Below are positions 1 to 64,000 of a DNA stretch of 64,000 nt, piece by piece (the first letter of the stretch is position 1; the number at the start of each line of letters is the position of its first letter). A program made the translations under genes and the position numbers. The stretch comes from Spirochaetaceae bacterium (GTDB lineage: Bacteria; Spirochaetota; Spirochaetia; SZUA-6; DRHE01), in NCBI GenBank assembly GCA_020353535.1, contig CP070696.1, positions 1,821,989-1,885,988 on the forward strand, read 5' to 3'. Below the pieces are notes generated by a model, which was given only the letters and a program-made list of their open reading frames with translations, had not been told where the DNA came from and did no database searches.

Positions 1-2
1 CC

Positions 3-998
3 GCCTCCAGCGCGGTTTTCTCTGCCTACTATCTCATGAAACTCTTCCAGGAGGCAGGGTTGCCGGAAGGTGTCATCAATTTCATTCCGGGACCCGGCGC
101 GGAGATAGGGCCGTTGGTAATGAACTCACCTGAGTTGGCGGGCGTGCATTTCACCGGCAGCACCGAAACCTTCAGGCAGATGTGGCAGACTTTAGGCAAG
201 AACATACAACACTACCGTTCGTATCCGAGGATCGTCGGCGAGACCGGTGGAAAGGATTTCATATTCGCCCACCGGAGCACTGACCTACAGGCTCTGGGAG
301 TGGCACTGATCCGGGGGGCTTTTGAGTACCAGGGGCAGAAATGTTCCGCCGTTTCCCGCGCCTATATCCCCCGCGGACTCTGGGAGGATCTCAAGGTCTA
401 TCTGATCGAAGAGTTGAACACAGTAACAGTGGGGGATGTGGAAGATTTCGGTGCTTTCATGAACGCCGTGATCGATAGGACAGCCTTCGACAAGATTTCC
501 ACATATATCGACTACGCGAAGAAAGCCGATCGAGCTTCCATTGTCTACGGCGGCGAGTGTGATGACAGGCGGGGATTTTTCATAAGGCCTGCGGTGGTGC
601 TTACCGACGATCCACACTTTCGGACCATGCAGGAGGAGATTTTCGGTCCGGTACTGACGATATATCTCTACGACGAGGACCGTTATGTCGAAACACTCGA
701 GCTGTGCGACAAGACCTCTCCCTACGCCCTTACCGGAGCCATTTTCGCCCGGGATCGCCAGGCTGTGGCGGTGGCGCAGCAAAAGTTGGAGAACGCGGCA
801 GGAAATTTCTACATCAACGACAAACCCACCGGTGCCGTGGTGGGGCAGCAGCCCTTCGGCGGCGCCCGGGCCAGCGGTACCAACGATAAGGCCGGGAGCC
901 TCTGGAACCTGCTTCGCTGGGCGAGCCCTCGGGCCATTAAGGAGAATTTTGTTCCGTCCCGGGACTATCGCTACCCCTTCATGGAGGCGGAGAGCTAG
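3..998 (+). CDS. pruA: L-glutamate gamma-semialdehyde (1-pyrroline-5-carboxylate) dehydrogenase, ALDH4A1-like; 5' end cut by window edge
   Basis: Frame is open from base 3, with no stop before the first Met at 36. Aldehyde dehydrogenase motifs FTGSTETF and EYQGQKCSA (catalytic Cys). C-terminal VVGQQPFGGARASGTNDKAGS is typical of the PruA/ALDH4A1 clade. Confidence 0.85.
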   Translation, partial: ASSAVFSAYYLMKLFQEAGLPEGVINFIPGPGAEIGPLVMNSPELAGVHFTGSTETFRQMWQTLGKNIQHYRSYPRIVGETGGKDFIFAHRSTDLQALGVALIRGAFEYQGQKCSAVSRAYIPRGLWEDLKVYLIEELNTVTVGDVEDFGAFMNAVIDRTAFDKISTYIDYAKKADRASIVYGGECDDRRGFFIRPAVVLTDDPHFRTMQEEIFGPVLTIYLYDEDRYVETLELCDKTSPYALTGAIFARDRQAVAVAQQKLENAAGNFYINDKPTGAVVGQQPFGGARASGTNDKAGSLWNLLRWASPRAIKENFVPSRDYRYPFMEAES

Positions 999-1038
999 GG
1001 CATCAAGCGCAGCGCAATAGCGAGAGAGAGAGAAGAAC

Positions 1039-3336
1039 ATGGGGAAGAGCAAAACACTGCAATGGCTTGGGAATGAGGCGACACCCGTCTCTCTGAATGT
1101 GCGAATCCTGGAAACTTCCCCCTGCGGCGTGAACTGCCCGCTGGGGACCAATGTCAAAGCGTATGTCTCCCTGATCGCCGCCGGGCGTTTTCTGGATGCA
1201 CTGGAGGAGATTCGCCGGACCAATCCCTTCCCCGGGATCTGCGGTCGGGTCTGTCATCATCCCTGCGAGGAGCAATGTCTGCGAAAGGATTTTGACGAGG
1301 CCTTGGCCATTGCCGCCCTGAAGCGTTTCGTGGCGGATTACGAGCTGCGTCGCGGAATCATTCCCCGCTTCTCTCCCGCGCGACCGGGGGGTGAGAAGGT
1401 GGCGGTGATAGGTTCGGGACCCGCGGGATTGACTTGCGCGGCCGATCTGGCCCGTCAGGGCTGCCAGGTTACCGTATTCGAGGCCTCTCCCGTTCCAGGG
1501 GGCATGCTATCCACCGGCATTCCCGCCTATCGTCTGCCCCGAGATATCCTCCACTTTGAAATTGAGGCCATTCGAGCCCTGGGTGTGGATATCAAGGTGG
1601 ATACCCGTATCGGGGACAGAATCAGCTTCGACCAGGTTGCCGACAGGCATCGGGCCGTGTTTATCGCCACCGGGGCTCAGCGCCCGGTCCACCTGGAAAT
1701 CCCGGGTGAGGGGGAGGTGCGGCAAGGTTTGATCGATTGGGTTTCGTTGCTGAAAGAGGCGGCTTTGGGCCGAGCGCAGAGACCGGGCAAACGGGTAGTG
1801 GTAGTCGGGGGCGGTGATACCGCAGTGGACAGTGCCCGGGTAGCAACCCGTCTGGGTGCTGAAAGCGTGCGGCTGCTCTACCGGCGTTCCCGGGAACAGA
1901 TGCCGGCTCATCCCGTAGGGGTCAAGGATGCCGAAGCGGAAGGAATCATCTTCTCCTTTCTCGCCACCCCGGTGCGGCTGGTGATCCGGGAGGGTAGATT
2001 GGAAGGGGTGGAGTGCATCCGCCTACGCCTGGGCGGGAAGGATAAAAGCGGCCGCCCGCGCCCGCTGCCGGTGCCGGGATCGGAGTTCCTGGTTCCCTGC
2101 GATGCCCTGATTCCGGCCATCGGGCAGAAGCTGGATAGCTCCTTCCTGGCAGAGGGACATGGCCTGGAGATCACCGAGGAGAATCTCCTCTTCGTGCATG
2201 AGAATACCCTGGAGACCTCCCGGGTCGGGGTATTCGGCGGCGGGGATGCGGTTAGCGGTCCGGCCAGCGTGGTGGAGGCTATCGCCGCGGGACACCGCGC
2301 GGCCAGCTCCATCCTACGCCACCTCCAGGGCTTGCCTCTAAAGGCTGGAGGCGAAGGTGCTCCGCATCATGAGTTGGCCCTTGAGTTACTCCCGCCGGTG
2401 CGCAAGGGCCGCAACCAGAGCCCCCGTCTATCCCTGGAGGAGAGTCGGGAATCTTTCAGGGAAATCGAACAGGGCTTAAGCGAAGCGGAAGCTATCGAAG
2501 AAGCTCAACGCTGTCTGCGCTGCGGACCCTGCCTGGAGTGTCGGATCTGCGTGGGAGTTTGCCAGAGCAAGCAGCTCATCCTTGAACGGGATTCCCGGAG
2601 TGCCGGATCTGGATACTCTATGGAGCACATGCTGTTTCGGCTGCCTCTGGAAACCTGCAGGGAGATCGCTGCCGGGGATAACGTTCCGCTTCGTTACGAT
2701 GGCAGACTCTATCGGGCTTCGGCAGTCACCGTTAAGATCAATGACATTCTCTGCCGGGGCTGCGGAATGTGTGAAGAAACCTGCGATTATAAGGCCATCC
2801 GGGTTTCTTACCGGAGGGACGGTTTTTTTATTGCTCAGGTTGAGGAGGATATGTGCCGTGGCTGTGGCACCTGCGTCTCCGTCTGCCCTACCGGAGCCGT
2901 AGATCAGGGTTTTTTCAGTAGTGACAGGATAATGGGGCAGGTCAAGGAGGTCTTGAGGCCAAAAAAGCAGGAGCTCCCTGTTCTCCTGTTGGCTTGTCGC
3001 TGGAGCGGGGTTGCGCAGATCTTACCTGCCGAAAGGAGAGGGAAACTTGTTGAGCTTATGTGCGTGGGACGTCTAGCAGCGGGAGATCTTCTCCGGATAA
3101 TCGAGCTCGGTGCCGCCGGAGTGCTCATATTGGGCTGTGCAGAGGAGCGTTGCCACTATGGCTTTGGCTGCCGAGTGGCTGAAGACAATCTGCGCCGCCT
3201 CTGCGCGCTGTTGGAGCTGCTGGGCATTCCTGCGGACAGGATTCGGTTGCTTCGGAGTGTGGAGGCTGGATCTGAAGAATTGGCTTTCGAAGTGGAGAGT
3301 TTTATAAGGGAGCTCAACTCCCGAGAGGTTGGTTAG
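1039..3336 (+). CDS. GltD/NfnB-like NAD(P)H:FAD oxidoreductase fused to 2x[4Fe-4S] ferredoxin and a C-terminal MvhD/FlpD-like domain
   Basis: N-terminal Cys cluster (CGVNCP...ICGRVCHHPCEEQC). Two dinucleotide folds (VAVIGSGPAGL, VVVVGGGDTAVD) and GGGDAV...AIAAGHRAA. Ferredoxin motifs CLRCGPCLECRIC, CRGCGMCEETC and CRGCGTCVSVCP. The tail LLLACRWSG...LMCVGR...GVLILGCAEERCHYGFG resembles the methyl-viologen-reducing hydrogenase delta subunit domain. Confidence 0.8.
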   Translation: MGKSKTLQWLGNEATPVSLNVRILETSPCGVNCPLGTNVKAYVSLIAAGRFLDALEEIRRTNPFPGICGRVCHHPCEEQCLRKDFDEALAIAALKRFVADYELRRGIIPRFSPARPGGEKVAVIGSGPAGLTCAADLARQGCQVTVFEASPVPGGMLSTGIPAYRLPRDILHFEIEAIRALGVDIKVDTRIGDRISFDQVADRHRAVFIATGAQRPVHLEIPGEGEVRQGLIDWVSLLKEAALGRAQRPGKRVVVVGGGDTAVDSARVATRLGAESVRLLYRRSREQMPAHPVGVKDAEAEGIIFSFLATPVRLVIREGRLEGVECIRLRLGGKDKSGRPRPLPVPGSEFLVPCDALIPAIGQKLDSSFLAEGHGLEITEENLLFVHENTLETSRVGVFGGGDAVSGPASVVEAIAAGHRAASSILRHLQGLPLKAGGEGAPHHELALELLPPVRKGRNQSPRLSLEESRESFREIEQGLSEAEAIEEAQRCLRCGPCLECRICVGVCQSKQLILERDSRSAGSGYSMEHMLFRLPLETCREIAAGDNVPLRYDGRLYRASAVTVKINDILCRGCGMCEETCDYKAIRVSYRRDGFFIAQVEEDMCRGCGTCVSVCPTGAVDQGFFSSDRIMGQVKEVLRPKKQELPVLLLACRWSGVAQILPAERRGKLVELMCVGRLAAGDLLRIIELGAAGVLILGCAEERCHYGFGCRVAEDNLRRLCALLELLGIPADRIRLLRSVEAGSEELAFEVESFIRELNSREVG

Positions 3337-3341
3337 ACCGG

Positions 3342-4496
3342 ATGGCAGTGATGTTCGATCCAGCCCAACTGAATGAAGAATACGGTATTCCGGTTATTCT
3401 GAAGCACAGCCGGAGGCTCAACCAGCTCTGTTCCGTAGCCGGGGTGAATCCGAATTTTTCTCCGGAGAGGATCGCCCGGTTGGCTGAGGGGAATCCCGAG
3501 CAGCTTGTACAGAGTCCGTTGATCTGGGAGTGTTTGACCTGCGGACTCTGTCGAGAGGTCACGGACGGCCGCGGGGATATGGCGCGCTTCATCCGCGCAG
3601 TCCGCCGCGAGGCGTTGCGGCGGGGCATTGCCGGTTCCGATACCCACGGCGGGATAATGCTGACAGCCCAGCGAATCGATGCCCTTGGTAAGGTGCAAGC
3701 GGACCGCAACGCCTGGATCGCTGGTGAGGAGGATCTAAAAGTGGAGCGCCGCCAGGGTGACACCTTGTACTGGGTGGGGGCTGCCCCTTTCTTAGACTCC
3801 ACCTTTCCCGATCTAGGATCCACGGCTTTGGAATCGGCCCGCGCTGCAATCCGGCTGCTCAATCATCTGGGAATACGACCGGTAGTCCTGGAGCAAGAGC
3901 GCTTTTCCGGCCACGACCTGCTGTGGACCGGAGATCGGGAGGGATTTAGCAGTCTGGCGGCAATGAACATGCAGGCGATCCGGGACAGCGGGGCTAAAAC
4001 CGTGATCGTTTCCTCCCCGGAAGATTGTCATACCCTGAAGATGAGCTACAAGGAGCTGGTAGGGGAATTAGGAGTTGAAGTTCTTCATCTATCAGAGTTT
4101 CTGGCCGATCGGCTGTCCCAGCTCAGCTTCTCCGAGTGGCCGCACCGGATAAGTTACCACGATCCCTGCCGCCTGGGTCGCGGCTTGGGGGTGTACGATG
4201 CGCCCCGGAAGGTGCTGAGAGGGGTACCCGGGCTGGAACTGGTAGAGATGGAGCACTCCCGGGAGATGGCCCGGTGCTGTGGCACTTCCTGCTGGATCAA
4301 CTGTACGCGATATTCCAAACTGATGCAGGTGAGACGTTTGCAGGAGGCTGGAGCGACAGGCGCCGAAGCTCTGGTCACTCCCTGTTCACAATGCGTCCTG
4401 CACTTTCGTTGCGCCACCAGGGCCGAAGCCTGGACCCAGGTGCGAATGGATGTCCGGGACTGGACGGTTTTTCTGGCAGGAGTGTTGCAGGAGTAG
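3342..4496 (+). CDS. HdrD/HdrB-like CCG-domain (Fe-S)-binding protein
   Basis: CLTCGLCREV ferredoxin-like motif plus cysteine-rich CCG-type repeats (SPEDCHTLK; YHDPCRLGRGLG...ARCCGTSC; LVTPCSQC). Starts 5 nt after the upstream stop. Confidence 0.75.
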   Translation: MAVMFDPAQLNEEYGIPVILKHSRRLNQLCSVAGVNPNFSPERIARLAEGNPEQLVQSPLIWECLTCGLCREVTDGRGDMARFIRAVRREALRRGIAGSDTHGGIMLTAQRIDALGKVQADRNAWIAGEEDLKVERRQGDTLYWVGAAPFLDSTFPDLGSTALESARAAIRLLNHLGIRPVVLEQERFSGHDLLWTGDREGFSSLAAMNMQAIRDSGAKTVIVSSPEDCHTLKMSYKELVGELGVEVLHLSEFLADRLSQLSFSEWPHRISYHDPCRLGRGLGVYDAPRKVLRGVPGLELVEMEHSREMARCCGTSCWINCTRYSKLMQVRRLQEAGATGAEALVTPCSQCVLHFRCATRAEAWTQVRMDVRDWTVFLAGVLQE

Positions 4497-4499
4497 GGT

Positions 4500-6581
4500 A
4501 TGAGCCGGATCGAAGAACATCCAATCCTGACAATAGAACCTCGCCGGGATATACCCTTCACCTTCGACGGTAAGAGGTATCTGGCCAAGGAAGGGGAGGT
4601 CATCTCTTCGGCCCTGCTGGCTCAGGGAATCAGTATCCTCGGCCGTCATCACAAGGATGCGGCGCCTCAAGGTATCTTCTGCGCCAATGGCCAATGTGCC
4701 CAGTGCATGGTGATGGCCGACGGCTATCCGGTAAAGGCCTGCCTGACCGTGGTCAAGCCCGGCATGAGTGTAGAGCCCTGTCGGGGGATGCCGGCCATTC
4801 CGGCGGATGATGGGATTCCACAAATGACCGACGTTCCGCTGATCAAGATCCCGGTGCTCATCATCGGAGGCGGTCCGGCGGGGCTTTCGGGTGCCATCGA
4901 GCTGGCCAAGGCGGGGGTCCGCTGCCTCATCGTCGATGATAAGCAGAGGTTGGGGGGAAAGCTCACTCTCCAGACCCACAATTTCTTCGGATCCCGGGGA
5001 GACTGCTACGCCGGTACCCGGGGCACAAACATCGCCCTGCTTTTGGAAGAGGAACTGCGGACCTTTGGGACCGAGCTGGTGCAGACCTGGCTGTCCTCTC
5101 CCGCCGTGGCTATTTTTTCAGACGGCAAGGTGGGCATTGTGAAGCAGGGGCGCTACGTATTGGTAGAGCCGGAGATCCTGCTGGTGGCCTGCGGCGCTCG
5201 TGAAAAGTCCCTGGCTTTCCCCGGCTGGGATCTGCCCGGCGTGTTCGGAGCGGGAGCCTTCCAGACGCTGGTAAATCGGGACTTCGTCCGGCCTGCCGAG
5301 CGCCTCTTTATATGCGGGGGCGGCAACGTTGGTTTGATCGCCGCCTATCATGCCTTACAGGCGGGTGTCGCCGTGGTTGGGCTGGTGGAGGCGCTCCCCG
5401 AGTGCGGCGGGTATAAGGTGCACCTGGACAAGCTGCTGCGACTCGGGGTGCCCGTCTATAACTCCCACACGGTCCTGCGGGCCGAAGGTCAGGAGCACTT
5501 GGAGCGCGTGGTTGTGGGACGGATCGATGATGACTTCCGCCCCGTGCCGGGGGACGAAAAGATCTTCGAAGTGGATACTCTGTTGGTTGCCGTGGGGCTG
5601 GCTCCACTGAATGAGCTATACAAGAAAGCCAGGAAGTACGGGCTGAGGGCATTCGCCGCCGGCGATGCCGAACAGATCGCCGAGGCCAGCGCGGCGATGT
5701 TCAGCGGCCGTATTCAGGGTCGGCGGATACTGAAAGCTCTGGACAGACCAACAATCCTGCCCCGCGAGTGGGAACCCCTCCTGGACACCCTACGAGGCAA
5801 ACCGGGCCGGAAACAGGATCGTTCCCCTCACATCCTTCCCGGAAAGATCTATCCGATTATCCGCTGCCTCCAGGAGATCCCATGTAATCCCTGTACAGAG
5901 CTCTGCCCCAGGCTGGCCATCAGGATTGAAGGAGGTAAATTGACGGGGTGGCCCTTCTTCGAGGGCGAGCAGTGCCTGGGCTGCGCTCGCTGCGTCAGTG
6001 CATGTCCGGGGCTGGCCATCGTTCTGGTGGACGAGAGCTACGATCCTGGGCGGGATCGGGCTCTCCTGATCCTTCCCTTTGAGCTCAGCGACGGCATGCT
6101 GCGACCTGGAAGCCAGGTGATCACCGTGGGACCGGCTGGGGAGCCCGTCGGTCGGGGTACCGTGGTTGCCACCCGTGATGCGCCCAGCCAGGATCATCGC
6201 CGCCTGATCCTCCTGGAAGTGCCCTTTGCTGATCGACTCGGTGTGGCCGGTTTCAGCTCGGGCGAGCCGCAAAAGGCTGCTCCTGCTGCGGTATCGGCCG
6301 AGGATCGGGAGGCGATCATTTGCCGCTGCGAGCGGGTCACCCGGGGGGAGATCGTGGACCTGATCCAAGGAGGATATCGGGATATCAATCAGCTCAAGGC
6401 AGCCCTGCGGGTTGGAATGGGAGCCTGCGGCGGCAAGACCTGTCAGGATCTTATCTTGCGCTTGTTCCAAGAGGAGGGTGTGAATTTAGGGGAGGTGACA
6501 CCCTTGGTAGAGCGGCCGCTGGAGATGGAGATCCCCCTGCGGGTGTTCGCCGGAGCCGTCGATGTGGAGACTGGGGAATAA
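4500..6581 (+). CDS. Multi-domain FAD/NAD oxidoreductase, HcnA+HcnB / OoxA / proline dehydrogenase alpha-like, with extra Fe-S domains
   Basis: N-terminal 2Fe-2S-type segment (FCANGQCAQCMV...C). GxGxxG folds (VLIIGGGPAGLSGA, FICGGGNVGL). Ferredoxin-like CNPCTELCP and CLGCARCVSACPG. BFD-like CRCERVTRGEI...CGGKTC near the C-terminus. Confidence 0.75.
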   Translation: MSRIEEHPILTIEPRRDIPFTFDGKRYLAKEGEVISSALLAQGISILGRHHKDAAPQGIFCANGQCAQCMVMADGYPVKACLTVVKPGMSVEPCRGMPAIPADDGIPQMTDVPLIKIPVLIIGGGPAGLSGAIELAKAGVRCLIVDDKQRLGGKLTLQTHNFFGSRGDCYAGTRGTNIALLLEEELRTFGTELVQTWLSSPAVAIFSDGKVGIVKQGRYVLVEPEILLVACGAREKSLAFPGWDLPGVFGAGAFQTLVNRDFVRPAERLFICGGGNVGLIAAYHALQAGVAVVGLVEALPECGGYKVHLDKLLRLGVPVYNSHTVLRAEGQEHLERVVVGRIDDDFRPVPGDEKIFEVDTLLVAVGLAPLNELYKKARKYGLRAFAAGDAEQIAEASAAMFSGRIQGRRILKALDRPTILPREWEPLLDTLRGKPGRKQDRSPHILPGKIYPIIRCLQEIPCNPCTELCPRLAIRIEGGKLTGWPFFEGEQCLGCARCVSACPGLAIVLVDESYDPGRDRALLILPFELSDGMLRPGSQVITVGPAGEPVGRGTVVATRDAPSQDHRRLILLEVPFADRLGVAGFSSGEPQKAAPAAVSAEDREAIICRCERVTRGEIVDLIQGGYRDINQLKAALRVGMGACGGKTCQDLILRLFQEEGVNLGEVTPLVERPLEMEIPLRVFAGAVDVETGE

Positions 6582-6583
6582 CC

Positions 6584-7750
6584 ATGGGCGGGAGCTATGA
6601 TGCCATTGTAGTAGGCGGGGGAAGCGTGGGTGTTCCTACAGCCTTTTACCTGACCCAGGAAGGGCAAAAGGTTCTCGTGGTGGAATCGGAACCGACCGTG
6701 GGTCAGGGGCAAAACAAGGCGGCCATTGGAGGAGTGCGGGCAACCCATTCCGATGCGGCCAAAATCCTGATCTGCCAGGAGAGCTTGCGTATCTTTAAAG
6801 AATGGCAGCAGACCTACGGTCAAAACATAGGCTGGAAAAAGGGTGGGTACTGCTTCGTCGCCTATACCCCTCGGGAAGAGGGTATCCTCAAGGATCTGCT
6901 TCCGGTTCAAAAGTCCTTTGGTCTGAACATCGATTGGCAGGATGCCCAGAGCATCCGTGAGGTGATTCCGGGCATTCAGCCGACCGGATTGCTGGGCGGT
7001 ACCTTTTCCCCCGAGGATGGTCAGGTATCGCCGCTGCTGGCCGTCGATGCCATGTTCCGGGAGTCCCGCAGTCGCGGCTGCACCTATCATTTCAGAGAAA
7101 AGGTGACAGGTTTGCACATCCGGGCTGAGCGTGTCCGGGGCGTTCGTACCGACAAGGACAGCTATAACGCCCCAGTTGTGGTCAACGCCGCCGGAGCCCA
7201 GGCTCGGGAGATCGGCGTCCTGGCCGGATTGGAGGTTCCTGTGATTCCGGACAGCCACGAAGCCGGGATATCCGCCCCGATGGCGCAATTCCTCGGGCCA
7301 CTGGTGGTGGATCTCCGACCAGGACCGGAGGGAAAGACGGCCAATTTCTACTTCGCCCAGACCAAGGAAGGCCCGATCATCTTCTGCTATACTCCTAAGA
7401 ATATCTTCGTGGGAACCGATCGGGAACCGACGTCGGAGTTCCTGCCTATCGTCTCGCGGCGGTTGATCGACCTGCTGCCGCGTTTGAAGAACGTACTGGT
7501 TCGCCGCATCTGGCGGGGGCTCTACCCTATGACACCGGATGGTCTGCCGATCTGTGATCACGTGCGCCAGGTGGACGGCTTGTACCTGGCTGTAGGAATG
7601 TGCGGTCAGGGTTTTATGATGGGACCGGGAATTGCCCGCAACCTGGTTCATCTGATCACCCACGGCAGGCCCCTGATCGAGCCATCGATCTTCAGCGCCT
7701 TAAGCTTCTACCGGGATTTCGGGACCGCTAAAAAAGAAAAACTAAAATAG
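6584..7750 (+). CDS. FAD-dependent DAO-family dehydrogenase (SoxB/OoxB/HcnC/proline dehydrogenase beta-like)
   Basis: ATG at 6584 gives MGGSYDAIVVGGGSVG (a classic FAD fold at the N-terminus), 2 nt after the upstream stop. The ORF-track start at 6320 would overlap the upstream gene by about 260 nt and adds low-complexity R/G-rich sequence. Confidence 0.8.
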   Translation: MGGSYDAIVVGGGSVGVPTAFYLTQEGQKVLVVESEPTVGQGQNKAAIGGVRATHSDAAKILICQESLRIFKEWQQTYGQNIGWKKGGYCFVAYTPREEGILKDLLPVQKSFGLNIDWQDAQSIREVIPGIQPTGLLGGTFSPEDGQVSPLLAVDAMFRESRSRGCTYHFREKVTGLHIRAERVRGVRTDKDSYNAPVVVNAAGAQAREIGVLAGLEVPVIPDSHEAGISAPMAQFLGPLVVDLRPGPEGKTANFYFAQTKEGPIIFCYTPKNIFVGTDREPTSEFLPIVSRRLIDLLPRLKNVLVRRIWRGLYPMTPDGLPICDHVRQVDGLYLAVGMCGQGFMMGPGIARNLVHLITHGRPLIEPSIFSALSFYRDFGTAKKEKLK

Positions 7751-7790
7751 AGCACATTCTTGGTAAGGGCGAGTCTGGTATGAGCCTCTC

Positions 7791-8645
7791 ATGTTTACTT
7801 TTCCCTGCCCTTGTACTACACTCCACATGCTTAAAATGAAAGGAACACCCGGTTTGGTGAAGAGTATAGGCTTTGTCGGCGGGGGAAATATGGGTTTTGC
7901 CCTGGCCAGGACGATTACTGAACGCTTTCCCGGCGCAGCAATAAACGTATTCGATATCAACGGAGATAGACTGGCTCTTTTTGAGCAAGAGCTGCCGGAG
8001 GTACGGACTGTCGACGGTCCACGAGAACTAGCAGAGGCATCAGAAGTGATGTTTCTGTCTGTCAAACCTCAGGACATTCAGCCTGTGCTGGAAGCGATTT
8101 GGGACACCGAGCGGCTGTTGATCTCGATCGCCGCCGGGGTGCCCATCAAACGGATCGAAGGGGTGTGCAGCCGGGCTCGAGTGGTGCGGGTGATGCCCAA
8201 CACGCCATGTCTGGTCGGGGCCATGGCCGCGGGTTATGCCTTTGGATCCAGGATCCGGCCACCGGACCGGGAGCTGGTTAGGCAGCTGCTGGGCGCGGCG
8301 GGCTATGCCGCGGAGGTGGAGGAACAGCTGCTGGATGGGGTGACCGGCTTAAGCGGATCCGGACCGGCCTTTGTCGCCCGCCTGATCGAGGCCTTCATCG
8401 CAGCGGGCAAGGGGCTCGGCCTGGAGCCCGAGGTGGCGCGAAATCTGTCGATCCAGACCTTTTTGGGAACGGCCAAATTGCTGGCCGATACCGGCATGGA
8501 TCCTCAGAAGCTTGTTGACCTGGTCAGCTCACCCAACGGCACGACCGTAGCCGGGCTGCAGGTACTGGAGACTTCGGATTACGCGCAGGTGATATCCGGG
8601 ACGATTCAAGCCGCTGCGGTGCGCAGCAGGGAGTTAGGCCGATGA
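7791..8645 (+). CDS. proC: Pyrroline-5-carboxylate reductase
   Basis: IGFVGGGNMG NADPH fold, MPNTPCLVG, SGSGPAF and SSPNGTT motifs. The true start may be the ATG at 7827 or 7836 (MKGTPGLVKSIGFVGGGNMG). Confidence 0.9.
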   Translation: MFTFPCPCTTLHMLKMKGTPGLVKSIGFVGGGNMGFALARTITERFPGAAINVFDINGDRLALFEQELPEVRTVDGPRELAEASEVMFLSVKPQDIQPVLEAIWDTERLLISIAAGVPIKRIEGVCSRARVVRVMPNTPCLVGAMAAGYAFGSRIRPPDRELVRQLLGAAGYAAEVEEQLLDGVTGLSGSGPAFVARLIEAFIAAGKGLGLEPEVARNLSIQTFLGTAKLLADTGMDPQKLVDLVSSPNGTTVAGLQVLETSDYAQVISGTIQAAAVRSRELGR

Positions 8646-9934
8646 GTGTACTGGAGCAAGCTCGGGCGGCTAAGAGGGCCAGCTTTCGCCTGGCCGGCGT
8701 CTCTACGGAACTAAAAAACCGAGCCCTGGCGCGCATCGCCGAGGCCTTGGATCGGGATCGCGCACGCATTCTGGAGGAGAATCGAAAGGACCAGGAACAG
8801 GCCAGGAAAACCGCTCTCAAGGAGTCCCTGTTCAAGCGTCTGGTGCTGACGGATGCCAAGATCGACCAGATGGTGGAGAGCGTGCGGGATGTGGAGCGGC
8901 TGGAGGACCCGGTGGGGAAAACGCTGCTTGTGCGGGAGCTGGATCAAGGCCTGGTGCTTCGCAAAGCCACGGTGCCGATCGGGGTGATCGGGGTGATCTT
9001 CGAATCCCGTCCGGATGCCCTGGTGCAGATCTCTACCCTTTGCCTGAAGTCGGGGAACGTGGTTATCCTCAAAGGGGGTTCCGAAGCCCTGAACTCCAAT
9101 CGCATCCTCTTCCAGTTGATCCGGGCAGCGGCGGAAGCCTCGGATCCGGTGTTCAAGGAAACCCTTCACCTGGTGGAGACCCGGGAACAGATCGGGGAGC
9201 TACTTGCCCTGGACCGCTGGATCGACCTGATGATCCCCCGCGGCTCCAATGAGCTGGTGCGCCGTATTCAGGAGAACACGAAGATCCCCGTTCTGGGGCA
9301 TGCGGAGGGGATCTGCCATCTGTACGTGGACCGGGACGCAGACCTCGATATGGCCGTGGAGGTGGCCTACGACGCCAAGTGCCAGTATCCAGCGGTCTGC
9401 AACGCCATCGAAACCCTGCTTGTTCATTGCGCCGTGGCGGAAGAGTACCTGCCCCGGCTGGCCGAACGCCTGAAGGTGGTGGAGCTGCGCGGGGATGAGC
9501 GGACCCGCAGCATCATACCAGCCGCGGCTGCCACGGAGGAAGACTGGCGTACGGAGTACAACGACCTGATTCTCTCGATCCGGGTGGTGGAAAGTCAGGC
9601 GGAGGCGGTGGACCATATCAACACCTACGGCAGCCACCACACAGACGCCATCGTAACCCGGGACCAGAGTGCGGCCCGGCGCTTTCTCTCCGACGTGGAT
9701 TCCAGCTCGGCAATGTGGAACTGCTCGACCCGCTTCGCCGATGGCTTCCGCTACGGCCTTGGTGCGGAGGTGGGGATCTCCACGGGAAAGATCCATGCTC
9801 GAGGTCCCGTGGGATTGGAAGGTCTGACCAGTACCAAGTACATCCTCGAGGGGGGCGGACAGGTCGTGGCTGACTACGTCGGCGTCGATAAGCGGTTCAC
9901 CCACAGGGATCTTAGTCTCGGGGATCGGCATTGA
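8642..9934 (+). CDS. proA: Glutamate-5-semialdehyde dehydrogenase (gamma-glutamyl phosphate reductase)
   Basis: Full-length ProA-like sequence (IFESRPDA, ILKGGSEA, HTDAIVT, catalytic-Cys region NASTRFADG-like CSTRFADGF). ATGA start/stop overlap with proC. Confidence 0.92.
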   Translation: MSVLEQARAAKRASFRLAGVSTELKNRALARIAEALDRDRARILEENRKDQEQARKTALKESLFKRLVLTDAKIDQMVESVRDVERLEDPVGKTLLVRELDQGLVLRKATVPIGVIGVIFESRPDALVQISTLCLKSGNVVILKGGSEALNSNRILFQLIRAAAEASDPVFKETLHLVETREQIGELLALDRWIDLMIPRGSNELVRRIQENTKIPVLGHAEGICHLYVDRDADLDMAVEVAYDAKCQYPAVCNAIETLLVHCAVAEEYLPRLAERLKVVELRGDERTRSIIPAAAATEEDWRTEYNDLILSIRVVESQAEAVDHINTYGSHHTDAIVTRDQSAARRFLSDVDSSSAMWNCSTRFADGFRYGLGAEVGISTGKIHARGPVGLEGLTSTKYILEGGGQVVADYVGVDKRFTHRDLSLGDRH

Positions 9935-10698
9935 GGCTTTGCATCAAGATCGGCACCGCTCTGATCAGCCGGGGTAACCGCCTGAACTACCGCTGGCTCA
10001 AAGGCAAGGTACGGGAGATCGCCGCGCTGCAGAAGCGGGGCAATGAGATTGTGATCGTCAGCTCCGGAGCGGTAGCCGCGGGCATGGAGATCGCCAGAGA
10101 GACGATTCGGCCCACGGAAACTCTCAAGCTGCAGATGATGTCCGGAATGGGCCAGATCCGGCTGATGAAGTACTACAAGGACTACTTCAAAGCCGAGGGC
10201 ATCTGCATAGCCCAGATACTTCTCACTCATCATAACTTTGCCTCTAGAAACGAAGAGGGCACGATCCGGGAGATCATGAAAGCGTATCTGCGAGCCGGAG
10301 TAATCCCCATCGTGAACGAGAATGACATGATCAACAAGGAGGAGGTGGAGTTCAAGCCCGTATTCACGGACAACGACATCCTCGCCGCCCTGGTTGCGGT
10401 TCGAGTCGGGGTGGATTTGCTTGTGATTCTGACTGACGTAGATGGGCTGTACCAAGGTAATCCTAAGCGGGATCGCCGGGCGAAACTCGTCGAGGAGGTG
10501 GAAGCCATCGACCGTGCCGTCGAGCAGATGGCGGCCCGGGAAACCAATCCCCTCGGCCTGGGCGGGATGGCTTCCAAAGTCCAGGCTGCCAAGATGGTGG
10601 CTTCCCACGGAATTGACACCATCGTTGCAAACGGACGCTATTCCCTGGACCAGGTGCTCGCTAAGGAAGTCCCCAGAACCCGCTTTCACGCCGGTTGA
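9931..10698 (+). CDS. proB: Glutamate 5-kinase, short form without PUA domain
   Basis: Amino-acid kinase fold (IVIVSSGAVAAG, IPIVNENDMI, DNDILAALVA, TDVDGLY, GGMASK). TTG start overlapping the proA stop. At 255 aa there is no room for a PUA domain. Confidence 0.9.
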   Translation: MRLCIKIGTALISRGNRLNYRWLKGKVREIAALQKRGNEIVIVSSGAVAAGMEIARETIRPTETLKLQMMSGMGQIRLMKYYKDYFKAEGICIAQILLTHHNFASRNEEGTIREIMKAYLRAGVIPIVNENDMINKEEVEFKPVFTDNDILAALVAVRVGVDLLVILTDVDGLYQGNPKRDRRAKLVEEVEAIDRAVEQMAARETNPLGLGGMASKVQAAKMVASHGIDTIVANGRYSLDQVLAKEVPRTRFHAG

Positions 10699-10788
10699 GG
10701 TGCAGCTGCCTCCGGTGCCAGTTTTTGCCGGTACCGCAGCCGGGGCGGGTCGTGAATGCGTAGAGGCGGACAGTCAGAGATATGAACT

Positions 10789-13158
10789 ATGTCACGAAAT
10801 GATAGACAGGGATTACAAAAACGACTCGACCAGGTCGAAGCCCTGGTTGAGCAGGAGCGATCCAAGTTAAAACAGCTCTTCGAACACATCCCTCTGCCAG
10901 CCTACCATGTTTCCCTCGACGGTTTGATTGTGGACGTCAATTCCACCGCCTTGAACTTCTTGAAAGTCGCAGACAAGCAGGATTTGATCGGTAAGCCCCT
11001 TTTGACCGCCATCTACGCCCCCGCTTCCCGTGCCAAGGCCAAGAAAGTCTTGGAAAAATGGAAGCACACGGGCAGTTTGCGGAATGAGGAGCTCCAGGTT
11101 CAGACAGCGGACGGAGAGGTTCGAGATGTCCTGCTCAACGTCGATACGATCCTCGATCAAGAAGGAAAGCCGCAGTACAGCATTTCCGTGCATCTGGATA
11201 TTACCGAGCGAAAACGTGTTGAACAGGCGTTGCGGCGGGAAGAGGAGCGGTCCAGGATGTATCTGGATATGGCCGGGGTGATGCTGTTGGCTCTGGATCG
11301 GGAGGGGCATGTAGTACTGGCCAATCCGAAAGCTTGCTCGGTGCTCGAGGGGGAAGAAGCGGACATCCTAGGCAAGGATTGGTTCGTCAGTTTCATCCCG
11401 GAGCAGGTGCGTACGGAAGTTGAGAGAGTATTTCAGCAGCTGATGAGAGGAGCCATGGAACCCGCTGAATACTTCGAGAACCAGATCGTATCGCTCAAGG
11501 GAAACATACGCTGGATCGCCTGGCACAACACGCTGGTCAAGTCCAGAGACGGGGCGATTCTCGGAACCTTCAGCTCAGGAGAAGACATCACCGAACGCAG
11601 GCATACGGCACAGGCGCTGCGGGAAAGCGAGGAGCGGTTCAGGGAGCTGACCGACACGTTGCCCCAGGTCGTGTTTGAGGTAGACATTCGGGCAACGATC
11701 ACGTATGCCAACAGGCGCGCCTTTGAGCTTTTTGGCTATGTCGAAGCGGATTTAAAACGGGGATTAAATACCCTCGAGATGATCGCTGCTCAGGATCGCG
11801 AGCGAGCTGGGGCAAATATCCGGCGTGTACTGCAAGGCGAGAAATCTGAATCTACCGAGTATCTAGCCCAGAGAAAGGATGGAAGCACCTTCCCGGTCAT
11901 GATCCATTCCACTCGCATCGTTCGAGACGGGGAAGTGGTGGGTCTGCGGGGGATCATCGTGGATCTCTCAGAGCACAAAGCGGCGGAGAAGGCTCTGAGG
12001 GAGAGCGAGGAGGTTCTACGGCAGTCCCAGAAGATGGAGGCGATCGGCAGGCTTGCCGGCGGTATCGCCCATGATTTCAACAACCTCCTTACGACTATCC
12101 TCGGATATGCAGAGATGTTGCTTTGCGGCGGTACCATGAGTGACGAATCCTTGGAATCGATTCGGGAAATAAGCAGATCTGCCCAGAGGGCCGCCTCGTT
12201 GACCCAACAGCTGCTGGCCTACAGCCGTAAACAGGTACTCCGCCCTGAGGAGCTCAACATCAACCAGCTGATAGCGAATTTGACAAATATGCTTGGTCGA
12301 CTGATTCACGAGAATATCCACCTGACTACGGTTTTGGATCCGCAGATCGGTCGGATCAAAGCGGATCCCGCGCAGTTGGAGCAGGTGATCATCAACCTGG
12401 CGATCAATGCCAGGGACTCCATGCCCGAAGGCGGGAAACTGACTATCGAGACTTGCGATATCATGCTGGATGAAAGCTACTGCACGCTTCATCCTGAAGT
12501 GAAGCCGGGCGGGTATGTTATGGTCGCGGTTACCGATACCGGTTGCGGAATTGACAAAGAGACTCAGAAACAGATCTTTGAACCCTTCTTCACCACCAAG
12601 GTACCTGGAAAAGGAACAGGCTTGGGTTTAGCCACCGTGTTCGGAACGGTCAAGCAGAGCAACGGTTATGTCTATGCGTACAGTGAACCCGGGCTGGGAA
12701 GTACTTTCAAGATCTACCTTCCCGTAGTGCAGACAAGGGGACCGAGAGGTCAACGCCGTGCCGAGGCGCGTAGTGGATACAGGACCGACAGGAGGATCCT
12801 GCTTGTCGAAGACGATGAGGCCGTGAGAGAACTGGTCGTTCGGGTACTGGAGAAGATCGGGTACACCCTAGTATCGGCCTCCAGCGGGGAGGAAGCTCTG
12901 GGCCTGCTCGATAGGTCCGAGTATGGTGATATTGATCTGCTCATCAGCGACGTGATCATGCCCGGTATCGGCGGTAAAGTACTGGCGGAGCGGCTTCAGG
13001 CGCGTATTCCCGCGCTTAAGGTGCTGTATATTTCAGGGTATCCGGACGAGACCGTTGTGCAACACGGCGTGCTGGATGAGGGTGTGGCCTATCTGCAGAA
13101 GCCATTTTCACCGACGGCCGTCATTGAGAAGGTCCGGCAGATCCTGGCGGAGGATTAG
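10789..13158 (+). CDS. Multi-PAS hybrid sensor histidine kinase with C-terminal receiver
   Basis: Three PAS-like repeats (ITERKR/ITERRH linkers), HisKA box [11 protein letters not shown], HATPase N/G boxes ([25 protein letters not shown]), and a receiver with ILLVEDDE...[14 protein letters not shown]...KP. Confidence 0.85.
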
Positions 13159-13247
13159 CTTCAACTTGGTCTCATCGGCGCGGTGCGGAAAGGGATCGGT
13201 TTCGTTGAGGTTGACGTGGAGCAGATGCAGTCTCACTCCGCGAATCG

Positions 13248-14519
13248 TTAAGACACCGTCCGTATGTAGGAAAGATCTCCGTCCCGAGCTGCCTTGAGGA
13301 TCGGTCCCATGTACTCATCGATCATGTCGGCGTTCAGAGGAACTGGCATGTTTTCCAGTTTCATCTTGAGCTGAGGATTTTTTGCCGCGCTTAATGCACG
13401 CTCGATATGGGCGTCGCTAAAGCCTTTCACCTCGGTAAGGCGCGTGGGAAAACCGATTTTCCGGGAGAAGGCGAACATCCCGTCGGCCACCGCGATGCCC
13501 AGCTCGCGGCCGTAGAGATCATCCAACGCCTCCTGGATGTAGCCAGCTTCGCGATAGAGCGCGCCTACGAGCCGAAGCGGTTCTTCGATGGCCGGGGCAA
13601 AAAACACGGAGTAGTAGGGATTCATCATGGCGCAGGCCCGCCCGTGACTCAGGATGTCCACGAGGGAAAAGCTGGTGAGATGCCCGCCATTGGTTCCCCC
13701 CAGCATGATGGCGTATCCTCCCAGGTCTGTGGCCAGGCAAAGTGCTTCCCTTGATTCTTTGTTCTCAGGGTTAGCCAGGACCGCTGGTAGGTTGTTGACT
13801 ACCAATGAGATTGCCGTCAGCGCTACATCTTTGATCTTCTCAAACAGAGGCTTCCCTACAGCACCATAGAACACCTCCAGGACGTGGGCTATGCCATCCA
13901 ATGCCCCGTCGGTGGTCAGGTCCCTCGGGGCTGCGTAGGTAACGCGGTGATCAAAGACGGGATGGGAGGGCACGATGGCCTCATCCACGACCAGCTTCTT
14001 CTGGCCGGTATTCAAGTCCGTGATGTTCGAGTACTTGGTGAGATGAGCGGCTGAGCTGGCCGCGGTTTGGATGGCCAGGTGAGGATGAAGACGAAGACCA
14101 CTGCGTTGAAGGGCTTCGGTTACCAGCCCGGTTCCGAAGTAGGAATCGATTTCTCCTCCAAGGGTGCGCAGCATTTCAGCGGCCTTGCCGGCATCGATGG
14201 TGCTTCCCCCTCCGAAAGTGATGACCACGTCCGGAGCCCGTGTTTTCAGCTGCTCGGTAATGCGAAAAAGATCTTCCCGCGGACAGTTCGGTCGTGCCCC
14301 CTCCAGCTCGGCCGCCAGTTCCACCCCGGCTTTTGCGAGTGAACCCCGGATAATATGCAGGTACTCTTCGACGCCGGGGAACCGGGAATACACCAAAGCT
14401 GCGTTCCCGCCGACCCTAGCGACCACATTTCCCACATCCTCCAGAACATCGGAGCCGTAGATGTAGCTGTCTCCCTTGAATTCATGGATCAATTCTTTTG
14501 CCCTGACTAAATCTGTCAC
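13248..14519 (-). CDS. Iron-containing (group III) alcohol dehydrogenase
   Basis: Fe-ADH signatures (VVITFGGGSTIDAGKA; metal-binding His region DGIAHVLE...GGHLTS). GTG start preceded by GGAGGA. Confidence 0.85.
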   Translation of the reverse strand: MTDLVRAKELIHEFKGDSYIYGSDVLEDVGNVVARVGGNAALVYSRFPGVEEYLHIIRGSLAKAGVELAAELEGARPNCPREDLFRITEQLKTRAPDVVITFGGGSTIDAGKAAEMLRTLGGEIDSYFGTGLVTEALQRSGLRLHPHLAIQTAASSAAHLTKYSNITDLNTGQKKLVVDEAIVPSHPVFDHRVTYAAPRDLTTDGALDGIAHVLEVFYGAVGKPLFEKIKDVALTAISLVVNNLPAVLANPENKESREALCLATDLGGYAIMLGGTNGGHLTSFSLVDILSHGRACAMMNPYYSVFFAPAIEEPLRLVGALYREAGYIQEALDDLYGRELGIAVADGMFAFSRKIGFPTRLTEVKGFSDAHIERALSAAKNPQLKMKLENMPVPLNADMIDEYMGPILKAARDGDLSYIRTVS

Positions 14520-14566
14520 GTTTTCCTCCGTGGATTTGCTAGGCTTATGTTAGTAAGGTTGTCTGT

Positions 14567-14905
14567 TCAGCGACTTTTTTTCCACTCGACCAACGCCCTG
14601 GCTTCAGAAACCAGATCGCCGACATCCATACCGTATTTTGCCAGGAGGTCATCCGGTTTTCCCGACTCAGCGAAGACATCCTTGATACCCATGGGGACCA
14701 CTCTGGCTCCTGCAGAATTCGCGTTCACTTCTGAAATCGCGCTGTAAAGACCTCCGATTATATTATGATCTTCATATGTGATTGCCACTTTGGTTTTGGC
14801 AAGCACGCTGGCAATGGTTTCTCTATCCAAGGGTTTTATGGTATGCACATCCAGCACTGTAGCCTTTATTCCGATAGCATTCAATTCTCGTGCCGCCTGC
14901 AGCTG
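14567..14905 (-). pseudogene. Transketolase C-terminal-subunit remnant (only about the last 110 codons)
   Basis: Translation ..QLQAARELNAIGIKATVLDVHTIKPLD...ITYEDHNIIGGL...GIKDVFAESGKPDDLLAKYG matches the extreme C-terminal domain of transketolase/DXS-type enzymes. The N-terminal roughly two thirds of the subunit is absent, and homology stops at about 14905. Confidence 0.7.
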
Positions 14906-15288
14906 AAAGGGGCGGCAAACCTGCGGTCCATACCGCAGCCTGGCAGTACTCCGTGTTCTCGCCTTCCGAGCATCAGGAACTGGCTTTGGAGTTCGTAAAA
15001 TGGTTCAACAGCAAGGAGAGCGACTTCGAACAGGCAAAGAGGTACAAATCGACTCCGCGCTGGAACGACAACTGGAATAGCGAGCCCTTCGTGTCCGATC
15101 CCTATACAAAGCAGTTCCTGGCCCTCCTTCCCTACGGTCAGCCCTATCCCAAGCATCTGGCCTTACCGGGCGTTATGGAGGCTTTGGGCGCGGCGATCCA
15201 GAAGATCCTGCATGACGAGATGGACGCAGCGGCGGCCATCGCCGAGGCGGAGAGAAAGGCTAATCAGGCTATCGCCGCCGTCAAGTAA
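14890..15288 (+). pseudogene. CUT1-family sugar ABC substrate-binding protein remnant (C-terminal approx 115-130 aa only)
   Basis: AAWQYSVFSPSEHQELALEFVKWFNSKE...EALGAAIQKILHDEMDAAAAIAEAERKANQAI is a typical SBP C-terminus. There is no signal peptide and no N-terminal lobe. It abuts the opposite-strand transketolase remnant. Confidence 0.65.
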
Positions 15289-15314
15289 CCGGAACACAGG
15301 ATTACAATCCAAAT

Positions 15315-15341
15315 CCCTCCGCTCCCCTCAGGAGTGGAGGG
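15315..15341 (+). promoter_or_regulatory. Intercistronic stem-loop after the binding-protein (remnant) gene
   Basis: CCCTCCGCTCC-cctca-GGAGTGGAGGG forms an 11-bp stem (one G.U) with a 5-nt loop. No U-tract follows, so it is more likely an mRNA-stabilising hairpin than a terminator. Confidence 0.5.
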
Positions 15342-15421
15342 GAATCTTTGACGGTCCGCTTCGTTCCTGCGCGTCAAAAAAAAATATTTTCGACTTTTAT
15401 CGCAATGTGGTAGTGTGAGGG

Positions 15422-16318
15422 TTGATGACCAGATTCTTTACAAAAGTCAAGAAGCGCCGCTGGCACTACGCCTACCTGTTTGTCTCTCCGGTCCTGATTT
15501 TTTTCGGACTTTTCAGAGTGTATCCGTCGATTCAGACTCTGATATTCAGCTTCTTTGAAGTCAACATCGTGGCCAAGAAGTACGAGTGGATCGGTCTGCA
15601 GAACTTCGTGCTTCTGTTGCAGGAGAGCGACTTCATTCGGGCGATCGCCAATACCTTCATCTACACCTTCTATATCGTGGTTTTCAGCGTGTTCATCGGT
15701 ATGGTGCTGGCCTCGATGTTTACCTCCAAGATGAAGCTGGCCGGACTGTTCAAGGCCGTGTACTTCGTTCCTTTTATCACCGCTACTGTAGCGGCGGCTG
15801 TGGTCTGGAGCTTTCTCTACGATCCCAAGTTCGGCTTGTTCAACATGATCTTGAAATTACTCGGATTGCCAATAAGGCATTGGCTGACCTCCTCCAAGGA
15901 AGCCCTGGGCAGCATCATCATCTTCAGCATCTGGAAGTACCTGGGCTACAACATGGTCATCTTCATCGCCGGATTGCAGAACATCCCCGACGCCTTTTAT
16001 GAGGCCGCCACCATTGACGGGGCGGGACCGCTGACAAAATTCTTCCGCATCACCGTACCGCTGCTGGCCCCTACGATCGTGTTCGTTGTGATCTACAACA
16101 CGATCCTCGCTTTAAAAGTGTTTGATCAGGTATTTGTGTTGACAGCCGGCGGCCCGGCAGGATCGAGCACCGTGGTGGTACTGGAGTTGTACGAGATGGC
16201 CTTTTTGCACTACCGCTTCGGTTATGCAGCCTCTATGGCCTTTGTCCTGTTTATGTTCATCATGATCATCACAGTCCTCCAGTACACGTTCAGCAGGCGG
16301 TGGGAGGTGACCTACTGA
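15422..16318 (+). CDS. Sugar ABC transporter permease (MalF/UgpA-like, CUT1)
   Basis: Six predicted TM segments and the EAA-type loop (FYEAATIDGAGPLTKFFRITVPLL). Confidence 0.9.
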   Translation: MMTRFFTKVKKRRWHYAYLFVSPVLIFFGLFRVYPSIQTLIFSFFEVNIVAKKYEWIGLQNFVLLLQESDFIRAIANTFIYTFYIVVFSVFIGMVLASMFTSKMKLAGLFKAVYFVPFITATVAAAVVWSFLYDPKFGLFNMILKLLGLPIRHWLTSSKEALGSIIIFSIWKYLGYNMVIFIAGLQNIPDAFYEAATIDGAGPLTKFFRITVPLLAPTIVFVVIYNTILALKVFDQVFVLTAGGPAGSSTVVVLELYEMAFLHYRFGYAASMAFVLFMFIMIITVLQYTFSRRWEVTY

Positions 16319-17154
16319 TGAGCCTCGAAACCGCAGGCAGGATCACGGCTAGATCCATCCTTTATATCGTCCTGGCGGCCTTCGGTATTCTGATGGTCAT
16401 GCCCTTCTACTGGATGATCGTCACCTCCTTCCAGATCCCGGAGAATCTCATAGCCTTCCCGCCGAAGTGGTGGCCCAACCCCCCGACTTTGGAGCACTTC
16501 GAAGCGGCGATCGACCAGGCGCCTTTTCTGCTGTACTACAGAAACAGCCTCATCGTTGCAGCGATTTCCGTATCCTGCTCGGTAATCTTTGGGCTGTTCG
16601 CCGGCTACGCCTTTGCGGTGTATCAATTTCCCCTGCAGAATTTCCTCTTCATTCTCATCTTGAGCACGCTGATGGTTCCCATCCAGGTTACCTCGGTTTC
16701 ACTGTATATTCTCATGGCTCGATTACGCTGGATCGACACATTTCCGGGAATCCTGGCGCCCAACTTTGCCAGCGCCTTCGGCGTGTTTTTCATGCGCCAG
16801 ACCATCAAGGGGATGCCCGGTGATCTAATCGACGCCGCCCGCATCGACGGGGCTGGGGAGATCCGTATTGTGGCTACCATCATCGCTCCTCTGGTCAAGA
16901 GCGTCATGGCCACGGTGGCGCTGATTCTGTTCATCGACTCCTGGAACGATTTTCTCTGGCCGGTGATCGTCATAAATTCGGAGAGGCTACGCACGCTGCC
17001 CGTCGGAATCGCCTTCTTCAAAGATCCCTACAGGATCAGCTTCGGGCCGCTGATGGCGGCCGCCTCAATCGCCACAGTGCCAACGATCCTGGTCTATCTG
17101 CTGGTGCAGAAATTTATTATCAAGGGTATCGCCACCACCGGCTTGAAGTTCTAG
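16318..17154 (+). CDS. Sugar ABC transporter permease (MalG/UgpE-like, CUT1)
   Basis: ATG at 16318 overlaps the upstream stop (ATGA). EAA loop DAARIDGAGEIRIVATIIAPL. Confidence 0.9.
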   Translation: MSLETAGRITARSILYIVLAAFGILMVMPFYWMIVTSFQIPENLIAFPPKWWPNPPTLEHFEAAIDQAPFLLYYRNSLIVAAISVSCSVIFGLFAGYAFAVYQFPLQNFLFILILSTLMVPIQVTSVSLYILMARLRWIDTFPGILAPNFASAFGVFFMRQTIKGMPGDLIDAARIDGAGEIRIVATIIAPLVKSVMATVALILFIDSWNDFLWPVIVINSERLRTLPVGIAFFKDPYRISFGPLMAAASIATVPTILVYLLVQKFIIKGIATTGLKF

Positions 17155-17200
17155 CCTCCTGAAGTCTCCGGCAAATCTTTGATTGATGAAAGGAATATAT

Positions 17201-18445
17201 ATGGAAAAGCTCGCCTTGTTCGGCGGTTCTAAAACCAAGACAACCCCTTTCGGAGTCGGTAAGCGATTCGGGGAGGAGGAGAAGCAGGAAGTACTCGAAG
17301 TTCTGGATAGCGACATCCTCTTCTACGTATTTGGAACCAAGGTACGGGAGATGGAAGCCAAGATGCGCGGGATGTACGGGATGAAACACTGCAACGGCTG
17401 TTCCTCAGGAACCGCAGCGGTACATATCGCCCTTGGGTCCCTGCAGCTGCCTCCGGGAAAAGAGGTGATCACCTCGGCGATCACCGATATGGGCACGCTC
17501 ACCGGGATCCTCTACCAGTGTCTCATTCCCCGTTTTGCCGACATCGATCCTGAGACCTACAACATGGATCCTGCGGAGGTGCGGAAGCTCGTCAACTCCA
17601 AGACCGGCGCCATTGTGGCGGTACACCACGCCGGCCTGCCGGCGGAAATCGAAGAGCTGAAATCAATTGCCGCAGAGCACGGTCTTCCACTGGTCGAGGA
17701 CTGTGCCCAGGCTTGGTACACCCACTACAAGGGGCAGCTGTGCGGCACCTTCGCTGATATCTCTGCGTTCAGCCTCAACCATTTCAAGCTGATCACCTCC
17801 GGTTCCGGGGGCATGGTGCTGACAAACCGGGACGATCTGGAGGAAGTGGTGAAGCTGTTCATAGACAAGTGCTACTTCCGGGACGGTCGCAAGCGAAATC
17901 CCTACTTCCTGGCTCCAAACTATCAGATGACCGAGCTCCAGGGAGCTGTAGCCAAGGTGCAGCTGGACAGGATCGCCGTCATCGTCAGGGAACGGAATGA
18001 ACTGGGCATGAGGTTGATCCGGGGATTGGAGTCGATTCCCGGGGTGATCCCCCAGCATGTTCCGGAGGGAAGGGAGCACAGCTTTTTCCTGCTCGTTGTG
18101 CGGGTCGATCCCAGGGTGATTCAGGCCACGGTTGCCCAGTTCTGCGAAGCCCTCGATGCAGAAGGTATACCCTGCGAACCGAACAAAATAACCGGGGGGA
18201 TGGCGACCTACCTGTACGATATCTTTCGGAACCGCAGCGCCTTCCCTGGCAGCGCGTTTCCCTTTGTTTCCCGGGATCTCGGCTCGGACATTTCCTATCC
18301 CAAGGGATTGTGCGCCCGGGCGGAGCTCGCCTTCGAGCAGACCTTCAACTTCAACATCAGCGAGTTTTACTCTACCGACGATATCGATGATATGATCCTA
18401 GCAACGGAGAAGGTCGCCCACTACTACCGTGTGAAAAACGTCTGA
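17201..18445 (+). CDS. DegT/DnrJ/EryC1/StrS-family PLP-dependent aminotransferase
   Basis: MEKLALFGG N-terminus, GTAAVHIAL, and a PLP-lysine context FSLNHFKLITSGSGGMVLTN. Alternative upstream starts at 17183 and 17186. Confidence 0.85.
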   Translation: MEKLALFGGSKTKTTPFGVGKRFGEEEKQEVLEVLDSDILFYVFGTKVREMEAKMRGMYGMKHCNGCSSGTAAVHIALGSLQLPPGKEVITSAITDMGTLTGILYQCLIPRFADIDPETYNMDPAEVRKLVNSKTGAIVAVHHAGLPAEIEELKSIAAEHGLPLVEDCAQAWYTHYKGQLCGTFADISAFSLNHFKLITSGSGGMVLTNRDDLEEVVKLFIDKCYFRDGRKRNPYFLAPNYQMTELQGAVAKVQLDRIAVIVRERNELGMRLIRGLESIPGVIPQHVPEGREHSFFLLVVRVDPRVIQATVAQFCEALDAEGIPCEPNKITGGMATYLYDIFRNRSAFPGSAFPFVSRDLGSDISYPKGLCARAELAFEQTFNFNISEFYSTDDIDDMILATEKVAHYYRVKNV

Positions 18446-18455
18446 CAGGTCAATC

Positions 18456-19349
18456 ATGAAAATCGTCTGCGCCTGGATGTACGCCATCGGACAATACGGT
18501 TTCCCGCCGGCAATCGAAAACGTGCTCAAAGCGATCCGGGAGATGAAGGATATGGGATTCGAGTATGTGGAAGCCGAGGGAATCGGGTATGAGAATCTCG
18601 ATCAGGTGATCGCTCAACGTGAACAGATCAAGGAGATCTATGACGGAGAAGGGCTGAAGCTGGCGAATTTCGCCGTGCTCCTTCCGGATGTCATCAGCAT
18701 GGATAAAACCGTACGGGAGAAGGCGTTCTCCTATTTTCAGCGAGGTGTGGAAACGGCAGCCTACCTGGGCAGTCCCTACACCTGGATCGACAGCTATTTC
18801 CCGCCTCTGGAGGTACAGAAAGGTATTGTTCCCACGGAAGAGCTGGTGTATGGTCAGGAGTTTCGGGTAAGGGTCCCCGAAACCTTCGAGTGGCAGCAAT
18901 TTTGGGATTCCTTCATTGATGCCATCGATCGCTGCAACCGAATCGCCCGGAAAAACGGAATCGGTTTGCTCGTGGAACCGCGGGTGGGGGAGGTGGTGGC
19001 CAACAGCGACGCCATGCTGAGGATGATCGAACAGATCAACGACGACAATCTCGGCGTGATTCTCGATATCGGTCATCAGTACGCTCAAAAAGAGCTTATC
19101 CCGCTGAGCATCGAGAAGCTTGGCCGTCATATGAAGTACGTGCACGTCGCCGACAACGACGGCAGGGAAAATAGGCATCTGGCGCCGGGGAGCGGCACGG
19201 TGGACTGGGATGAGATTTTCCGCCTGCTCAAACGAAGAAACTTCGACGGATACTTCTCAGTGGATCTGGAGCAGCTGCCGGACTTGAGGGAGAAGTTCCT
19301 GCAGACAAAACGCTTCCTCGAGGATTACGCCGGCAGATACCAGCTGTAG
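18456..19349 (+). CDS. Sugar phosphate isomerase/epimerase (xylose-isomerase-like TIM barrel)
   Basis: Metal-ligand pattern of the family: VEAEG, LLVEPR, ILDIGHQY, HVADNDG...HLAPGSGTVDW. Confidence 0.8.
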   Translation: MKIVCAWMYAIGQYGFPPAIENVLKAIREMKDMGFEYVEAEGIGYENLDQVIAQREQIKEIYDGEGLKLANFAVLLPDVISMDKTVREKAFSYFQRGVETAAYLGSPYTWIDSYFPPLEVQKGIVPTEELVYGQEFRVRVPETFEWQQFWDSFIDAIDRCNRIARKNGIGLLVEPRVGEVVANSDAMLRMIEQINDDNLGVILDIGHQYAQKELIPLSIEKLGRHMKYVHVADNDGRENRHLAPGSGTVDWDEIFRLLKRRNFDGYFSVDLEQLPDLREKFLQTKRFLEDYAGRYQL

Positions 19350-19517
19350 GCGAAACTGAGGTACGGACGCCCCGTATTGCAGCGGGCGGAAATCCTTCGC
19401 CGATCTCCCCGGATTTGCATTCCCCCGTGAAAATCTTTATTTTTTCAGTAAGCATTACGATGCTCAGGCAATCTGTATGGTAAACCCGGCAGTTGAGCCG
19501 AAGAAGGAGTACGACCG

Positions 19518-20345
19518 ATGCGGAAAAATACAGCCGTGCTGACAGTTACGGCACTGGGATTGCTGCTCTATTCCCGCACCCTGACAGCCGCTCCCAATGC
19601 CAACCTGTGGCCTAGATGGCAGACCCATGACCCTGCCGGTACCACCGCGGTAGATCATTCAGCCTGGGACCGTTTCTTAGATCGCTACCTGGTTGACGAT
19701 CACCCCTCCGGTATCAACCGAGTGCGATACGGTGAGGTGAGCGCGGCGGACAGACGGCTGCTGGAATCGTATCTGGACAGCCTGCAGGGAGTTCAGGTGT
19801 CCCGCCTGAACCGGGATGAGCAGAAGGCCTACTGGATCAACCTGTACAACGCGGCTACGGTCAAGGTCATACTGGATCACTACCCCGTATCCAGCATCAC
19901 CAAGATCGACCTCTCCTCCGGCCTGTTCAGCCGCGGTCCTTGGGATGCCGAAATCCTCACGATCGAGGGGGCGGAGGTCTCACTCAACGATGTGGAGCAC
20001 CGCATCCTCAGACCGATCTGGCAGGATCCACGGGTGCATTACGCGCTGAATTGTGCCAGTATCGGCTGTCCCAACCTACAGGATCGTGTCTACACCGCAG
20101 CCAACGTCGAGGAGCTTCTGGAGACCGGGGCGCGGGAATACATCAACCACCAGCGGGGCGTGTCCTTCCAAGGGAACAGGTTGGTAGTGTCCAGCATCTA
20201 CGATTGGTTTCAGGAGGATTTCGAAGGATCCGAGGAAGGGGTGCTGAGGCATCTGCGCCGCTACGCCGCCCCCGAGCTCGCCGGAAAGCTGGAGGATTAT
20301 TCCGGCCGCATCAGCTACCAGTACGACTGGAGCTTGAACGAGTAG
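19518..20345 (+). CDS. DUF547 domain-containing secreted protein
   Basis: Signal peptide followed by the DUF547 core (AYWINLYNAATVKVILDHYP...HYALNCASIGCPNL). Good RBS (GAAGGAG). Confidence 0.75.
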   Translation: MRKNTAVLTVTALGLLLYSRTLTAAPNANLWPRWQTHDPAGTTAVDHSAWDRFLDRYLVDDHPSGINRVRYGEVSAADRRLLESYLDSLQGVQVSRLNRDEQKAYWINLYNAATVKVILDHYPVSSITKIDLSSGLFSRGPWDAEILTIEGAEVSLNDVEHRILRPIWQDPRVHYALNCASIGCPNLQDRVYTAANVEELLETGAREYINHQRGVSFQGNRLVVSSIYDWFQEDFEGSEEGVLRHLRRYAAPELAGKLEDYSGRISYQYDWSLNE

Positions 20346-20357
20346 ATCGAGGGAGAA

Positions 20358-20783
20358 ATGAGGATGAGCAAGAAGCACAGCAAGCGACGGAGTGACCCTG
20401 AGTGGAAAGAGGCCCTGAGCCCCGAGCAGTACGAGGTGCTGCGCCGCAAAGGCACGGAGCGGGCATTTACCGGGAAATACCACAACAGCAAGGAGAAGGG
20501 CGTGTATCTCTGCGCCGGCTGCGGGAGTCCGCTGTTCGACTCGGAGACGAAGTTCGATTCCGGCACGGGCTGGCCCAGCTACTACCAGCCGATAACCGAG
20601 GGAGCGGTGGAAGCCGAAGAGGACAGGAGCTACGGCATGGTCCGCACCGAAGTGCTCTGCGCCCAATGCGGCGGCCACCTGGGTCATGTCTTTACCGATG
20701 GCCCAGAACCCACCGGCCTGCGCTACTGCATCAATTCGATCTCACTCGACTTCAAACCCCGCTTGGACGAGTCGGCAGAATGA
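20358..20783 (+). CDS. msrB: Peptide-methionine (R)-S-oxide reductase
   Basis: SelR signature: two CxxC zinc motifs ([21 protein letters not shown]), GWPSY and RYCINS (catalytic Cys, not Sec). Confidence 0.92.
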
Positions 20784-20898
20784 CCCACTTTTGTTTATCG
20801 GGGGTGCGAAACCCTCAGGTAAACGGGAAAATCCGAAGTAAAACATCAAATTTTGCCATTAATCCGAGTGTTCGGGTAATCCGAATATTCCGGGTCTT

Positions 20899-20927
20899 TT
20901 GACACCATCTAAAATTAAGGCTACACT
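20899..20927 (+). promoter_or_regulatory. Sigma70-like promoter for the MNT-HEPN pair
   Basis: TTGACA (20899-20904), a 17-nt spacer, then TACACT (20922-20927). The ATG at 20936 lies only 8 nt after the -10 box, implying a leaderless or near-leaderless mRNA. Confidence 0.45.
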
Positions 20928-20935
20928 ACTCCTGT

Positions 20936-21286
20936 ATGCTTATGGTCACCGAAGAGCAGCTTCAAGGTATCGTTGGCAAAATACGCGATAGTTATCTCGT
21001 GAGAAAGATCCTGGTTTTCGGTTCCTACGCCAGGGGAGATGCCCACCAGTACAGCGATCTCAACCTCTGCGTTATTGTTGATCCGGGGGACAGCCACCCG
21101 CTCGAGGAATGGCCCTCGAAAAGCTGGCTGTACCGGGCAGCCAATCTGATACAGCATATCGCTTCTGAGGAGGTTGCTGTAGATCCATACGTATTCACGG
21201 AGGCGGAGTTCGATGCCCTGAGGGACAAGGAGCATCCTCTTGTAGAGCGGATACTCGAGGAGGGAAGGGTGGTGTATGAACAATAA
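20936..21286 (+). CDS. Minimal nucleotidyltransferase (MNT) antitoxin-type protein
   Basis: Pol-beta NTase motif GSYARGDAHQYSDLNL. 116 aa. Overlaps the downstream HEPN gene by 11 nt. Confidence 0.8.
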   Translation: MLMVTEEQLQGIVGKIRDSYLVRKILVFGSYARGDAHQYSDLNLCVIVDPGDSHPLEEWPSKSWLYRAANLIQHIASEEVAVDPYVFTEAEFDALRDKEHPLVERILEEGRVVYEQ

Positions 21287-21698
21287 CGAACGGGAGGCGC
21301 TGCGCTGGTATCTGCAGGGAGCCAAGGACAGCAAGACCGCTGAGAAAAACGCCCGGGCCGGGGATTTCGAGATCTCCTGCTTTCTCTTTCAACAGGCTGC
21401 GGAGAAAGTCCTCAAAGCCTATTTGATCCTGCGGGGCGAGCGGATCGTCAGCGGCCATTCCACCTACAAACTGGCTCGATCCTGCGAGCGCTACGATCAA
21501 GCCTATTCGACCCTCGGCAGACCCTGCGCAGAGCTCGACGTACTCTACCTTCCCACCCGCTATCCCTTCCCTCTTCCTGAAGGTTCTCCCTTCGAGTTTT
21601 TCACCCTGGAGCAGGCCCAGAAAGCCGCGGATGACTTCCAGGAGGTGTACCGTCTGGTGTATCAATCCTTCGAACACCTTGTCCAACATGTCGGGTAA
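21276..21698 (+). CDS. HEPN domain protein (toxin-type partner of MNT)
   Basis: All-helical 140-aa protein with an R-x4-H motif (ERIVSGH), coupled to the MNT gene. Confidence 0.75.
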   Translation: MNNNEREALRWYLQGAKDSKTAEKNARAGDFEISCFLFQQAAEKVLKAYLILRGERIVSGHSTYKLARSCERYDQAYSTLGRPCAELDVLYLPTRYPFPLPEGSPFEFFTLEQAQKAADDFQEVYRLVYQSFEHLVQHVG

Positions 21699-21705
21699 TC
21701 CCTAG

Positions 21706-22260
21706 ATGCAGATCTTAGGCGAGCGGGTGCTGCACGAGCAGACCTGGACCCTGTTGAAGGAGAAGAGTTATCGCGACACGGCGGGCAAACGGGGGCGCTG
21801 GACCTATATTGAACGCCGGGAGCAACGCGAAGCGGCTGTGATCGTAGCCACCACGGCGCAGAGCGGATCTCTCGTGCTTATCGAGCAGTTCAGAGTGCCC
21901 TTCGAAGCGGAAATCGTAGAGTTTCCCGCGGGCTTGATCGATCCGGGGGAAACACCGGAGCAGACGGCTCGACGGGAGCTGGCCGAAGAGACCGGCTACA
22001 CGGGGGAGGTGATCCACGTCGGACCGGGGGTCAGCACCACGGCAGGTCTTTCAACGGAAATCATTCACATGGTGTATATGCGGGTGGAGGAACGTCCAAC
22101 CGTTGCCCTCCGGCACGAGGGTTCGGAGCGGATTCGGGTATTTGCGGTTCGTCCGGAAGATTTTGGTAGCCGTCTCTCCGAATGGAAGAGGAGCGGCCGT
22201 ATCCTCGATGCCAAGCTCTATACCTACTTAAAAGACCACCTTGAAGGAGATCCACTATGA
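21706..22260 (+). CDS. Nudix hydrolase (ADP-ribose pyrophosphatase-like)
   Basis: Nudix box GLIDPGETPEQTARRELAEETGY. Confidence 0.85.
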   Translation: MQILGERVLHEQTWTLLKEKSYRDTAGKRGRWTYIERREQREAAVIVATTAQSGSLVLIEQFRVPFEAEIVEFPAGLIDPGETPEQTARRELAEETGYTGEVIHVGPGVSTTAGLSTEIIHMVYMRVEERPTVALRHEGSERIRVFAVRPEDFGSRLSEWKRSGRILDAKLYTYLKDHLEGDPL

Positions 22261-22511
22261 AACGAATCATTCTGCTGCTGATCGTTGTGGGAATCATCGG
22301 ACTGGCTGTGGGCTACCTGATCTTTGCGCGGACTTCGAGCGGCTACGTGAGCATCCAGGTATTGATCAGTCCTTCGAAAAATGTACTCGATGATCTGGTG
22401 AAATCGGTCACCGGCATCAAGAAGATACGCCAAAACATCCTCATTTGCGGGGCAGTGGGGGCCGGAGTCGGTCTTGTGCTGGGCCTGGTGACCTCCAAGG
22501 TACGCGGATAA
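22257..22511 (+). CDS. Small two-TM membrane protein, unknown function
   Basis: ATGA overlap with the Nudix gene. Hydrophobic segments lie at both ends. No recognisable family. Confidence 0.5.
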   Translation: MKRIILLLIVVGIIGLAVGYLIFARTSSGYVSIQVLISPSKNVLDDLVKSVTGIKKIRQNILICGAVGAGVGLVLGLVTSKVRG

Positions 22512-22534
22512 GGCGGGGATGGGGGAATATTCTT

Positions 22535-24094
22535 ATGGAGAACAATGACTGGATCAGAGCACTGGCCGAGAGCGACTTGAAAGAGGGAATACCTTCCTTA
22601 GTCGAGGTGGAGGATAAGAAGGTGCTTCTCCTTCGTGCGAAAGGGCGAATCTACGCCTGCGGGAACGAGTGCAGCCACTACCACGCTCCTTTGAGCGACG
22701 GGCTCGTGGTCGGGCACATTGTCACCTGTCCCTGGCACAACGCCCGCTTTGACATTCGAGACGGCCGTTTGCAGGCTTCGCCTGGCCTCAACGACCTTTC
22801 TGCCTTCGAAACCAAGGTGGAGGACGGGCAGATATGGCTCCGTCAGATCGGCAAAGGTACCATCCCGATGCCCGAGGGAGAAGACGACCGTACCTTTCTG
22901 ATTGTAGGAGCCGGAGCTGCGGGCAACGCAGCGGCGGAGACACTGCGCCGAGAAGGCTTTGCCGGCAGGATCGTGATGGTGACCGGGGAAGCCTACGGGC
23001 CGTATGACAGAACCATGCTTTCCAAGGATCTGCTGTCCGGTGAAGCCCCCGCCAAGTGGCTCCCTCTGCGGGGACAGAAGTTCTACGATCGACTGAATAT
23101 CGAGCTTCTGCTCGAGAAGCCGGTCACCGCCGTGGATCCCGCCGACCGCAGCGTGACCTTTGCCGACGGAGCATCGCTGAAAGCAGATAAGATCCTCCTG
23201 GCGACAGGCGGAAAGCCCCGCAGCTTCCCCGTACCCGGAGCGGAGCTGCAGGGCTGCTATCTGCTGCGCTCCAGGCATGACGCCGAAGCGATTTTAGCGG
23301 AGCTGGAGCAGGCCAAGACTGTGGTGATTGTTGGCGCGAGCTTTATAGGCCTGGAGGTTGCCAGCTCCCTGCGTGCCCGGGAGATCGAGGTCCACGTAGT
23401 CGCTCCGGAAAAAACTCCCCTGGCCGCCGTGTTCGGCGATCAGATAGGTGGTCGCATCAAAAAGACGCATGAGGAGAACGGCGTTGACTTCCATCTCGGA
23501 CAGACAGTGAAGGGGTTCGCAGGAGAAGAGCGGGTCAGCGAGGTGCTTCTGGCGGACGGCAGCCGCCTGAAGACGGATTGCGTAATTATTGGAGTGGGCA
23601 TCCGACCGGCCGTTGAGTTCCTGGAAAGCAGCGGTTTGGTGAAGGATGGTGCGGTGCCCGTGAACGAGCGACTGGAGACTTCCGCGGAGGGTGTCTTTGC
23701 CGCAGGGGATATCGCCCTGGTTTCGGGCGGGCGCAGCGGAGAGCCCCGCAGGGTCGAACACTGGGTGGAGGCGGGCCGACAGGGCATGCACGCGGCCCGC
23801 TGCATGCTCGGATCCAAGGAAAGCTACCGGGAGGTTCCCTTTTTCTGGAGCAAGCAGTACGGGAGTTCCCTGCGCTACATCGGCCATGCACCGAAGTACG
23901 ACCGGGTGGTTTTTCGCGGTAAGGTGACGGACAAATCCTTCCTGGCCGGATTCTACCTTGACAGTACCCTCAAAGCTGCAGCCACCATTGGCAGGAATCG
24001 GGAGCTGATTCGGCTGGGACAGCTGCTCCAGGCCGGAAAATCGGTGAGTCCCGATCAACTCCAGGATCCGGGATTCGACCTTCTGGCCCTGTAA
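22535..24094 (+). CDS. Rieske [2Fe-2S] domain fused to FAD-dependent pyridine nucleotide-disulfide (ferredoxin-reductase/AIF-like) oxidoreductase
   Basis: ATG at 22535 (MENNDWIRA). Rieske ligands CSHYHAPL...CPWHNARF. FLIVGAGAAGNAAA and VVIVGASFIGLE dinucleotide folds. FAAGDIA. Confidence 0.85.
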   Translation: MENNDWIRALAESDLKEGIPSLVEVEDKKVLLLRAKGRIYACGNECSHYHAPLSDGLVVGHIVTCPWHNARFDIRDGRLQASPGLNDLSAFETKVEDGQIWLRQIGKGTIPMPEGEDDRTFLIVGAGAAGNAAAETLRREGFAGRIVMVTGEAYGPYDRTMLSKDLLSGEAPAKWLPLRGQKFYDRLNIELLLEKPVTAVDPADRSVTFADGASLKADKILLATGGKPRSFPVPGAELQGCYLLRSRHDAEAILAELEQAKTVVIVGASFIGLEVASSLRAREIEVHVVAPEKTPLAAVFGDQIGGRIKKTHEENGVDFHLGQTVKGFAGEERVSEVLLADGSRLKTDCVIIGVGIRPAVEFLESSGLVKDGAVPVNERLETSAEGVFAAGDIALVSGGRSGEPRRVEHWVEAGRQGMHAARCMLGSKESYREVPFFWSKQYGSSLRYIGHAPKYDRVVFRGKVTDKSFLAGFYLDSTLKAAATIGRNRELIRLGQLLQAGKSVSPDQLQDPGFDLLAL

Positions 24095-24112
24095 TCCGAG
24101 GGTGCTTCAGGC

Positions 24113-25141
24113 GTGAAGGCGCTGGTAAAGCTGCGGGGTGAGCCCGGACTCTGGCTGGAGGACGTTCCCGAACCGGAGGTCGGGCCGACCGACGTGCTGA
24201 TCAAGATCCACAAGACGTCAATCTGCGGCACCGACCTCCACATCTACAACTGGGACGAGTGGTCTAGGAAGCATGTTCCGGTACCCATGGTCATCGGACA
24301 TGAGTTTGCCGGTACGGTCGAGGCTGTGGGTAGTCTAGTCAAGGATTTCTACCCCGGTGATGTCGTCAGCGGTGAGGGACATCTTGTCTGCGGCCACTGC
24401 CGCAACTGCCTGGCCGGCCGCAGGCACCTGTGCGCCAGCACCAGCGGCGTCGGTGTGGACCGGCCGGGGTGTTATGCCGAATATCTGTGCATGCCCCAGA
24501 CTAACGTCTGGCACGCCGATCCACACATCTCGATGGACGTGCTCTCCTGTTTCGATCCTCTGGGCAACGCCACCCACTCCGCCCTGTCCTTCGACCTTCT
24601 GGGGGAGGATGTGCTGATCACCGGTGCGGGCCCTATCGGCATGATGGCTGCGGGCATCGTCAGGCACGCCGGAGCACGCTACGTGACGGTGAGCGATCCC
24701 AATCCCTACCGCCTGGAGCTTGCCGGACGCATGGGGGCGACCAAATTGGTGAAGGTACCACAGCAGTCCATTGCGGCGACCCAGAAAGAGCTGGGCATGA
24801 AGGAGGGCTACGATGTGGGCTTGGAGATGTCCGGCTCCGCTGAAGCGTTCAATGAGATGCTGGCAAATATGTGCCACGGAGGCAAAATAGCTTTACTGGG
24901 AATCTTACCCCCGCATACGGCCGTGGATTGGGATTTGGTCGTATTCAACGGCCTGACCATCAAGGGAATCTACGGACGGGAGATGTACGAGACCTGGTAT
25001 AAAATGACCATGATGATACAAACCGGATTGGATATCAATCCGATTATCACCCACCGTTTTCACTACAGCGAGTACGAAAAGGGATTCGAGGTAATGCGTG
25101 CCGGGCAGTCAGGAAAGGTGGTGCTGGATTGGACGGAGTAA
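24113..25141 (+). CDS. tdh: L-threonine 3-dehydrogenase
   Basis: Zn-ADH with the Tdh-typical N-terminus ([21 protein letters not shown]), structural-Zn Cys cluster ([15 protein letters not shown]) and GAGPIG. GTG start. Confidence 0.9.
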
Positions 25142-26739
25142 CAACGGAAGATCCCGGAAACCTGCGGCGTTATCTGCCCCATCTGGTGGTATTCATCTCC
25201 AGTATGGGCGTGATGATCATCGAGCTGGTCGCAAGCCGGCTCATCTCCAAGTACTTCGGCAGCTCTCTGTACACCTGGACGGGTATTATAGGCGTGGTCC
25301 TTGGAGGCATAAGCCTGGGTAACTTCATCGGCGGCAGGCTGGCTGACAGATTTTCACCGCGAAACATTATCGCCATTCTGCTTCTGATCGCCTCGTTTCT
25401 CACCTTTTTGGTGCTGGTGCTGGACCTGCTTCTCTTCCGTATCATGGACAGAGGGGCATTCACTCCGGCCACAGCAGGCATGGTGATCCGTTCCCTCCTA
25501 CTGGTCCTGATTCTGTTCTTTCTGCCTTCGACCGCTCTGGGAACGGTGTCCCCGGTTATGGCCAAGTATGCTCTGGAGGGCAGCTCGCGGGTTGGAAACA
25601 CCGTGGGCAGCATCTACGCGGTCTCTGCCATCGGCAGCATCGTGGGCACCTTCCTATCCGGCTATGTGCTCATTCCTCTGTTGGGCATCACCACAATCGT
25701 AATCGTAGTGGGTTCGCTGCTGGCTCTCCTGGCCCTGGTGATGGGCCGCCTGCGGGCGGTCAGCCTGAGCTGGATCCTCCTAATACTCGTGGGCCTGCTG
25801 TTGCACCTTCGCAGCGATCAGGTATTCGGTTCGACGAAAAATCTGCTGTATCCCGAAACCGAGGGCAGCACGGTGCTGCACCGCAGCGACTCCCGCTACT
25901 CCCACATCGAAGTGCGGGACCTGAATCGGGGGGGCAGGAGGGAGCGTATCCTCATCCAGGATGCTCTGATTCACAACCGCTATGATCCGGATGCTCCTGA
26001 TGAGCTCCTATACCTGTATGAACAGCTTTTCAGGGCCCTCACCTGGCGGCAGGCGGTCAAGCGGGCGGTTCCGGCTTCTTCCGCCGCTTTTCGTACCTTG
26101 ACTCTGGGTGCCGGAGGCTGCGTGTTCCCCCTCTTCTTGGAGCGCAACTACCCGAACAGTGAGAACCAGGTCGTAGAGATCGATCCGGCGGTCCTGAAGG
26201 TGGCGCGGGATTTCTTCGATCTCAGCGAAAATTCGTCGATCCTGCAGGTGGTGGCCGACGCCCGTAACTACGTGGCCTACCTCCAGGGCAAGGAGCGCTT
26301 CGAGATCATCTATCTCGATGCGTTTAACTCCTACTCCATCCCCTACCACCTCACCACGCTGGAGTTCACCCGACAGGTGGCAGCCCTTCTGGTTCCTGAT
26401 GGTCTGGTTATGGCCAACTGTATCGACATCTTCGATCACGGACGCTTCCTTAACGCCTACCTGAACACGATGGCTAGGGTCTTTCCCTATACTGCCGTGT
26501 ACGCCGATACGACCTATTCACCGCAGCGGCGGGCTACCTTTGTCATCGCCGCAGCTTTTCAGCCGATTGGAGAAGCTGGAGAGGAGCTGTACCTGGATAC
26601 GGGAAGGCGGATCGGCCGTCGGCTCTCCGACGATCAGCTCGTGGATTTGCGTCGGCGCAACGGAGATGGGATCCTGAGCGATAACTACGCCCCCGTTGAA
26701 AACCTCATCGCCCCGGTATTTCTCCGCAGTGTTGATTGA
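25129..26739 (+). CDS. Membrane-fused spermidine synthase-like (aminopropyltransferase-fold) protein
   Basis: About 7 N-terminal TM helices followed by a spermidine-synthase-like SAM fold ([28 protein letters not shown]). TTG start overlaps the end of tdh, and the start is uncertain. Confidence 0.75.
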
Positions 26740-26760
26740 CAGTAGAGCGAAAGCAGGAAC

Positions 26761-27807
26761 TCAGCGTCCCCTGCGCACGAACTCCTGAAGTCGTTTGAGC
26801 TGATCCTCGTTTCCCAGAGCAATAAGAACGTCCCCTTCCCCAAGTTTCACCGCGGAGAGAGTTGAGGTAGTAGACGGATTGATGCGCACTCGCCCCTCCG
26901 GGGCGTTGATGCCCACGATGATTGCGCCGGTGTGCTGACCGATTCCCGCCTCCCGAAGGGTTTTTTCGATCAGCGGAGAGCCGGAATCCAGCCGTATTTC
27001 CTCGATCCGCATGTCCAACTCGCCCCCCTGTACGATCACGTCTAGAAAGTTTAGCAGATTTGGTCGCAGGACCATGGCGGCCATGCGTTGACCGGCTATC
27101 TTCTTCGGTGATATCACCCGGTTCGCACCGGCTTTGATCAGCTTGCGGATGCTCCGCTCCTCGGCGGCCTGGCTGACGATGAGCAGATGGGGATTGAGCT
27201 GCCGTGCGGTGAGCACCACAAAGACATTTGCCTCGTCATCGGGTAAAGAGGCGATCAATCCGGATGCACGCTGTACCCCCGCTTCCATCAGGACCTCGTC
27301 ATTGATCGCATCCCCCTCGACGAACGGGATTGACTCATCCCGCGATAGATCCGACTGGGTGGGATTTCGGTCAACGATAACAAATCGTTTCTTCGACTTT
27401 TTGAACTCGAAAGCCGCTTCCCGCCCCACATTGCCGCCGCCGACAATGATGAAGTGTTCCTTCAAATGGCGAATCGCTCGTTTCATTCTGCGCTCCCTCA
27501 TTACATTGAGGATTTGTCCCTCGAACACGTAGGTGATGAGCACGGTTACCGAGTAACCGACGGTTCCGATGCTTAGCACGAGAAAGATGATCGTGAAGTG
27601 CTGTCCCGCCGCAGAAAGGGGTCTCACCTCACCGAAGCCTACTGTGGTGATTGTGATGAATGTCATGTACAGGCTGTCACCGATGGACCAGCCTTCGATA
27701 AACGCGTAACCCAGCGTCCCGATCACGATCAGGAGGACCAGAAGAAAGAAGGCGGTCAGGAACCGCAGGAGGGTTGAGAACCTGCCCATCGAGGTGAAGT
27801 CTAGCAT
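26761..27807 (-). CDS. Two-TM K+ channel with RCK (TrkA-N/TrkA-C) domains
   Basis: Selectivity filter TTVGFGE. Rossmann IIVGGGNVGREAA. C-terminal TrkA-C-like beta domain. Confidence 0.85.
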   Translation of the reverse strand: MLDFTSMGRFSTLLRFLTAFFLLVLLIVIGTLGYAFIEGWSIGDSLYMTFITITTVGFGEVRPLSAAGQHFTIIFLVLSIGTVGYSVTVLITYVFEGQILNVMRERRMKRAIRHLKEHFIIVGGGNVGREAAFEFKKSKKRFVIVDRNPTQSDLSRDESIPFVEGDAINDEVLMEAGVQRASGLIASLPDDEANVFVVLTARQLNPHLLIVSQAAEERSIRKLIKAGANRVISPKKIAGQRMAAMVLRPNLLNFLDVIVQGGELDMRIEEIRLDSGSPLIEKTLREAGIGQHTGAIIVGINAPEGRVRINPSTTSTLSAVKLGEGDVLIALGNEDQLKRLQEFVRRGR

Positions 27808-27878
27808 ATCCCAATCTTCGATGGCAACGGGGTCAGTCGACTGGGGTTTGCCAACTTCCGGATCTTCTCCTATAGTGG

Positions 27879-28964
27879 GTGGATATGAATACCGTAGCCA
27901 TCGTTCGCGACCCGATTTATCTGAAGCACTCCAACGGCCCGATGCACCCGGAAGGACCCGAACGATTAGTGACGATCGATCGCATGCTGAGTGAGTTCCC
28001 GCTCAAAGCGCAACTCGGCGATGTTCCACCCCGAGATGCCACCTTCGAGGAGCTGGCCTGGATCCACGAGGAGGCATACATCCGGCGGATCGAAAGCACG
28101 AAGTACAGCCGCTTTACCGTCCTGGACCCGGACACCTCCGCCACCTCCGACTCCTACGCTGCAGCGATCCGTGCCGCAGGAGGTATGATGGAGGCGACCG
28201 AGGCCGTGTTGAGCGGGCGCTTTCCCGCGGCCTTTGCCTTTGTTCGTCCGCCGGGGCATCATGCCGAGGCGGGGCAGGCCAAGGGCTTCTGTCTGTTCAA
28301 CAACATAGCCATCGCAGCGGCCTACGCACTTCGCAGGCACGATCTGAAGCGCGTACTGATCGTTGATTGGGACGTGCACCACGGCAATGGGACCATGCAC
28401 TCCTTCTACGATACGAAAGAGGTGCTTTACTTCTCGGCCCACCAGTATCCCCATTATCCCGGCACGGGGAGAATCGACGAGATCGGCTGGAATCAGGGAC
28501 AGGGATACACGATAAACATCCCCCTGTACGGCGGACAGGGGGACCAGGATTACCTGTACATCTTTCGGGAGATCCTCGTGCCGGTTGCCAGGGAGTACGC
28601 CCCAGAGTTGATCCTGGTGTCAGCAGGATTCGACACCCACAGAAACGATCCCCTCGCCGGCATGGCCATGACGAGCGGCGCCTATGGCCGGCTGACCGGG
28701 ATTCTGCGGGAACTGACCGAGGAGTGCTGTCCGGGACGGCTCGCCCTCGCCCTGGAGGGGGGTTACGATCACAACGCCCTCACCGAAGGGGTGGCGGCGG
28801 TTCTGCGGAATCTGATCGATGACAGAACACGCGAACGGGACGACGTCGCCGGAGAGGAGACCACGACAGTTGCAGCTGACGGGGAAACGCGTCTGGTAGT
28901 GCAGGAGGTGCGGCGCCTGCTCTCTCCGTACTGGAAGAGTCTATCCATCGAGGCAGGCGCCTAG
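27879..28964 (+). CDS. Histone deacetylase-family amidohydrolase (acetoin utilisation / acetylpolyamine amidohydrolase-like)
   Basis: PPGHHA, DWDVHHGNGT, SAGFDTH and EGGY motifs. The start may be the ATG at 27885. Confidence 0.85.
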   Translation: MDMNTVAIVRDPIYLKHSNGPMHPEGPERLVTIDRMLSEFPLKAQLGDVPPRDATFEELAWIHEEAYIRRIESTKYSRFTVLDPDTSATSDSYAAAIRAAGGMMEATEAVLSGRFPAAFAFVRPPGHHAEAGQAKGFCLFNNIAIAAAYALRRHDLKRVLIVDWDVHHGNGTMHSFYDTKEVLYFSAHQYPHYPGTGRIDEIGWNQGQGYTINIPLYGGQGDQDYLYIFREILVPVAREYAPELILVSAGFDTHRNDPLAGMAMTSGAYGRLTGILRELTEECCPGRLALALEGGYDHNALTEGVAAVLRNLIDDRTRERDDVAGEETTTVAADGETRLVVQEVRRLLSPYWKSLSIEAGA

Positions 28965-28974
28965 CAGGTCTACT

Positions 28975-30657
28975 ATGGAAAAAATCCGCATCTGCATGAT
29001 CCATGGCTACCTCCTAACCGGAACGGGCAGCAACATTTTTGTCGCCAATCTGGTGCGCAACCTCTGTCGCCTCGGTCACGACGTGTTCCTCTTCTGCCAG
29101 GAAAAACATGCGGAGGATATCGATTTCATCTCCCAGCATTCGGTATTCGAACCGGGAAACAGGGAATATCAAATCCTGTTCTCCCGGGAGACCAGGTACC
29201 CCGGGAAATGCAATCTCTTCAATCCGGAGATCAGAGGCCTGCTGCCGGTCTATGTCTATGACGAATATGAAGGTTTCAAAGTCAAGACCTTTCCCAAAAT
29301 GAAAATCGGCGAAATCGAGGACTATATACGCCAGAACGTAGAAGCCGTAGAAACCATTTATCTGGAAAAAGGGTTCGATCTCATCCAGACCAACCACGTC
29401 ATCATGTCGCCGTACATCGCCAGGATTATGTGGAAGAAGCACGACATTCCCTACTACGTTACACTTCACGGCAGTGCCCTGAACTTCAGCGTGCGGAACG
29501 ACTTGCGCTTGCGCCCCTACGCAACCAAAGCTCTGCTCGGTGCAACCAGGATCTTTGCGGTCAGCAATCACAACCATCTGGAAGCTTTAACCTTCTTCAA
29601 GAGAATTGCATCCAGAATCGAAGGGAAATTCACTGTGATTCCCGCCGGGGTTGACACGGATCTATTCCGTATCCTCGACAATTCCAGACGGAAGTCGATT
29701 GACGAACTGCAGTCGATTTTGAAAGAGCGACTCAAGGTGCTCCCCAACGGCAAGAGTCCCGAGCAGAAGCGGAGATTCCTGCAGGAACTTGAGGAAACCT
29801 CTTCGGTAGATGAGGTGGATGAACTGGTCTCTAAGTACAACGCCGAGTATTCCCAGGGGCACCCGGACCGGGATATCGTCGCGACTCTGAAGAGAATAGA
29901 TTGGAAGAACGGTTGGGTTCTGTTGTTTGTGGGCAAATATCTCTGGACCAAAGGGATTCAGATGGTGATCAGCGCTCTACCCATCGTTCTGAACGCAGTG
30001 CCCGATCTGCACCTGCTGCTGGTCGGATTCGGCAGCTATCGGGAGGAGCTCGAGGCCCTGGTCTACTCTCTGGCTTCGGGACGGCGGGAGTTGTTCCGCT
30101 ATCTGATCGAAAGGAGTATCTCCCAAATGCAGCCCGGGGAAGAACCCTGTGTCGAGAAACCGTTTAAATTTCTCGACGCCCTGACGCACAGAAAGGAGGT
30201 CAAGAGCTACTTCGACTCCGCGGAGCGGAATGCAATCGCAGAGCATGTCCATTTTCTCGGGGCTCTGAGCCACGCCGAGTTGGGACGCCTGCTGCCCTGC
30301 GCGGACGGATTCGTGGCCGCCTCGGTGTGCCCGGAGGCCTTCGGCATGGTCTCGATCGAAGCCCTGGCCTGTGGTGTGCTGCCGATCATCTCCAACCAGA
30401 CGGGATTCAAGGAAATCGTCGACCTGGTCTCGGGAAGTGTTTATGAGGTAAACGAGTCCCCCAAGGTGAATATCGATGAGGATATGATTTTCAACATTGC
30501 CGAAAACATCATTCAGAACATCAGGCGGGGAAATCTCCGAAATCCCGAGTTGAAAAAAAAGTTCCGCAAGCTCACCGTGGATCACTTCAGCTGGGAAAGC
30601 ATCGCCAACCAGTACGTATCGTATTACCGGAAAGATACGGTGGTGACAAACTCATGA
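28975..30657 (+). CDS. GT4-family glycosyltransferase with a long internal insertion
   Basis: N-terminal GTGSNIF sugar-acceptor domain and a C-terminal EAFGMVSIEALACGVLPI donor motif. An insert of about 70 aa of charged residues sits between the two Rossmann halves. Confidence 0.8.
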   Translation: MEKIRICMIHGYLLTGTGSNIFVANLVRNLCRLGHDVFLFCQEKHAEDIDFISQHSVFEPGNREYQILFSRETRYPGKCNLFNPEIRGLLPVYVYDEYEGFKVKTFPKMKIGEIEDYIRQNVEAVETIYLEKGFDLIQTNHVIMSPYIARIMWKKHDIPYYVTLHGSALNFSVRNDLRLRPYATKALLGATRIFAVSNHNHLEALTFFKRIASRIEGKFTVIPAGVDTDLFRILDNSRRKSIDELQSILKERLKVLPNGKSPEQKRRFLQELEETSSVDEVDELVSKYNAEYSQGHPDRDIVATLKRIDWKNGWVLLFVGKYLWTKGIQMVISALPIVLNAVPDLHLLLVGFGSYREELEALVYSLASGRRELFRYLIERSISQMQPGEEPCVEKPFKFLDALTHRKEVKSYFDSAERNAIAEHVHFLGALSHAELGRLLPCADGFVAASVCPEAFGMVSIEALACGVLPIISNQTGFKEIVDLVSGSVYEVNESPKVNIDEDMIFNIAENIIQNIRRGNLRNPELKKKFRKLTVDHFSWESIANQYVSYYRKDTVVTNS

Positions 30658-31883
30658 AGGTGCTGTTTACAAACACCGGACCGTGGGGCACCGGAAGTGC
30701 TACGGTAGTGAATGGGGTTATGAGCGAACTGATCCGCAAAGGCCACCAGGCCCGGGTCATCTTCCCCGACAGCGGATTCAAATCACCGGATTTCAATCGC
30801 TACTACGATTATCCGGACAAGTTCAATATCCTCAAGTTCCCCGCAACCCAAAATGGGGAGCATCTCTATACCTTTCCTCTGATTATCACCGATCCTCACC
30901 CGCGAAACTTTCCCCACGCCTGGACCTTCAAGGATTTGAATCGTCAGCAGCTTCAGGCTTATATGGATTACTACGGTAAGTTCACTGAAAAAGTGATCGA
31001 GGAGTTCCAGCCGGACGTCATCGAGTGCCAGCATATCTGGATCATGGACTACGTGCTCGGGAAAAAAGGATACCCGTATATCTCTGTTGCCCACCACAGC
31101 GATCAACTGGGATTTCGCTATGACAGGCGCATGCGCAAGTACGCACGTAGAGCAGCCAGACACGCCTCCTACATATTTGCCATCTCGGAGAGTGTCAAGG
31201 AGGAGGTGCTGGAGCTCTATCCTGTGGATCCCGAGCGGGTGGTGGTATTGCCCAACGGCTATGACCAGAGCGTATTTTACAGGAATGAAGTCGATCGAGG
31301 GGAGCTGCTGGCCCGTTTCGGGCTGGAGCATCTTCGCAATACGCCGATCATCACCTTTGCCGGGAAAATTTCGAAGACAAAAGGCATCGACTTTCTCTTG
31401 AGAGCCAACAGGATCATCCAGAAGCACCGGGAAGCCGCGATCGTTGTGTTCGGTGCAGGTGATCTGGAGGATGTGCTGTCCGGTATTCCTGCTGATGCCT
31501 ATGACATGGGCAACGTTGTCATGATGGGTCACCAGACTCCGGAAGTGTTGGCGGCCTTCCACAACATCGCTCGCCTCAGCGTTCTCCCCTCCCGTTCGGA
31601 GGGATTCGGAATCGCGGCTCTCGAGGCCATGGGCTGCGGGATCCCCATGGTTGCTACCCGGACCGGAGGTTTGGCAAAGCTCGTCGTGGGCGGACTGGTG
31701 CCGATCGGGGATTACCGAGAACTTGCCCGACAGGTGCTGCGAATCCTCTCACTTCCCGAAAAGGAGCATCACAAGCTCTGCGACCAGGCCCACAAGCGGG
31801 CTCACGAGTACTCGTGGAAGAAAATAGTGAAGCAGCGCCTCAGGATCTACCAATCCCTCCGGGAATCGAGATCCTCTCTGTGA
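30654..31883 (+). CDS. GT4-family glycosyltransferase
   Basis: EGFGIAALEAMGCGIPMVATRTGG motif. ATGA overlap with the upstream GT4 gene. Confidence 0.85.
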   Translation: MKVLFTNTGPWGTGSATVVNGVMSELIRKGHQARVIFPDSGFKSPDFNRYYDYPDKFNILKFPATQNGEHLYTFPLIITDPHPRNFPHAWTFKDLNRQQLQAYMDYYGKFTEKVIEEFQPDVIECQHIWIMDYVLGKKGYPYISVAHHSDQLGFRYDRRMRKYARRAARHASYIFAISESVKEEVLELYPVDPERVVVLPNGYDQSVFYRNEVDRGELLARFGLEHLRNTPIITFAGKISKTKGIDFLLRANRIIQKHREAAIVVFGAGDLEDVLSGIPADAYDMGNVVMMGHQTPEVLAAFHNIARLSVLPSRSEGFGIAALEAMGCGIPMVATRTGGLAKLVVGGLVPIGDYRELARQVLRILSLPEKEHHKLCDQAHKRAHEYSWKKIVKQRLRIYQSLRESRSSL

Positions 31884-31970
31884 TCCTGTAAACCCTGTTC
31901 GTACTGGGCTGAACCACAGTTAGAATCCTGGCCGCTCTCCGGATTTTTCCTGTTAACCTCGAGTATATTC

Positions 31971-31998
31971 TTGACAGAGTCCGCCGTTGATATAAGAT
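31971..31998 (+). promoter_or_regulatory. Sigma70-like promoter upstream of the BMP-family gene
   Basis: TTGACA (31971-31976), a 16-nt spacer, then TAAGAT (31993-31998). Confidence 0.4.
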
Positions 31999-32054
31999 GA
32001 TACCTGTCCCTGAAACGGGACGAATCAAATCCTAACAAATCCACGGAGGGAGCT

Positions 32055-33239
32055 ATGAAAGCTACAAAAAAGGTACTGGCAGTCTTGGTTGTGTTGCTGC
32101 TCGCCACCACCCTGGCTTTTGCCGGCGCTAAGGGCGAGACAGAGAGCAAACCCGAGACCAAGACGCTCAAGGCGGGCTTCGTTTACGTCGGTCCGATCGG
32201 GGACATGGGCTGGTCCCACGCCCACGACGTCGGGCGCAAGTACGTCGAGGACAAGCTGGAGTGGCTGGAGACGGTGTATGTGGAATCCGTACCCGAGGGG
32301 GATGCGGCTCGCATCATCGACAGACTGGTCGTGGAGGAGAATTGCGACGTGGTCTTTACCACCAGTTTTGGCTATATGGATGATACGGTTGCCGCCGGTG
32401 CCAAATATCCAGACCAGCTGTTCATGCACTGTTCCGGCTTCAAGAACTCGGAGAATGTGGGTACCTATTTCGCGGAACTGTACCAGATGTACTATCTAAA
32501 TGGCCTGATGGCCGGTGCCCTGACAAAGAGCAACAAGGTCGGCTATGTGGGGGCCTTCCCCATCCCCGAGGTGGTGCGCCATATCAACGCCTACGCCCTG
32601 GGCGTGAAAGACGCGAATCCGGACGCACGGGTGCACGTGCGCTGGATCTTCTCCTGGTACGATCCAGCCAAAGCCCGCGAAGCCGCCGAAGCCCTGGTGG
32701 CCGACGGCATCGACTGCCTTGCCTTCACAGAGGACTCATCGGCGGTGATCGAGGTGGGTCAGGAGCATATGGAGAGGGGAAAGACGGTCTACAGCTTCAG
32801 CCACTACAGCCCGATGGAAGCCTTTGGACCGGATTCCGCGGTCTCCGGCCAGCTGGTCGACTGGGGCGTGATGTACGAGAAGATACTCATGGACATCTAC
32901 AACGGCACCTGGAGCAAGGAGGATCTCTGGTGGCTGGCCAAGGAGAAGGCGGCGCTGCTCGGCGGCAGCCTGGATCATGAGATCAATCCCAAGTTCGTCG
33001 ATGATCTGAAAGCCGTGTCCATCTCGACCCCGGATCTGGGGACGCTGAGTGCCTATGATCTGGTCATGAAGCGCTACGAACAGATGAAGCAGGGTAGGGA
33101 TGTCTTCGATCCGTTTGTCGGACCGATATCCGACAACAAGGGAACGGTGAGGATTGCTGACGGGGTTATGGGCAGCAAGGGTGAGCTGCTCAGCATCGAC
33201 TACTACGTGGACAATGTGGTGGGGGACGTGCCCAAATAA
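32055..33239 (+). CDS. BMP-family (PnrA/Med-like) ABC substrate-binding protein, probably nucleoside-binding
   Basis: Signal peptide plus GFVYVGPIGDMGWSHAHD and the rest of the basic-membrane-protein fold. No cognate permease or ATPase genes are adjacent. Confidence 0.85.
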   Translation: MKATKKVLAVLVVLLLATTLAFAGAKGETESKPETKTLKAGFVYVGPIGDMGWSHAHDVGRKYVEDKLEWLETVYVESVPEGDAARIIDRLVVEENCDVVFTTSFGYMDDTVAAGAKYPDQLFMHCSGFKNSENVGTYFAELYQMYYLNGLMAGALTKSNKVGYVGAFPIPEVVRHINAYALGVKDANPDARVHVRWIFSWYDPAKAREAAEALVADGIDCLAFTEDSSAVIEVGQEHMERGKTVYSFSHYSPMEAFGPDSAVSGQLVDWGVMYEKILMDIYNGTWSKEDLWWLAKEKAALLGGSLDHEINPKFVDDLKAVSISTPDLGTLSAYDLVMKRYEQMKQGRDVFDPFVGPISDNKGTVRIADGVMGSKGELLSIDYYVDNVVGDVPK

Positions 33240-33265
33240 GCGTGCGGATCAATTATTCTTGCTAT

Positions 33266-33308
33266 AACGGGGAGCGCGGCCGCTGATCGGCAAGCTCCCC
33301 GTTTTTTT
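33266..33308 (+). terminator. Rho-independent terminator
   Basis: AACGGGGAGC (33266-33275) pairs with GCTCCCCGTT (33294-33303), followed by a T7 run. Confidence 0.75.
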
Positions 33309-33409
33309 GTTCTAGAGAACTGTCATGAGGAGTAAAAAAAACGGGATATATCGGAAATACTACTGTAGAATAGACGACATAACTGGAAAATAGAAACTCG
33401 TTATAAGTG

Positions 33410-33467
33410 GAAAAATCGAGATTTTCAGAAAACACGAGATAGCCAATGCAGAAATTCATACTATAAT
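33410..33467 (+). promoter_or_regulatory. Tandem 13-bp direct repeats plus a -10 box (activator-dependent promoter candidate)
   Basis: GAAAAATCGAGAT (33410-33422), 5 nt, GAAAACACGAGAT (33428-33440), 21 nt, TATAAT (33462-33467). There is no good -35 box. The same architecture recurs at 37551-37609. Confidence 0.5.
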
Positions 33468-33494
33468 GACCGCAGTCCAGCAGGAGAAATATTC

Positions 33495-35057
33495 ATGTCC
33501 GGATTAAGGATAAGAGCAATATACGGTCTACTCATCTTGATCTTTTGTTATCCTCAGAACGTATTTGCGATAGGTCGAGCGGAAGAAACGGCGGAATTAG
33601 TGACCGAAGAGGGAACGCCCGGGCTGCCCCTGGTTCAGGAACGGGTCACCTTGGATTATTTCATGGCCAATCACAAAACCGCGCCCTTTACAGCACAGGA
33701 TCTGACCATCGCCGAGTTGCAGAGAAGAACCAACGTCTTCTTCAATATCATCAGCATCGACTCCGGATATTGGGATAAGTACAAGGTCATGCTGGCATCC
33801 AACGATCTGCCCGATCTCATCTTTACCAACGTGGCGGATGCCAAGCGATATGGGATGGAAGGTCTTTTTCTGCCCCTCGACGAGCTTCTAGAAAAACATG
33901 GGAAAAACATACTGGCTGCGATCGAACAGGAGGGGATTGCTGAAGACATGCGGGCTCTTGATGGCAGGATCTACTTTTTCCCAAAGATATCCTTGCAGCA
34001 ACCCGAACCCTTCATGATCCGTCAGGATTGGCTGGATGCCTGTGGGCTGGATACCCCGGAAACCCTGGAAGATTTGTACCATATGCTGAAGACCTTCAAA
34101 GAGCGTGATCCCGCCGGCGGAGGGCAGACCATCCCTTACGGATCCCTGATGTACAACGATCCTTCGATCTGCTATTTAAATGCCTTCTATCGGGCCTTTA
34201 CCGTCGACCAGGATTTCATGCTCAAAGCAGAGAGGATGGTCTGGGGTCCGGCTCAGCCCGAGATGAAGCAGGCCATGAGGTATCTGAACAGGCTCTACGC
34301 AGAGGGGTTGCTGGATCCGGAAGCCCCGATCCTGGCGAAAAAGCAGTGGGAGGAGAGGGTGTCAGCAGGGCGGGTGGGGATGATCGTCTACTCGTCTGTA
34401 CGAACCGACTACTTCACCCGGGTTCTCAGGCAGACCGATCCTGAAGCCAAGATGATCGGAATGCCGCCACCCATCGGCATCGACGGGCAGAGACACGTGG
34501 CGCCTATGCCTCGATTCAGCACGGATTTTTGCATGGTTGTCTCCAAGGATTCACCACATGCCGAGCTGATCGTGAAGTTCTTCGATTACGTGTTTAGCCC
34601 CGAGGGGAGAATGATCGTCTCCTACGGTGTGGAAGGGGATTCCTATGAGATCCGGGATGGCAAACCCGTATTCAGCGAAAAAATGTACAGCAAAGAGGCG
34701 GGCTGGAACATGTTTGTAAAGGCTGCAATAGGCGGCAGGAGGATCGCCTGCTGGCCCTACGATGATGCTATGGTGCAGCAATTGAGGGGCACTCTATCCC
34801 TCGAGGCACTCCAACTCACCTGGCCCCATGTCGATCCACCGACACCGATTCTCAATTTCGATCAGCAGGAGCTCGGCATCATCGAAACCAGGTATCAGGA
34901 TCTCAAAGACAGGACCAGTGAGTTCCTGCTCAAATTCCTTACGGGCGAGCTTTCCGTGGACGCCGGCTGGGATGACTATATAGGGGAACTGAAGCGAGCG
35001 GGCCTGGATGAGCTGGAGGAAGCCTACAACCGGGCCTATGCCAGGCGATATCGTTAG
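33495..35057 (+). CDS. Large (about 520 aa) extracellular solute-binding protein, CUT1/LplA-like
   Basis: Signal peptide and family-1 SBP-like sequence throughout. Orphan (no permeases), immediately upstream of the membrane AraC-type regulator. Confidence 0.8.
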   Translation: MSGLRIRAIYGLLILIFCYPQNVFAIGRAEETAELVTEEGTPGLPLVQERVTLDYFMANHKTAPFTAQDLTIAELQRRTNVFFNIISIDSGYWDKYKVMLASNDLPDLIFTNVADAKRYGMEGLFLPLDELLEKHGKNILAAIEQEGIAEDMRALDGRIYFFPKISLQQPEPFMIRQDWLDACGLDTPETLEDLYHMLKTFKERDPAGGGQTIPYGSLMYNDPSICYLNAFYRAFTVDQDFMLKAERMVWGPAQPEMKQAMRYLNRLYAEGLLDPEAPILAKKQWEERVSAGRVGMIVYSSVRTDYFTRVLRQTDPEAKMIGMPPPIGIDGQRHVAPMPRFSTDFCMVVSKDSPHAELIVKFFDYVFSPEGRMIVSYGVEGDSYEIRDGKPVFSEKMYSKEAGWNMFVKAAIGGRRIACWPYDDAMVQQLRGTLSLEALQLTWPHVDPPTPILNFDQQELGIIETRYQDLKDRTSEFLLKFLTGELSVDAGWDDYIGELKRAGLDELEEAYNRAYARRYR

Positions 35058-35079
35058 CTTACCGATCGTCTTCGAAAGC

Positions 35080-35107
35080 TTGAATCCTCCTCGAGATACC
35101 TTATAAT
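35080..35107 (+). promoter_or_regulatory. Near-consensus sigma70 promoter for the AraC-type regulator gene
   Basis: TTGAAT (35080-35085), a 16-nt spacer, then TATAAT (35102-35107). Confidence 0.5.
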
Positions 35108-35150
35108 TATTCTACATTAGAAAATAACTCATATTGCTGCCTTGCCTGAA

Positions 35151-37463
35151 ATGAAAGAGCGTCTGGTCGGTCGCAACAGCCAATTCAAGAGAAGTGTATT
35201 TCTTAGGATATTTTTCTCTCTGATGAGCCTTACTCTTATACCGATCTTTATTCTTGCGTTGACCTCCTACTTCGTGTTTTACCGATCCATGAAAACTCAA
35301 AGCGACGATTTCGATCGGCTGATATTGAGTACGCTTTCGGAGAAGATCGATCGAGAATTGGAGGAAATTAAGGAGATACTGTTCCGATATTCCCTGTTCA
35401 TGGACATCGACCAGGAGAACTATGGACGACTTTTAGGTGTTGTCAGGGAGTTGGGCGGGATTGCCGGCACCAACGACTTTGTTGAAGACATCTTTATATA
35501 CATTATCGATTCCGGGCAGGTACTGACTCAAAACGGGCTCTATTACGCGGATGTTTTTTTCGACAAGGTGTACAGGTATGCTGGTCGAACCGGATTGATG
35601 TTCCAGCAAAGATTACATGAACAGAATAACTTCTATATTTTGAGCACCACGGAGGTGATTCAAGATTCGTTCATCAACAATCGCTATCTCACCATAATGA
35701 ACTCTGTGCCTCTCAGAGAAGATCCCCGAGCGAATCTGGTTGTTCTTGTGGATGAAGCTTCTCTGCATGCCCCTTTTCATGCCACCGGTTTGGCCTCAAG
35801 AGCCGATCAGATCGCCATAGTCAATACTTCCTTGGAGTTGATCGCTGGATCAATCGATGAGACTCTGGATCAAGGCGTGTTGAGGGAACTGCTGGCAGAA
35901 ACAGAAACAGAGAAACTGTCCGCAGCTCACGGTGATCGCCTTGGGAGCAGCTACGTATTCCATTCCCGCTCATCGGTAACCGATTGGCATTACCTGGTGT
36001 TCACACCAGTAAATCAAATCACCAAACAGGCGGCTTCCATCCGTAATATTACGATTTGGATATGTGCTGTATTAGTAATTGTCAGCTTTCTGCTGACTTG
36101 GATAATTTCCATGAATCTATACAGTCCGATCAGGGAAATTGTTGCGACCATACGGAATTCACCGGTCTCAGAGCAAGAACGGGCAGTAAAGACTGATGAG
36201 ATGAGTTACATCCTGAACCATGTCAAGTATGTAATGGAACGAAACAAGAGTCTGGATGCCGGTATGAAGCAGGTCGAGCCGGCCTTTCGAGACCATTACC
36301 TGCGCTCGCTAATCCTCGGTATTCCGAATAGGATGATCAGCGATAGTGATACCGGTGTAAAACTGGATTGGCCCCATGCCAATTTTGCCGTACTAGTGGT
36401 CCAGATTTCATTCTTGGGGGACACCGTTCCTCCAGAATATTCTCGTGAATCCATGACAGATGATGTCTTACGCTATCTCGAGGAGGTCCTGAATAGCGCG
36501 GAGGGAATGGTGGGGGTGATAACCTATATCGGTAAGTCTCAGATGACCATTTTAGTGAATCTGGATACCGAACAAACCCTGGGCGTCCTATTGCGGGAAG
36601 TCGAATCCCAGATTAAACGATACTCGGAAAAGTACCGCTGTTCTATTGCCATGGGAATCGGCGGATTTTGTAGAACCATGTCGCAGATCAATGGATCATA
36701 CGAGGAAGCTCTGAAGGCTCTTCACGGGAGGATAATAGGAGCCAAATACCAGATCATTCATTTCAATAATATGGGGAAGGCACAAACATCAAAACCAAGG
36801 TTAAACTACCCGATCGAACGGGAACGACAGTTGATCTACAAGGTGCTTGCCGGGAACCATGAAAAAGTCGTGGAAGAGATCAACGGGATAATTGCCAATA
36901 ATCTTTTCGAAGAGATCACCTATAATCACCTAATATCCCTGTTTGATCAATTCATCGCGACGGCAGGTAAAGTCCTGAACAAAGACAAAAGTATCAAACT
37001 CGAATCGGAGGAAAAGGAGTTTCTGCATCACTACCGCTACAACAAACCCGAAAATCTAGCGGCTATGCGGAGGAGTGTGTTGGACATCTATGAACGAATC
37101 ACCGATGCCTTTTCCCAGAAAAAGAATACGAAAGGGGAGGGTTTGAAGGAAAAGCTGGTTCGTTACATCCAAGATAACTATCCTGCTCCCGATCTTTCTC
37201 TGGATAGAATAGCCGCCGAATTCGATCTGAATCCCAAATACGTGAGCAGATACTTCAAAGAGCAAACCGGTACCAACTACCTCGACTACCTGAACATGAT
37301 CAGAATCAAACAGGCCAAAGAGTTGTTGATGAAAAATGATAAACTGAAGATTCTGGAAATAAGCAAAATGGTGGGTTTCTACAACGTAAATACGTTTATT
37401 GCCGTCTTCAAGAGAATTGAAGGGGTAACACCAAACGCCTTTCGAAAGCTTTCGCGGGCGTAA
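35151..37463 (+). CDS. Membrane-anchored AraC/XylS-family transcriptional regulator with a large extracytoplasmic sensor region
   Basis: Two TM segments (residues about 20-45 and about 300-325 of the ORF) flank a periplasmic-type domain. C-terminal double HTH (IAAEFDLNPKYVSRYFKEQTG...ISKMVGFYNVNTFIAVFKR). No receiver domain. An upstream in-frame TTG at 35142 is possible. Confidence 0.8.
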   Translation: MKERLVGRNSQFKRSVFLRIFFSLMSLTLIPIFILALTSYFVFYRSMKTQSDDFDRLILSTLSEKIDRELEEIKEILFRYSLFMDIDQENYGRLLGVVRELGGIAGTNDFVEDIFIYIIDSGQVLTQNGLYYADVFFDKVYRYAGRTGLMFQQRLHEQNNFYILSTTEVIQDSFINNRYLTIMNSVPLREDPRANLVVLVDEASLHAPFHATGLASRADQIAIVNTSLELIAGSIDETLDQGVLRELLAETETEKLSAAHGDRLGSSYVFHSRSSVTDWHYLVFTPVNQITKQAASIRNITIWICAVLVIVSFLLTWIISMNLYSPIREIVATIRNSPVSEQERAVKTDEMSYILNHVKYVMERNKSLDAGMKQVEPAFRDHYLRSLILGIPNRMISDSDTGVKLDWPHANFAVLVVQISFLGDTVPPEYSRESMTDDVLRYLEEVLNSAEGMVGVITYIGKSQMTILVNLDTEQTLGVLLREVESQIKRYSEKYRCSIAMGIGGFCRTMSQINGSYEEALKALHGRIIGAKYQIIHFNNMGKAQTSKPRLNYPIERERQLIYKVLAGNHEKVVEEINGIIANNLFEEITYNHLISLFDQFIATAGKVLNKDKSIKLESEEKEFLHHYRYNKPENLAAMRRSVLDIYERITDAFSQKKNTKGEGLKEKLVRYIQDNYPAPDLSLDRIAAEFDLNPKYVSRYFKEQTGTNYLDYLNMIRIKQAKELLMKNDKLKILEISKMVGFYNVNTFIAVFKRIEGVTPNAFRKLSRA

Positions 37464-37550
37464 GGAACCTCGCCTGCGCTATCCCGCATACGCTTCGACG
37501 CCGTAGTAGAAAAACCAGGATAAATGGAAAACAGATCCCGCCTGCAGGTA

Positions 37551-37609
37551 GAAAAATCAAGATAAATTGAAAAATCACGATTCGTAAGTAGATTCATGCC
37601 TCCTAAAAT
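37551..37609 (+). promoter_or_regulatory. Tandem 13-bp direct repeats plus a -10 box (second copy of the 33410 architecture)
   Basis: GAAAAATCAAGAT (37551-37563), 5 nt, GAAAAATCACGAT (37569-37581), 22 nt, TAAAAT (37604-37609). Lies 30 nt upstream of the MBL gene start. Confidence 0.5.
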
Positions 37610-37639
37610 GAGTTTTACCGTATGTGATAGGAGGCAGGT

Positions 37640-38416
37640 ATGACAAGAATCTTTCTGGGCGCGATGGTGATCGTAACGGTGGCCGCATGTAGTCATAGAC
37701 CGACATCAGCGGTTTCTTTTCCAGAGGGAGAAAATCGAGTCATCACAGTGCCTCTGAGGAGTTCCAATGTCTTCTTTATTGAAGCAGAACAAGGCTATGT
37801 GATGGTCGATACGGGTATGGGTTCTAGTACAAACGCGGTGGAAGAGCTGTTCTCCAGTGCCGGAATCGAGCCGGCAGAAGTTACCCTGATTATTGTTACC
37901 CATGTGCACCCGGATCATGTTGGGGGACTGTTTTCCGCCAAAGAGCTGACTGGGGCGAGGGTGCTTTGCCACAAGAATGCTGCGAAGTTTATCGAGGAGG
38001 GGAGAAGTGAACCGATTGTCAGCCACAGCGCAATGGGTTCCATAATGGGTGCTATTACCCCCAAGAAGTTTAAGGGAGTTGTGCCGGATGTGTTAACGGA
38101 GGATGAGTTCGAGCTTCGGGACTACGGGTTGGCCGGTACGATTGTCCATTCTCCGGGTCATAGCTCAGGATCCATTACGATTAACCTGGATAATGGAGAA
38201 ACCCTGGTGGGTGATCAGGTGCGGGGGGAACTCGCAGATCTTTCTATAGGAAAGTTCTACGAGAATAAAGCGCTGCTAATCAAAGACCTCGAAACAGTGG
38301 CTCAGCACAATCCCCGGGTCATCTATATGTCTCACGGGACATACACCGATAACCAAACCCTCGCGGAGTTCATCGAGGAGCAGAGGCAATTGCTCGCCGC
38401 TGATGAGGCCTCTTGA
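37640..38416 (+). CDS. MBL-fold metallo-hydrolase, probable lipoprotein
   Basis: Lipobox-like VTVAAC. HxHxDH motif (THVHPDHVGG). Downstream His/Asp ligands (HSPGHS). Confidence 0.85.
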   Translation: MTRIFLGAMVIVTVAACSHRPTSAVSFPEGENRVITVPLRSSNVFFIEAEQGYVMVDTGMGSSTNAVEELFSSAGIEPAEVTLIIVTHVHPDHVGGLFSAKELTGARVLCHKNAAKFIEEGRSEPIVSHSAMGSIMGAITPKKFKGVVPDVLTEDEFELRDYGLAGTIVHSPGHSSGSITINLDNGETLVGDQVRGELADLSIGKFYENKALLIKDLETVAQHNPRVIYMSHGTYTDNQTLAEFIEEQRQLLAADEAS

Positions 38417-38487
38417 GGTGACAGGAAACGAGGGATCTGACCTTTTCAGGTAGAGAAGCCGAAGAGGGGCAGGGTAGAGGATAGACA

Positions 38488-40470
38488 TTGAGCACCGGAA
38501 GTCTTAGCGCCAAAGCCACATCGCTTCAATCAATAATCCGTCAAGAACTTGAAAACAAGATTTACCTCGCTCTCCAGCGCTACGCGAACGTGCATAGAGG
38601 TGCGGGTCAACATGCCCAAATCTCGACCCGGCTCTACGACAAAGCCAGAGAGGTTGTTCTGGACTATTTGGGTTTGGAGGGGAGAGAATACTGTGCGATA
38701 TTCGGTACCAGAAGAATGTTGTCTCGTCTGAATCGTTCCATTCTCTCAACCGAATCCGTATACCGGGTGTTCAGCAATGACCTGGGCTTGCCCCTGGGAA
38801 TCGGTGCCCTCGCATTTAGAAAGAGCTCTCTGCCCGTAGGAGTGCCGGATCAACGCGGCGGCGGAACAGTCAATCTGGTCTCGAGGAACCACGTGATCTG
38901 GAAAAATGCCCCGGAGAGGTTTGAAGCAGGCACACCGAACATAATCGGGGTGGTCATTCTGGCCGCAGCCCTGCAATTGATAAGAAGGTACGGTGATATC
39001 GATGTTTTCCGGCAAAAAGATGCCCCGAGTAGTGCAAGGTCGATACTGTACACCGGTGAAACAGATGGTGAGACGGGGCTTGAGCTCTTGGAGAAACTCA
39101 GGCTGAGTGCGATCGGCCGTGGTTCGGCTGTACCAACCTCTGCAGGTTTTCTGCCGTTTGTGAATTTCGACAGCGCCGCCAGCACACCGACTTTCCTGTC
39201 GGTTTGGAATACCGTTCGCCGGACATTGAGGCAGCCGCAGGTTCCGCTTCAAGAAATTTCGATAGAGGTCGAGAATCTATGCGCCGAGTTCTTTCAGGCA
39301 CCCCTGGATGAGTACGAGGTGCTGTTTATTTCCAACTCGACTGAGGGGATTAATATCGTTGCCGAGTCCTTGCGGCACTCTGGAGATACGAAGAATCGTA
39401 ACCGGACTACTGTACTGATTTCCGAAATGGAGCACAATTCAAATGAGCTCTCCTGGCGGTACGCCCCGGGGATATCGTTGTTGAGATTACCGGTAGACCA
39501 CGAGGGATTTATCTGTCTCCGGAAGCTGGAAGAGACTTTGTCGGCCTACAACCGGGAAGGTCGATTCGGCGGTCGGCGAATTCGGCTGGTAGCGGTCAGT
39601 GGATGTTCCAATGTGGTCGGGGCGATGAACGATCTAGAGAAAATCAGCGTAGTCGTTCACAGGTATGGAGCTTCCCTCCTGATCGACGCCGCCCAGCTGG
39701 CGGCGCATCGCAGAATCGATATGCAGGAGGCGGGCATCGATATCTTGGTGTGTTCCGGCCACAAGATGTACGCGCCCTTCGGAGCCGGCCTGCTGATTGT
39801 TCGAAAGGGGCTTTTGAATATTTCGGCTGGTGAGCTAAACAGCCTGCGGTCAACGGGTCTGGAGAACGCAGTGGGCATCGCCGCCCTGGGAAAGGCGATG
39901 GACTTGCTGTCGCGGGTCGGTATAGAAACGATTCGCGCAAGAGAGAAGGAACTGACGCGTCGGGCGATTGAGGGGCTCCACGGAATTCCCAGTGTTCAGA
40001 TCTACGGTGTGTCGGACATATTATCCGACAGATTTGAGAGCAGAGGACCGGTTCTGGCGTTTCGTTTAAAAAACGTGCATCACAATCTTGCCGCCAAGAT
40101 GCTTGCCGAGATCGGAGGAATAGGAGTGCGGAGCGGTTGTTTCTGCGCGCACCTGTTTGTCAAGCAGCTTATGGGGATAAGCAGCCTCCAATCCTTTGGC
40201 TCCAATGTAACGATGTTGCTCAGCCCGCATCGGATTGAACAGGCACTTCCCGGGATCGTGCGGGCCAGCTTCAGTTTCCTAAATACCGAAGATGAAATCG
40301 ACCATTTCCTTCGAATCCTCGGTCAGATCGCAGCGGCGCCGATGCCTTTCCTCAACCGCCTGTTTGCCCGCTCGTACTACGGTACTCCCCGGCTGCCGGT
40401 GACAGTCGAGCAGCAGCGAATCGAGGAAATGATTGCCAAAGTGGAGACAGAGATCTATGGCGCGCACTGA
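38488..40470 (+). CDS. Atypical class-V PLP-dependent enzyme (cysteine desulfurase/SufS-like) with a degenerate extra half-domain
   Basis: Complete class-V core (FDSAASTP, SNSTEGIN, SGHKMYAPFGAG PLP-lysine, VRSGCFCAH Cys loop). It is preceded by about 190 aa that repeat the HRG segment and the GGG...ERFEAGTPN segment but lack a PLP lysine. TTG start. Confidence 0.75.
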   Translation: MSTGSLSAKATSLQSIIRQELENKIYLALQRYANVHRGAGQHAQISTRLYDKAREVVLDYLGLEGREYCAIFGTRRMLSRLNRSILSTESVYRVFSNDLGLPLGIGALAFRKSSLPVGVPDQRGGGTVNLVSRNHVIWKNAPERFEAGTPNIIGVVILAAALQLIRRYGDIDVFRQKDAPSSARSILYTGETDGETGLELLEKLRLSAIGRGSAVPTSAGFLPFVNFDSAASTPTFLSVWNTVRRTLRQPQVPLQEISIEVENLCAEFFQAPLDEYEVLFISNSTEGINIVAESLRHSGDTKNRNRTTVLISEMEHNSNELSWRYAPGISLLRLPVDHEGFICLRKLEETLSAYNREGRFGGRRIRLVAVSGCSNVVGAMNDLEKISVVVHRYGASLLIDAAQLAAHRRIDMQEAGIDILVCSGHKMYAPFGAGLLIVRKGLLNISAGELNSLRSTGLENAVGIAALGKAMDLLSRVGIETIRAREKELTRRAIEGLHGIPSVQIYGVSDILSDRFESRGPVLAFRLKNVHHNLAAKMLAEIGGIGVRSGCFCAHLFVKQLMGISSLQSFGSNVTMLLSPHRIEQALPGIVRASFSFLNTEDEIDHFLRILGQIAAAPMPFLNRLFARSYYGTPRLPVTVEQQRIEEMIAKVETEIYGAH

Positions 40471-40951
40471 CCTGAAAAACACCCCGGTCCAGGCTTCAGA
40501 CCAACCCCGCGCCGCTGTCTCACCTCCCACGGTGTTTGTGGCTGCGATTGTTCTCGGTGTCGTTCTCGATTTGCTTGTACCCGTAGATCTGCTGCCCGGA
40601 GCAGCCCAGCTGAGTGCCGGACTACCGGTTATCGGATTTTCCGTGTTTCTTTCCGCCGTTTCATTTCGAAGCTTCGCGAAAAACGGCACAACCGCGGGTC
40701 ATAAAGAGAAACCGGTCGTGCTGATTACCAATGGACCCTTTGGATACACCCGCAATCCACTGTATCTCTCAGGCCTTCTGTTGGTACTTGGTTTCGGCTT
40801 TTTATTGGATAGCATCTGGATTTTTGCTCTAACAATCCCGGTGATGATCATCGTCCATTACGGTGCCGTCTTAAAGGAAGAGGATTATCTGCTGGATCAT
40901 TTTGGTAAGGAGTATGAGCAATACAAAACGTCGGTTAGGCGATGGATTTGA
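40457..40951 (+). CDS. ICMT/PEMT-family membrane methyltransferase
   Basis: Multi-TM protein with NPLYLSGLL and C-terminal EEDYLLDHFGKEYEQYKTSVRRWI, typical of isoprenylcysteine carboxyl / phospholipid methyltransferases. ATG at 40457 with GGAGA 9 nt upstream. Confidence 0.75.
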   Translation: MARTDLKNTPVQASDQPRAAVSPPTVFVAAIVLGVVLDLLVPVDLLPGAAQLSAGLPVIGFSVFLSAVSFRSFAKNGTTAGHKEKPVVLITNGPFGYTRNPLYLSGLLLVLGFGFLLDSIWIFALTIPVMIIVHYGAVLKEEDYLLDHFGKEYEQYKTSVRRWI

Positions 40952-42090
40952 CGGCGTCACCACTTCAGAAATCGAGGAGTACAATTATGTTGAACGCATC
41001 AACATCAACAACAGAGGACGTTGGCTTCGCCAAAATGTTGAGCAGCCTCTTGCGCATCTTTTTTTGGGATGCACTCAGGATCAGTATCAGGAATCCGGCT
41101 CGGGCTCTGTTTTTCCTGAGAACCGTGGGTCGGCAGAGAAAAGCCGCTGGCGTTCGATCAAGGTGGCGGAAGCAGGGCTTCCATATTCCTCCCATCGCTC
41201 TTTTTAGCGTCACTAATAAGTGCAATCTTCACTGCAAGGGGTGTTACTCCTGGGCGTTGCACAGGTCGAATGGCACGGAGCTCAGCACAGAGGAACTTGA
41301 CCGAGTCTTTGCGGAAGCGAAAGCTTTGGGAATTTTGTTCTTCGCCCTTGCCGGCGGCGAGCCCTTCGTACGCCCTGATATCATTGAAGTTACCAGCAGA
41401 TACCCAGAGATCATATTTCTTGTTTTCACAAACGGACTGCTCATCGATTCCGAGATGATTGGCAAGGTGAAGAAGCAGAAGAACATCATTCCGGTTATCA
41501 GCCTTGAGGGATACAAGGAGGATACGGACGGACGCAGAGGGGAAGGGGTTTTTCAGCATCTACAGAAAATCATAAATAGACTGAAGGCCAGCGATATTTT
41601 CTACAGTATATCCATCACCCTCACACGTTCGAATTTTACCACGGTGACGAATGACCAATTTATTAACAAGCTGGTTGATTTGGGCTGCAAGCTGCTTTTC
41701 CTGGTGGAGTACAGTCCGGTACAGGAAGGGACGGAAGATTGGGTAATCAGTGAGCAGCAGAGAGGGGAGTTAATGGGTTGTGTGAAATCCTTCCGCTCCA
41801 AGTATAAAAGTTTGTTTATTTCGATTCCCGGAGACGAAGAAGAAATCGGCGGCTGTCTCTCCGCAGGCCGGGGATTCGTGCATATCAGCGCCAGCGGGGA
41901 CGTGGAGCCCTGTCCGTTCGCACCCTACTCAGATGCCAACCTGCGGGATTCATCCTTGAAGGAGGCTCTGCAGTCCAAATTCTTGAGTACAATTCGCAAT
42001 AATCGCGACATGCTGTCCGAAGCCGAAGGAGGCTGTGCTCTATGGGTGAAACGGGATTGGATTCGATCCCTGCTCCATGAGCCTGAGTGA
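40942..42090 (+). CDS. Radical SAM enzyme, uncharacterised subfamily
   Basis: CNLHCKGCY (CxxxCxxC) cluster motif and GGEPF SAM-binding motif. C-terminal region has three further Cys (GGCLSAG, EPCPFAP, GGCALW) that could hold an auxiliary cluster. Confidence 0.85.
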   Translation: MDLTASPLQKSRSTIMLNASTSTTEDVGFAKMLSSLLRIFFWDALRISIRNPARALFFLRTVGRQRKAAGVRSRWRKQGFHIPPIALFSVTNKCNLHCKGCYSWALHRSNGTELSTEELDRVFAEAKALGILFFALAGGEPFVRPDIIEVTSRYPEIIFLVFTNGLLIDSEMIGKVKKQKNIIPVISLEGYKEDTDGRRGEGVFQHLQKIINRLKASDIFYSISITLTRSNFTTVTNDQFINKLVDLGCKLLFLVEYSPVQEGTEDWVISEQQRGELMGCVKSFRSKYKSLFISIPGDEEEIGGCLSAGRGFVHISASGDVEPCPFAPYSDANLRDSSLKEALQSKFLSTIRNNRDMLSEAEGGCALWVKRDWIRSLLHEPE

Positions 42091-42106
42091 CGGAGAGGAG
42101 TTTCCG

Positions 42107-42163
42107 ATGTTTGAACGTACGCGTTCGACGTCAAAATTATACGATTCAACCTTAACGTACTGA
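42107..42163 (+). CDS. 18-codon micro-ORF (MFERTRSTSKLYDSTLTY), hypothetical
   Basis: Not in the ORF track because it is too short. GGAGAGGAG lies 6 nt upstream of the ATG. Its stop codon overlaps the AGGAGG RBS of the next gene. There is no homology evidence. Confidence 0.25.
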   Translation: MFERTRSTSKLYDSTLTY

Positions 42164-42175
42164 GGAGGTACAAAA

Positions 42176-42463
42176 ATGGCGGACCGAGAGAAGAGGCAGG
42201 AATTGGCTGCCAAAATTGGCAAGGGAAAAGCGGATTTTATCCGGCATCTGATCACCTACCTGGTGGTTATTACCATCCTGGCGGTTATCAACAATGTCAC
42301 GGATTCGGGAGGGTACCAGTGGTGGCTGTGGCCCGCCGGCTGTTGGGGAGTATTCGTTGTAATCAACTTCCTGTCGGCCTTTGTTTTTAAAGCCGGCACC
42401 TTCAAACGATTGGAGGATCAGCTGGCCGAAAAAGAGCTGGAAAAGATGAACCGCGGGAATTGA
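42176..42463 (+). CDS. 2TM-domain membrane protein
   Basis: Charged N-terminus, two adjacent TM helices (FIRHLITYLVVITILAVIN / WWLWPAGCWGVFVVINFL) and a charged tail. Strong RBS. Confidence 0.65.
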   Translation: MADREKRQELAAKIGKGKADFIRHLITYLVVITILAVINNVTDSGGYQWWLWPAGCWGVFVVINFLSAFVFKAGTFKRLEDQLAEKELEKMNRGN

Positions 42464-42539
42464 ATCCAACTGATCGTTTCCACTGTAGGAGACCCGTCAT
42501 TCATATTGCACCCTTAGATCCTGGGAGGAGTGTGCAGCA

Positions 42540-43016
42540 ATGAAGCGAATCGATCTTGGCGACATCGGGAACATCGCCGAGGCTGTAGCCGCTATCGGCG
42601 TCATCGTCTCTCTGATCTATCTGGGCGTGCAGATCCAACAAAACACGAATGCCATTCGGGCTTCAAGCTATCAGAGTATTGCCGATGATATCACGGAATT
42701 CCAAATGGGATTGGCTCAAAACGGCGACCTGGCTCGTATTTACCTCGTAGGCCTTGAAAATCCGCAGCAATTGACCCCAATTGAAAAGGCGCAACTTGAC
42801 AACTACTTGGGAGTGCTCTTTGCCCGCTTCGATACGGCGGTGGAGCTGTACAATCGTGGCATGATCGATGACAGAGCCATGGCTCCGTACTCCAGGTTCA
42901 TCCTCTTTCAGCTCGAGTTTCCCGGAGTGGCTGCGTATTGGCAGGATGCCCAGATTTTTTTCAGCGACGGTCTTCGTGACCACATCGAGAGCATCAGGCG
43001 ATCGGGTCCGGAATGA
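42540..43016 (+). CDS. Hypothetical single-pass membrane protein
   Basis: N-terminal TM (AEAVAAIGVIVSLIYLGVQI) followed by a helical soluble region. No family recognised. Confidence 0.5.
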   Translation: MKRIDLGDIGNIAEAVAAIGVIVSLIYLGVQIQQNTNAIRASSYQSIADDITEFQMGLAQNGDLARIYLVGLENPQQLTPIEKAQLDNYLGVLFARFDTAVELYNRGMIDDRAMAPYSRFILFQLEFPGVAAYWQDAQIFFSDGLRDHIESIRRSGPE

Positions 43017-43737
43017 GGTGTCTCTTGTGCTACCAAAACGATGCTTCCCTGATAAAAGTCGCCGCGCTGCTGGCGGTATACGTGTTTTTCCTGCTTCTGC
43101 GTTCGAGGTTGGGTAGACCTATCACGAAAGGGATTGGCGCGTTCCTCTGGGGATTCCCGGGATGATCTATCTGTTGGGGCTTGTTCTGGCCGTTCCCATG
43201 GCCTATATCGATCCGGAAAGCTTACTCGGGATGAGAGCGTTCAACGGTTGGAATATGGTTTATTACCTCATCATTCTGTTCTTGGGATTCTTGATTTTCG
43301 CGGATGAGAGGATTCAGCAGGCCATCGTTAAACAGCGCTTTGTCTCCCTCATCCTCGGAATCGCCCTTCTGGTACTGCTCGACAGGGGACTTTTCATTAA
43401 AACTCAAACCCCATCGGTGGGTCCGGTGTTTCAGGAAACGATTGCTTCCTGGTGCTTCGTTCTGGCCATACTTGGACTTTGCATGAAGCACCTTACCGTT
43501 TCGGGCCGCTTTCTGAGTTATGCCACGGAGGCAGTCCTTCCTTTCTACATGCTGCATCAACCGATAATCTTGCTGACTGCCTTTTGGATCGTACAACTCC
43601 GGATCCCCATCCTGGTTAGGTATCTCATTATAGTGATCCTCTCCCTCGCCGGCATCATGCTTTTATACGAGGGCATCAGACGGGTCAGTGTGCTGCGCTT
43701 ATGCTTCGGCATGAAGGCGCGAAGGGGAAAATCATGA
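43013..43737 (+). pseudogene. Acyltransferase-3 family paralogue, 5'-truncated and frameshifted
   Basis: A 50-codon frame (43013-43165, ..FFLLLRSRLGRPITKGIGAFLWGFPG) and the 191-aa ORF (43162-43737) align consecutively to residues about 165-396 of the intact downstream paralogue (LLLFLRSEAGRSFVNKLAGICLRPGG / ...EAVLPFY..LYEG..). The frames switch at about 43160-43165. The N-terminal approx 165 aa is absent. Confidence 0.6.
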
Positions 43738-44891
43738 CGGAGCGAAGGTACGATATCGATTGGTTGAGAGTGATTGCCGTTTTGGCAGTCTTCCTGCTGC
43801 ACACATCCCAGTATTTCGATACCGAAGGCTGGATTCTAAAGAATGCCGAGCGGTCCTTCATCGTCAATGTGCTCAGGGGAGCTTTGCTCGATATGTGGGT
43901 CATGCCCCTTCTGTTCCTACTCTCCGGGGCAGCATCCTGGTATGCGCTTAAATCCAGGAACGCCGGGCAATATCTCCTTGATCGGGGCAAACGGCTTTTA
44001 ATCCCTCTGTACGGTGTTGGCCTTTTCATCCTCCTGCCGCCTCAAGCCTATATCGATTGGTCTGTCAACAGGGGCTACAGCGGTACTATTTGGGAACTGT
44101 TTCCGCGCTATCTGGGCAACCTGAGTTTAAACTTTAGAACCCCCTATTCAACGCTTCCCTATGCCGGGCATCTGTGGTTCCTCCAGCACCTGTTTATTAT
44201 CTCCCTGGTGATGCTGCCGCTGCTCCTTTTCCTTAGATCAGAAGCAGGCCGGAGTTTCGTCAACAAACTGGCCGGTATTTGCCTGCGCCCGGGGGGTGTC
44301 TTCCTGTTTTTGCTTCCCCTGATCGCGGTTCGTATCGCTTTCAAGCACTTCATGTTTGCGGGACCGAATTCTTGGGCGGATCTGTTCACCTACGCTGTTT
44401 TCTTTGTAATCGGCTATATCATCGCGGTAGACCCAAGCTATACCGATAGTATAAAGAAACATGGCTGGATAGGCCTGGCCCTGGGAATAGCCGGTTTCTC
44501 TGGTTTTGTTTTTTTGCTGAACGCCGGCTACAACCGTGACGCTGAGCCCTTTTCTCTGAAATATGTTCTTTTCCATATCGCAGAGATCGTCAGCATATTT
44601 GGCTGGATCGTGTTTATTTTCAGTATGGCAGCCAAACACCTCAACTTCAGAAGCAGAGTAATATCCTACGGAAACGAGGCGGTGCTGCCCTTCTACATAT
44701 TCCATCTTACGGTTGCCCACCTGGCTGCCTGGCTTGTCTTGTCCTGGAACCTGGGAATCGTGCCGAAATTCCTGATTATCACGGTGGTTTCCTTCATTCT
44801 GATCATAGCCCTGTACGAAGGATTCGTTCGGCATTTCAACGTCATGAGATTTATTTTCGGAATGAGGCCCAAGAAAAAGCGGATTGAATAA
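43734..44891 (+). CDS. Acyltransferase-3 family membrane O-acyltransferase
   Basis: ATG at 43734 (ATGA overlap). N-terminal YDIDWLRVIAVLAVFLLH motif and about 10 TM helices. Confidence 0.8.
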   Translation: MTERRYDIDWLRVIAVLAVFLLHTSQYFDTEGWILKNAERSFIVNVLRGALLDMWVMPLLFLLSGAASWYALKSRNAGQYLLDRGKRLLIPLYGVGLFILLPPQAYIDWSVNRGYSGTIWELFPRYLGNLSLNFRTPYSTLPYAGHLWFLQHLFIISLVMLPLLLFLRSEAGRSFVNKLAGICLRPGGVFLFLLPLIAVRIAFKHFMFAGPNSWADLFTYAVFFVIGYIIAVDPSYTDSIKKHGWIGLALGIAGFSGFVFLLNAGYNRDAEPFSLKYVLFHIAEIVSIFGWIVFIFSMAAKHLNFRSRVISYGNEAVLPFYIFHLTVAHLAAWLVLSWNLGIVPKFLIITVVSFILIIALYEGFVRHFNVMRFIFGMRPKKKRIE

Positions 44892-45143
44892 GCACCCTAA
44901 AATGTAGCGCTCACAGAGCACATCCTCGGAGAAATCGTGATCGGTCGCGCCGACGATTCCTCTGTGGATGGACAGGTGATCGACCCCTTTTGTCTATCCA
45001 GGACCGCGATCCCCGGGTATTCAAAATCACATCGGAGCTGGGCTGGACTGCATCGCGGCGATTGATGACGACATTTTCTTTGGATTTCTTTGGGCAGGTA
45101 AATAGGATTCCTTGCCGATCATAGTAACAGCTAGAGGTAAAAA

Positions 45144-47096
45144 GTGTTCGATGTTCTCGTTGTCGATAACCATCCGCTGATTCGCGAGTATCTCTCGGCC
45201 CTGCTTGGAAAAGAAGGGTACACCGTGCTCACCGCGAAAGATGGACTGGCCGCAATCGATGTGCTTCGCAGGTCGAATCCCAAAGTGATCTTCGTCGACC
45301 TGGTTATGCCAAATATCGACGGACAGACCTTCTGCCGCATCCTTCGCCGAATGCCGAAACATAAATCATGTTTCCTGGTTGTTCTGTCGGCGACGGCGGC
45401 AGAGAGCACGATTCCCGTAAAAGACATCGATGCCAATGCCTATATTGCAAAGGGACCATTTAAAAAGATGGGCGGGCATATACTCGATGTTCTGGAGTTG
45501 GCACAGAAGAGCGATTTCAAGGCCGTGGAAACCGAAGTCCGAGGATTGGATGACATCCACGCACGGGAGATTACCAAGGAACTGCTCCTGTTGAAGAGGC
45601 ATTTCGAAGTGGTCCTGGCCAGCATGAACGAAGGGATACTGGAAATCAACAAGGACGGCAGAATCGTGTACGCCAACGGAGCTGCCATCGAGATTACGGA
45701 AATAGTCGAGGAGCGGCTGCTTGCCTCGAGGTTTCTCGATTTATTCGACCAAGAGATGCGTGAGGACGTTGCCTCGTATCTGGAGGAGATTTCTGCCAAG
45801 AGGGACGAGCGGTCCTCGGCTGGTATCGAGATTCGGCTTGGAAACAGGGAATTGGAGCTGCGGGTCTATCCGATTCGTGAGAATGGAGAAAAATCGATCG
45901 TCCTGCTCGTGGATATCACGGAAAGAAAGCGTTTTGAGGGTCAGCTGCGGCGTTCCCAGCGTCTTGAATCGATCGGTACTCTGGCGGCCGGGGTCGCCCA
46001 TGATTTCAACAATCTGCTGACGGTCATCCAGGGGAATACTGACATCATGACCATGAATCTCGAGCAGACCCATCCCCATTACGAGCGGCTTCAAGAGATC
46101 CTCCGCCAGGTGAAAAGTGCCAAGCGACTGACGGGGCAGCTGCTCGGTTATGCCCGCAAGGGGAGGTTCGAGGTTCGTTTGCTGGATCTCAACCAGCTGA
46201 TTCGAGAAACTGCGGAGACCTTCGGCCGGACCCGCAAGGAAATCTCGATAAATGTGCAGTTGGATCCCGGACTTGAGGTATTTGAGGGAGACGCCGGCCA
46301 GATCGAACAGATGGTTCTGAATCTTCTGCTTAATGCGGGGGATGCGATGCCAGGTCAGGGTAGCCTGGATATCCAAACCCAGAACGTCAATCACGCTGAA
46401 ATCTCAAGCGATATCTTTACTCCGAAAGCGGGGAAATACGTAATGATTGCGGTTCATGACACCGGCATTGGAATGGATCGTGAGACAAGGGAGCGCATTT
46501 TCGAGCCGTTTTTCACCACCAAGGAGATGGGGCGCGGCACCGGCCTGGGTCTTGCCTCTGTGTACGGGGCCGTCAAGGGACACGGAGGATACATCGATGT
46601 GGAATCCGAGATCGGGAAGGGAACCACCTTCCGCATCTATCTTCCAGTAAAACGCTCCTCAGGTGTGCAGGAAACGATAGAACAGCAGGAGCAGACCTAC
46701 AGCTCTCCCGAACCGTCGGCCCACGGCACGGTTCTCCTCGTCGACGATGAACCGGCTGTATGCAAGGTAGCTACGGAAATCCTGCACAAACTACATTTCA
46801 GCGTGCTGGCTAGCGAAAGCGGTACAGAGGCTCTGCGCGTGTTTCGGGAGAATCGCGAAGCGATCGTGCTGGTGATTCTTGACATCGTCATGCCAGGCAT
46901 GGGAGGGAGCCAGGTCTTTCACGAGCTCCGTGCTCTCGATCCGGAGGTGAAGATCCTTCTGTGCAGCGGATATAGCATCCAGGGTGAAGCCGAACGTCTG
47001 CTCGGTATGGGTGCCAACGGTTTTATCCAAAAGCCCTTCAGCCTGCATGGTCTGGAGAAGAGCATCAGCGATATTTTGGAACCCGGGGGGCAATAA
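45144..47096 (+). CDS. Hybrid histidine kinase REC-PAS-HisKA-HATPase-REC
   Basis: N-terminal receiver (VLVVDNHP...FVDLVMPNIDG), PAS, His[13 protein letters not shown], HATPase (NLLLNAGDAM, DTGIGM, GRGTGLGLA), and a C-terminal receiver (VLLVDDEP...ILDIVMPGMGG...KP). GTG start with AGAGG RBS. Confidence 0.85.
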   Translation: MFDVLVVDNHPLIREYLSALLGKEGYTVLTAKDGLAAIDVLRRSNPKVIFVDLVMPNIDGQTFCRILRRMPKHKSCFLVVLSATAAESTIPVKDIDANAYIAKGPFKKMGGHILDVLELAQKSDFKAVETEVRGLDDIHAREITKELLLLKRHFEVVLASMNEGILEINKDGRIVYANGAAIEITEIVEERLLASRFLDLFDQEMREDVASYLEEISAKRDERSSAGIEIRLGNRELELRVYPIRENGEKSIVLLVDITERKRFEGQLRRSQRLESIGTLAAGVAHDFNNLLTVIQGNTDIMTMNLEQTHPHYERLQEILRQVKSAKRLTGQLLGYARKGRFEVRLLDLNQLIRETAETFGRTRKEISINVQLDPGLEVFEGDAGQIEQMVLNLLLNAGDAMPGQGSLDIQTQNVNHAEISSDIFTPKAGKYVMIAVHDTGIGMDRETRERIFEPFFTTKEMGRGTGLGLASVYGAVKGHGGYIDVESEIGKGTTFRIYLPVKRSSGVQETIEQQEQTYSSPEPSAHGTVLLVDDEPAVCKVATEILHKLHFSVLASESGTEALRVFRENREAIVLVILDIVMPGMGGSQVFHELRALDPEVKILLCSGYSIQGEAERLLGMGANGFIQKPFSLHGLEKSISDILEPGGQ

Positions 47097-47097
47097 A

Positions 47098-47421
47098 ATG
47101 GATCTCCCGTCTCTGGCTGAGGAGCTTGGGCTGGAGGTGGCGGATGTCCGGCGGCTTGTGCTGACGTTTGCGGAAGCGACCGAGGGGGACCTCATGCGCC
47201 TGGAACTGGCTTTTACCGACCGGGACGTGGAGCAGCTGCGCAGGACAGCCCATCATATAAAAGGGGCGGCCAGCAATCTGGAGTTCACGGAGATCGCGGC
47301 GGCCGCGTTGGCGATCGAAGACAAGGCCCGGTCTGGGATTCTCGAGGATCCGGCCAATTCGATCGCACGGATCCGCGGTGAGTTGAATTCGATTCGCATC
47401 CAGTTGCATAATGGTGAGTAG
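47098..47421 (+). CDS. Hpt (histidine phosphotransfer) domain protein
   Basis: AHHIKGAASNLEF phosphohistidine motif. About 107 aa. Starts 1 nt after the kinase stop. Confidence 0.8.
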   Translation: MDLPSLAEELGLEVADVRRLVLTFAEATEGDLMRLELAFTDRDVEQLRRTAHHIKGAASNLEFTEIAAAALAIEDKARSGILEDPANSIARIRGELNSIRIQLHNGE

Positions 47422-49165
47422 GGGCATGGCTGTATCGATATCACGCAGAGAGATTGATAAAGAGGCGGATGACAATATCACTTTGGGCCGGCTCCTGCGA
47501 ATAGGCCGGGAGGAACCGAAGAAACAAGCCGTGGAACGCATTTTGGCCTCCGATCTTCGTATCCGCCAGAAGATCGAGAAGATCCGGGAGATCGATGAAA
47601 AACAGGAAGCGCAGGAGATCGAGCGGATCGTGCAGCGGGCCTATCTTCAGGCCGTGCGCCGGCAATTCGTCAGGATTCGTGATGCCATTAAAGCACCTCA
47701 GAAAAGCATCCCTTATTTTCCCTACCTGCTAAGAGAACGGGGGCGAGTTCGGGAGTTTGGCCGGAAAACCCATGTACTGAGTGCACCTTTACTACCTCCG
47801 GGGGTTCGCATAAATCGGGAGCTGCGCAATTTTTTTGTGCAGCATCTCCAGAATTGGTCGGCGGAAATTTCTCCGCGTTTGAACTTAATCGCCGAGCACG
47901 GCTGGCTGCATCTTACACCTCTGCAGTACAACCTGGTTGTGTTGCTCAAAGTACTTGCAGATAAAATCCTGGCCTTTGATTTCGTGCACCTGAACTACCG
48001 GGATCGGAATCTCATCGATAAGCTGAAACGAATCGAAAGCCTCTTCCTCATGCTGCACTACCGGGCGGTGTACATCGACAGCATCTTCGATTCCATCCTG
48101 ACGGTCTACAAAAAACAGGGCCACAAGGAGGAAGAGGGAAGGGAGATTCGAAGTCTGGCCGTTCGCATTTTGACAAAGGAGGTCAGCCTGCCATCGCTGT
48201 ACAACTGCATCGTTGGCCTCAATATGGTCAAGTACCGGCGTTTTCTCAGCCTCGATGACCTGATACAGCCGCAGCTGGGCGATTCGGTCAGTGCGCGGGA
48301 GTTCAATTGCAGTATCGAGGTCCGCAGCCGCATCGATGAATATGTCCGTAAATCTCTCGATTCTATAAAAAAACTTCACAGCCAGTTGTATGAGGTGCGG
48401 CGTCTGAACAGATACCTGAACTACGATGAGCAGGGCGGTATCGATTCGTCGAATCTCCGGAGTTTGTACGAACGGACTGTTCAAGAGGAGGCAGGGGGAT
48501 ACGAAACCGATCAGGGCAACGTCCTGCTGTTCGCCCAGCGTTTGTTCGAAGCCTTTTACAGAACATTCCTGCCCTTGCTGAACGGAAAGGTGCAGATCGG
48601 CGGGATTGGTCGGGAGGCGATTTTTTCCCGTTCCTTCTACGAGATCGAGATGGCCAGGCTGGGAACGATCATCGAGAGGCTGAAAAAAGGTCCTTTCCAT
48701 TTCAGGAATTTTCCTCTGTCCCAATACCTGCAGGTCAAGGAAGCCAAGATAGGAGCGATTGGTACCGAAACGGAATTGATTCAGCTCATCGACGAGGGCA
48801 TCGCCTGTTTGGCCGATCTGGGTAAGAGTCTGGCCAGAGTACTGGGCTCGAGTGTGGAAAATGTCGAAGGTTCTGCAGCGCAACCTCTGGAACCGCTGAT
48901 TTTTCAAGGCAAACCGTATTCCATTCCCTGCGCTGAGCAGAATATCCGGGATCGTTCCTACCTGGAAGGAAAAACTGTATCCGAGGCTCTGGGTGACGGG
49001 GTATCCCTGTGTTTTACCATGGGCATGCTCTTCAGGGACCGTTTCGTTTACTTTGTCCTGGGCAGCGCCAGAAGGTACGAGGCTGAGCTCCAGGCTCAGT
49101 TAAGGCTCCTGAAAAACCTGATCGATCCCGAACATTATCAGGAAATCCTGTCCCGGTATCAGTAG
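47411..49165 (+). CDS. Hypothetical 584-aa cytoplasmic protein, no recognisable domain
   Basis: Long ORF overlapping the Hpt stop by 11 nt (alternative ATG at 47426). Helix-rich, with no TM, P-loop or HTH motif that I can identify. Confidence 0.6.
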   Translation: MVSRGMAVSISRREIDKEADDNITLGRLLRIGREEPKKQAVERILASDLRIRQKIEKIREIDEKQEAQEIERIVQRAYLQAVRRQFVRIRDAIKAPQKSIPYFPYLLRERGRVREFGRKTHVLSAPLLPPGVRINRELRNFFVQHLQNWSAEISPRLNLIAEHGWLHLTPLQYNLVVLLKVLADKILAFDFVHLNYRDRNLIDKLKRIESLFLMLHYRAVYIDSIFDSILTVYKKQGHKEEEGREIRSLAVRILTKEVSLPSLYNCIVGLNMVKYRRFLSLDDLIQPQLGDSVSAREFNCSIEVRSRIDEYVRKSLDSIKKLHSQLYEVRRLNRYLNYDEQGGIDSSNLRSLYERTVQEEAGGYETDQGNVLLFAQRLFEAFYRTFLPLLNGKVQIGGIGREAIFSRSFYEIEMARLGTIIERLKKGPFHFRNFPLSQYLQVKEAKIGAIGTETELIQLIDEGIACLADLGKSLARVLGSSVENVEGSAAQPLEPLIFQGKPYSIPCAEQNIRDRSYLEGKTVSEALGDGVSLCFTMGMLFRDRFVYFVLGSARRYEAELQAQLRLLKNLIDPEHYQEILSRYQ

Positions 49166-49767
49166 GCCGATCCGAGCAGCTCCCGCACGGTTTCCTCGAG
49201 ATGGCTGATGCTGATCGGCTTCTGTATAAAACGGGCTGATCCTCGAAAAACGGGATCGGTCGGCAGCGGGCGGGGAGGAGATCCCAGGTAGATGATCTTG
49301 ATTCCCGGTTGAACGGCCCGGCAGATCTCAAAATAGCGAGGATAGTCATCATCGGCCAGGTTTTCGTTGATGACAACGAGTTTGGTCTGCAAATGGCGTA
49401 GCAGGTGTATGGCGTCGAAGCTTTCACCGATCCTGGTGAAAACCAAACGTCGTTTCAGAGAGCACTTCTTCAACAGCTTCGTTAATTCCGGGCGAAGGTC
49501 CACCACTAGTGCACTGATCTTCTTTTTTCCCCTTCTTCCTGAGCTCGATGACGACGGTCGTTTACCTTTACGGTTTCGTCGGTAAGATTTTTTCTCCCCT
49601 TCTTCTGCCAGAGCCATGATTGCTTCGATTTTTTCGTCAAGATCGAGGGATCCGCGAATGATGGGAATCAACTTGCGTTCCTCTGCAGGGCTGCGCCGCT
49701 TTTTCAGCAACAGACCGTAGAGTAGATACTTGTCCGCCTGGGAAAGATTTGCGGTGTCCATAACCAT
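49159..49767 (-). CDS. Receiver-like (pseudo-receiver) protein with a basic Ser/Lys/Arg-rich linker
   Basis: The C-terminal approx 120 aa follow the CheY beta-alpha pattern (ALVVDLRPE / KLVVINENLADDD / IIYLGS / FIQKPISI), but the phospho-acceptor position is N/E rather than D. The 3' end overlaps the convergent 584-aa gene by 7 nt (TCAGTAG). Confidence 0.55.
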   Translation of the reverse strand: MVMDTANLSQADKYLLYGLLLKKRRSPAEERKLIPIIRGSLDLDEKIEAIMALAEEGEKKSYRRNRKGKRPSSSSSGRRGKKKISALVVDLRPELTKLLKKCSLKRRLVFTRIGESFDAIHLLRHLQTKLVVINENLADDDYPRYFEICRAVQPGIKIIYLGSPPRPLPTDPVFRGSARFIQKPISISHLEETVRELLGSAY

Positions 49768-49793
49768 TACAACCCTGTAGCGGCGCGCTTGGG

Positions 49794-50339
49794 CTAGAAC
49801 TCTAGCGGAGTAACCGTCACAGGGGTCAACCTGATGTCCAGATTCTGATCCGCCTCCAGGGTCTCGATTTCTTCTCTCAGTTTGGCCAGGGAGATCTCCG
49901 GGGGCACGCTGATTCTACCCCGCATCACGAACATCGGCGCGCCTGTCCAGGGAGCCGCGGTGGTATCGGTTTCCAGGTTTTCAATGTTGATCCCATGGCG
50001 GCGCAACAGTGCGGTGACGGAGTGAACGATCCCGGGCGTGTCCAAAGAGACCGATTCGATAATGTAGGGTCTCATGTGGGGATCCGCTTTGGGGGCGACC
50101 GTCCGTTTCATGGAGATTTGCAGATCCAGCTCTTCAGCGAGAGCGGCCGACTTCTCGATCAGAGCCTCGATGTCCGCCGGCGCTCCGGAAAGAAGCAGCA
50201 TCACGGCGAACTCTCCGCCGAGCACGGCCATGCGGCTTTCCTCGATATTGCAGCGTTTGTCCAATATCGAGGTGGTCAGGTCGTCGACAATCCCGACCCG
50301 ATCGCTTCCGATAGCAGTTAGAATGGCGAATCCACTCAT
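49794..50339 (-). CDS. GcvR-like tandem ACT-domain protein
   Basis: ILTAIGSDRVGIVDDLT...CNIEESRMAVLGGEFAVMLLLSG plus a second ACT repeat (VSLDTPGIVHSVTALL). ATG at 50339 is preceded by GGGGAGG. Confidence 0.75.
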   Translation of the reverse strand: MSGFAILTAIGSDRVGIVDDLTTSILDKRCNIEESRMAVLGGEFAVMLLLSGAPADIEALIEKSAALAEELDLQISMKRTVAPKADPHMRPYIIESVSLDTPGIVHSVTALLRRHGINIENLETDTTAAPWTGAPMFVMRGRISVPPEISLAKLREEIETLEADQNLDIRLTPVTVTPLEF

Positions 50340-50453
50340 CCGTACGGCCTCCCCGGTTAGAAGATTGTATAAGGAGATTTCGGCGCTGTCCAGGTGATAT
50401 CGGCTTGCGGCTTTCCCCATATCCCGTATCCCGGCTACAATAGTTTTAGACCT

Positions 50454-51578
50454 ATGAGCAGGGGAAAACGACCGATTCTATTTCTCGAACCCTTTTACGG
50501 CGGTTCCCACCGGGAGTTTGCGGACGGATTATTGGAAAACTCCAGGCATCCACTGGAGCTGCATACCCTTCCGGCCCGTTTTTGGAAGTGGCGGATGCGG
50601 GGAGCTGCGCTGCACTTCGCCCGCCGCATAAAAAATCCCGGTGCTTATTGCGCTCTCATCGTAACGGATCTGATGAGCCTGGCCGATCTCAAGGCTCTTT
50701 GGGCGGCGGCCTGTCCTCCTGCGCTGCTCTACGTGCATGAAAACCAGCTGACCTATCCTCTGGCGCCGGGGGAGCAGCTCGATCTGCACTATGGATTCAC
50801 CAATGTAACCACGGCTCTTTGTGCGGATCGAATCCTCTTCAACTCGTATACCCATTTCCGGGCATTTTTCGAGGAGCTTCCGCTATTCCTGAGGAGGATG
50901 CCCGAATATCGTCCTCGCTGGGTCATCGAAGAGATAAGGAAAAAATCTTCGGTACTCTATCCGGGGTGCCGTATTTCTCCGGAAAAGGCAGTCGCTGTTC
51001 CCGTATCGGGATCTCCACCCCTGATCGTCTGGAATCACCGCTGGGAGTTTGACAAGAATCCCGAGCTGTTCTTTTCTGTCCTGGAACAGGTGGCTGAAGC
51101 AGGGCACGAGTTCCGGCTGGTTCTCTTGGGGGAAAATTATCAGAAAGTACCAAAAGCCTTTATCGCCGCGCGCCGTCGCTGGCCACAACGGATCGAACAG
51201 TATGGATACGAAGCCTCCCGGGACCGTTATCTTTCCTGGCTCGAGCGGGGAGGAATCGTGATTAGTACGTCGGATCAGGAGAACTTCGGTATATCTGTTG
51301 TGGAGGCGGTTCGCCACGGTTGCTTTCCCCTTCTACCCCGAAAGCTCTCCTATCCCGAATTGATACCGGAGGAGTTCCACGAGGATGTGCTGTACGGGAA
51401 TCGGGATGAGCTTGTCGAGAAGCTGTCCGGTCTGCTGGTGGATCTGCCTCGCTGCAATCCTCCGCTCCTAGAAAAATTGCAACGCCTGGCCCTGTCCATG
51501 AGCCGGTTTAGCTGGGATACCCTGATCCACAGCTACGACAGGGAATTGGATCGTCTCTGTAGCTCCGCAGCGCACTGA
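50454..51578 (+). CDS. DUF3524-plus-GT1 glycosyltransferase (GTDC1-like)
   Basis: N-terminus ILFLEPFYGGSHREFADGL...LPARFWKWRMRGAA is as in the DUF3524 domain. C-terminal GT-B donor motif (QENFGISVVEAVRHGCFPLLP). Confidence 0.75.
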   Translation: MSRGKRPILFLEPFYGGSHREFADGLLENSRHPLELHTLPARFWKWRMRGAALHFARRIKNPGAYCALIVTDLMSLADLKALWAAACPPALLYVHENQLTYPLAPGEQLDLHYGFTNVTTALCADRILFNSYTHFRAFFEELPLFLRRMPEYRPRWVIEEIRKKSSVLYPGCRISPEKAVAVPVSGSPPLIVWNHRWEFDKNPELFFSVLEQVAEAGHEFRLVLLGENYQKVPKAFIAARRRWPQRIEQYGYEASRDRYLSWLERGGIVISTSDQENFGISVVEAVRHGCFPLLPRKLSYPELIPEEFHEDVLYGNRDELVEKLSGLLVDLPRCNPPLLEKLQRLALSMSRFSWDTLIHSYDRELDRLCSSAAH

Positions 51579-51714
51579 TCCATTGTGCGGCCTTCCCGAA
51601 CGCGCAGCAGTACGAGAAACGAGCGTACAGTCGGCCACGGTAGGTTCCTTGAAGGCCGGTGACAGATTCCGAGAATTTAATTGTTACACTAGTAGAATAT
51701 GAGGAGGTCTGCAG

Positions 51715-51996
51715 ATGGGGCTCATAATTGCCATCATCGGGGGGGCGCTTATCCTCGGCTGCGGGATTGCCGGATTTGTCTGCTATAGAAAGTACGCGCT
51801 CCCGAATATGCAACCCCTGTCCGAGCAGGATCTGGCAATGTGCCGGGACATCCTGGTTGCCCGGCAGGGTTATCCCTGGATTTGCCGACAAGCGGTGAAG
51901 ACCGGAGAATGCGCCTGTTTTCCCTGTGAGAAACTGCTCAGAGCCCGCGGGTTGATGTTGCAGCGCCGCTTCGGTCGCTTCGTGCACCACGAGTAG
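51715..51996 (+). CDS. Small membrane-anchored Cys-rich protein, unknown function
   Basis: RBS GAGGAGG, an N-terminal TM, then a C-x12-C...C-x-C-x2-C pattern. No family recognised. Confidence 0.45.
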   Translation: MGLIIAIIGGALILGCGIAGFVCYRKYALPNMQPLSEQDLAMCRDILVARQGYPWICRQAVKTGECACFPCEKLLRARGLMLQRRFGRFVHHE

Positions 51997-52150
51997 CTTC
52001 AGGCAATGAATAGGGTCTTTTGCTAGTTTGTCGCCTTCTTGGTTCGATCGCGGCGGGATCATGGCGGTGTTCATTCATTGAGCTGAAATAGCTGTCGCCC
52101 GGTACCGCGGGGTGCAGTGTTCCTGAGTCGTTCACTGCTATTTTCTTCGG

Positions 52151-52891
52151 CTACAGGATGTGATCGAGGAACTTCTGGGTTCGCTCGGATTGGGGGTTGT
52201 TGAACAGTACCTTGGGAGGAGCGGTCTCGATCACCTCACCATTGTCCATGAACACGACCTTGTGGGCCGCCGCCTTGGCGAAACCCATCTCGTGGGAGAC
52301 CACCAGCATGGTCATTCCATCCTGAGCCAGCTGCAGCATGACGTCCAGGACCTCTTTGATCATCTCCGGGTCCAAAGCGGAGGTGGGTTCGTCGAAGAGC
52401 ATAACCTTTGGATTCATGGCCAGTGCTCGGGCAATGGCCACCCGCTGCTGCTGTCCGCCGGACAGTTGGTCCGGATAAGAGCGGAACTTATCAGCGAGGC
52501 CGACCCGATCTAACAGGGTACGTCCCAGCTCGTCCGCCTCCTTCTGGGGGATTTTCTTCACGATCATCGGCGCGATAGTGACGTTGCCCAGCGCCGACAG
52601 GTGGGGGAAGAGGTTGAAGGACTGAAAGACCATCCCGACCTCCTCGCGGATCCGGCGGATGTCTGCATGGTGGGCGGTGAGGCAGTCCTCGTCGATCCAG
52701 ATCTCCCCAGAGGTGAGCTTCTCCAGCCTGTTGACGCAGCGCAGCAGCGTGCTTTTGCCGCTTCCCGACGGGCCGATGACCAGCACCACCTCTCCCTTCT
52801 CCACGGTGATGTTGGCGTTCTTTACGGCTTCGATCCTGCCGAAATTCTTGCAGGCGTCGACGATCTTGACCCTCGGTTTGGTGCTAGTCAC
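52151..52891 (-). CDS. Polar amino acid ABC transporter ATP-binding protein
   Basis: Walker A GPSGSGKST, signature LSGGQQQRVAIARAL, Walker B MLFDEPTSALD. GlnQ-like length. Confidence 0.92.
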   Translation of the reverse strand: MTSTKPRVKIVDACKNFGRIEAVKNANITVEKGEVVLVIGPSGSGKSTLLRCVNRLEKLTSGEIWIDEDCLTAHHADIRRIREEVGMVFQSFNLFPHLSALGNVTIAPMIVKKIPQKEADELGRTLLDRVGLADKFRSYPDQLSGGQQQRVAIARALAMNPKVMLFDEPTSALDPEMIKEVLDVMLQLAQDGMTMLVVSHEMGFAKAAAHKVVFMDNGEVIETAPPKVLFNNPQSERTQKFLDHIL

Positions 52892-53681
52892 GGCGATGCA
52901 GCCTCTCTTCCATCAGGGACACGAGTTTCGAGAAAAAGAGGGTCAGGACCAGGTAGACCAGGGCCACCACGGTGTAGGTCTCGAAGTAGAAGAAGGTCTT
53001 GGAGGCGAACTCCCGTCCTCGGCGCAGCAGATCCGCCACAGCCAGGATCGAAACCAGGGATGAGTCCTTGAGCAGGGCGATGAACTCGTTTCCCACCGGC
53101 GGCAGCACTACCCGAATGGTTTGAGGCAGGATGATGCGGCGCATGGCCTGACCTCTGGACATGCCCAGCGCCAGGGCGGCCTCCATCTGCCCTTTCGGGA
53201 TCGCCTGGATGCCCGCCCGGAAGATCTCCCCCAGATAGGCACCGTAGCAGACGGTCATGGCCGTGATCGCCGCCACCAGGCGGGGCACCTGAACGATTTT
53301 GCCGAGGGCGTAGTAGATGTAGAACAGCTGCACCAGCAGGGGGATACCCCGGATCACCTCCACGTAAACCGTGGCGATACGGTTGATGATCTTGATGCGG
53401 GAGATGCGCCCCAGTCCGGTGAACAATCCTACGATCAGGGCGAAGACGATGGACAGAACCGTGACCTTGAAGGTCTGCAGGATCCCGTCGGGCAGGAAGG
53501 CAATAATGCGCTGATACGGTTCAGGAGAAATGAAGGGAAGAAGTACCAGCAGGGCGATAGCCCCGAAGAAGGAGATGCGCCAGGCCGTGAAGGTGGCGTG
53601 CTCCTCCTTCTCCGGGATCAAAGCCCCGTCGGAAATCTCGATCCGGGCTTTCTGCGGCGAAGATCTGTCTATCTCAGCCAC
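52884..53681 (-). CDS. Polar amino acid ABC transporter permease
   Basis: HisM/GlnP-type permease with the EAA loop (MEAALALGMSRGQAMRRIILPQ). Confidence 0.9.
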   Translation of the reverse strand: MAEIDRSSPQKARIEISDGALIPEKEEHATFTAWRISFFGAIALLVLLPFISPEPYQRIIAFLPDGILQTFKVTVLSIVFALIVGLFTGLGRISRIKIINRIATVYVEVIRGIPLLVQLFYIYYALGKIVQVPRLVAAITAMTVCYGAYLGEIFRAGIQAIPKGQMEAALALGMSRGQAMRRIILPQTIRVVLPPVGNEFIALLKDSSLVSILAVADLLRRGREFASKTFFYFETYTVVALVYLVLTLFFSKLVSLMEERLHRRD

Positions 53682-54430
53682 TTTTCCTCGATTTTTTTAT
53701 AGGTATCGGTATTCAGAACAGCACTGAGACCCTTGTTGATGGCATCGAGAACCTCTTTGTTTCCCTGGTCCACGGCAACCCCGTAGAACTCGTCGGTAAA
53801 GGGCTCACCCACGATCTTGAACCTGTCCTTGTAGTTGGGATTCATCAGCGCGAAGTCTGCCGCGACCGGAGTATCGGCCACAACGGCATCGACCCTGCCG
53901 TTGGCCATGTCTTCGAAGGCAAGGCCGATTTCATCATAGGTTCGTAGTTCCACTCCTGAAACCTTCTCGATCTCGAAGCTGCCTGTGGTACCGATCTGGG
54001 CCGCAGCAGTCTTACCTTTGAGATCGGCCAATGTAGTCACACCGGTCGTCGCCTTGGGAACGATCAACACCTGCCCGGCATTGATGTAGGGTACGGAGAA
54101 ATCCATGGTCTTCTTGCGCTCCTCCGTGATGGTGACCGAGGACATGACCGCATCGTACTCTCCGGCGGCCAGACCGGCCCAGATGCCGTCCCAGGCCGTA
54201 TTCTGGAACTCGACGGTGAAGCCGCCGGCTTCCGCCGCTGCATTCATCAGGTCGATGTCGAATCCCACGATCTCCTTGTTTTCATCCACCATCTCCATAG
54301 GTGGCCAGGTGGCGTCCGTGGCGATCACGATGTGCAGTTTTCCCCCGGTAGTCTCTGTTCTACCACCGGCGAAAACGAAACCCGTTATCACCGAAAGAAC
54401 AACAAGAACGAACACTATTCTTTTGAGCAT
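53669..54430 (-). CDS. Family-3 amino acid ABC substrate-binding protein
   Basis: Signal peptide plus the type-II periplasmic binding fold (ATDATWPPME, GFDIDLMNA, YDAVMSSVTIT). Confidence 0.9.
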   Translation of the reverse strand: MLKRIVFVLVVLSVITGFVFAGGRTETTGGKLHIVIATDATWPPMEMVDENKEIVGFDIDLMNAAAEAGGFTVEFQNTAWDGIWAGLAAGEYDAVMSSVTITEERKKTMDFSVPYINAGQVLIVPKATTGVTTLADLKGKTAAAQIGTTGSFEIEKVSGVELRTYDEIGLAFEDMANGRVDAVVADTPVAADFALMNPNYKDRFKIVGEPFTDEFYGVAVDQGNKEVLDAINKGLSAVLNTDTYKKIEEKWLR

Positions 54431-54495
54431 ACGCTCCTCCTTTTGAGGGATTTTTATGACAAAAAACCACGAATCCGTCGTGCTGTCAAGGATAC

Positions 54496-54524
54496 TTGAC
54501 AGTTTTTTGGCATTTCGTTACATT
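54496..54524 (+). promoter_or_regulatory. Sigma70-like promoter for the tRNA gene
   Basis: TTGACA (54496-54501), a 17-nt spacer, then TACATT (54519-54524), 14 nt before the tRNA 5' end. The -35 box lies inside the palindrome CTGTCAAG-gata-CTTGACAG (54483-54502). Confidence 0.5.
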
Positions 54525-54538
54525 GGGGAACAGAACGA

Positions 54539-54611
54539 CGCAGGGTAGAGCAGTTGGCAGCTCGTCGGGCTCATAACCCGGAGGTCGCAGGTTCGAGTCC
54601 TGCCCCTGCTA
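54539..54611 (+). tRNA. Initiator tRNA-fMet (anticodon CAT), CCA not encoded
   Basis: Hand-folded cloverleaf. Acceptor CGCAGGG/CCCTGCT with an unpaired 1:72 (C.U). A11:U24 in the D stem. Three G:C pairs closing the anticodon stem (GGG/CCC). Anticodon loop CTCATAA. T arm GCAGG-TTCGAGT-CCTGC. Discriminator A. Confidence 0.85.
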
Positions 54612-54625
54612 TTCTTCGAAGCAAA

Positions 54626-54656
54626 AAGCCCCTCTGACCGAGGGGCTTTATTATTT
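54626..54656 (+). terminator. Rho-independent terminator after the tRNA
   Basis: AAGCCCCTC (54626-54634) pairs with GAGGGGCTT (54640-54648), followed by TATTATTT. Confidence 0.7.
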
Positions 54657-54765
54657 CTCGGGCTATCACGGAAAACCGGCACGATTACAGCATTGCCAGG
54701 TAGGGCGGGAGACAGACGACAATCACCATGGATTCCGTCCGGTGGATCGACTATAATTCTATCTG

Positions 54766-56754
54766 ATGAAAATCAAGACGAAAATCATCTGTGTCACGGG
54801 AATCGTACTTGTCTGTGTGATTGTTGTATCCACCGTTTCAATCTGGACACTCAACGAAATTTCAAGACTGAAAGAAACCATCGACAATGGGGTGGAGCTA
54901 ATCGGCAGGGCGCGTACCATCCACAGTTTGATGAAGGATTTGATGTTTGACATCTTTACACCTCAGACCTACCGTCTGCTGAAAGACATAATTTTTGCGC
55001 CACGTTTTCAAACTACGAGAAGAAGTTTTCGTACCGCCGTTGTTGAATTCCAGGGTGAATTCCACGAGTTCATGGAATCCCCCAGGGTGAAGAGGCTGCT
55101 GAGGGATGAGGAGCTACAAGATGCCTATGCGGTGGCTCAGGTCATCAGCGGGAAAGCATTCATTAAAATCGAGGATTTCCAGAGCAAGCTGGATCAGCTT
55201 GCCGGGTCAGGGGTACTCGGGGAAGAAAGCCTGTATGAGCAGGTACAGATCGGTACGGAAACGACGATCCCCCTGTTCTTCGACGAGGTCAGAGACACCT
55301 CCTACTATCTCACAAACAGCTTCGAGAGTTTCTTGAGCCATTTTATACGCTCACTGGAGGATCAAAGCGCCATCATCCGCAGGCGAATCCTGATTTTCTT
55401 CTGGAGTATAACCGCTGTTATTGGAGTGTTGGCGGTCTTTCTTTCTCTCTTGCTCGCCCGACAGATTTCGCAACGGATCGGCAGGGTCGAGCAGGGTTTC
55501 CGGCTCGTATCCATGGGCGACTTCACCGCCACACTCAATATCCGAACAAATGATGAGTTTGGAGTGCTCGCAAAAAGCTTCAACTTATTCATGAAAGATC
55601 TGAAACGAAATGTAGATTCGGTTCTGAACCTCATGCGGGACATCAGCGGATCGATTACCGAGAGGTTGCGATTCGATAAGATCCTGGAATTGATCGTCGA
55701 ATCTGCTGTAAAAGATTCGAACGCTGATGGTTCTGCTTTCCTGACGCTGAACGAGAACGGGGGCATCACCGTCGGGCAGACCACGGGAGTTGTCCCGTAC
55801 CCAAAAGGTCGCACGATCACGGAGGAAGAAGCGGATGCCCTGTCTGGTAAGGCTTCTGGCAAAACAGAGGCCGCCTCATCCTTGAAACAGGTCTTCCTTA
55901 AACGGAAACCTCTGTATATCCGCAAGATCAAGAGTTGTGCGGCGGTCAGTCCTGACGACCGGAACCAGCAGCTAAGTTCACTGCTGGCTCTGCCATTGGT
56001 CGTCTCCCAACAGCTTCTTGGGGTGTTTTGTGTCTTCACCTACGGAGAAGTCAACCACATCACAGACCTCGACTATACGAACTTCAGCACCTTTATCGAC
56101 TACGCTTCTGTGATCCTGGACAACTTCTTCAAATACAAGGAGCTGTTGGAAAGAAGAGAGGCGGAGTACGCGGCGCTCCAATCTCAGATCCAGCCTCATT
56201 TCCTCTACAACCTGCTCAACGGCCTGATTGGTTTGAACCGGATGGGAAACCGCAAATCCCTGGAAGGTGCTTTGTTTTCTCTAAAGGACATGCTTCGCTA
56301 CACCCTGGAACAGAGCGACTGGTCCACGGTTGCAGAGGAATTTAGATTTGTTGGTAAGTACTGCGAACTTCAACAGGTCCGCTTTCAAGAACGTCTTTCC
56401 GTGGAGATTCATTGTGAAGAGCATGCCGCCTCGTTCCCCATACCTAAGCTGATTCTCCAACCTCTCGTGGAAAACGCGGTTATTCACGGGATCGAACCCC
56501 TGGGGGAATCCGGCCGGCTGAAAGTTTCGGCACGAGCGATCCGGAAAAATGGTGGTTCCGGGGTGGGCATACTCGTGATCGACAACGGCGTTGGCTTCTC
56601 CGTGGCTGATCACCCGGAGGACGGTCATATCGGATTACGCAATGTACGGGATCGACTCTCTATGGCCTTTCCACACGCTTCTTTGAAGATCGACAGCGAG
56701 CCGGGGAGAGGTACTCGCATAGCGATGGAGATTGTAGGGGACAGATCTTCCTGA
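54766..56754 (+). CDS. YesM/LytS-type sensor histidine kinase (TM-HAMP-GAF-like-His_kinase-HATPase)
   Basis: HAMP segment (MGDFTATLNIRTNDEFGVLAKSFN), phospho-His box QIQPHFLYNLLN of the pfam06580-type kinases, and HATPase (LVENAVIHG, DNGVGF). Confidence 0.85.
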   Translation: MKIKTKIICVTGIVLVCVIVVSTVSIWTLNEISRLKETIDNGVELIGRARTIHSLMKDLMFDIFTPQTYRLLKDIIFAPRFQTTRRSFRTAVVEFQGEFHEFMESPRVKRLLRDEELQDAYAVAQVISGKAFIKIEDFQSKLDQLAGSGVLGEESLYEQVQIGTETTIPLFFDEVRDTSYYLTNSFESFLSHFIRSLEDQSAIIRRRILIFFWSITAVIGVLAVFLSLLLARQISQRIGRVEQGFRLVSMGDFTATLNIRTNDEFGVLAKSFNLFMKDLKRNVDSVLNLMRDISGSITERLRFDKILELIVESAVKDSNADGSAFLTLNENGGITVGQTTGVVPYPKGRTITEEEADALSGKASGKTEAASSLKQVFLKRKPLYIRKIKSCAAVSPDDRNQQLSSLLALPLVVSQQLLGVFCVFTYGEVNHITDLDYTNFSTFIDYASVILDNFFKYKELLERREAEYAALQSQIQPHFLYNLLNGLIGLNRMGNRKSLEGALFSLKDMLRYTLEQSDWSTVAEEFRFVGKYCELQQVRFQERLSVEIHCEEHAASFPIPKLILQPLVENAVIHGIEPLGESGRLKVSARAIRKNGGSGVGILVIDNGVGFSVADHPEDGHIGLRNVRDRLSMAFPHASLKIDSEPGRGTRIAMEIVGDRSS

Positions 56755-56756
56755 TT

Positions 56757-58256
56757 ATGACGATCCTCATTGCCGATGATGAAAAACTTGTCCGTTACAC
56801 CTTGAAGAGTATGCTCAAAGAAATCGGCATACCCTCCTCATCAATACAGGTAGCCTGTGATGGACAAGAGATGGTCGAAAAGGTAGCCGACATTCGGCCG
56901 GACCTTGCCCTGGTAGATATCAAGATGCCCCGGTTAGACGGTTTGGAAGCGATTCAGAGAGCAAGGGGACTATCACCCCACACCAGGTGGATAATTCTTA
57001 CGAGCTACTCGACGTTCGAATACGCAAAGCAAGCCGTGGCTCTGGGTGCGACAGCGTATCTATTGAAACCGGTTAGTCCGCAGGAGCTTCGCCAGACGAT
57101 ACAGCAGGTCACCCAAGCAAACAGGGGAATCTATCAGCGCTTGAACGATGAGTTCGAGGCTCATCTGAACGCGCTTCTGCAGGAAACCACGACTCTTGCA
57201 CATGAAGGGCTCGATTATTTTACCGATGCTGTATTGTGGGGATCCCTGCTGGTATTTGACAGCAACATAGACAGGAAGGACCTTGTCCAGCAAGAGCATC
57301 TAGCCTGTGATTATATCCGAAAAAAAATGGCTAGTGTTATCGATCAGACTACCCGCATCGCCCTTTGCAGGTTAGGCGACGGGCAGTTGGCACTGATCGG
57401 AGCCTGGACCCGCGGACAGGGCGAACGGAAATCCCGCGGAGCGATTCGTGACCTGTTACGCAAACTGCAGCTCTCTCTCAACTCGATGGCGCCGCCCTCG
57501 GTATGCTGTACCATAATTTTAGGTGAACGATCCGACAGCTACGCAGCCTTCGACGAACATCTGCGCCTGCTGACCGAGATTGCCCCTCTCCGCACTATCA
57601 CCGGTATAGGTGGCGCGATCCCTTGGATCGCCCTTCAAGAGCGACGAGGATTTCATCCCGAAGTCGAGCTTAGCAAGTATCTGATTGCTCTGTCGGCGAC
57701 TGTTCGCGAAAGCACATACCTGGAGTATCTCAAGCTCGTCGATGAAATTGCCGTGGTATGGAAGGGGATGAGGGATAGCCGCCGAACGGAAATCAAGGAC
57801 CAAGTATTACGGTTTCTTGAGATTTCTCTGGGATTCCGACCCACCCCCTTGCCGTATGAGGATGCTTGGTCCGAGGAGCTACGGTGTCATGGCAAGCAAC
57901 TTTTTGAAAACACCGCTGCTCGAAAATCAAAGGATAATATTGACCAGGTGGTAGAATTCATAGACAGGAACTACATGAAGGATATTGGGGTTGCTCAGAT
58001 TGCCAACGACCTGGGGTTAACGCCGAACTACCTCAGTCATCGTTTCCACAAAAAAACCGGAACCACCTTTGTTAAATACCTGACCCAACTACGGATAACC
58101 AAGGCCAAGGAACTGCTGGCTGATCCTTTGCTGCCGATCCAGCAGATAGCTCGAAAAGTCGGGTATAACAGCTCTCGTCATTTCAGCTCCATGTTCAAGC
58201 TTTTGGAAGGAAGGATCCCTTCGGATTTTCGCAGAGACCGGGAGAGAAACGATTGA
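56757..58256 (+). CDS. YesN-type response regulator with AraC-family HTH output
   Basis: Receiver (ILIADDEKLVR...LVDIKMPRLDG...KP) and a C-terminal AraC double HTH (IANDLGLTPNYLSHRFHKKTG...IARKVGYNSSRHFSSMFK). Confidence 0.9.
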   Translation: MTILIADDEKLVRYTLKSMLKEIGIPSSSIQVACDGQEMVEKVADIRPDLALVDIKMPRLDGLEAIQRARGLSPHTRWIILTSYSTFEYAKQAVALGATAYLLKPVSPQELRQTIQQVTQANRGIYQRLNDEFEAHLNALLQETTTLAHEGLDYFTDAVLWGSLLVFDSNIDRKDLVQQEHLACDYIRKKMASVIDQTTRIALCRLGDGQLALIGAWTRGQGERKSRGAIRDLLRKLQLSLNSMAPPSVCCTIILGERSDSYAAFDEHLRLLTEIAPLRTITGIGGAIPWIALQERRGFHPEVELSKYLIALSATVRESTYLEYLKLVDEIAVVWKGMRDSRRTEIKDQVLRFLEISLGFRPTPLPYEDAWSEELRCHGKQLFENTAARKSKDNIDQVVEFIDRNYMKDIGVAQIANDLGLTPNYLSHRFHKKTGTTFVKYLTQLRITKAKELLADPLLPIQQIARKVGYNSSRHFSSMFKLLEGRIPSDFRRDRERND

Positions 58257-58361
58257 AGCCTTAAACAGTAGAAAAAAGTACATCTATCATAGATTTTCAT
58301 CCTTCGGACACACGCGGATCCCGTGATACCATGACACAAACCTATTTCAAGGAGGGACTCT

Positions 58362-59384
58362 ATGAAGAGACTCAAAATGATCTCCCTCTTTGTGGTTTTG
58401 GTTTTGCTGGCCGGGGGTATGGTATTCGCCGGTGGCAAAACTGAAGCTGCAAAAGAGGGAGTCCGAATTGCCATGGTTGTCAAGAACCTGGGGAACTCTT
58501 TCTTCGAAGCCTGCCGTGACGGAGGTTTGGAAGCGATCGAAGACCTGGGCGCCGACATCGAATTAATCTACCAGGGGCCCAGCACGCCGACCGCGGAGGG
58601 TCAAATCGAGATCATCGATTCCCTGATCGCTCAGAAAGTGGACGCTATCGCCATCTCTGCAAACGATGTGGATGCCCTTGTACCTATCTGCAAAAAAGCG
58701 ATGACCGCCGGTATCAAGGTGATCTCCTTTGATTCGGGAATAGCCCCGGATGGACGCATTCTGCATCTAGCGCCTTCGGGGGATGAGTTCATCGGTAGGA
58801 GCCAGGTACGGATGATGGCCGAACTCGTCGACCACGAGGGCCAGATCGCGATCCTCAGTGCGTCTTCCCAGGCTACGAATCAGAATGCCTGGATCGAGTG
58901 GATGAAGAAGGAGCTGGAAGAAGCTGATTACAACAATATGGAGCTGGTGACCGTTGTCTACGGCGACGACCTCTCAGACAAGAGCTACAGAGAAGCGATG
59001 GGCCTTTTTAAATCGTATCCCAATCTTAGGGGAATTATTTCCCCGACAACTGTTGGAATCGCCGCAACCGGTAAAGCCCTGGAAGATGCTGGCAAGGCCG
59101 GTGAGATCGAGTTGACCGGCTTGGGGCTCCCCTCGGAGATGAAGCAGTACATCAAGAACGGAACCTGCCGCAAGATGTCACTGTGGAATCCAATCGACCT
59201 GGGTTACTCTGCCACCTATATCGCCTACAAACTGATAACCGGGGATGTTGAAGGCGGGGCAGGTGAGACCATGGATGTGGGTCGTATGGGGGATATTATC
59301 ATCGGGGGCGGAAAAGTTGCCGTTATGAGCGAGCCTTACGTATTCGACAAGGACAATATTGATAAATTTGCGGCAATCTACTAA
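58362..59384 (+). CDS. rhaS: Rhamnose-type sugar ABC substrate-binding protein
   Basis: Family-2 periplasmic binding protein (VVKNLGNSFFEACRDG...GPSTPTAEGQIEIIDSLIAQKVDAIAISAND) resembling rhizobial RhaS. Context with rhaM and a rhaA remnant supports rhamnose. Confidence 0.7.
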   Translation: MKRLKMISLFVVLVLLAGGMVFAGGKTEAAKEGVRIAMVVKNLGNSFFEACRDGGLEAIEDLGADIELIYQGPSTPTAEGQIEIIDSLIAQKVDAIAISANDVDALVPICKKAMTAGIKVISFDSGIAPDGRILHLAPSGDEFIGRSQVRMMAELVDHEGQIAILSASSQATNQNAWIEWMKKELEEADYNNMELVTVVYGDDLSDKSYREAMGLFKSYPNLRGIISPTTVGIAATGKALEDAGKAGEIELTGLGLPSEMKQYIKNGTCRKMSLWNPIDLGYSATYIAYKLITGDVEGGAGETMDVGRMGDIIIGGGKVAVMSEPYVFDKDNIDKFAAIY

Positions 59385-59415
59385 TACTAAAACGAGAGAT
59401 CGACATCAAACACGC

Positions 59416-59450
59416 AGAGCGAAGCAGGATCTTTCCTGCTTCGCTCTTTT
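59416..59450 (+). terminator. Strong intercistronic hairpin/partial terminator after the binding-protein gene
   Basis: AGAGCGAAGCAGGA (59416-59429) pairs perfectly with TCCTGCTTCGCTCT (59434-59447) around a 4-nt loop, followed by TTT. Confidence 0.65.
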
Positions 59451-59467
59451 AAAGGAAGCTCGTCGAC

Positions 59468-60976
59468 GTGCAAAGCGTACTTGAATGCCGTAGAATCACC
59501 AAGTACTTCCCGGGTATCAAAGCTCTGGATGAAGTGGATTTCAATATCCGCCCCGGGGAAGTACATGCACTCATCGGTGAGAACGGCGCGGGAAAATCCA
59601 CCTTGGTGAAAATCATCACGGGTATCCATCAGCCCGACAGCGGAGTCATCCTTCAAAACGGAGAACCCGTGGAGTTTCGCAATCCTATAGCTTCCCAGCT
59701 AGCCGGGATCGCGGCCATTCACCAGGAAGCCACCATGTTTCCGGAGCTTTCCGTAACGGAAAACATCTACATGGGCCATCACCTTGCCCGCAGGGCAAGC
59801 AGGCTGCTGGACTGGAAAGGGATGAAGCTCAAAACCCGTTCACTTCTGGAAAAGCTGGAGTTGGAGATCAACCTGGATACCAAGGTGAAGGATCTCAGCG
59901 TAGCCCAGAGGCACATGGTGGAGATCGTAAAAGCCCTGTCTGTTGATGCTAAGATCGTCATCATGGACGAGCCCACCTCCGCCTTATCCTTGAGAGAGGT
60001 GGAGGACCTGTACAAAATCATCAGACAATTGAAAGCAACGGGGCAGGCCATCGTGTTCATCTCCCATAAATTCGAGGATATTTACGAAATCGCCGACTAT
60101 TTCACGGTTCTGAGAGACGGCCGCTATATCGGGGAAGGGAAAGTGTCCGAAACCGAGGTGGACGAAATTGTTCGGATGATGGTCGGGCGCAGCCTGGATC
60201 AGATGTTTCCAAAAACGAAAGTTCAGCTGGGTGACACGATCCTGAAGATCGAAGGACTCTCCAAGACGGGGATCTTCAAGGACATATCATTCGACCTGCA
60301 TCGCGGAGAAATTTTGGGTTTTTTTGGATTGGTAGGAGCCGGTAGGTCGGAAGTCATGCAGGCTGTTTTCGGTATCGATACAGCCACCAGCGGTAAGATT
60401 TCGGTCAAAGGCACGGAGCTGAGCATCACCAGCCCTCCGGTTGCCATGGACCGTGGTATCGCCTACGTGCCGGAGGATCGCCAGATCCAGGGCACGATAC
60501 TGGATATGAGCATCCAGGACAATATCACCTTGCCCATAGTCGATAAACTGGCGAGCTATTCGCTTCTAAATTTCCAGAAGGAGGGGGAGATCACGCGTGA
60601 GTTCGGGGAGCGCATGGAGATCAAAACGTCCGGCTGGACCCAGGCGGTGAACAGCCTCTCCGGGGGTAATCAACAGAAAGTGGTTTTGGCCAAATGGCTG
60701 GCCACCCATCCGGAGATCCTGATTATGGATGAGCCCACCAAGGGAATCGATGTGGCTACCAAAGCCCGGGTTCACGAGTTCATCTCCCAATTGGCGGCGG
60801 AAGGTCTGGCCATCATCCTTATTTCCTCCGAGATTCCGGAGATTCTAGGCATGGCCGATAGGATTGTGGTCATGCACGAAGGGAAGATCACCGCCTGTTT
60901 AAACCCCAGTGAAGCGGACTCAGAGACACTGGTCAAGGCAGCAATGGGTAATCTTCTACCTCAGGAAAGTGAATAG
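59468..60976 (+). CDS. rhaT: Sugar ABC transporter ATP-binding protein (duplicated ATPase, CUT2)
   Basis: Two ABC cassettes (GENGAGKST / LSVAQRHMVEI; GLVGAGRSE / LSGGNQQKVVLAKWL). GTG start. Confidence 0.8.
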   Translation: MQSVLECRRITKYFPGIKALDEVDFNIRPGEVHALIGENGAGKSTLVKIITGIHQPDSGVILQNGEPVEFRNPIASQLAGIAAIHQEATMFPELSVTENIYMGHHLARRASRLLDWKGMKLKTRSLLEKLELEINLDTKVKDLSVAQRHMVEIVKALSVDAKIVIMDEPTSALSLREVEDLYKIIRQLKATGQAIVFISHKFEDIYEIADYFTVLRDGRYIGEGKVSETEVDEIVRMMVGRSLDQMFPKTKVQLGDTILKIEGLSKTGIFKDISFDLHRGEILGFFGLVGAGRSEVMQAVFGIDTATSGKISVKGTELSITSPPVAMDRGIAYVPEDRQIQGTILDMSIQDNITLPIVDKLASYSLLNFQKEGEITREFGERMEIKTSGWTQAVNSLSGGNQQKVVLAKWLATHPEILIMDEPTKGIDVATKARVHEFISQLAAEGLAIILISSEIPEILGMADRIVVMHEGKITACLNPSEADSETLVKAAMGNLLPQESE

Positions 60977-60977
60977 T

Positions 60978-61952
60978 ATGCGGGAACTACTGAGACGTCG
61001 AGAGTTCAGTCTACTGTTACTCATCCTTGTGCTGATGGTTGCGGTTAGTCTGAGGGCTCCTAATTTCCCCCAGCCTGGAAACTTGTACGACATCGCCAAC
61101 GACACCGCTATTCTCATTATGGTTGCCATCGGACAGATGATGGTTATTATCACCGGTGGAATCGATCTATCGGTAGCCTCGGGCATTGCTCTGACAGGGA
61201 TGTCCGTCGGGATGCTGAACCAGTATTTCCCGGCTATCCCCATCTTCGTGATTATCCTGATTTCCCTTGCGATAGGATTCCTTCTCGGTTCGTTCAACGG
61301 AATCCTGGTCTCCTTGGCCGGGATCCCGCCGATCATCACGACCCTGGGAACGATGAGCATCTACCGGGGATTCGTATTTGTCCTCAGCAAAGGAGAGTGG
61401 GTCAGCGCCCATGAAATGACCGAAGCCTTCCGTGAATTGCCCCGAGGTTCACTGTTCGGAGTAACGAATCTGCTATTGGCTGCCCTTTTAGTGGTAGCGA
61501 TTATCTCGATATTTCTACGTTTGAGCCGAACCGGCCGGGAGATATACGGAGTCGGTGGAAACAACGTCGCCGCCCAATACGTCGGCATAAGCTTGAAAAA
61601 AATACGTTATCTGGTTTTTACCTTGAGTGGAGTCATCGTCGGACTTTCCGGTTTGTTCTGGGTATCCCGATATGCATCGGCCCAAAATGAAACCGCCTTT
61701 GGTTTCGAGCTGCAGACGATCGCCGCTTGCGTGATAGGGGGCGTGAGCATCATGGGGGGAACCGGAACGGTTCTCGGCGTGGTGTTAGGGGCCGTTTTTT
61801 TAGGAATCGTGAATAATGCTCTGACGGTCATCAATCTTTCCCCTTTCTACCAGATGGCGATCCAGGGATTTGTCATCCTCGTGGCGATCGTGGCAAATAC
61901 GTTGGTGGATCAGCGCAACCAGCTGGCGATGCTGCGTAAGAGAGAGCTGTGA
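60978..61952 (+). CDS. rhaP: Sugar ABC transporter permease (CUT2)
   Basis: RbsC-like multi-TM permease. ATG at 60978 lies 2 nt after the ATPase stop. Confidence 0.8.
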   Translation: MRELLRRREFSLLLLILVLMVAVSLRAPNFPQPGNLYDIANDTAILIMVAIGQMMVIITGGIDLSVASGIALTGMSVGMLNQYFPAIPIFVIILISLAIGFLLGSFNGILVSLAGIPPIITTLGTMSIYRGFVFVLSKGEWVSAHEMTEAFRELPRGSLFGVTNLLLAALLVVAIISIFLRLSRTGREIYGVGGNNVAAQYVGISLKKIRYLVFTLSGVIVGLSGLFWVSRYASAQNETAFGFELQTIAACVIGGVSIMGGTGTVLGVVLGAVFLGIVNNALTVINLSPFYQMAIQGFVILVAIVANTLVDQRNQLAMLRKREL

Positions 61953-62983
61953 GCAAGCAGGACCCACAACGCTCCAGCCTGATCACCCGGATTGCCAATC
62001 TGATGATGACCTGGGAAGTCATCCTATTCCTGATTTTCATCGTTGTCATTGTCGTCAATTCAAACCTCTCTCCCTATTTCCTCGATCTTTTCAACATCCT
62101 CGACACGACCTTCAACTTCATGGAGAAGGCCATCGTAGCTCTGCCGATGATCCTGGTGATCATTTGCGGCGACATTGACATCTCGGTGGCCGGAATTATC
62201 GCCCTGTGTTCGCTGCTGATGGGTATGACGTCTGCGGCCGGCGCCTCGACCGGCGTAGTCGTTCTAGTGGGATTGGGTACCGGGCTGTCGGCGGGCGCTC
62301 TTAACGGTTTTCTCATCACCCGCTTCGGAATTCCAGCGATAGCCGTCACCATCGGCAGTATGTCTCTGTTCCGCGGCATTTCCTACGCGGTCCTGGGGGA
62401 TCAGGCATATACCAAGTATCCTGAATCCTTTGCCTTTTTCGGGCAGGGATACGTGGGGAATACCATCATTCCCTTTGAGCTGATTCTTTTTCTAGTGCTC
62501 GCCCTTGTATTTGGATTGCTCCTGCATCGTACGACCTTTGGGCGGAAAGTCTATGCGATAGGCAACAATGCAACCAGCGCTCGTTTCTCCGGAGTGCGGG
62601 TAAACAGAATCCGCTGGATCGTATTTTCCCTCTCCGGGGCGATGTCCGGCCTGGCGGCGATCCTGCTTACCTCCCGCATCGGCAGTACCCGCCCGAACAT
62701 AGCCTCCGGATGGGAGCTGGAGATTATCACGACGGTGGTTCTCGGCGGAGTAGCCATTTCCGGGGGTAAGGGCAATCTCCTAGGTGTCATCATCGGCATC
62801 TTCCTGATCGGTTTTCTTAAGTTCGGGATGGGCTTGATCAATGTGCCGGGTAAGGTGATGAATATCGTGATCGGTTTTCTTCTGATCTTCGCGATCATGC
62901 TTCCCGGATACGTACGGGCGTTACACAACAGAAGCCTGCTGAAGCGCCAACGGGAAATGCCCGAGCACGCATCTGCCGGGTGA
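61949..62983 (+). CDS. rhaQ: Sugar ABC transporter permease (CUT2)
   Basis: Second RbsC-like permease. GTG start overlaps the upstream stop. Confidence 0.8.
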   Translation: MSKQDPQRSSLITRIANLMMTWEVILFLIFIVVIVVNSNLSPYFLDLFNILDTTFNFMEKAIVALPMILVIICGDIDISVAGIIALCSLLMGMTSAAGASTGVVVLVGLGTGLSAGALNGFLITRFGIPAIAVTIGSMSLFRGISYAVLGDQAYTKYPESFAFFGQGYVGNTIIPFELILFLVLALVFGLLLHRTTFGRKVYAIGNNATSARFSGVRVNRIRWIVFSLSGAMSGLAAILLTSRIGSTRPNIASGWELEIITTVVLGGVAISGGKGNLLGVIIGIFLIGFLKFGMGLINVPGKVMNIVIGFLLIFAIMLPGYVRALHNRSLLKRQREMPEHASAG

Positions 62984-63003
62984 GGTCGAGTAAAGGAGAG
63001 ACG

Positions 63004-63318
63004 ATGAAGAGGGGTGCTTTCAAAATGAAACTAAAACCGAATTTCGAACAGGAGTACAAGCGACGCCACGACGAGATCTGGCCGGAGCTTGCAGCAGAAC
63101 TATCCCGTGCCGGAGTCTGCGACTACTCGATCTTTTTGGATCGGGAATCCCTGACCCTATTTGCCTTTCAGAAACTGCAGGAGGGAAATACCGCAGATAG
63201 ACTACCGGAAGCAGAGGTCGTCAAGCGATGGTGGGAATACATGAAAGACATCATGGAGACGAATCCCGATAATTCTCCCGTTACCGTTCCCCTGGAAGAA
63301 GTGTTTCACCTGGATTGA
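63004..63318 (+). CDS. rhaM: L-rhamnose mutarotase
   Basis: MKRGAFKMKLKPNFEQEYKRRHDEIWPEL...YSIFLD aligns with the RhaM/RhaU N-terminus (..AFVMQVNPD..EYQRRHNPIWPEL..YAIYLD). About 104 aa. RBS AAAGGAGAG. Confidence 0.85.
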   Translation: MKRGAFKMKLKPNFEQEYKRRHDEIWPELAAELSRAGVCDYSIFLDRESLTLFAFQKLQEGNTADRLPEAEVVKRWWEYMKDIMETNPDNSPVTVPLEEVFHLD

Positions 63319-63319
63319 A

Positions 63320-64000
63320 TCACGAATAACAAGGAGCCGCTTGTGGCCGCTTTTGATTCCTACTCGACTGTCGGCAAGTTATACAGGGAAGCAGCGCGAG
63401 CAGGAATGCTTTGAGCGTAGCCCGCCTGCCGATAGCGTAGGCACCTAATCGATCGAGGGTGGCATCGAAGAAGTCCAGGACCACGTGACAGTGGTTTAGA
63501 TTACCGGATCGTACCAACTCAGCACAGAGTTCCTTCAGATCGTCGTTGAGGATCACTACGTGATCACTATCCCAGCGCATCGGCCGGCTCACGTAGAAGA
63601 CGATCTCCTCTGCGAACTGAAAGAGGGCTGAAACTTTGTCGGCGATCGAGTCTGTGTGGTGAAAATGCCTGTGTCCAAACAGATCGATTTACCCCGACTC
63701 AAAGCATATCCCGTGTAGAACTCATGGGAGCCTACTATAAAAGCCTAGCTGCCGATGCCGAACAGCTTGGATTCCAGGGAATCTTTGACATGCGCAGGAT
63801 CGTAGTCCTGACTGTAGATTTCATCCATGCTGCCGAGAAGAAGGCGACGGTAGCCCATGCGGTCCACTGTCAAATCCTTAGCTCCGTCGGGGATCCAGAG
63901 GTTGTGGATACAGGGACTGCCCTGCTGTTGCCCCAGGAAGGCACTGAATCAGTGGATTATCGGCTACTGCGATAATGCGAATCACAACATCGTCGTCCCA
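63320..64000 (-). pseudogene. rhaA: L-rhamnose isomerase pseudogene (stop codons, frameshift, 3' truncation; 5' part runs off the window)
   Basis: Minus-strand translation gives FSAFLGQQQGSPCIHNLWIPDGAKDLTVDR...[35 protein letters not shown]. After a 1-nt frame slip it continues HFHHTDSIADKVSALFQFAEEIVFYVSRPMRWDSDHVVILNDD...VVLDFFDATLDRLGAYAIGRRATLKAFLLALL. This is collinear with E. coli RhaA (..NIWIPDGMKD..SKLFGIGAESYTVGSNEFY..LDAGHFHPTE..VSRPVRWDSDHVV..LDFFDAS..). The in-frame TAG is at 63745-63747 and the frameshift at about 63666-63669. Confidence 0.75.

Follow-up and report, generated by a model that had tools for sequence, protein, structure and literature searches.

An archaeal-type proline dehydrogenase joined to an Hdr/Nfn-type module in an uncultured spirochaete: a candidate electron-bifurcating complex

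Four co-directional genes (g1-g4) of an uncultured spirochaete, separated by gaps of 5, 3 and 2 nt, sit between pruA on the 5' side and proC-proA-proB on the 3' side. Judged from their sequences, they appear to be known pieces in a new combination, in which an archaeal-type proline dehydrogenase is joined to an Hdr/Nfn-type module. We put at roughly 0.55 the probability that their products form one soluble complex (~243 kDa per protomer) linking proline/P5C to NADP(H) and ferredoxin through flavin-based electron bifurcation or confurcation. The first-pass annotation of this DNA had proposed electron-bifurcating proline oxidation, an interpretation that may be called partly supported: complex formation, the electron path, the ferredoxin partner, the bifurcating flavin (if any) and the physiological direction are what we infer here. 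As that annotation had supposed, no published description of a g1-g4-type complex was found in the full-text literature.

The locus and its four proteins

The window analysed is a stretch of 64,000 nt, at the start of which the following genes are encoded:

pruA, 3' part: 36..998, + strand; P5C (L-glutamate gamma-semialdehyde) dehydrogenase, truncated by the window start
g1: 1039..3336, + strand; 765 aa, 83 kDa; NfnL/GltD-type module with 2x[4Fe-4S] and MvhD
g2: 3342..4496, + strand; 384 aa, 43 kDa; soluble HdrD/EtfD-like Fe-S protein
g3: 4500..6581, + strand; 693 aa, 75 kDa; SoxA/PH1363-type alpha subunit fused to Fe-S domains
g4: 6584..7750, + strand; 388 aa, 42 kDa; DAO-family FAD dehydrogenase, beta (catalytic) subunit
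proC: 7791-8645, + strand; TIGR00112, 233 bits against a cutoff of 197
proA: 8642-9934, + strand; NF001221, 552 bits
proB: 9931-10698, + strand; TIGR01027, 223 bits

ORF coordinates and NCBIfam matches agree with the gene layout first described. The partial PruA matches TIGR01236 with 480 bits over profile positions 216-532, and a full-length ortholog from a related locus (L008), 72% identical, reaches 798 bits (cutoff 613.6). proC, which starts 40 nt past g4, proA and proB are NCBIfam equivalogs, all past cut-off. A terminator scan from pruA to proB gave no signal above chance, and none at gene junctions. The PutA-type Pro_dh domain, noted earlier as missing, was not found in the 38 window ORFs scanned by Pfam, a scan that left out two ORFs, each 300 aa or longer, within an ABC-transporter operon; nor is a NuoEF/BfuBC core encoded among the window ORFs scanned. 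The g1-g4 proteins all lack TM segments. All the domains expected at the outset (Pyr_redox_2, Fer4_20, FlpD/MvhD, CCG, DAO, Fer2_4, BFD-like) were matched, and the Pfam matches reported below are all past curated cut-offs.

The g4 protein is a DAO-family member (Pfam E 8e-63) that, on sequence, is closest to the beta subunit of the Pyrococcus horikoshii L-proline dehydrogenase: residues 6-372 align with 7-366 of 1y56_B (PH1364) at E 1.3e-50, and the next PDB matches are dimethylglycine dehydrogenase (1e-25) and SoxB (3e-18). In g3, Pfam finds Fer2_4, Pyr_redox_2 and Fer2_BFD, with a weak Fer4 match. An alignment of 25 homologs gives C61, C66, C69 and C81 as the Fer2_4 [2Fe-2S] ligands; they are followed by an FAD fold (GGGPAG 123-128), a second, NAD(H)-type fold (GGGNVG 273-278 with the invariant E297), two [4Fe-4S] motifs (C456-C469, C492-C502) and a BFD-type [2Fe-2S] site (C608, C610, C643, C648). 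The g3 sequence matches 2gag_A (2e-21) and 1y56_A (2e-13), and its AF2 model (pLDDT 78) retrieves SoxA (3e-24) and 1y56_A (1.4e-22) in Foldseek. The sarcosine-type GCV_T/folate domain was not found in g3 by Pfam, and no curated NCBIfam model reaches its own cutoff on g3 or g4. The matches to 1y56_A and 1y56_B bear out the initial assignment of the pair to the alpha/beta type of archaeal L-proline dehydrogenase.

The g2 protein has a single Pfam CCG stretch (residues 271-356, E 5e-20). It retains one [4Fe-4S] site (C30, C64, C67, C70); its first CCG domain is Cys-less and the second is intact (C276-X35-C312C313G-X34-C348xxC351), with the five canonical CCG Cys invariant in an alignment of 31 homologs. 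Its AF2 model (pLDDT 90.6) best matches EtfD 9ojn in Foldseek (E 3.9e-13, TM 0.75), with LutA and HdrB next. Weak NCBIfam matches are to TfrB, DsrK, TmcB and HmcF. The sole PDB sequence match is again EtfD, which we take to be an HdrD-like, ETF-oxidising, non-bifurcating electron-transfer protein. The CCG domain seen in the first pass therefore stands, while the likeness to HdrB/HdrD holds only in part: a full HdrB/HdrD is ruled out by the single [4Fe-4S] motif and single CCG motif left.

For g1, Pfam gives Fer4_20, Pyr_redox_2, a Fer4 dicluster and FlpD (E 3.4e-14). An NfnL/GltD-type module (Fer4_20 clusters, FAD and the NADPH-type Rossmann fold GGGDTA...YRRS) is followed by an HdrA-type C-terminal 2x[4Fe-4S] domain at residues 565-620 and an MvhD/FlpD [2Fe-2S] domain at 653-760; positions 566-769 of the HdrA2 profile NF040770 match g1 at E 1.8e-36. 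Among 14 orthologs, 24 of the 31 g1 Cys are invariant, as are the HdrA-type ferredoxin domain and the MvhD domain. In its composition g1 is a fusion of the 'HdrL-MvhD' type, HdrL being an Hdr/glutamate-synthase fusion that is co-located with MvhD (PMC2702500). Its best PDB match is NfnA (9bov_A, 403 bits), ahead of NfnL (5jca_L, 292 bits). In NfnABC the FAD of the NfnL-like NfnA domain is the NADPH entry site, and bifurcation takes place at the FMN core of BfuBC. The GltD/NfnB-like and MvhD domains first reported are present, but the flavin module is most similar to this non-bifurcating NADPH entry domain and not to a bifurcating site. Together, the four proteins carry invariant Cys sets for ~11 Fe-S sites and three flavin folds.

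Conservation of the block and of the modules upstream of g3-g4

The order g1-g2-g3-g4 was found in 12 distinct loci (g2 identity 47-81%) from Spirochaetota, Lentisphaerota, Chitinivibrionales and unassigned metagenome contigs. Overlaps or 3-nt spacings within the block are conserved across them (g1/g2 overlaps, a 3-nt g2-g3 gap), and g1-g4 identities co-vary between loci (Spearman rho 0.82-0.95). Shared ancestry alone would also give co-divergence of the four genes. The g2 subfamily without the first ferredoxin motif (at least 47% identity) occurs only beside g3, in 12/12 distinct loci. The adjacency of g1-g4 is not a chance juxtaposition, because the order is kept in all these loci and the identities co-vary.

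The neighbouring genes place the block in the context of proline and hydroxyproline catabolism. PruA lies immediately 5' in five distinct type-I loci and adjoins g3-g4 in 12 further loci. HypD, whose product is P5C, stands beside the block in L004 (1337 bits against a cutoff of 1100); in L008, a proline-racemase/T3LHyp-dehydratase homolog and an OCD-family gene adjoin it, and an Asp/Glu-racemase gene is near. The synteny once anticipated in relatives thus holds for the four genes and, in five loci, for PruA, but block-proC-proA-proB adjacency is kept only in L002, the closest relative. Independently, a proC-like gene lies 3' of g4 in five Bacillota loci. Among the called neighbours of the relatives' loci there is no DHDPS-type deaminase of the hydroxyproline pathway, and none of the genes conserved next to the block there encodes a thiol carrier of the DsrC, lipoate-protein or thioredoxin kind.

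Looking beyond this arrangement, a redox module is encoded directly 5' of g3-g4 in at least 31 of the 80 species-level genomes that have this pair. The modules are of three kinds, namely NfnL-MvhD with HdrD, a NuoEF/Bfu-like core with an MvhD protein, and archaeal HdrA-like fusions, and the FlpD/MvhD domain was confirmed by Pfam in one representative of each kind. In fifteen of them there is a NuoF/NuoE pair carrying the additional Fe-S domains that characterise bifurcating BfuB/HydB. Directly 5' of g3, three otherwise different module types have an FlpD domain, some with a CCG-like domain as well. The last domain of the archaeal fusion resembles g2 (hhalign probability 98%) and has a degenerate CCG motif, and the NuoEF-type relatives carry a C-terminal domain that matches g2 without its Cys. 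The joining of the dehydrogenase core to three bifurcation-type module kinds is recurrent and represents independent convergence. That NuoEF/Bfu-type and HdrA-type modules partner the same core in other loci adds support for the earlier interpretation, and is invisible from the window alone. About 37 of the 80 g3-g4 loci have no module (some contigs end just 5' of g3) and 12 more have pruA only; with so many pairs module-less, unlinked partners can evidently serve the core. Pairs of g1-like and HdrD-like genes without g3-g4 occur in Chloroflexota, Zixibacteria, Cloacimonadota, KSB1 and others.

Proposed mechanism and alternative explanations

In the proposed scheme, g4 and g3 would act as an archaeal-type heteromeric L-proline dehydrogenase interconverting L-proline and P5C. 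The Fe-S chain of g3 would connect, by way of the CCG protein g2 and g1's MvhD domain, with both the ferredoxin-type clusters and the NfnL-type FAD-NADP(H) site in g1. The thermodynamic argument made originally holds: E0' is -123 mV for P5C/proline versus about -320 mV for NAD(P)H, and g1-g4 lack a membrane segment. Confurcation (proline + reduced ferredoxin + 2 NAD(P)+ -> P5C + oxidised ferredoxin + 2 NAD(P)H) seems the most likely mode, because the -123 mV couple alone cannot reduce NAD(P)+ and the complex includes neither a membrane component nor a quinone one; PruA would then pull P5C onward to glutamate. The reverse, NADPH-driven bifurcation to ferredoxin and P5C, may also occur. The proC-proA-proB genes 3' of the block in the window, and the proC-like gene 3' of g4 in the five Bacillota loci, might hint that the complex works reductively, making proline, or as part of a cycle. 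If the scheme is true, it could provide a route for anaerobes without quinones to oxidise proline.

It is unlikely, in our view, that the proteins form a non-bifurcating chain without ferredoxin coupling, acting as a P5C reductase driven by NADPH or as a proline dehydrogenase of the dye type with an unlinked acceptor, in which g1 and g2 are a mere wire and NADPH entry site. The NfnA-like flavin module, EtfD as the nearest structure to g2, the window's lack of a BfuBC core, the adjoining proC, proA and proB, and the numerous module-less g3-g4 pairs all speak for such a chain. However, proline oxidation by NAD(P)+ alone is ~200 mV uphill, whereas a downhill NADPH:P5C reductase would duplicate ProC, encoded 40 nt further on, and waste ~200 mV in an assembly of ~11 clusters and three flavins. 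Moreover, the HdrA-type ferredoxin and MvhD domains of g1, invariant in 14 orthologs, would be roleless in a simple two-substrate enzyme, and BfuBC-type cores are present in the sister architectures.

Alternatively, the CCG cluster of g2 might, in the manner of DsrK or HdrB, reduce a low-molecular or protein disulfide with electrons from proline, NADPH or both. With a potential near -140 mV, a disulfide would lie at about the level of proline/P5C, and the invariance of the five CCG Cys and the weak TfrB, DsrK, TmcB and HmcF matches fit such a role. Single-CCG catalytic subunits exist, DsrK being a precedent. Yet HdrB-type chemistry takes two non-cubane clusters, for which g2 has one motif, and the block has no conserved thiol carrier gene beside it. 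Loss of the Cys in NuoEF-type relatives and CCG degeneration in the archaeal fusion suggest that the g2-like domain is an adaptor or wire and not a conserved catalytic site, and we regard disulfide reduction as quite improbable.

A different substrate appears just as improbable. The alpha/beta architecture is common to D-proline/D-hydroxyproline dehydrogenases, opine or sarcosine-type oxidases and HcnABC-like glycine dehydrogenase, g3 and g4 fall below every curated NCBIfam cutoff, and proline-racemase-family and Asp/Glu-racemase genes lie near the block in L008. But PH1364 is by far the best solved relative of g4 at 1e-50, the others reaching 1e-25 or weaker; the conserved neighbour is a P5C-specific PruA equivalog; and HypD, ProC and ProA/ProB all use or make P5C. 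That Pfam found no GCV_T/folate domain in g3, and that the called neighbours include no DHDPS-type deaminase, points the same way.

That the block holds two unrelated enzymes, physically and electronically unlinked, with g1-g2 a generic NADPH-dependent unit of the HdrL-MvhD/HdrD kind and g3-g4 a proline dehydrogenase sufficient in itself, is very doubtful: each pair also occurs without the other, but the g2 subfamily is found solely beside g3, the short gap and overlaps are conserved, FlpD domains recur 5' of g3 and the four genes co-diverge.

Comparison with known systems

Several known systems come close to g1-g4. Archaeal dye-linked L-proline dehydrogenases include Thermococcus profundus PdhA/B/F/X (alpha-beta-gamma-delta) and P. 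horikoshii PH1363/PH1364 (alpha4beta4, PDB 1Y56). They likewise occur in anaerobes; g4 is a full-length homolog of their beta subunit, and g3 of their alpha subunit by sequence and fold. The T. litoralis cluster similarly has proline-racemase family, OCD-type Pyr2C reductase and P5C-handling genes as neighbours. Unlike in these enzymes, Fer2_4, two [4Fe-4S] and BFD domains are fused in the 693-aa g3 alpha subunit, whereas the Fe-S parts of the archaeal alpha-beta-gamma-delta enzymes are separate subunits, and the preceding NfnL-MvhD and CCG proteins are not reported for them.

Across residues 25-510, g1 has its Fer4_20 clusters, FAD and NADPH-type Rossmann fold in common with NfnSL (NfnAB) and with the NfnL-like domain of NfnA in NfnABC (Bfu family; PDB 5JCA, 9BOV, 9N5U, 8OH5), and its order is permuted as in NfnA. 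In contrast, g1 has no NfnS partner, the window has no NuoEF-like BfuBC core, and the g1 C-terminus is an HdrA-type ferredoxin domain with MvhD instead of an Fdh-like domain. HdrABC-MvhAGD and HdrA2B2C2 resemble the block in the MvhD domain with four invariant Cys, the HdrA-type 2x[4Fe-4S] and the CCG protein, and the uncharacterised 'HdrL'-MvhD of Desulfobacterium autotrophicum is also an Hdr/glutamate-synthase fusion with MvhD. The block differs from Hdr systems in lacking the HdrA thioredoxin-reductase-like flavin domain and CoM/CoB metabolism; its partner is an amino-acid dehydrogenase, and g2 has one CCG and one [4Fe-4S] motif where HdrB/C or HdrD have two of each.

The CCG proteins EtfD, LutA and GlpC relay electrons from flavoprotein dehydrogenases without heterodisulfide reduction. 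EtfD is membrane-anchored and quinone-linked. Mycobacterial EtfD (PDB 9OJN) is the structure nearest to g2. Unlike EtfD, g2 lacks TM segments, and its partner is an NADPH/ferredoxin-type module. The lactate dehydrogenase-EtfAB of Acetobacterium woodii is reported (Weghoff et al. 2015) to be confurcating: a substrate couple well above NAD+ is oxidised together with reduced ferredoxin. It overcomes the same energetic obstacle with unrelated proteins, Etf and a GlcD-type LDH, and with a bifurcating flavin in EtfB, and is a functional analogue, not a homologue. PutA/PRODH, of an unrelated TIM-barrel fold and quinone-dependent, nevertheless shares the route from proline through P5C to glutamate with PruA.

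The gene block and its proteins

The block consists of four tightly packed genes, g1 to g4, which lie between pruA and proC-proA-proB and are separated by gaps of 5, 3 and 2 nt.

Genes of the block and its flanks (window coordinates)
36-998, upstream of g1: 3' part of pruA (TIGR01236; the partial protein scores 480 bits)
1039-3336, co-directional with g2-g4: g1, NfnL/GltD-MvhD protein, 765 aa
3342-4496, co-directional with g1, g3 and g4: g2, HdrD/EtfD-like CCG protein, 384 aa
4500-6581, co-directional with g1, g2 and g4: g3, putative alpha dehydrogenase subunit, 693 aa
6584-7750, co-directional with g1-g3: g4, putative beta dehydrogenase subunit, 388 aa
Downstream of g4: proC, proA and proB, each above its NCBIfam equivalog cut-off

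These family matches confirm the flanks named in the first-pass annotation. A scan for terminators and promoters gave no signal above chance and none at the gene junctions from pruA to proB, so these eight genes may form a single transcription unit. On the same strand, 90 nt past proB, lies a 789-aa PAS/histidine-kinase/receiver hybrid sensor (10789-13158). The four proteins have a summed mass of 243 kDa. No TM-type hydrophobic segment was found in any of them, and a membrane anchor or quinone link was rejected on that ground. The nearest genomes are uncultured Spirochaetaceae MAGs (~80% protein identity). From relatives and enzyme types only, we infer an anaerobic lifestyle for the host; the other window genes offer no clues of respiration, Rnf or hydrogenase.

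According to Pfam, g1 comprises Fer4_20, Pyr_redox_2, a Fer4 dicluster (residues 565-620) and an FlpD/MvhD domain (667-760, E 3.4e-14). Residues 27-503 align in identical segment order with NfnA of Caldicellulosiruptor NfnABC (9bov_A, 403 bits). Matches to NfnL subunits are weaker (4ylf_B, 297 bits; 5jca_L, 292 bits), and the order is permuted, the 'EEAQRCLxC' segment being N-terminal in these subunits and C-terminal in g1. An NADPH-type motif (GGGDTA...YRRS), shared with NfnL and GltD, marks the second Rossmann fold. A match to the HdrA2 model takes in the C-terminal 200 residues (E 1.8e-36). HdrA models match g1 at residues 559-760 only, and its flavin part is GltD/NfnL-like. In 14 orthologs, 24 cysteines are invariant: the NfnL-type part has 12, two CxxCxxCxxxC motifs have eight and the MvhD domain has four (C653, C675, C700, C705). 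This architecture agrees with the 'HdrL' fusion plus MvhD of Desulfobacterium autotrophicum, described and never characterised (PMC2702500).

The second protein had been read as HdrB/HdrD-like. One CCG stretch is present (Pfam, residues 271-356), and of the two CCG and two [4Fe-4S] motifs of HdrB/HdrD it keeps one each. Among 31 aligned homologs the first CCG domain is Cys-less; C30, C64, C67 and C70 form one invariant N-terminal [4Fe-4S] site, and the CCG cysteines are invariant as C276-X35-C312C313G-X34-C348xxC351, together with C317, C321 and C357. The top structural match of the AF2 model (pLDDT 90.6) is Mycobacterium smegmatis EtfD (E 3.9e-13, TM 0.75), followed by LutA and HdrB. The genes g2 and g3 share a reading frame (3342-6581), with a stop codon and one codon between them, and the same 3-nt gap is found in the related loci L004, L006 and L008. 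The archaeal g2-like domain is part of the upstream protein, not of g3.

The invariant motifs of g3 comprise a Fer2_4 [2Fe-2S] domain, an FAD fold, two [4Fe-4S] motifs and a BFD-type [2Fe-2S] site. Its second dinucleotide fold is of the NAD(H) type (GGGNVG and E297), and both GGGPAG and GGGNVG are invariant among aligned homologs. Given its matches to alpha/SoxA structures by phmmer (2gag_A, 2e-21; 1y56_A, 2e-13) and Foldseek (1y56_A, E 1.4e-22, TM 0.70 on the target), g3 is, as judged by sequence and modelled fold, a SoxA/PH1363-type alpha subunit. Its partner g4 is a DAO-family protein (Pfam, 8e-63) with full-length homology to PH1364 (1y56_B, E 1.3e-50, residues 6-372 against 7-366), the beta subunit of the P. 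horikoshii L-proline dehydrogenase (PDH), a match far above those to dimethylglycine dehydrogenase, SoxB and glycine oxidase.

Several other features of the window were recorded. At 22445-26739, a Zn-alcohol dehydrogenase has as its neighbour a 549-aa protein in which a Rieske [2Fe-2S] domain is fused to a Pyr_redox_2 ferredoxin reductase (Reductase_C); past the dehydrogenase lies a 536-aa protein without a Pfam match. A small ORF and a radical-SAM protein follow a NifS-like class-V aminotransferase with an N-terminal extension of ~240 aa (38488-42090), and a 584-aa ORF (47411-49165) matches no Pfam family at E<=1e-8. The sole Rfam/ARAGORN match in the 64 kb is a tRNA-Met (CAT) at 54539-54611.

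Conservation of the block and the wider g3-g4 family

The association of the four genes is real and conserved. The g2 subfamily that lacks the first ferredoxin motif forms ~70 clusters at >=47% identity, and every locus recovered for it has the order g1-g2-g3-g4. These 12 distinct loci, which bear out the synteny of g1-g2 with g3-g4 in other genomes, come from Spirochaetota, Lentisphaerota, Chitinivibrionales and unassigned metagenome contigs. The g1/g2 overlap and the 3-nt g2-g3 gap are repeatedly retained across related loci. Sequence identities of the four proteins co-vary over 15-19 loci (rho 0.82-0.95), as shared ancestry alone would also produce. Remoter HdrD homologs, at 35-45% identity, have the ordinary two motifs of HdrD; they usually follow a g1-like gene and lack g3-g4; g1-g2 is therefore a generic module recruited by this lineage.

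The g3 family is much wider: 7540 proteins among the candidates scored reach E<=1e-10, and at least 584 species-level genomes carry it. The best 80 species-level g3-g4 loci were sorted by what adjoins g3 upstream.

Redox modules upstream of g3 (number among the best 80 species-level loci)
g1/g2-type module: 7
NuoF, NuoE, Fer2_4/Fer4 protein, g1-like and HdrD-like proteins: 3
NuoE, NuoF and 649-aa Fer2_4/2xFer4/FlpD protein (X649): 12
X649 alone: 2
Archaeal ~890-aa Pyr_redox_2/Fer4/FlpD fusion: 7

A redox module thus precedes g3 in at least 31 of these 80 loci, and for every kind of module the one representative scanned with Pfam has an FlpD/MvhD domain. In the rest, pruA only was found in 12 and no detectable module in ~37, several of whose contigs are cut just upstream of g3. 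The neighbours of module-less pairs are transporters and regulators; when clustered in search of a recurrent unlinked partner, only ABC transporters, PruA, GntR and an oxaloacetate-decarboxylase-like gene recurred.

The NuoF/NuoE-like core occurs upstream of g3-g4 in 15/80 related loci and in L091 and L092. Like BfuB/HydB, its NuoF-like proteins have an additional [2Fe-2S] domain at the N-terminus and Fer4 domains at the C-terminus, and the genomes include Bacillota/Syntrophomonadaceae, Myxococcota, Planctomycetota and others. Upstream genes of these types, with either X649 or a Fer2_4/Fer4 protein plus g1-like and HdrD-like genes, were seen in L091, L092, L098, L100, L105, L106, L115, L122, L123, L125, L126, L130, L132, L134, L146, L153 and L168. 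The C-terminal ~260 aa of X649 in L092 (7049-8998) have no Pfam match and no Cys motif. This region may be a degenerate, cluster-less CCG-fold adaptor; homology to g2 was rejected as evidence (hhalign 3.5%), despite a likeness of the last ~30 residues. The archaeal fusion, a single gene ahead of g3-g4 in Thermoplasmata and Methanomassiliicoccales (L093, L095, L096, L104, L114, L120, L135, L136), has Pyr_redox_2, a Fer4 dicluster and FlpD, and ends in a g2-like domain (hhalign 98%) with a degenerate CCG motif.

Redox couple and proposed reaction

L-proline/P5C is the best-supported candidate couple of g3-g4, because the neighbours PruA, HypD, ProC/A/B and ProR-family/OCD proteins act on, yield or lead to P5C or proline. 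No neighbour is more conserved than PruA, which uses P5C: five loci with the g1-g2-g3-g4 order have it immediately upstream (71-90% identity), and it adjoins g3-g4 in 12 further genomes. The full-length ortholog in L008 scores 798 bits against a P5C-dehydrogenase equivalog cut-off of 613.6. Neighbours of the L008 block also include an OCD-family gene and one of the proline-racemase/T3LHyp-dehydratase family, an arrangement that mirrors a Thermococcus litoralis cluster that contains both PDH types. In L004 and L005 the block adjoins HypD, a trans-4-hydroxy-L-proline dehydratase (1337 bits, cutoff 1100), whose product is P5C, and the HypD activase. Further flanking genes there are an aldehyde:ferredoxin oxidoreductase (AOR) with a ThiS-like gene and a hydantoinase A/B pair, and pruA is reduced to a 104-aa fragment (L004, 5262-7672 and 14686-21140). 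It is speculation that AOR might replace PruA at these loci and supply reduced ferredoxin.

It is possible that g3-g4 act instead on D-imino acids, opines, sarcosine or glycine. Their architecture is common to HcnABC, the opine oxidase OoxAB and the D-hydroxyproline dehydrogenase LhpBEF (alpha/beta(/gamma)), whose distinguishing substrates or neighbours are glycine, opines, and Hyp epimerase, DHDPS-type deaminase and KGSA dehydrogenase, respectively. When neighbour genes were compared, those of g1-g4 fitted P5C metabolism and not these contexts; together with the PH1364 match, this led us to set the three family readings aside as less likely.

The P5C/proline couple has an E0' of -123 mV at pH 7.5 (Becker and Thomas 2001, as quoted in PMC7642206), and proline is therefore unable to reduce NAD(P)+ unaided. 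With a value close to that of the CoM-S-S-CoB couple (-140 mV; PMC9304861), P5C/proline is typical of the high-potential partners in flavin-based bifurcation. Because of this barrier, and because the complex lacks both a membrane part and a quinone part, we favour, with a probability of roughly 0.55, the following reaction for g1-g4:

proline + reduced Fd + 2 NAD(P)+ <-> P5C + oxidised Fd + 2 NAD(P)H

Here NAD(P)H would be the mid-potential donor, ferredoxin the low-potential acceptor and P5C/proline the high-potential partner. PruA would pull the oxidative direction, and reduced ferredoxin would come, speculatively, from AOR in L004. The candidate bifurcating flavin is the FAD of g1 or of g3, the NAD(H)-type site of g3 is a candidate redox-active site, and the CCG cluster of g2 could be an electron wire or a thiol/disulfide site. 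Such a mechanism is plausible and unproven. Against it, the FAD module of g1 is most like the NADPH entry domain of NfnA, and NfnABC bifurcates elsewhere; moreover, the window has no BfuBC core, and the g3-g4 pair is often alone.

The P5C reductase gene proC lies directly 3' of g4 (7791-8645). A proC-like gene (34-36% identical) occurs independently at the same position in L115, L123, L125, L126 and L146, all NuoEF-type loci from Bacillota. The pairing of a catabolic dehydrogenase with a reductase of the same couple could indicate a proline/P5C cycle or a reductive role. As a bolder corollary of the wider class proposed below, ProC and g1-g4 could run such a cycle with Nfn-type transhydrogenation as the net reaction.

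More tentatively, and at slightly under even odds, the g3-g4 core would be the substrate module of an unrecognised, widespread bifurcating/confurcating class that would use P5C/proline as its high-potential couple and have arisen by assembly at least three times. Its modules may be NfnL-MvhD/HdrD (as in the window), a NuoEF/Bfu core with an MvhD protein, and archaeal HdrA-like fusions. The joining of one core to three different modules would be a natural experiment in building bifurcating enzymes from parts.

In anoxic habitats, collagen, peptides and osmolytes make proline and hydroxyproline plentiful substrates. To our knowledge, PutA/PRODH is the only well-understood route of proline oxidation, and it requires a quinone; nor do we know of any study that settled the natural acceptor of archaeal 'dye-linked' PDHs. 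If true, the proposal would identify that acceptor, bring an amino acid into flavin-based electron bifurcation as a new class of substrate, with a directly testable stoichiometry, and explain proline oxidation by quinone-free fermenters and archaea, or the use of P5C as an electron sink that conserves energy. Operons of the 'sarcosine oxidase / heterodisulfide reductase / glutamate synthase-like' kind, in their hundreds, would gain an annotation as well.

Comparison with known systems

No match to the Pro_dh TIM-barrel that defines PutA/PRODH was obtained among the 38 window ORFs scanned, as the first-pass annotation had maintained. In the heteromeric archaeal-type PDH, g4 corresponds to the DAO-family beta subunit (PH1364/PdhB) and g3 to the alpha subunit with two dinucleotide folds (SoxA/PH1363); g3 also has Fer2_4, two [4Fe-4S] motifs and BFD fused, with invariant Cys, and these may stand in for the small gamma/delta Fe-S subunits. 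With HdrABC-MvhD, g1 shares the MvhD [2Fe-2S] domain but not the thioredoxin-reductase-like bifurcating FAD subunit HdrA, and g2 departs from the two CCG motifs (non-cubane clusters) and two [4Fe-4S] motifs of HdrB/HdrD. The large subunit of NfnSL (NfnAB), with its FAD, NADPH site and two [4Fe-4S] clusters, has its counterpart in g1. The small subunit (FNR-like FAD and [2Fe-2S], NAD(H)) has none in the block or the scanned window ORFs, the [2Fe-2S]/FAD/NAD(H)-type arrangement of g3 being different in fold. As for BfuABC (HydABC/NfnABC), the scanned window ORFs include no Complex1_51K or 2Fe-2S_thioredx protein, and thus no NuoF/NuoE-like FMN core BfuB/BfuC.

Literature searches, with subscription journals outside their coverage, yielded tangential matches only and no description of this or sister architectures, in line with the first-pass annotation, which knew of none. 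The Bfu survey (2022) lists hydrogen peroxide, pyruvate, CO, aldehydes, aryl-CoA thioesters, NADP+, F420, formate and quinones as substrates; amino acids are absent from this list, and the NuoEF-type loci would be Bfu-type enzymes with an amino acid as the third substrate.

Homology places g3-g4, the dehydrogenase half, in the archaeal heteromeric PDH family. The module half g1-g2 falls outside HdrABC, NfnSL and BfuABC by their defining features and is assembled from known Nfn, Hdr and Mvh parts. The g1-g4 block is a new combination of known kinds.

Follow-up and report, generated by a model that had tools for sequence, protein, structure and literature searches.

The 64-kb window analysed here (the whole stretch of 64,000 nucleotides) encodes a membrane-anchored AraC-family regulator, which we call REG, between a gene for an extracellular solute-binding protein (SBP) and an operon that opens with an exported MBL-fold hydrolase. 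The initial annotation described similar repeats upstream of the SBP gene and of the operon, and assigned both to a single putative regulon of the protein encoded between them. The locus raises the question of whether these repeats are operators of REG and, if so, what REG does at the promoters that follow them.

Four-box arrays precede both transcription units

Direct reading confirms all four 13-mers, their 18-bp period at either promoter and the two -10 hexamers: ahead of the SBP gene the order is R3, TTTCA, R4, 21 nt and TATAAT (33462-33467), and ahead of the operon it is R3', AAATT, R4', 22 nt and TAAAAT (37604-37609). The two-repeat layout described previously is real, but is only the promoter-proximal half of a larger array. 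At each promoter, four boxes of the GAAAA type lie in one orientation at offsets 0/18/42/60 (33368-33440 and 37509-37581; Table 1), arranged as two pairs with a period of 18 bp within the pair and 42 bp from pair to pair, giving a putative operator of about 75 bp with the box consensus GAAAAnWCRnGAT.

Table 1. Boxes, predicted promoters and genes of the locus (positions in the window)
Feature	Position	Strand	Description and basis
Box R1, SBP promoter	33368-33380	+	GAATAGACGACAT, preceded by GTA; aligns ungapped with R1 of 14 other promoters
Box R2, SBP promoter	33386-33398	+	GAAAATAGAAACT, half-degenerate (GGAAAA kept, 3' half divergent); pattern search and promoter alignment
Box R3, SBP promoter	33410-33422	+	GAAAAATCGAGAT; distal 13-mer of the initial annotation
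Box R4, SBP promoter	33428-33440	+	GAAAACACGAGAT; proximal 13-mer of the initial annotation; predicted at about -46 to -34
SBP-gene promoter, predicted sigma-70	33440-33467	+	TAGCCA (4/6), 16 nt, TATAAT; -10 conserved in 15 promoters
SBP gene	33495-35057	+	520-aa LplA/LipO-type (CUT1) extracellular SBP; Pfam SBP_bac_1, SBP_bac_8; homologues
REG's own promoter	35080-35107	+	TTGAAT, 16 nt, TATAAT; orthologues TTGCAT or TTGCAA, 16-17 nt, TATAAT
REG gene	35151-37463	+	770-aa membrane-anchored AraC-family regulator; start probably ATG 35151, ORF opens with TTG 35142
Box R1', downstream-operon promoter	37509-37521	+	GAAAAACCAGGAT, preceded by GTA
Box R2', downstream-operon promoter	37527-37539	+	GAAAACAGATCCC, half-degenerate
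Box R3', downstream-operon promoter	37551-37563	+	GAAAAATCAAGAT
Box R4', downstream-operon promoter	37569-37581	+	GAAAAATCACGAT
Downstream-operon promoter, predicted	37581-37609	+	TTCGTA (3/6), 17 nt, TAAAAT
Putative target operon	37640-44891	+	8 genes; continuity inferred from short gaps only
Putative operon gene 1	37640-38416	+	Exported MBL-fold hydrolase
Putative operon gene 2	38488-40470	+	SufS-like aminotransferase class V
Putative operon gene 3	40433-40951	+	PEMT/ICMT-like methyltransferase
Putative operon gene 4	40942-42090	+	Radical-SAM/SPASM protein
Putative operon gene 5	42176-42463	+	2TM protein
Putative operon gene 6	42540-43016	+	ORF158
Putative operon gene 7	43162-43737	+	Acyl_transf_3 remnant
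Putative operon gene 8	43701-44891	+	Acyl_transf_3

Within the window, the array occurs at these two sites only. The degenerate consensus GAAAAMWCRMGAT has four exact matches in the window, precisely the four 13-mers, and six when one mismatch is allowed (1.34 expected; six reached in no shuffle). The pattern GAAAA-N13-GAAAA-N19-GAAAA-N13-GAAAA, with up to two mismatches, occurs in the window only at 33368-33432 and 37509-37573, and in 0/100 shuffles. An nhmmer profile built from 10 orthologous metagenomic promoters, with the window promoters left out, recovers 37506-37606 (E 4.5e-18) and 33365-33467 (E 5.3e-15) and no third site in the 64-kb window (next match E 0.79); likewise, no further 13-mer pair exists in the window, in line with the initial annotation.

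Conservation at orthologous loci, a check that the initial annotation had proposed, is pronounced. Fifteen distinct promoters align without gaps and share the array geometry, with four boxes per promoter, all on the + strand at a period of 18 bp. Pairwise identities average 0.69-0.79 for boxes R1, R3 and R4 and 0.60 for R2, against 0.30-0.39 for the flanking and spacer DNA. Across R1, R3 and R4, positions 1-3 and 5 are conserved at 98% or more, position 4 at 82%, C8 at 93%, R9 at 96%, G11 at 82%, A12 at 96% and T13 at 93%, and spacers and flanks are near random. By sequence comparison, the repeats have the appearance of functional, conserved elements.

Such elements could in principle act with no dedicated regulator, as a duplicated promoter cassette or an A-tract, UP-element-like booster. 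The GAAAA tracts at about -46 and -58 do lie in UP-element territory, and the entire cassette of about 105 bp precedes different genes, as a mobile promoter might. We nonetheless consider this very improbable: conservation is box-specific (G1, C8, R9, G11, A12, T13) with random spacers, at loci where the REG proteins are only 52-78% identical. The two window copies are moreover old and separately maintained, since each has its own closer orthologues (L005/L051/L048a for the SBP copy, L006 for the MBL-hydrolase copy).

The boxes abut predicted sigma-70 promoters

The boxes sit immediately upstream of the conserved -10, a location typical of activator sites. Box R4 ends in a T that also opens a -35-like hexamer, 16-17 nt from the predicted -10; this holds for the window, its orthologues and the Paenibacillus homologues. 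Two earlier statements need correcting on this point. Neither promoter had been credited with a good -35, yet weak hexamers are present (TAGCCA, 4/6, and TTCGTA, 3/6); and the proximal repeat, said to occupy the -35 region, instead abuts it (about -46 to -34), because the hexamer shares only its first T with the box. Orthologue hexamers are often TTTACA, TATACA or TAGACA, of which TTTACA and TAGACA match 5/6. Both predicted promoters are compatible with the ribosome-binding sites and would give short leaders of about 21-24 nt, and REG's own promoter, as previously proposed, is recognisable and conserved in orthologues.

Comparison with a classic class-II AraC/XylS layout holds in part: the repeats lie next to the -35, but their period is 18 bp, not 21 bp. 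Classic AraC and XylS sites have a 21-bp repeat period, and 18 bp, unlike the spacing of those repeats, does not correspond to an integral number of helical turns.

With near-perfect -10 elements and -35-like hexamers matching 3-5 of 6 positions, basal activity could be substantial, which weighs against the activator reading. REG might alternatively bind the boxes and chiefly repress, or act as a dual regulator. An unliganded REG oligomer could, for example, bridge the box pairs 42 bp apart, four helical turns, and hold a fairly strong promoter off; the -10 is the consensus TATAAT, and several orthologues combine a 5/6 hexamer with a 16-nt spacer. We regard mainly repressive or dual action as improbable. 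Every box lies upstream of the -35, leaving spacer, -10 and start region free, and the window hexamers match only 3-4 of 6. At carbohydrate loci, AraC-family regulators are reported to activate from tandem repeats placed upstream of the promoter elements, and AraC-type sites in that position generally serve activation (PMC8579813).

REG combines a membrane sensor and an AraC-type DNA-binding domain

As the initial annotation had noted, the only regulator between the two sites is of AraC type, the interval holding just the SBP gene and REG. REG consists of TM1 (residues ~15-45), a periplasmic domain (46-296), TM2 (~297-322), a GGDEF_2-like region and a C-terminal HTH_18 domain. The AraC double-HTH domain spans residues 690-769 (Pfam HTH_18, E 1.3e-18; HTH_AraC, E 2.8e-12); NCBIfam models of RhaS, AraC and MelR match in part, over their DNA-binding regions, and in Foldseek comparisons the fold is closest to the DNA-binding domains of AraT and YesN, with AraC also matched. 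Two hydrophobic segments, together with an N-terminus of positive charge (5 K/R in the first 16 residues), put the DNA-binding domain of REG in the cytoplasm. The periplasmic domain is probably dCache-like, judging from a structure model of low confidence (pLDDT 60). A Pfam search found no HisKA/HATPase or receiver domain in REG; BLASTP gave no significant match to the window's YesM-like kinase and one to its YesN-like regulator confined to REG residues 588-770.

The SBP carries an N-terminal signal sequence, and gene and Pfam annotation place no permease genes beside its gene in the window. Homologues of the radical-SAM, 2TM and ORF158 genes, and Acyl_transf_3 genes, follow the same array in other genomes.

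The array mostly travels with REG homologues

At most orthologous loci the array accompanies the membrane AraC regulator. It lies directly 3' of REG in L002-L004, L006-L012 and L017-L019, regardless of the next gene, and upstream of the SBP gene, on the opposite side of REG, in L005 and L051. The genes downstream of the 15 promoters vary: an SBP, radical-SAM, 2TM or acyltransferase gene, or a kinase/regulator operon. That the same array precedes these different genes in different genomes lends comparative support to the single regulon proposed for the window. The SBP gene adjoins REG in the window, L006-L012 and L017-L019 and is 2.7 kb away in L051; in L006, L007 and L017 it stands upstream of REG without an array. 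Pfam finds no BPD_transp_1 permease genes at the SBP-REG loci of this clade. Directly observed here are the array itself, how well it is conserved, how its boxes are spaced and what it is linked to in the genomes.

Linkage to REG could also arise if the array were the operator of another factor of GerE/LuxR type, with REG merely a frequent neighbour or target. Candidates would be a MalT/LAL-type regulator co-transcribed with the SBP gene in several relatives, or the NarL-type response regulator of a HisKA_3 kinase operon. At L048, L049 and L050 the array occurs with no REG gene within the 8-10 kb examined, and a MalT/LAL-type gene comes after the SBP gene. L048 and L049 have two back-to-back arrays, one before SBP-LAL and the other before HK-RR-REC (in L049 followed by four Acyl_transf_3 genes); L050, syntenic with the window (GT4-Bmp-array-SBP), has a LAL gene in REG's place; and SBP-LAL recurs in L051 and L012/L019. 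Several observations make this explanation unlikely. The 64-kb window contains no LAL homologue (tblastn), nor does a LAL gene follow the SBP gene in L010, L011 or L018, and in all of these the array stays beside REG. AraC-type proteins typically bind 13-mers that share one orientation and abut the -35, whereas inverted repeats serve most GerE-type dimers, with MalT an exception. Firmicutes loci with the same geometry encode a REG homologue, and in the loci examined no MalT-like/GerE-type gene lies near it.

These full-length Firmicutes homologues are 29-32% identical to REG (31-32% over about 755 residues for those of P. cremeus and P. agaridevorans), and the P. cremeus, P. agaridevorans and Clostridiaceae MAG proteins share its Pfam architecture (TM-sensor-TM-GGDEF_2-HTH_18). 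The same box geometry precedes CUT1 permease operons at their loci. P. cremeus has GAAATAACGAGAT-5-GAAAAAACGTGAT (0/200 shuffles), and the Clostridiaceae MAG (L028) has GTAGAAAAA-N33-GTAGAAAAA with a later GAT directly followed by TTACAA (0/200 shuffles). The P. agaridevorans group uses a different box (GAAWTTGAAT), but the period is again 18 bp and the box again shares one base with its promoter, TTGAAT-17-TATGAT. Taken alone, the nhmmer matches to the Firmicutes sites fall short of significance (L028, E 0.26; L020, E 2.5). Unlike at the Firmicutes loci, REG in the window's clade adjoins no permease-permease-SBP (CUT1) operon, and its putative targets are other genes.

Discussion

We propose, with a probability of roughly 0.68, that REG binds the four-box operators and activates both promoters in a class-II-like manner; if REG activates both, the SBP gene would share a single regulon with the 37640-44891 operon. 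Both intergenic regions would then be activator-dependent sigma-70 promoters under a four-box operator. REG most likely binds through its C-terminal double-HTH domain, and one monomer per 13-mer may touch GAAAA and GAT about 9 bp apart. Counting from the predicted transcription starts, REG would sit at about -40 and -58, with a further pair near -82 and -100, and would activate from there, not repress. REG itself would be expressed from its conserved, constitutive-type promoter. A signal may enter through the periplasmic, probably dCache-like domain, possibly with the orphan LplA-type SBP as a putative co-sensor; control of the SBP gene by REG, with read-through into REG, would constitute positive feedback.

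The proposed system resembles AraC at araBAD I1-I2 and XylS at Pm in its C-terminal double-HTH AraC domain and same-orientation repeats and, as with class-II-type activators of this kind, in a proximal site that touches an imperfect -35. It differs in its 18-bp instead of 21-bp period and in its four boxes, which form two pairs separated by 42 bp; moreover, REG, an integral membrane protein, has its sensor in the periplasm, whereas those systems use a soluble regulator with a cupin domain for the ligand. Among Firmicutes, HemR and PecR2 of Caldicellulosiruptor are AraC-family activators of CUT1 sugar-transporter operons predicted by comparative genomics, their sites likewise only predicted (PMC8579813). 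Like REG, they are local AraC-family regulators beside an SBP or ABC operon with tandem sites upstream of promoter elements and predicted activation, and at its N-terminus HemR is similar to the REG family, but the box differs, and REG would control an orphan SBP and envelope-/cofactor-type genes at a locus without permeases.

Three-component sugar sensors such as CuaDSR of R. cellulolyticum (PMC10384115) and AraPST of Geobacillus (structure 6swi) comprise an SBP, a YesM-type kinase and a YesN/AraC response regulator; in these, as here, the gene of a dedicated extracellular SBP is coupled to those for a sensor in the membrane and an output of AraC type. REG, in contrast, lacks HisKA/HATPase and receiver domains, and because sensor and DNA-binding output form one polypeptide, no phosphorelay is possible within it. 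The membrane-bound one-component regulators ToxR and CadC, and the DNA-binding membrane sensor ChiS of Vibrio cholerae, also join a membrane-tethered DNA-binding domain to a periplasmic sensing part; ToxR and CadC do so with an N-terminal OmpR-type winged helix and one TM, REG with a C-terminal AraC domain and two. ChiS is, in addition, under the control of a periplasmic binding protein.

The REG regulon would be a well-supported but fairly ordinary type of bacterial gene switch. A further proposal, which we consider possible and offer only tentatively, is that REG and its orphan SBP form a phosphorelay-free, two-protein transmembrane device, that the operator geometry is a family-wide code, and that the module was rewired in the probably spirochaetal clade of the window. 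Ligand-loaded SBP, or the ligand itself, would act on the periplasmic domain of REG, and membrane-tethered REG would directly occupy the four-box operator at the membrane. If so, the 18-bp period and the one-base sharing with the -35 would be a code across an apparently uncharacterised regulator family, common to Firmicutes and this probably spirochaetal clade, and the spirochaetal module would have moved from sugar uptake to envelope- or cofactor-modifying genes and to further regulators (LAL, HK/RR).

Two promoters carry a four-box array

The initial annotation described a pair of 13-mers upstream of SBP, a solute-binding protein gene, and a second pair upstream of the operon that begins with an MBL-fold hydrolase gene (MBL promoter). 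Read directly, both layouts are as claimed, but the element is larger than that description: each promoter carries four GAAAA-type boxes, R1 to R4, with the same offsets at both sites (see table). GTA or GTG lies directly 5' of R1 and R3; GAAAAnWCRnGAT is the common consensus of R1, R3 and R4, and R2 retains just GGAAAA with a C-rich patch downstream. The four-box pattern occurs in two places only in the window (0/100 shuffles). A simple weight matrix finds no further 13-mer pair there, as had been stated, and the degenerate 13-mer consensus has exact matches at the four described copies only. With one mismatch allowed, six matches are found in the 64-kb window against 1.34 expected; those at 49517(-) and 61503(-) are unpaired, the latter lies within an ORF, and we take both as chance.

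Two weaker resemblances were seen elsewhere in the window. One is an extra R1/R2-like pair located 33 bp 5' of the SBP array (nhmmer E 2.2), with no counterpart seen in orthologues. A single copy of GTAGAAAAAAGTACAT, which has the same GTAGAAAAA start as R1 and R3, lies between a YesN-type response-regulator gene, itself preceded by a YesM-like kinase gene, and a CUT2 ABC transporter operon.

The annotation's account of the core promoters stands in part. The window's -35-like hexamers, TAGCCA at the SBP promoter (4/6) and TTCGTA at the MBL promoter (3/6), are indeed not good, yet such a hexamer exists 16-17 nt from the -10 at both, and in orthologues it is often TTTACA, TATACA or TAGACA. Likewise, the proximal repeat touches the -35 region rather than occupying it: the terminal T of R4 is the first base of the hexamer, and R4 spans about -46 to -34, with the other boxes centred near -58, -82 and -100, relative to a predicted start ~7 nt past the -10. 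Ribosome-binding sites and leaders of ~21-24 nt are compatible with the predicted promoters. An Rfam scan of 33200-37700 returned nothing relevant, and the location of the boxes 5' of the -10 also makes an RNA element improbable.

Positions of arrays, promoters and associated genes (window coordinates unless a relative's locus, L, is named)
Feature	Position	Description
SBP promoter, R1-R4 starts	33368, 33386, 33410, 33428	offsets 0, 18, 42, 60
SBP promoter, R3, R4 and -10	33410-33422, 33428-33440, 33462-33467	GAAAAATCGAGAT, TTTCA, GAAAACACGAGAT, 21 nt, TATAAT
Weak R1/R2-like pair	33335-33358	AAAAAAACGGGAT...GGAAATA
SBP gene	33495-35057	520 aa, SBP_bac_1/SBP_bac_8
REG promoter	35080-35107	TTGAAT-16-TATAAT
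REG	start ATG 35151	770 aa, GGDEF_2-like domain and C-terminal HTH_18/HTH_AraC
MBL promoter, R1-R4 starts	37509, 37527, 37551, 37569	offsets 0, 18, 42, 60
MBL promoter, R3, R4 and -10	37551-37563, 37569-37581, 37604-37609	GAAAAATCAAGAT, AAATT, GAAAAATCACGAT, 22 nt, TAAAAT
Eight genes following REG		exported MBL-fold hydrolase; SufS-like class V aminotransferase (long N-terminal extension); PEMT/ICMT-like methyltransferase; radical-SAM/SPASM enzyme; 2TM protein; 158-aa ORF; two Acyl_transf_3 ORFs
SufS-like gene	38488-40470	cysteine desulfurase homologue
Acyl_transf_3 ORFs	43162-43737, 43701-44891	191-aa ORF; full-length paralogue
Hybrid histidine kinase	45144-47096	PAS, HisKA, HATPase, receiver
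YesM-like kinase, YesN-type gene	54766-56754, 56757-58256
GTAGAAAAAAGTACAT	58269-58284	single copy only
CUT2 ABC transporter operon	58362-62983
REG-array-radical-SAM	L002-L004
REG-array-SBP	L008-L011, L018
REG-array-DUF4389-SBP	L012/L019
Bmp-SBP-REG-array-2TM	L006/L007/L017
SBP-array divergent from REG operon	L005/L051
GT4-Bmp-array-SBP	L050	syntenic with window
Two complete four-box arrays, back to back	L048:2494-2806, L049:5661-5973	one intergenic region
MalT/LAL-type genes	L048:4403-5785, L050:7576-8913, L051:6925-9660, L012:8103-10739, L019:9974-12612

The array is conserved in orthologous loci

SBP and REG, a membrane-anchored AraC-family regulator, are the only two genes between the sites, in agreement with the earlier description. 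Orthologues of REG (52-78% identical) come from metagenomes only, and neither a protein query nor an alignment (A1) found one in the species-representative genome collection. A protein encoded nearby has its best named match (81%) in a Spirochaetia MAG, which points tentatively to a spirochaetal host. Throughout the orthologous loci the array adjoins REG while gene order varies, and it is also present in loci retrieved via SBP instead of REG (L048/L049 and L050). The check for repeat conservation proposed with the initial annotation gave a clear outcome: 15 distinct promoters align essentially gap-free, with mean pairwise identities of 0.69-0.79 for R1, R3 and R4, 0.60 for R2 and 0.77 for the -10, against 0.30-0.39 outside the boxes (upstream flank, promoter spacer and leader). 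A profile HMM of ten non-window promoters recovers the window sites at E 4.5e-18 and 5.3e-15, with the next hit at E 0.79. Thus, the array is a conserved functional element, and since conservation is box-specific, it is unlikely to act purely through DNA structure or as an UP element.

Across loci the array is common to SBP, radical-SAM, 2TM, ORF158 homologue and acyltransferase genes, which supports the proposal of a single putative regulon. In L048/L049 the twin arrays precede an SBP-LAL operon, where LAL is a MalT-like regulator, and an operon of a HisKA_3 kinase, a NarL-type regulator and a REC protein, followed in L049 by four Acyl_transf_3 genes. In L006 (3236-3528), and likewise in L007 and L017, the order Bmp-SBP-REG is as in the window and SBP has no array, the promoter-like sequence there being another one (TTGTAG-17-TACTAT); autoregulation of SBP is thus not a general feature. 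Across all representative genomes the strict DNA pattern GTRGAAAAA-N4-GAT-N5-GAAAA-N5-GAT matched 12 times, never beside a REG homologue; several matches lie in apparent coding regions, and one stretch recurs in L041-L045. They look like chance or coding-sequence occurrences, so working back from motif to regulator is uninformative.

Several genes downstream of REG have features of their own. The SufS-like protein has an N-terminal extension of ~240 residues and scores below threshold against encapsulin cargo desulfurases (194 bits vs a cut-off of 800). The match of the 191-aa ORF to Acyl_transf_3 covers just the profile's C-terminal half (positions 166-325); the ORF overlaps the start of its full-length paralogue and is possibly the remnant of a duplicated acyltransferase gene. 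Downstream of the operon, a hybrid histidine kinase is 78% identical to one at the equivalent position in a relative (L004:4929-6863), and may be part of this conserved neighbourhood.

REG is the probable reader of the boxes

The start of REG was set by orthologue lengths and alignment. Its two hydrophobic segments, at about 15-45 and 297-322, together with a positively charged N-terminus, predict a periplasmic location for residues 46-296 and a cytoplasmic one for the C-terminal 450 residues. In a low-confidence AlphaFold model (pLDDT 60), Foldseek matches the periplasmic part to dCache sensor domains and the C-terminal part to the DNA-binding domains of AraT, YesN and AraC; we regard these matches as indicative only. 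A fusion of a YesM-type sensor to a YesN-type output is not established at the BLASTP level: only the last ~180 residues match the window's YesN, and the window's YesM-like kinase gives no match. Related response regulators exist, such as P0023 (REC, GGDEF_2 and HTH_18). REG's own promoter, as previously annotated, is kept upstream of orthologues. Its spacer, in the window and L002-L014, retains (C/G)AGAT(A) at ~16-20 nt 5' of the -10. This block equals the 13-mer's 3' half, is present even in 60-65% identical orthologues, and could be an autoregulatory half-site.

That REG binds the boxes is suggested by its genomic association with the array and by its Firmicutes relatives. The SBP protein is of the LplA/LipO type (CUT1), and its nearest named homologues, in Paenibacillus, are encoded in permease-permease-SBP operons beside REG-like proteins of 759-765 aa with 31-32% full-length identity and the same domain order; the REG family is common beside LplA-type SBPs in Paenibacillus and Clostridia. 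The regulator-transporter intergenic region of P. cremeus contains GAAATAACGAGAT-5-GAAAAAACGTGAT (0/200 shuffles), with a second pair 55 bp off. Downstream of the regulator in the Clostridiaceae MAG L028 (29% identity), GTAGAAAAACAAAGAT, 26 nt, GTAGAAAAACATGCAT, AATTA and GAAAATGAAAGAT abutting TTACAA, then a -10-like TATACA, form the same four-box layout ahead of two permease genes. The P. agaridevorans group has a different box (GAATTTGAAT and GAAATTGAAT), but its period is again 18 bp, with the same GTA prefix and a one-base overlap with TTGAAT-17-TATGAT. Geometry thus tracks the regulator family while box sequence changes with it, as expected if the family's own DNA-binding domain reads the boxes. 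This case relies on pattern and shuffle tests and on site position, and is supportive rather than decisive because the promoter-profile nhmmer search of these loci is not significant alone (L028, E 0.26; L020, E 2.5).

The binder could instead be a MalT/LAL-type or a NarL-type regulator. L048/L049 and L050 have the array and no REG in the sequence examined there; a MalT/LAL-type gene (AAA_16, WHD_MalT, TPR, GerE) begins 7 bp after SBP in L048/L049, L050, L051 and L012/L019, standing in the otherwise syntenic L050 where the window has REG; and in L048/L049 the NarL-type response regulator is also an array target. However, the 64-kb window has no LAL homologue, L010, L011 and L018 have no LAL after SBP, and Firmicutes loci with the same geometry have a REG homologue only.

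Discussion

We propose that REG, made from its own promoter, would bind all four boxes and, from a class-II-like position, activate both promoters. Within a 13-mer, GAAAA and GAT lie ~9 bp apart, the distance at which the paired recognition helices of a single AraC-type monomer would be expected to contact DNA by analogy with MarA and Rob, and the 42 bp between pairs equal four helical turns. With lower probability REG may repress or exert dual control, as the -35 hexamer is fairly good in several orthologues. We see no terminator-like structure between SBP and REG, so induction of the SBP promoter should raise REG too; there is likewise none between REG and the array, and REG transcription may run on into the downstream operon. 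Because SBP has no partner permease at these loci, yet no other member of the regulon is as constant, we speculate that it may be a co-sensor for REG, without kinase or receiver. The three-component systems CuaDSR and AraPST are precedents for an SBP co-sensor (PMC10384115; 6swi).

Direct repeats that lie 5' of the -35 and touch it are a familiar AraC-family layout, and tandem repeats upstream of promoter elements at Caldicellulosiruptor sugar-transporter loci have been predicted as AraC-family activator sites (PMC8579813). Unlike textbook AraC/XylS systems, the present one has an 18-bp period, a four-box array and an integral-membrane regulator; unlike three-component systems it has no kinase or receiver, and unlike ToxR, REG has a DNA-binding domain of another type and topology. 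Our literature search found neither an experimental study of this regulator family nor a characterised case of an SBP coupled to an AraC regulator anchored in the membrane, which is not proof of absence.

This type of control is expected for the AraC family, and the finding refines rather than overturns existing knowledge. It provides a concrete candidate operator for a family of membrane-anchored AraC regulators, specified by sequence, box spacing and promoter-relative position, in which a periplasmic sensor would be coupled straight to DNA binding. In an uncultured, probably spirochaetal lineage, the array ties unrelated annotations into one putative regulon: an orphan SBP, an MBL hydrolase, a SufS-like enzyme, a methyltransferase, a radical-SAM/SPASM enzyme, a 2TM protein and acyltransferases. 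The promoter profile can be used to list this regulon in complete genomes.

Follow-up and report, generated by a model that had tools for sequence, protein, structure and literature searches.

The window analysed here, a 64-kb stretch of DNA, carries nine open reading frames between positions 37640 and 44891, all in the same direction on the + strand. An earlier note on this DNA had reported eight or nine co-directional genes at these positions; they are indeed real, and each of the domain calls made for them is backed by Pfam. These reading frames are listed below together with the regulator gene and the promoter that precede them.

35142..37463, + strand: AraC-type regulator, 773 aa, membrane-anchored, with GGDEF_2-like and HTH_18/HTH_AraC regions (Pfam)
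37506-37531 and 37548-37573, + strand: promoter with two 26-nt direct repeats (repeat search)
37640..38416, + strand: MBL-fold metallo-hydrolase (MBL; Pfam Lactamase_B, 85.6 bits)
38488..40470, + strand: SufS-type (class V) PLP enzyme (AT5L), 660 aa (Pfam Aminotran_5, 255 bits, in two stretches)
40457..40951, + strand: ICMT/PEMT-family integral-membrane SAM methyltransferase (PEMT), 164 aa (Pfam PF04191, 54 bits, cutoff 25)
40987..42090, + strand: radical SAM enzyme (rSAM), 367 aa (Pfam Radical_SAM, 61 bits, cutoff 29.5)
42176..42463, + strand: 2TM-domain membrane protein (2TM), 95 aa (Pfam 2TM, 53 bits), with a strong Shine-Dalgarno sequence
42540..43016, + strand: single-TM protein (mem158), with a strong Shine-Dalgarno sequence
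43013..43165, + strand: 50-codon ORF (orf50), no Pfam or NCBIfam match
43162..43737, + strand: 5′-truncated Acyl_transf_3 paralogue (AT3 fragment), 191 aa (Pfam 26.5 bits, cutoff 31)
43734..44891, + strand: intact Acyl_transf_3 membrane O-acyltransferase, OpgC/MdoC-like (AT3; Pfam 107 bits)

The junctions between these genes are mostly those described before. The AT5L stop (40470) lies past the PEMT ATG (40457), a 14-nt overlap that couples PEMT translationally to AT5L and that is found, at 4-26 nt, in every locus; the ATGA junctions at 43013, 43162 and 43734 are likewise all present. An overlap of PEMT with rSAM (40942/40951) had also been proposed. However, because a GAGGAG Shine-Dalgarno sequence lies 8 nt upstream of 40987 and because close homologues, the database form included, are all 365-367 aa long, the rSAM start is most likely 40987 rather than 40942, which replaces the overlap by a gap of 35 nt. 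There is no convincing + strand intrinsic terminator in any intergenic gap of the block, and mem158, orf50, the AT3 fragment and AT3 may therefore be co-transcribed with the genes before them. None of the block's genes reached an NCBIfam equivalog cutoff, and the earlier statement that no pathway could be named for them therefore holds. A search with PADLOC matched the desulfurase to SspA/DndA and rSAM to pVip (54 bits). These are superfamily-level matches only and the other components (DndCDE / SspBCD) are absent, so that both Dnd/Ssp phosphorothioation and pVip defence were rejected.

Comparison of about 170 related loci separated a conserved part of this string from the remainder. Only the first four or five genes recur in related spirochaete genomes, together with the AraC regulator and the promoter, and no related locus that extends far enough contains mem158, orf50, the AT3 fragment or AT3. 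As judged from this distribution, the AraC regulator, the two-repeat promoter, MBL, AT5L, PEMT, rSAM and 2TM form the core of a predicted accessory operon specific to a Spirochaetota clade, and the last four reading frames appear to be neighbours outside the conserved unit. For example, locus L173 has AraC-MBL-AT5L-PEMT-rSAM at 74%, 62%, 54%, 48% and 74% amino acid identity, respectively. The closest relative, L171, has AT5L-PEMT-rSAM, with rSAM 85% identical and genes for DUF3237 and DUF6326 proteins on the opposite strand after it. Throughout the related spirochaete contigs the order AT5L-PEMT-rSAM is constant and the flanks differ. In L001 and the P0013 contig the genes AT5L-PEMT-rSAM-2TM, which are also found in L147, lie behind a hydrogenase pair; this group-3b sulfhydrogenase-like alpha/delta pair immediately precedes AT5L in spirochaete loci and also in one locus from Anaerolineae, in keeping with a sulfur theme. 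Paralogues of AT5L, PEMT and rSAM (68%, 68% and 81% identical), known from protein matches, are encoded on the same 4.84-Mb contig as the window.

Other loci contain only parts of this arrangement. AT5L-PEMT-2TM occurs without rSAM in L085/86, rSAM-2TM alone in L081-84, and L174 is without PEMT; in L168 an intact rSAM gene stands beside AT5L and PEMT remnants and an internally deleted 2TM gene. Judging from these combinations, the core consists of two sub-modules that can occur apart, AT5L-PEMT and rSAM-2TM. The AT5L genes of L001 and L174 and the rSAM gene of L173 seem to be frameshifted, perhaps through errors of assembly. Beyond the clade, the two families lie apart in 79/80 (rSAM) and 64/65 (AT5L) loci. 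Among rSAM neighbours elsewhere no family occurs in more than 5/76 loci, the most recurrent being flavodoxin (5 upstream, 4 downstream), and there is no conserved small ORF among 76 upstream and 71 downstream neighbours. Since each of the two families stands alone in >95% of the lineages sampled, obligatory coupling of AT5L and rSAM is unlikely, and their adjacency in a single clade could reflect shared descent instead of selection for linkage. The neighbourhood check proposed earlier thus gave a divided answer: the AT5L-PEMT-rSAM order recurs in several related spirochaete contigs, but the families are apart elsewhere. The finding named in advance as refuting the earlier reading, that the genes are not co-conserved anywhere else, is essentially what was seen outside one clade, whereas inside it the core recurs.

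The regulatory region is conserved as well. A regulator 76% identical to the AraC protein of the window lies directly upstream of rSAM in L168, and the L173 regulator stands upstream of MBL-AT5L-PEMT-rSAM; the AraC protein is the conserved upstream partner of the core. The two 26-nt promoter repeats are 88% identical, are spaced 42 nt start-to-start and are followed, ~30 nt after their end, by a TAAAAT -10-like hexamer. When aligned across the window, L168, L169 and L173 they are near-invariant amid diverging surrounding sequence, and they likely represent the AraC operator. Regulator and repeat promoter are both kept before the same genes in L168, L169 and L173, which agrees with the earlier view that they belong to the unit. 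The AraC gene also adjoins that of a 520-aa SBP_bac_1 lipoprotein, and the two had been read as a ligand-sensing pair; this pairing was not borne out, as the SBP was not found upstream of AraC in L168. In Bacillus subtilis, membrane AraC regulators of the YtdP type pair with lipoprotein SBPs of the LplA/YtcQ type. We take the present regulator to resemble the YtdP type, given its length (~770 aa), its N-terminal membrane/sensor part, its C-terminal HTH_18/AraC region and its SBP_bac_1 lipoprotein neighbour. Unlike those systems, however, this one has no adjacent ABC permease genes and no SBP conserved upstream in L168, and the genes regulated are enzymes rather than sugar-uptake genes.

The first gene of the block encodes a probable lipoprotein, with a signal peptide ending VAAC. 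The MBL motif HxHxDH is present as HVHPDH. The best NCBIfam match is subclass B3 (NF033105; 68.6 bits, cutoff 240), and the evidence extends no further than the MBL fold. The orthologue in L173 occupies the same position; L168 and the hydrogenase-type loci have no MBL gene.

AT5L, previously described as an atypical PLP desulfurase-like enzyme, is indeed SufS-type with a rearranged architecture. It shares with type II desulfurases (SufS, CsdA/CsdB) the SGHK lysine, the EH.SN and D.AQ..H motifs and the R.G..CA cysteine loop. An alignment of the family shows the SGHK PLP lysine, EH.SN, D.AQ..H and R.GC.CAH to be invariant, and a profile search aligns the invariant residues H316, D400, Q403, H425-K426, R548 and C553 to SufS. 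AT5L passes a residue test for type II cysteine desulfurases (PLP lysine, stacking His, pyridine-N Asp and catalytic Cys) but fails one for canonical SufS/CsdA, its architecture not being a contiguous ~400 aa and its TIGR01979 score being 243 bits against a cutoff of 475. Indeed, AT5L has 660 aa where SufS has ~405, and GCFCAH where SufS has GHHCA. The counterparts of SufS segments 55-88 and 246-298 come from an extra N-terminal 190-aa region, which carries NVHRG and GGG..W..FEAGTPN segments missing from the main domain, and a PDB profile alignment with SufS breaks into out-of-order pieces. An AF2 model (pLDDT 84) nevertheless matches the SufS fold with a TM score of ~0.8 (target-normalised, E. 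coli SufS). With the full set of type II cysteine desulfurase catalytic residues kept, AT5L should be able to form a Cys553 persulfide, cysteine or selenocysteine being the source. Neither the window block nor the related loci contain a SufE, SufU or CsdE acceptor or a SufBCD partner.

Similarly, PEMT resembles the ICMT/PEMT enzymes (Ste14, bacterial ICMT, LmtA and MddA) as a small polytopic membrane protein with an above-cutoff PEMT domain and the C-terminal SAM-binding motifs RNPLY.SG and EE..L...FG.EY..Y, yet it is not an equivalog of bacterial ICMT (42 bits against a cutoff of 160), LmtA (24.7 against 325) or MddA (17.9 against 270), and these scores cannot separate O-, N- and S-methylation. 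It has only nine close homologues, each with signs of the same context and one of them the paralogue in the same genome, and the subfamily therefore appears restricted to this spirochaete clade.

The rSAM protein passes the CxxxCxxC test for the radical SAM superfamily, and its cluster motif CNLHCKGC is invariant in an alignment of 13 diverse homologues. The family retains 50-68% identity across Bacteria and Archaea. Three C-terminal cysteines (C290, C309 and C350 in the 367-aa numbering) are invariant, as the earlier mention of extra cysteines had suggested. The Pfam SPASM match is borderline (23.1 bits, cutoff 21.5), and a full SPASM domain was rejected, there being three invariant cysteines instead of a seven-Cys motif; three would suit a single auxiliary cluster of the twitch or MoaA-like kind. 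The CxxxCxxC core and Cys-bearing C-terminal extension are shared with SPASM/twitch enzymes (SkfB, SuiB, PqqE, anSME, AhbD/NirJ and MftC), and in sequence and fold rSAM comes closest to SkfB (the best PDB match, E 9e-16), SuiB, PqqE, viperins and anSME. In contrast to these families, however, rSAM has a conserved 65-aa N-terminal extension of two helices and no conserved partner gene, and its NCBIfam scores are <=85 bits against cutoffs of 265-850 (AhbD 84.8 against 500; MftC 79.8 against 265; others lower). Every named equivalog tried (AhbD, MftC, NirJ, PqqE, AlbA, SkfB, MoaA and others) was thus rejected.

Downstream of rSAM, the 2TM gene is the last that recurs. It follows rSAM in L001, L081-84, L147 and the P0013 contig, follows PEMT in L085/86 and is absent in L171, and inside the clade it is usually found 3′ of rSAM or PEMT. 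By comparison, mem158 has no Pfam, NCBIfam or PADLOC match and no homologue in any related locus. The micro-ORF of the earlier note, orf50, is probably not a gene: it has no homologue in the loci compared, no family match and no clear Shine-Dalgarno sequence. A similarity of orf50 to AT3 TM1 is at chance level, 108/500 shuffles reaching its score. Of the two O-acyltransferases reported, that at 43734-44891 is intact, but 43162-43737 encodes a C-terminal half only, below the Pfam cutoff. AT3 covers positions 2-325 of the Acyl_transf_3 profile and passes a test for the full ~10-TM domain, which the AT3 fragment, covering positions 166-325 only, fails. The fragment is 30% identical to AT3 residues 223-394, has no N-terminal half upstream and is likely a gene remnant. 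AT3 itself scores 62 bits for NCBIfam MdoC (cutoff 338); a homologue near rSAM was found in one Bathyarchaeia locus only, 6 kb away and on the opposite strand.

Taken as a whole, a clade-specific accessory operon with the mechanism outlined here is the explanation we prefer, though we hold it with slightly less than even confidence. Its anatomy, that is, the division into core and non-core genes, the modularity and the AraC control, is probable; its biochemistry is doubtful. Under this low-confidence proposal the operon would be ligand-induced and would combine cysteine-sulfur mobilisation and membrane methylation with an autonomous radical enzyme. The membrane-bound AraC regulator would sense a ligand, perhaps together with the orphan SBP encoded next to it, and would activate transcription by binding the two repeats, which abut the -35 position. 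The exported MBL lipoprotein would hydrolyse an extracellular compound, AT5L would make the Cys553 persulfide, and PEMT would methylate an acceptor that is associated with the membrane or bears sulfur. Flavodoxin would presumably reduce the rSAM enzyme, whose auxiliary cluster, bound by three cysteines, would leave one iron site open; the enzyme would convert a small, widely available substrate and could do so without the products of the other core genes. In loci that also encode AT5L and PEMT, these two may add sulfur and a methyl group to what rSAM makes.

A bolder version, which we regard as quite improbable, is a thiolation and methylation route divided among AT5L, PEMT and rSAM, leading from C-H to C-S-CH3, or its selenium equivalent, on a membrane-soluble small molecule. 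AT5L would pass sulfur from its persulfide to the open iron site on the three-Cys auxiliary cluster of rSAM, and PEMT would methylate the resulting thiol within the membrane. The possible sum of these reactions (sulfur donation, radical C-H activation and SAM methylation) is like that of the MiaB/RimO/MtaB methylthiotransferases, by analogy only: MiaB/RimO are single proteins whereas the activities here would be split over three, and rSAM lacks UPF0004 and TRAM domains and does not match that family. If true, this route would give a first function to the cross-domain rSAM family and to the 650-aa rearranged SufS-like family.

The clearest competitor to the accessory operon, although rather unlikely, is co-location without a shared pathway, in which independent enzymes would stand together by descent and would form at most a co-regulated stress or detoxification regulon with no common substrate. 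The solitary occurrence of rSAM and AT5L in other lineages fits this view, as does the presence of every sub-combination among relatives, and the co-located examples all come from one clade; elsewhere, moreover, rSAM has typical redox and detoxification neighbours (TetR, nitroreductase, SDR, flavodoxin). Against it, the order and tight coupling of the trio are kept while the flanks swap between AraC/MBL and hydrogenase, and the trio is duplicated in one genome, which exceeds what neutral synteny usually preserves at 50-54% amino acid identity. The AT5L-PEMT pair without rSAM, found directly behind the 3b-type hydrogenase pair, suggests instead a role in sulfide or selenide handling. AT5L would then be a cysteine/selenocysteine lyase, PEMT would S- or Se-methylate a chalcogenide or thiol in the manner of MddA, the sulfhydrogenase-like enzyme of the alternative loci would reduce persulfide, and rSAM would be a passenger. 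Selenocysteine lyases do belong to the SufS/CsdB family and MddA to the same methyltransferase superfamily as PEMT. But the latter match is weak and far below its cutoff, AT5L elsewhere lacks a methyltransferase or hydrogenase neighbour in 64/65 loci, and the 64-kb window contains no hydrogenase gene, so that we think this reading improbable.

The model of the earlier note, that all eight or nine genes constitute one pathway for building or remodelling an envelope lipid or glycan that carries sulfur, methyl and acyl groups, we consider very improbable. The shared direction, short gaps, ATGA junctions and lack of a predicted terminator suit such a pathway, several products are membrane proteins, and AT3 resembles the OpgC/MdoC glucan succinyltransferase. 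However, its four distal members are missing from all related loci reaching that far, one of them being a truncated remnant and another, orf50, without support, and the core is separable. A role in building an envelope lipid or glycan was not borne out either, the core having no glycosyl- or lipid-biosynthetic gene. For annotation, block 37640-44891 is thus better not treated as a single 9-gene pathway. More improbable still is a RiPP-type cluster in which rSAM would mature a peptide, the ICMT-like enzyme would methylate its C-terminal carboxylate and orf50 or 2TM would be the precursor. The closest solved relatives of rSAM are indeed the maturases SkfB, SuiB and PqqE, peptide C-termini are methylation targets of ICMT enzymes, and small ORFs lie nearby. 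Yet rSAM keeps 50-60% identity between phyla and between the two domains, with no conserved small-ORF neighbour, which is atypical for precursor-specific maturases, and it has only three auxiliary cysteines and, in place of an RRE-like domain (Pfam), two N-terminal helices only; orf50 is not conserved, and 2TM is a membrane protein. Membership in a RiPP biosynthetic gene cluster was thus rejected, with no co-conserved precursor beside rSAM and no RRE match.

The locus is of interest as a small regulated module that joins two large uncharacterised enzyme families, rSAM and AT5L. Members of the rSAM family are found widely among anaerobic Bacteria and Archaea, where they stand without a conserved gene neighbour, and genomic context therefore gives no functional clue there. 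The spirochaete clade is the only place found in which the two families are linked, and only in this clade do they lie under an identifiable, predicted ligand-responsive regulator with a defined putative operator. This linked and regulated locus is thus a rare route to the function of both families.

The block had also been described as A/T-rich and, on that ground, as consistent with an accessory origin. Its G+C content (51.7%) is indeed lower than that of the first half of the window (57.4%), but the difference from the 19 kb downstream (53.5%) is marginal, so that a foreign origin is not borne out by composition. The actual G+C minimum, 45%, is the AraC gene, outside the block.

Nine consecutive ORFs occupy the plus strand within 37640-44891, as the earlier note had described, and the domains assigned there were borne out by Pfam and NCBIfam, with none of the nine reaching an NCBIfam equivalog cutoff.

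The nine ORFs of the block, with Pfam scores
37640-38416, +, MBL-fold hydrolase (MBL) whose lipoprotein-type signal ends in VAAC; Lactamase_B, 85.6 bits
38488-40470, +, class-V PLP enzyme of 660 aa (AT5L); Aminotran_5, 255 bits in two stretches
40457-40951, +, ICMT/PEMT-family membrane methyltransferase of 164 aa (PEMT); PEMT, 54 bits
40987-42090, +, radical SAM enzyme (rSAM); Radical_SAM, 61 bits, SPASM borderline
42176-42463, +, 2TM protein (2TM); 2TM, 53 bits
42540-43016, +, single-TM protein of 158 aa (mem158); no family
43013-43165, +, ORF of 50 codons (orf50); no family
43162-43737, +, 191-aa ORF matching the C-terminal half of Acyl_transf_3 only; 26.5 bits, cutoff 31
43734-44891, +, intact Acyl_transf_3 protein (AT3); 107 bits

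An overlap of rSAM with PEMT that had been claimed earlier is absent, since a GAGGAG Shine-Dalgarno 8 nt 5′ of position 40987 and the uniform length of close homologues (all 365-367 aa) place the rSAM start at 40987. No plus-strand terminator was found in the intergenic gaps of the string, and therefore all nine ORFs may be co-transcribed. The block is indeed richer in A/T than the first half of the window (51.7% versus 57.4% GC), but composition is weak evidence for a foreign origin, because the next 19 kb are similar at 53.5%. Across the window, GC content is lowest in the AraC regulator gene upstream of MBL (35142-37463; 45% GC, GC3 54%), below that of the enzyme genes apparently under its control. 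The components fall in known superfamilies (MBL, SufS-type PLP enzymes, ICMT/PEMT, twitch/SPASM-like rSAM and Acyl_transf_3), and all score below the curated family cutoffs. No described pathway with this gene combination was recovered from Pfam, NCBIfam, PADLOC, Rfam or the full-text literature, in agreement with the earlier inability to name one. The Rfam search of 33-46 kb of the window gave no match, PADLOC defence models matched at superfamily level only, and a plasmid collection likewise gave no match.

Comparison with related spirochaete loci revealed which of these genes travel together.

Core loci in the spirochaete clade, in gene order
L173: AraC (74% identical in aa to the regulator in the window), MBL (62%), AT5L (54%), PEMT (48%), rSAM (74%, contig end)
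L171: AT5L, PEMT, rSAM (85%), then opposite-strand DUF3237 and DUF6326
L001 and the P0013 contig: 3b-type [NiFe] hydrogenase delta and alpha, AT5L, PEMT, rSAM, 2TM
L147: AT5L, PEMT, rSAM, 2TM
L085/86: hydrogenase, AT5L, PEMT, 2TM, without rSAM
L081-84: rSAM, 2TM, preceded by unrelated VWA genes; downstream sequence about 85% identical (nt) to that of L001
L174: flavodoxin, AT5L, rSAM, membrane protein, flavodoxin, without PEMT
L168-170: AraC (76%), conserved promoter, residual fragments of AT5L (38-91) and PEMT (126-170; both in residues), intact rSAM, 2TM with an internal deletion

The conserved unit comprises AraC, the promoter, MBL, AT5L, PEMT, rSAM and 2TM, and is confined to one clade. 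It is separable into an AT5L-PEMT pair, whose genes always overlap (by 4-26 nt) in the compared loci, and an rSAM-2TM pair, and rSAM persists where other core genes decay. In the natural decay variant (L168 2620-4434, also L169 and L170) the 2TM gene is left without its transmembrane core. Elsewhere, in some MAG contigs, AT5L (L001 7130-9463, L174 3412-5315) and rSAM (L173 5959-7015) are apparently split by frameshifts or stops, which could reflect recurrent pseudogenisation or assembly error. The group-3b (sulfhydrogenase-like) [NiFe] alpha/delta pair lies directly 5′ of AT5L at L085 5887-7982 and L001 4616-6663, and in one Anaerolineae locus (L087 3849-6982), where the pair is again directly upstream of AT5L, the small subunit carries fused cNMP-binding domains; the pair was found neither in the other sampled AT5L loci nor in the window.

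The four ORFs downstream of 2TM lie outside the unit. Homologues of the mem158, orf50 and AT3 genes are absent from all compared clade loci, as far as these extend, so that the nine genes do not make up a single conserved unit. The 191-aa ORF is a 5′-truncated paralogue of the AT3 gene that follows it, with 30% identity to AT3 residues 223-394 and no N-terminal half remaining upstream. The idea that orf50 derives from AT3 TM1 was rejected, its similarity being no higher than that of shuffled controls, and orf50 as a gene is without support. Beyond the block, after a gap of 252 nt, the same strand encodes a PAS-type hybrid histidine kinase that has two receiver domains, together with a separate Hpt protein (45144-47421), followed by a 584-aa ORF (47411-49165) with no Pfam match.

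In the 176 nt that separate AraC from MBL lie two direct repeats of 26 nt (37506-37531 and 37548-37573; 88% identical, 42 nt apart), which in an alignment of the window, L168, L169 and L173 are both nearly invariant within divergent surrounding sequence, and about 30 nt 3′ of them lies a -10-like hexamer, TAAAAT in the window and TATAAT in relatives. By position and conservation only, the conserved repeats and the conserved regulator gene support a putatively AraC-activated promoter. Sensing by an SBP/AraC pair had been suggested; the AraC gene is conserved with the core and promoter, but the 520-aa substrate-binding lipoprotein (SBP) is absent upstream of AraC in L168, and its role as a co-sensor is therefore uncertain. 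Upstream of AraC in the window are two orphan substrate-binding lipoproteins (32055-35057), one Bmp/PnrA-like (394 aa) and the other SBP_bac_1 (520 aa), with no ABC permease or ATPase genes adjacent to them. A 14-nt inverted repeat (37592-37605 / 37628-37641) pairs UGCCUCCUA with the MBL Shine-Dalgarno UAGGAGGCA (MFE -15.5 kcal/mol, z = -2.4); it is not conserved in L173 and is possibly untranscribed, because its 5′ arm overlaps the putative -10.

AT5L is one member of a large family whose proteins are 630-700 aa long, share 45-50% identity over their full length and occur in Chloroflexota, Bacteroidota, Asgard archaea and other groups. Every catalytic residue of a type II cysteine desulfurase is invariant in this family (SGHK, EH.SN, D.AQ..H and R.GC.CAH). 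In profile alignment AT5L and SufS are non-collinear: SufS segments 55-88 (the NVHRG helix) and 246-298 (the GGG..W..FEAGTPN hairpin) are missing from the AT5L main domain and match instead its extra N-terminal 190 aa, whereas the remainder of SufS matches AT5L residues 222-612. This rearranged architecture is kept across phyla, Asgard archaea included (alignment A2), and a confident AF2 model (pLDDT 84, pTM 0.89) has the SufS fold, with a target-normalised TM of ~0.8.

The rSAM family is likewise widespread and strongly conserved (50-68% identity across many lineages), with hosts that include Spirochaetota, Aminicenantes, Dehalococcoidia, WOR-3, KSB1, Bacteroidales and Clostridia as well as the archaeal Methanocellales, Thermoplasmatales and Bathyarchaeia. 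Invariant throughout are the cluster motif CNLHCKGC, an N-terminal extension of two helices (65 aa) and, in the C-terminal region, exactly three cysteines. The nearest solved structures (SkfB, SuiB, PqqE, viperins and anSME) are superfamily-level matches only. The AF2 model of rSAM is poor (pLDDT 58), and its Foldseek matches, to generic rSAM folds, were set aside in considering function.

In the gene-neighbourhood analysis AT5L-PEMT-rSAM recurs within one clade, the only place where the AT5L and rSAM families were found linked. Among 80 rSAM loci from species-representative genomes only one, the Spirochaetota locus L001, has AT5L, PEMT and 2TM homologues nearby, and PEMT, rSAM and 2TM adjoin AT5L in one of 65 full or partial metagenome loci (L147), which showed no other conserved AT5L neighbour. 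When flanking ORFs were clustered de novo, neither the 80 rSAM loci nor 69 AT5L loci yielded a conserved partner, and HMMs built from clade members detected no 2TM or PEMT near either enzyme outside the clade. In a Pfam scan of genes directly adjoining rSAM (76 upstream, 71 downstream) no family occurred in more than five loci, the most recurrent being flavodoxin (5 upstream, 4 downstream). An apparent occurrence of rSAM and AT5L on one contig in another phylum was rejected as a coincidence of two different 24,005-nt contigs. The close homologues of the PEMT subfamily number only nine, each showing traces of the core's gene context. Outside the window, the source genome (a 4.84-Mb contig of a Spirochaetaceae MAG) carries second copies of AT5L (68%), PEMT (68%) and rSAM (81%), as proteins P0122, P0244 and P0004. 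Exact-sequence queries with P0004 and with the 382-aa form of the rSAM ORF gave no match.

The main rival reading, that these genes are co-located without functional coupling, would suit the rarity of the arrangement across both families. For coupling, the trio AT5L-PEMT-rSAM keeps its order while the flanks change, all three members have second copies in one genome, and the sulfhydrogenase-like pair 5′ of AT5L, in an alternative locus type and one Anaerolineae locus, indicates sulfur chemistry. Against an obligatory three-step pathway, the AT5L and rSAM families are autonomous elsewhere and natural loss variants exist. Therefore, we favour an accessory operon whose enzymes are facultatively coupled. 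AT5L would be catalytically active as a desulfurase of cysteine or selenocysteine, PEMT might methylate a membrane-associated or sulfur-bearing acceptor, and rSAM is predicted to be flavodoxin-dependent, with one three-Cys auxiliary cluster and a common small substrate. A chalcogenide-methylation module, which would draw on the first two of these activities, is a lesser rival, as are a RiPP cluster, in whose favour SkfB and SuiB are among the nearest solved relatives of rSAM, and a nine-gene envelope pathway, which would need the acyltransferase end of the string that related loci lack. The locus is best classed as an accessory operon of enzymes under the control of a regulator, holding two large orphan enzyme families, rSAM and AT5L; it overturns no expectation, and its value is as an experimental handle on both.

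Individual rSAM loci have other neighbours. For example, a class-I SAM methyltransferase gene lies directly 5′ of rSAM in L177 (9129-11119; 15-nt gap), and in Geosporobacter ferrireducens (L051, 9289-11041) a TetR regulator gene takes this position, with genes for YeeE/YedE-like sulfur transporters and for a thioredoxin-reductase fusion lying upstream.
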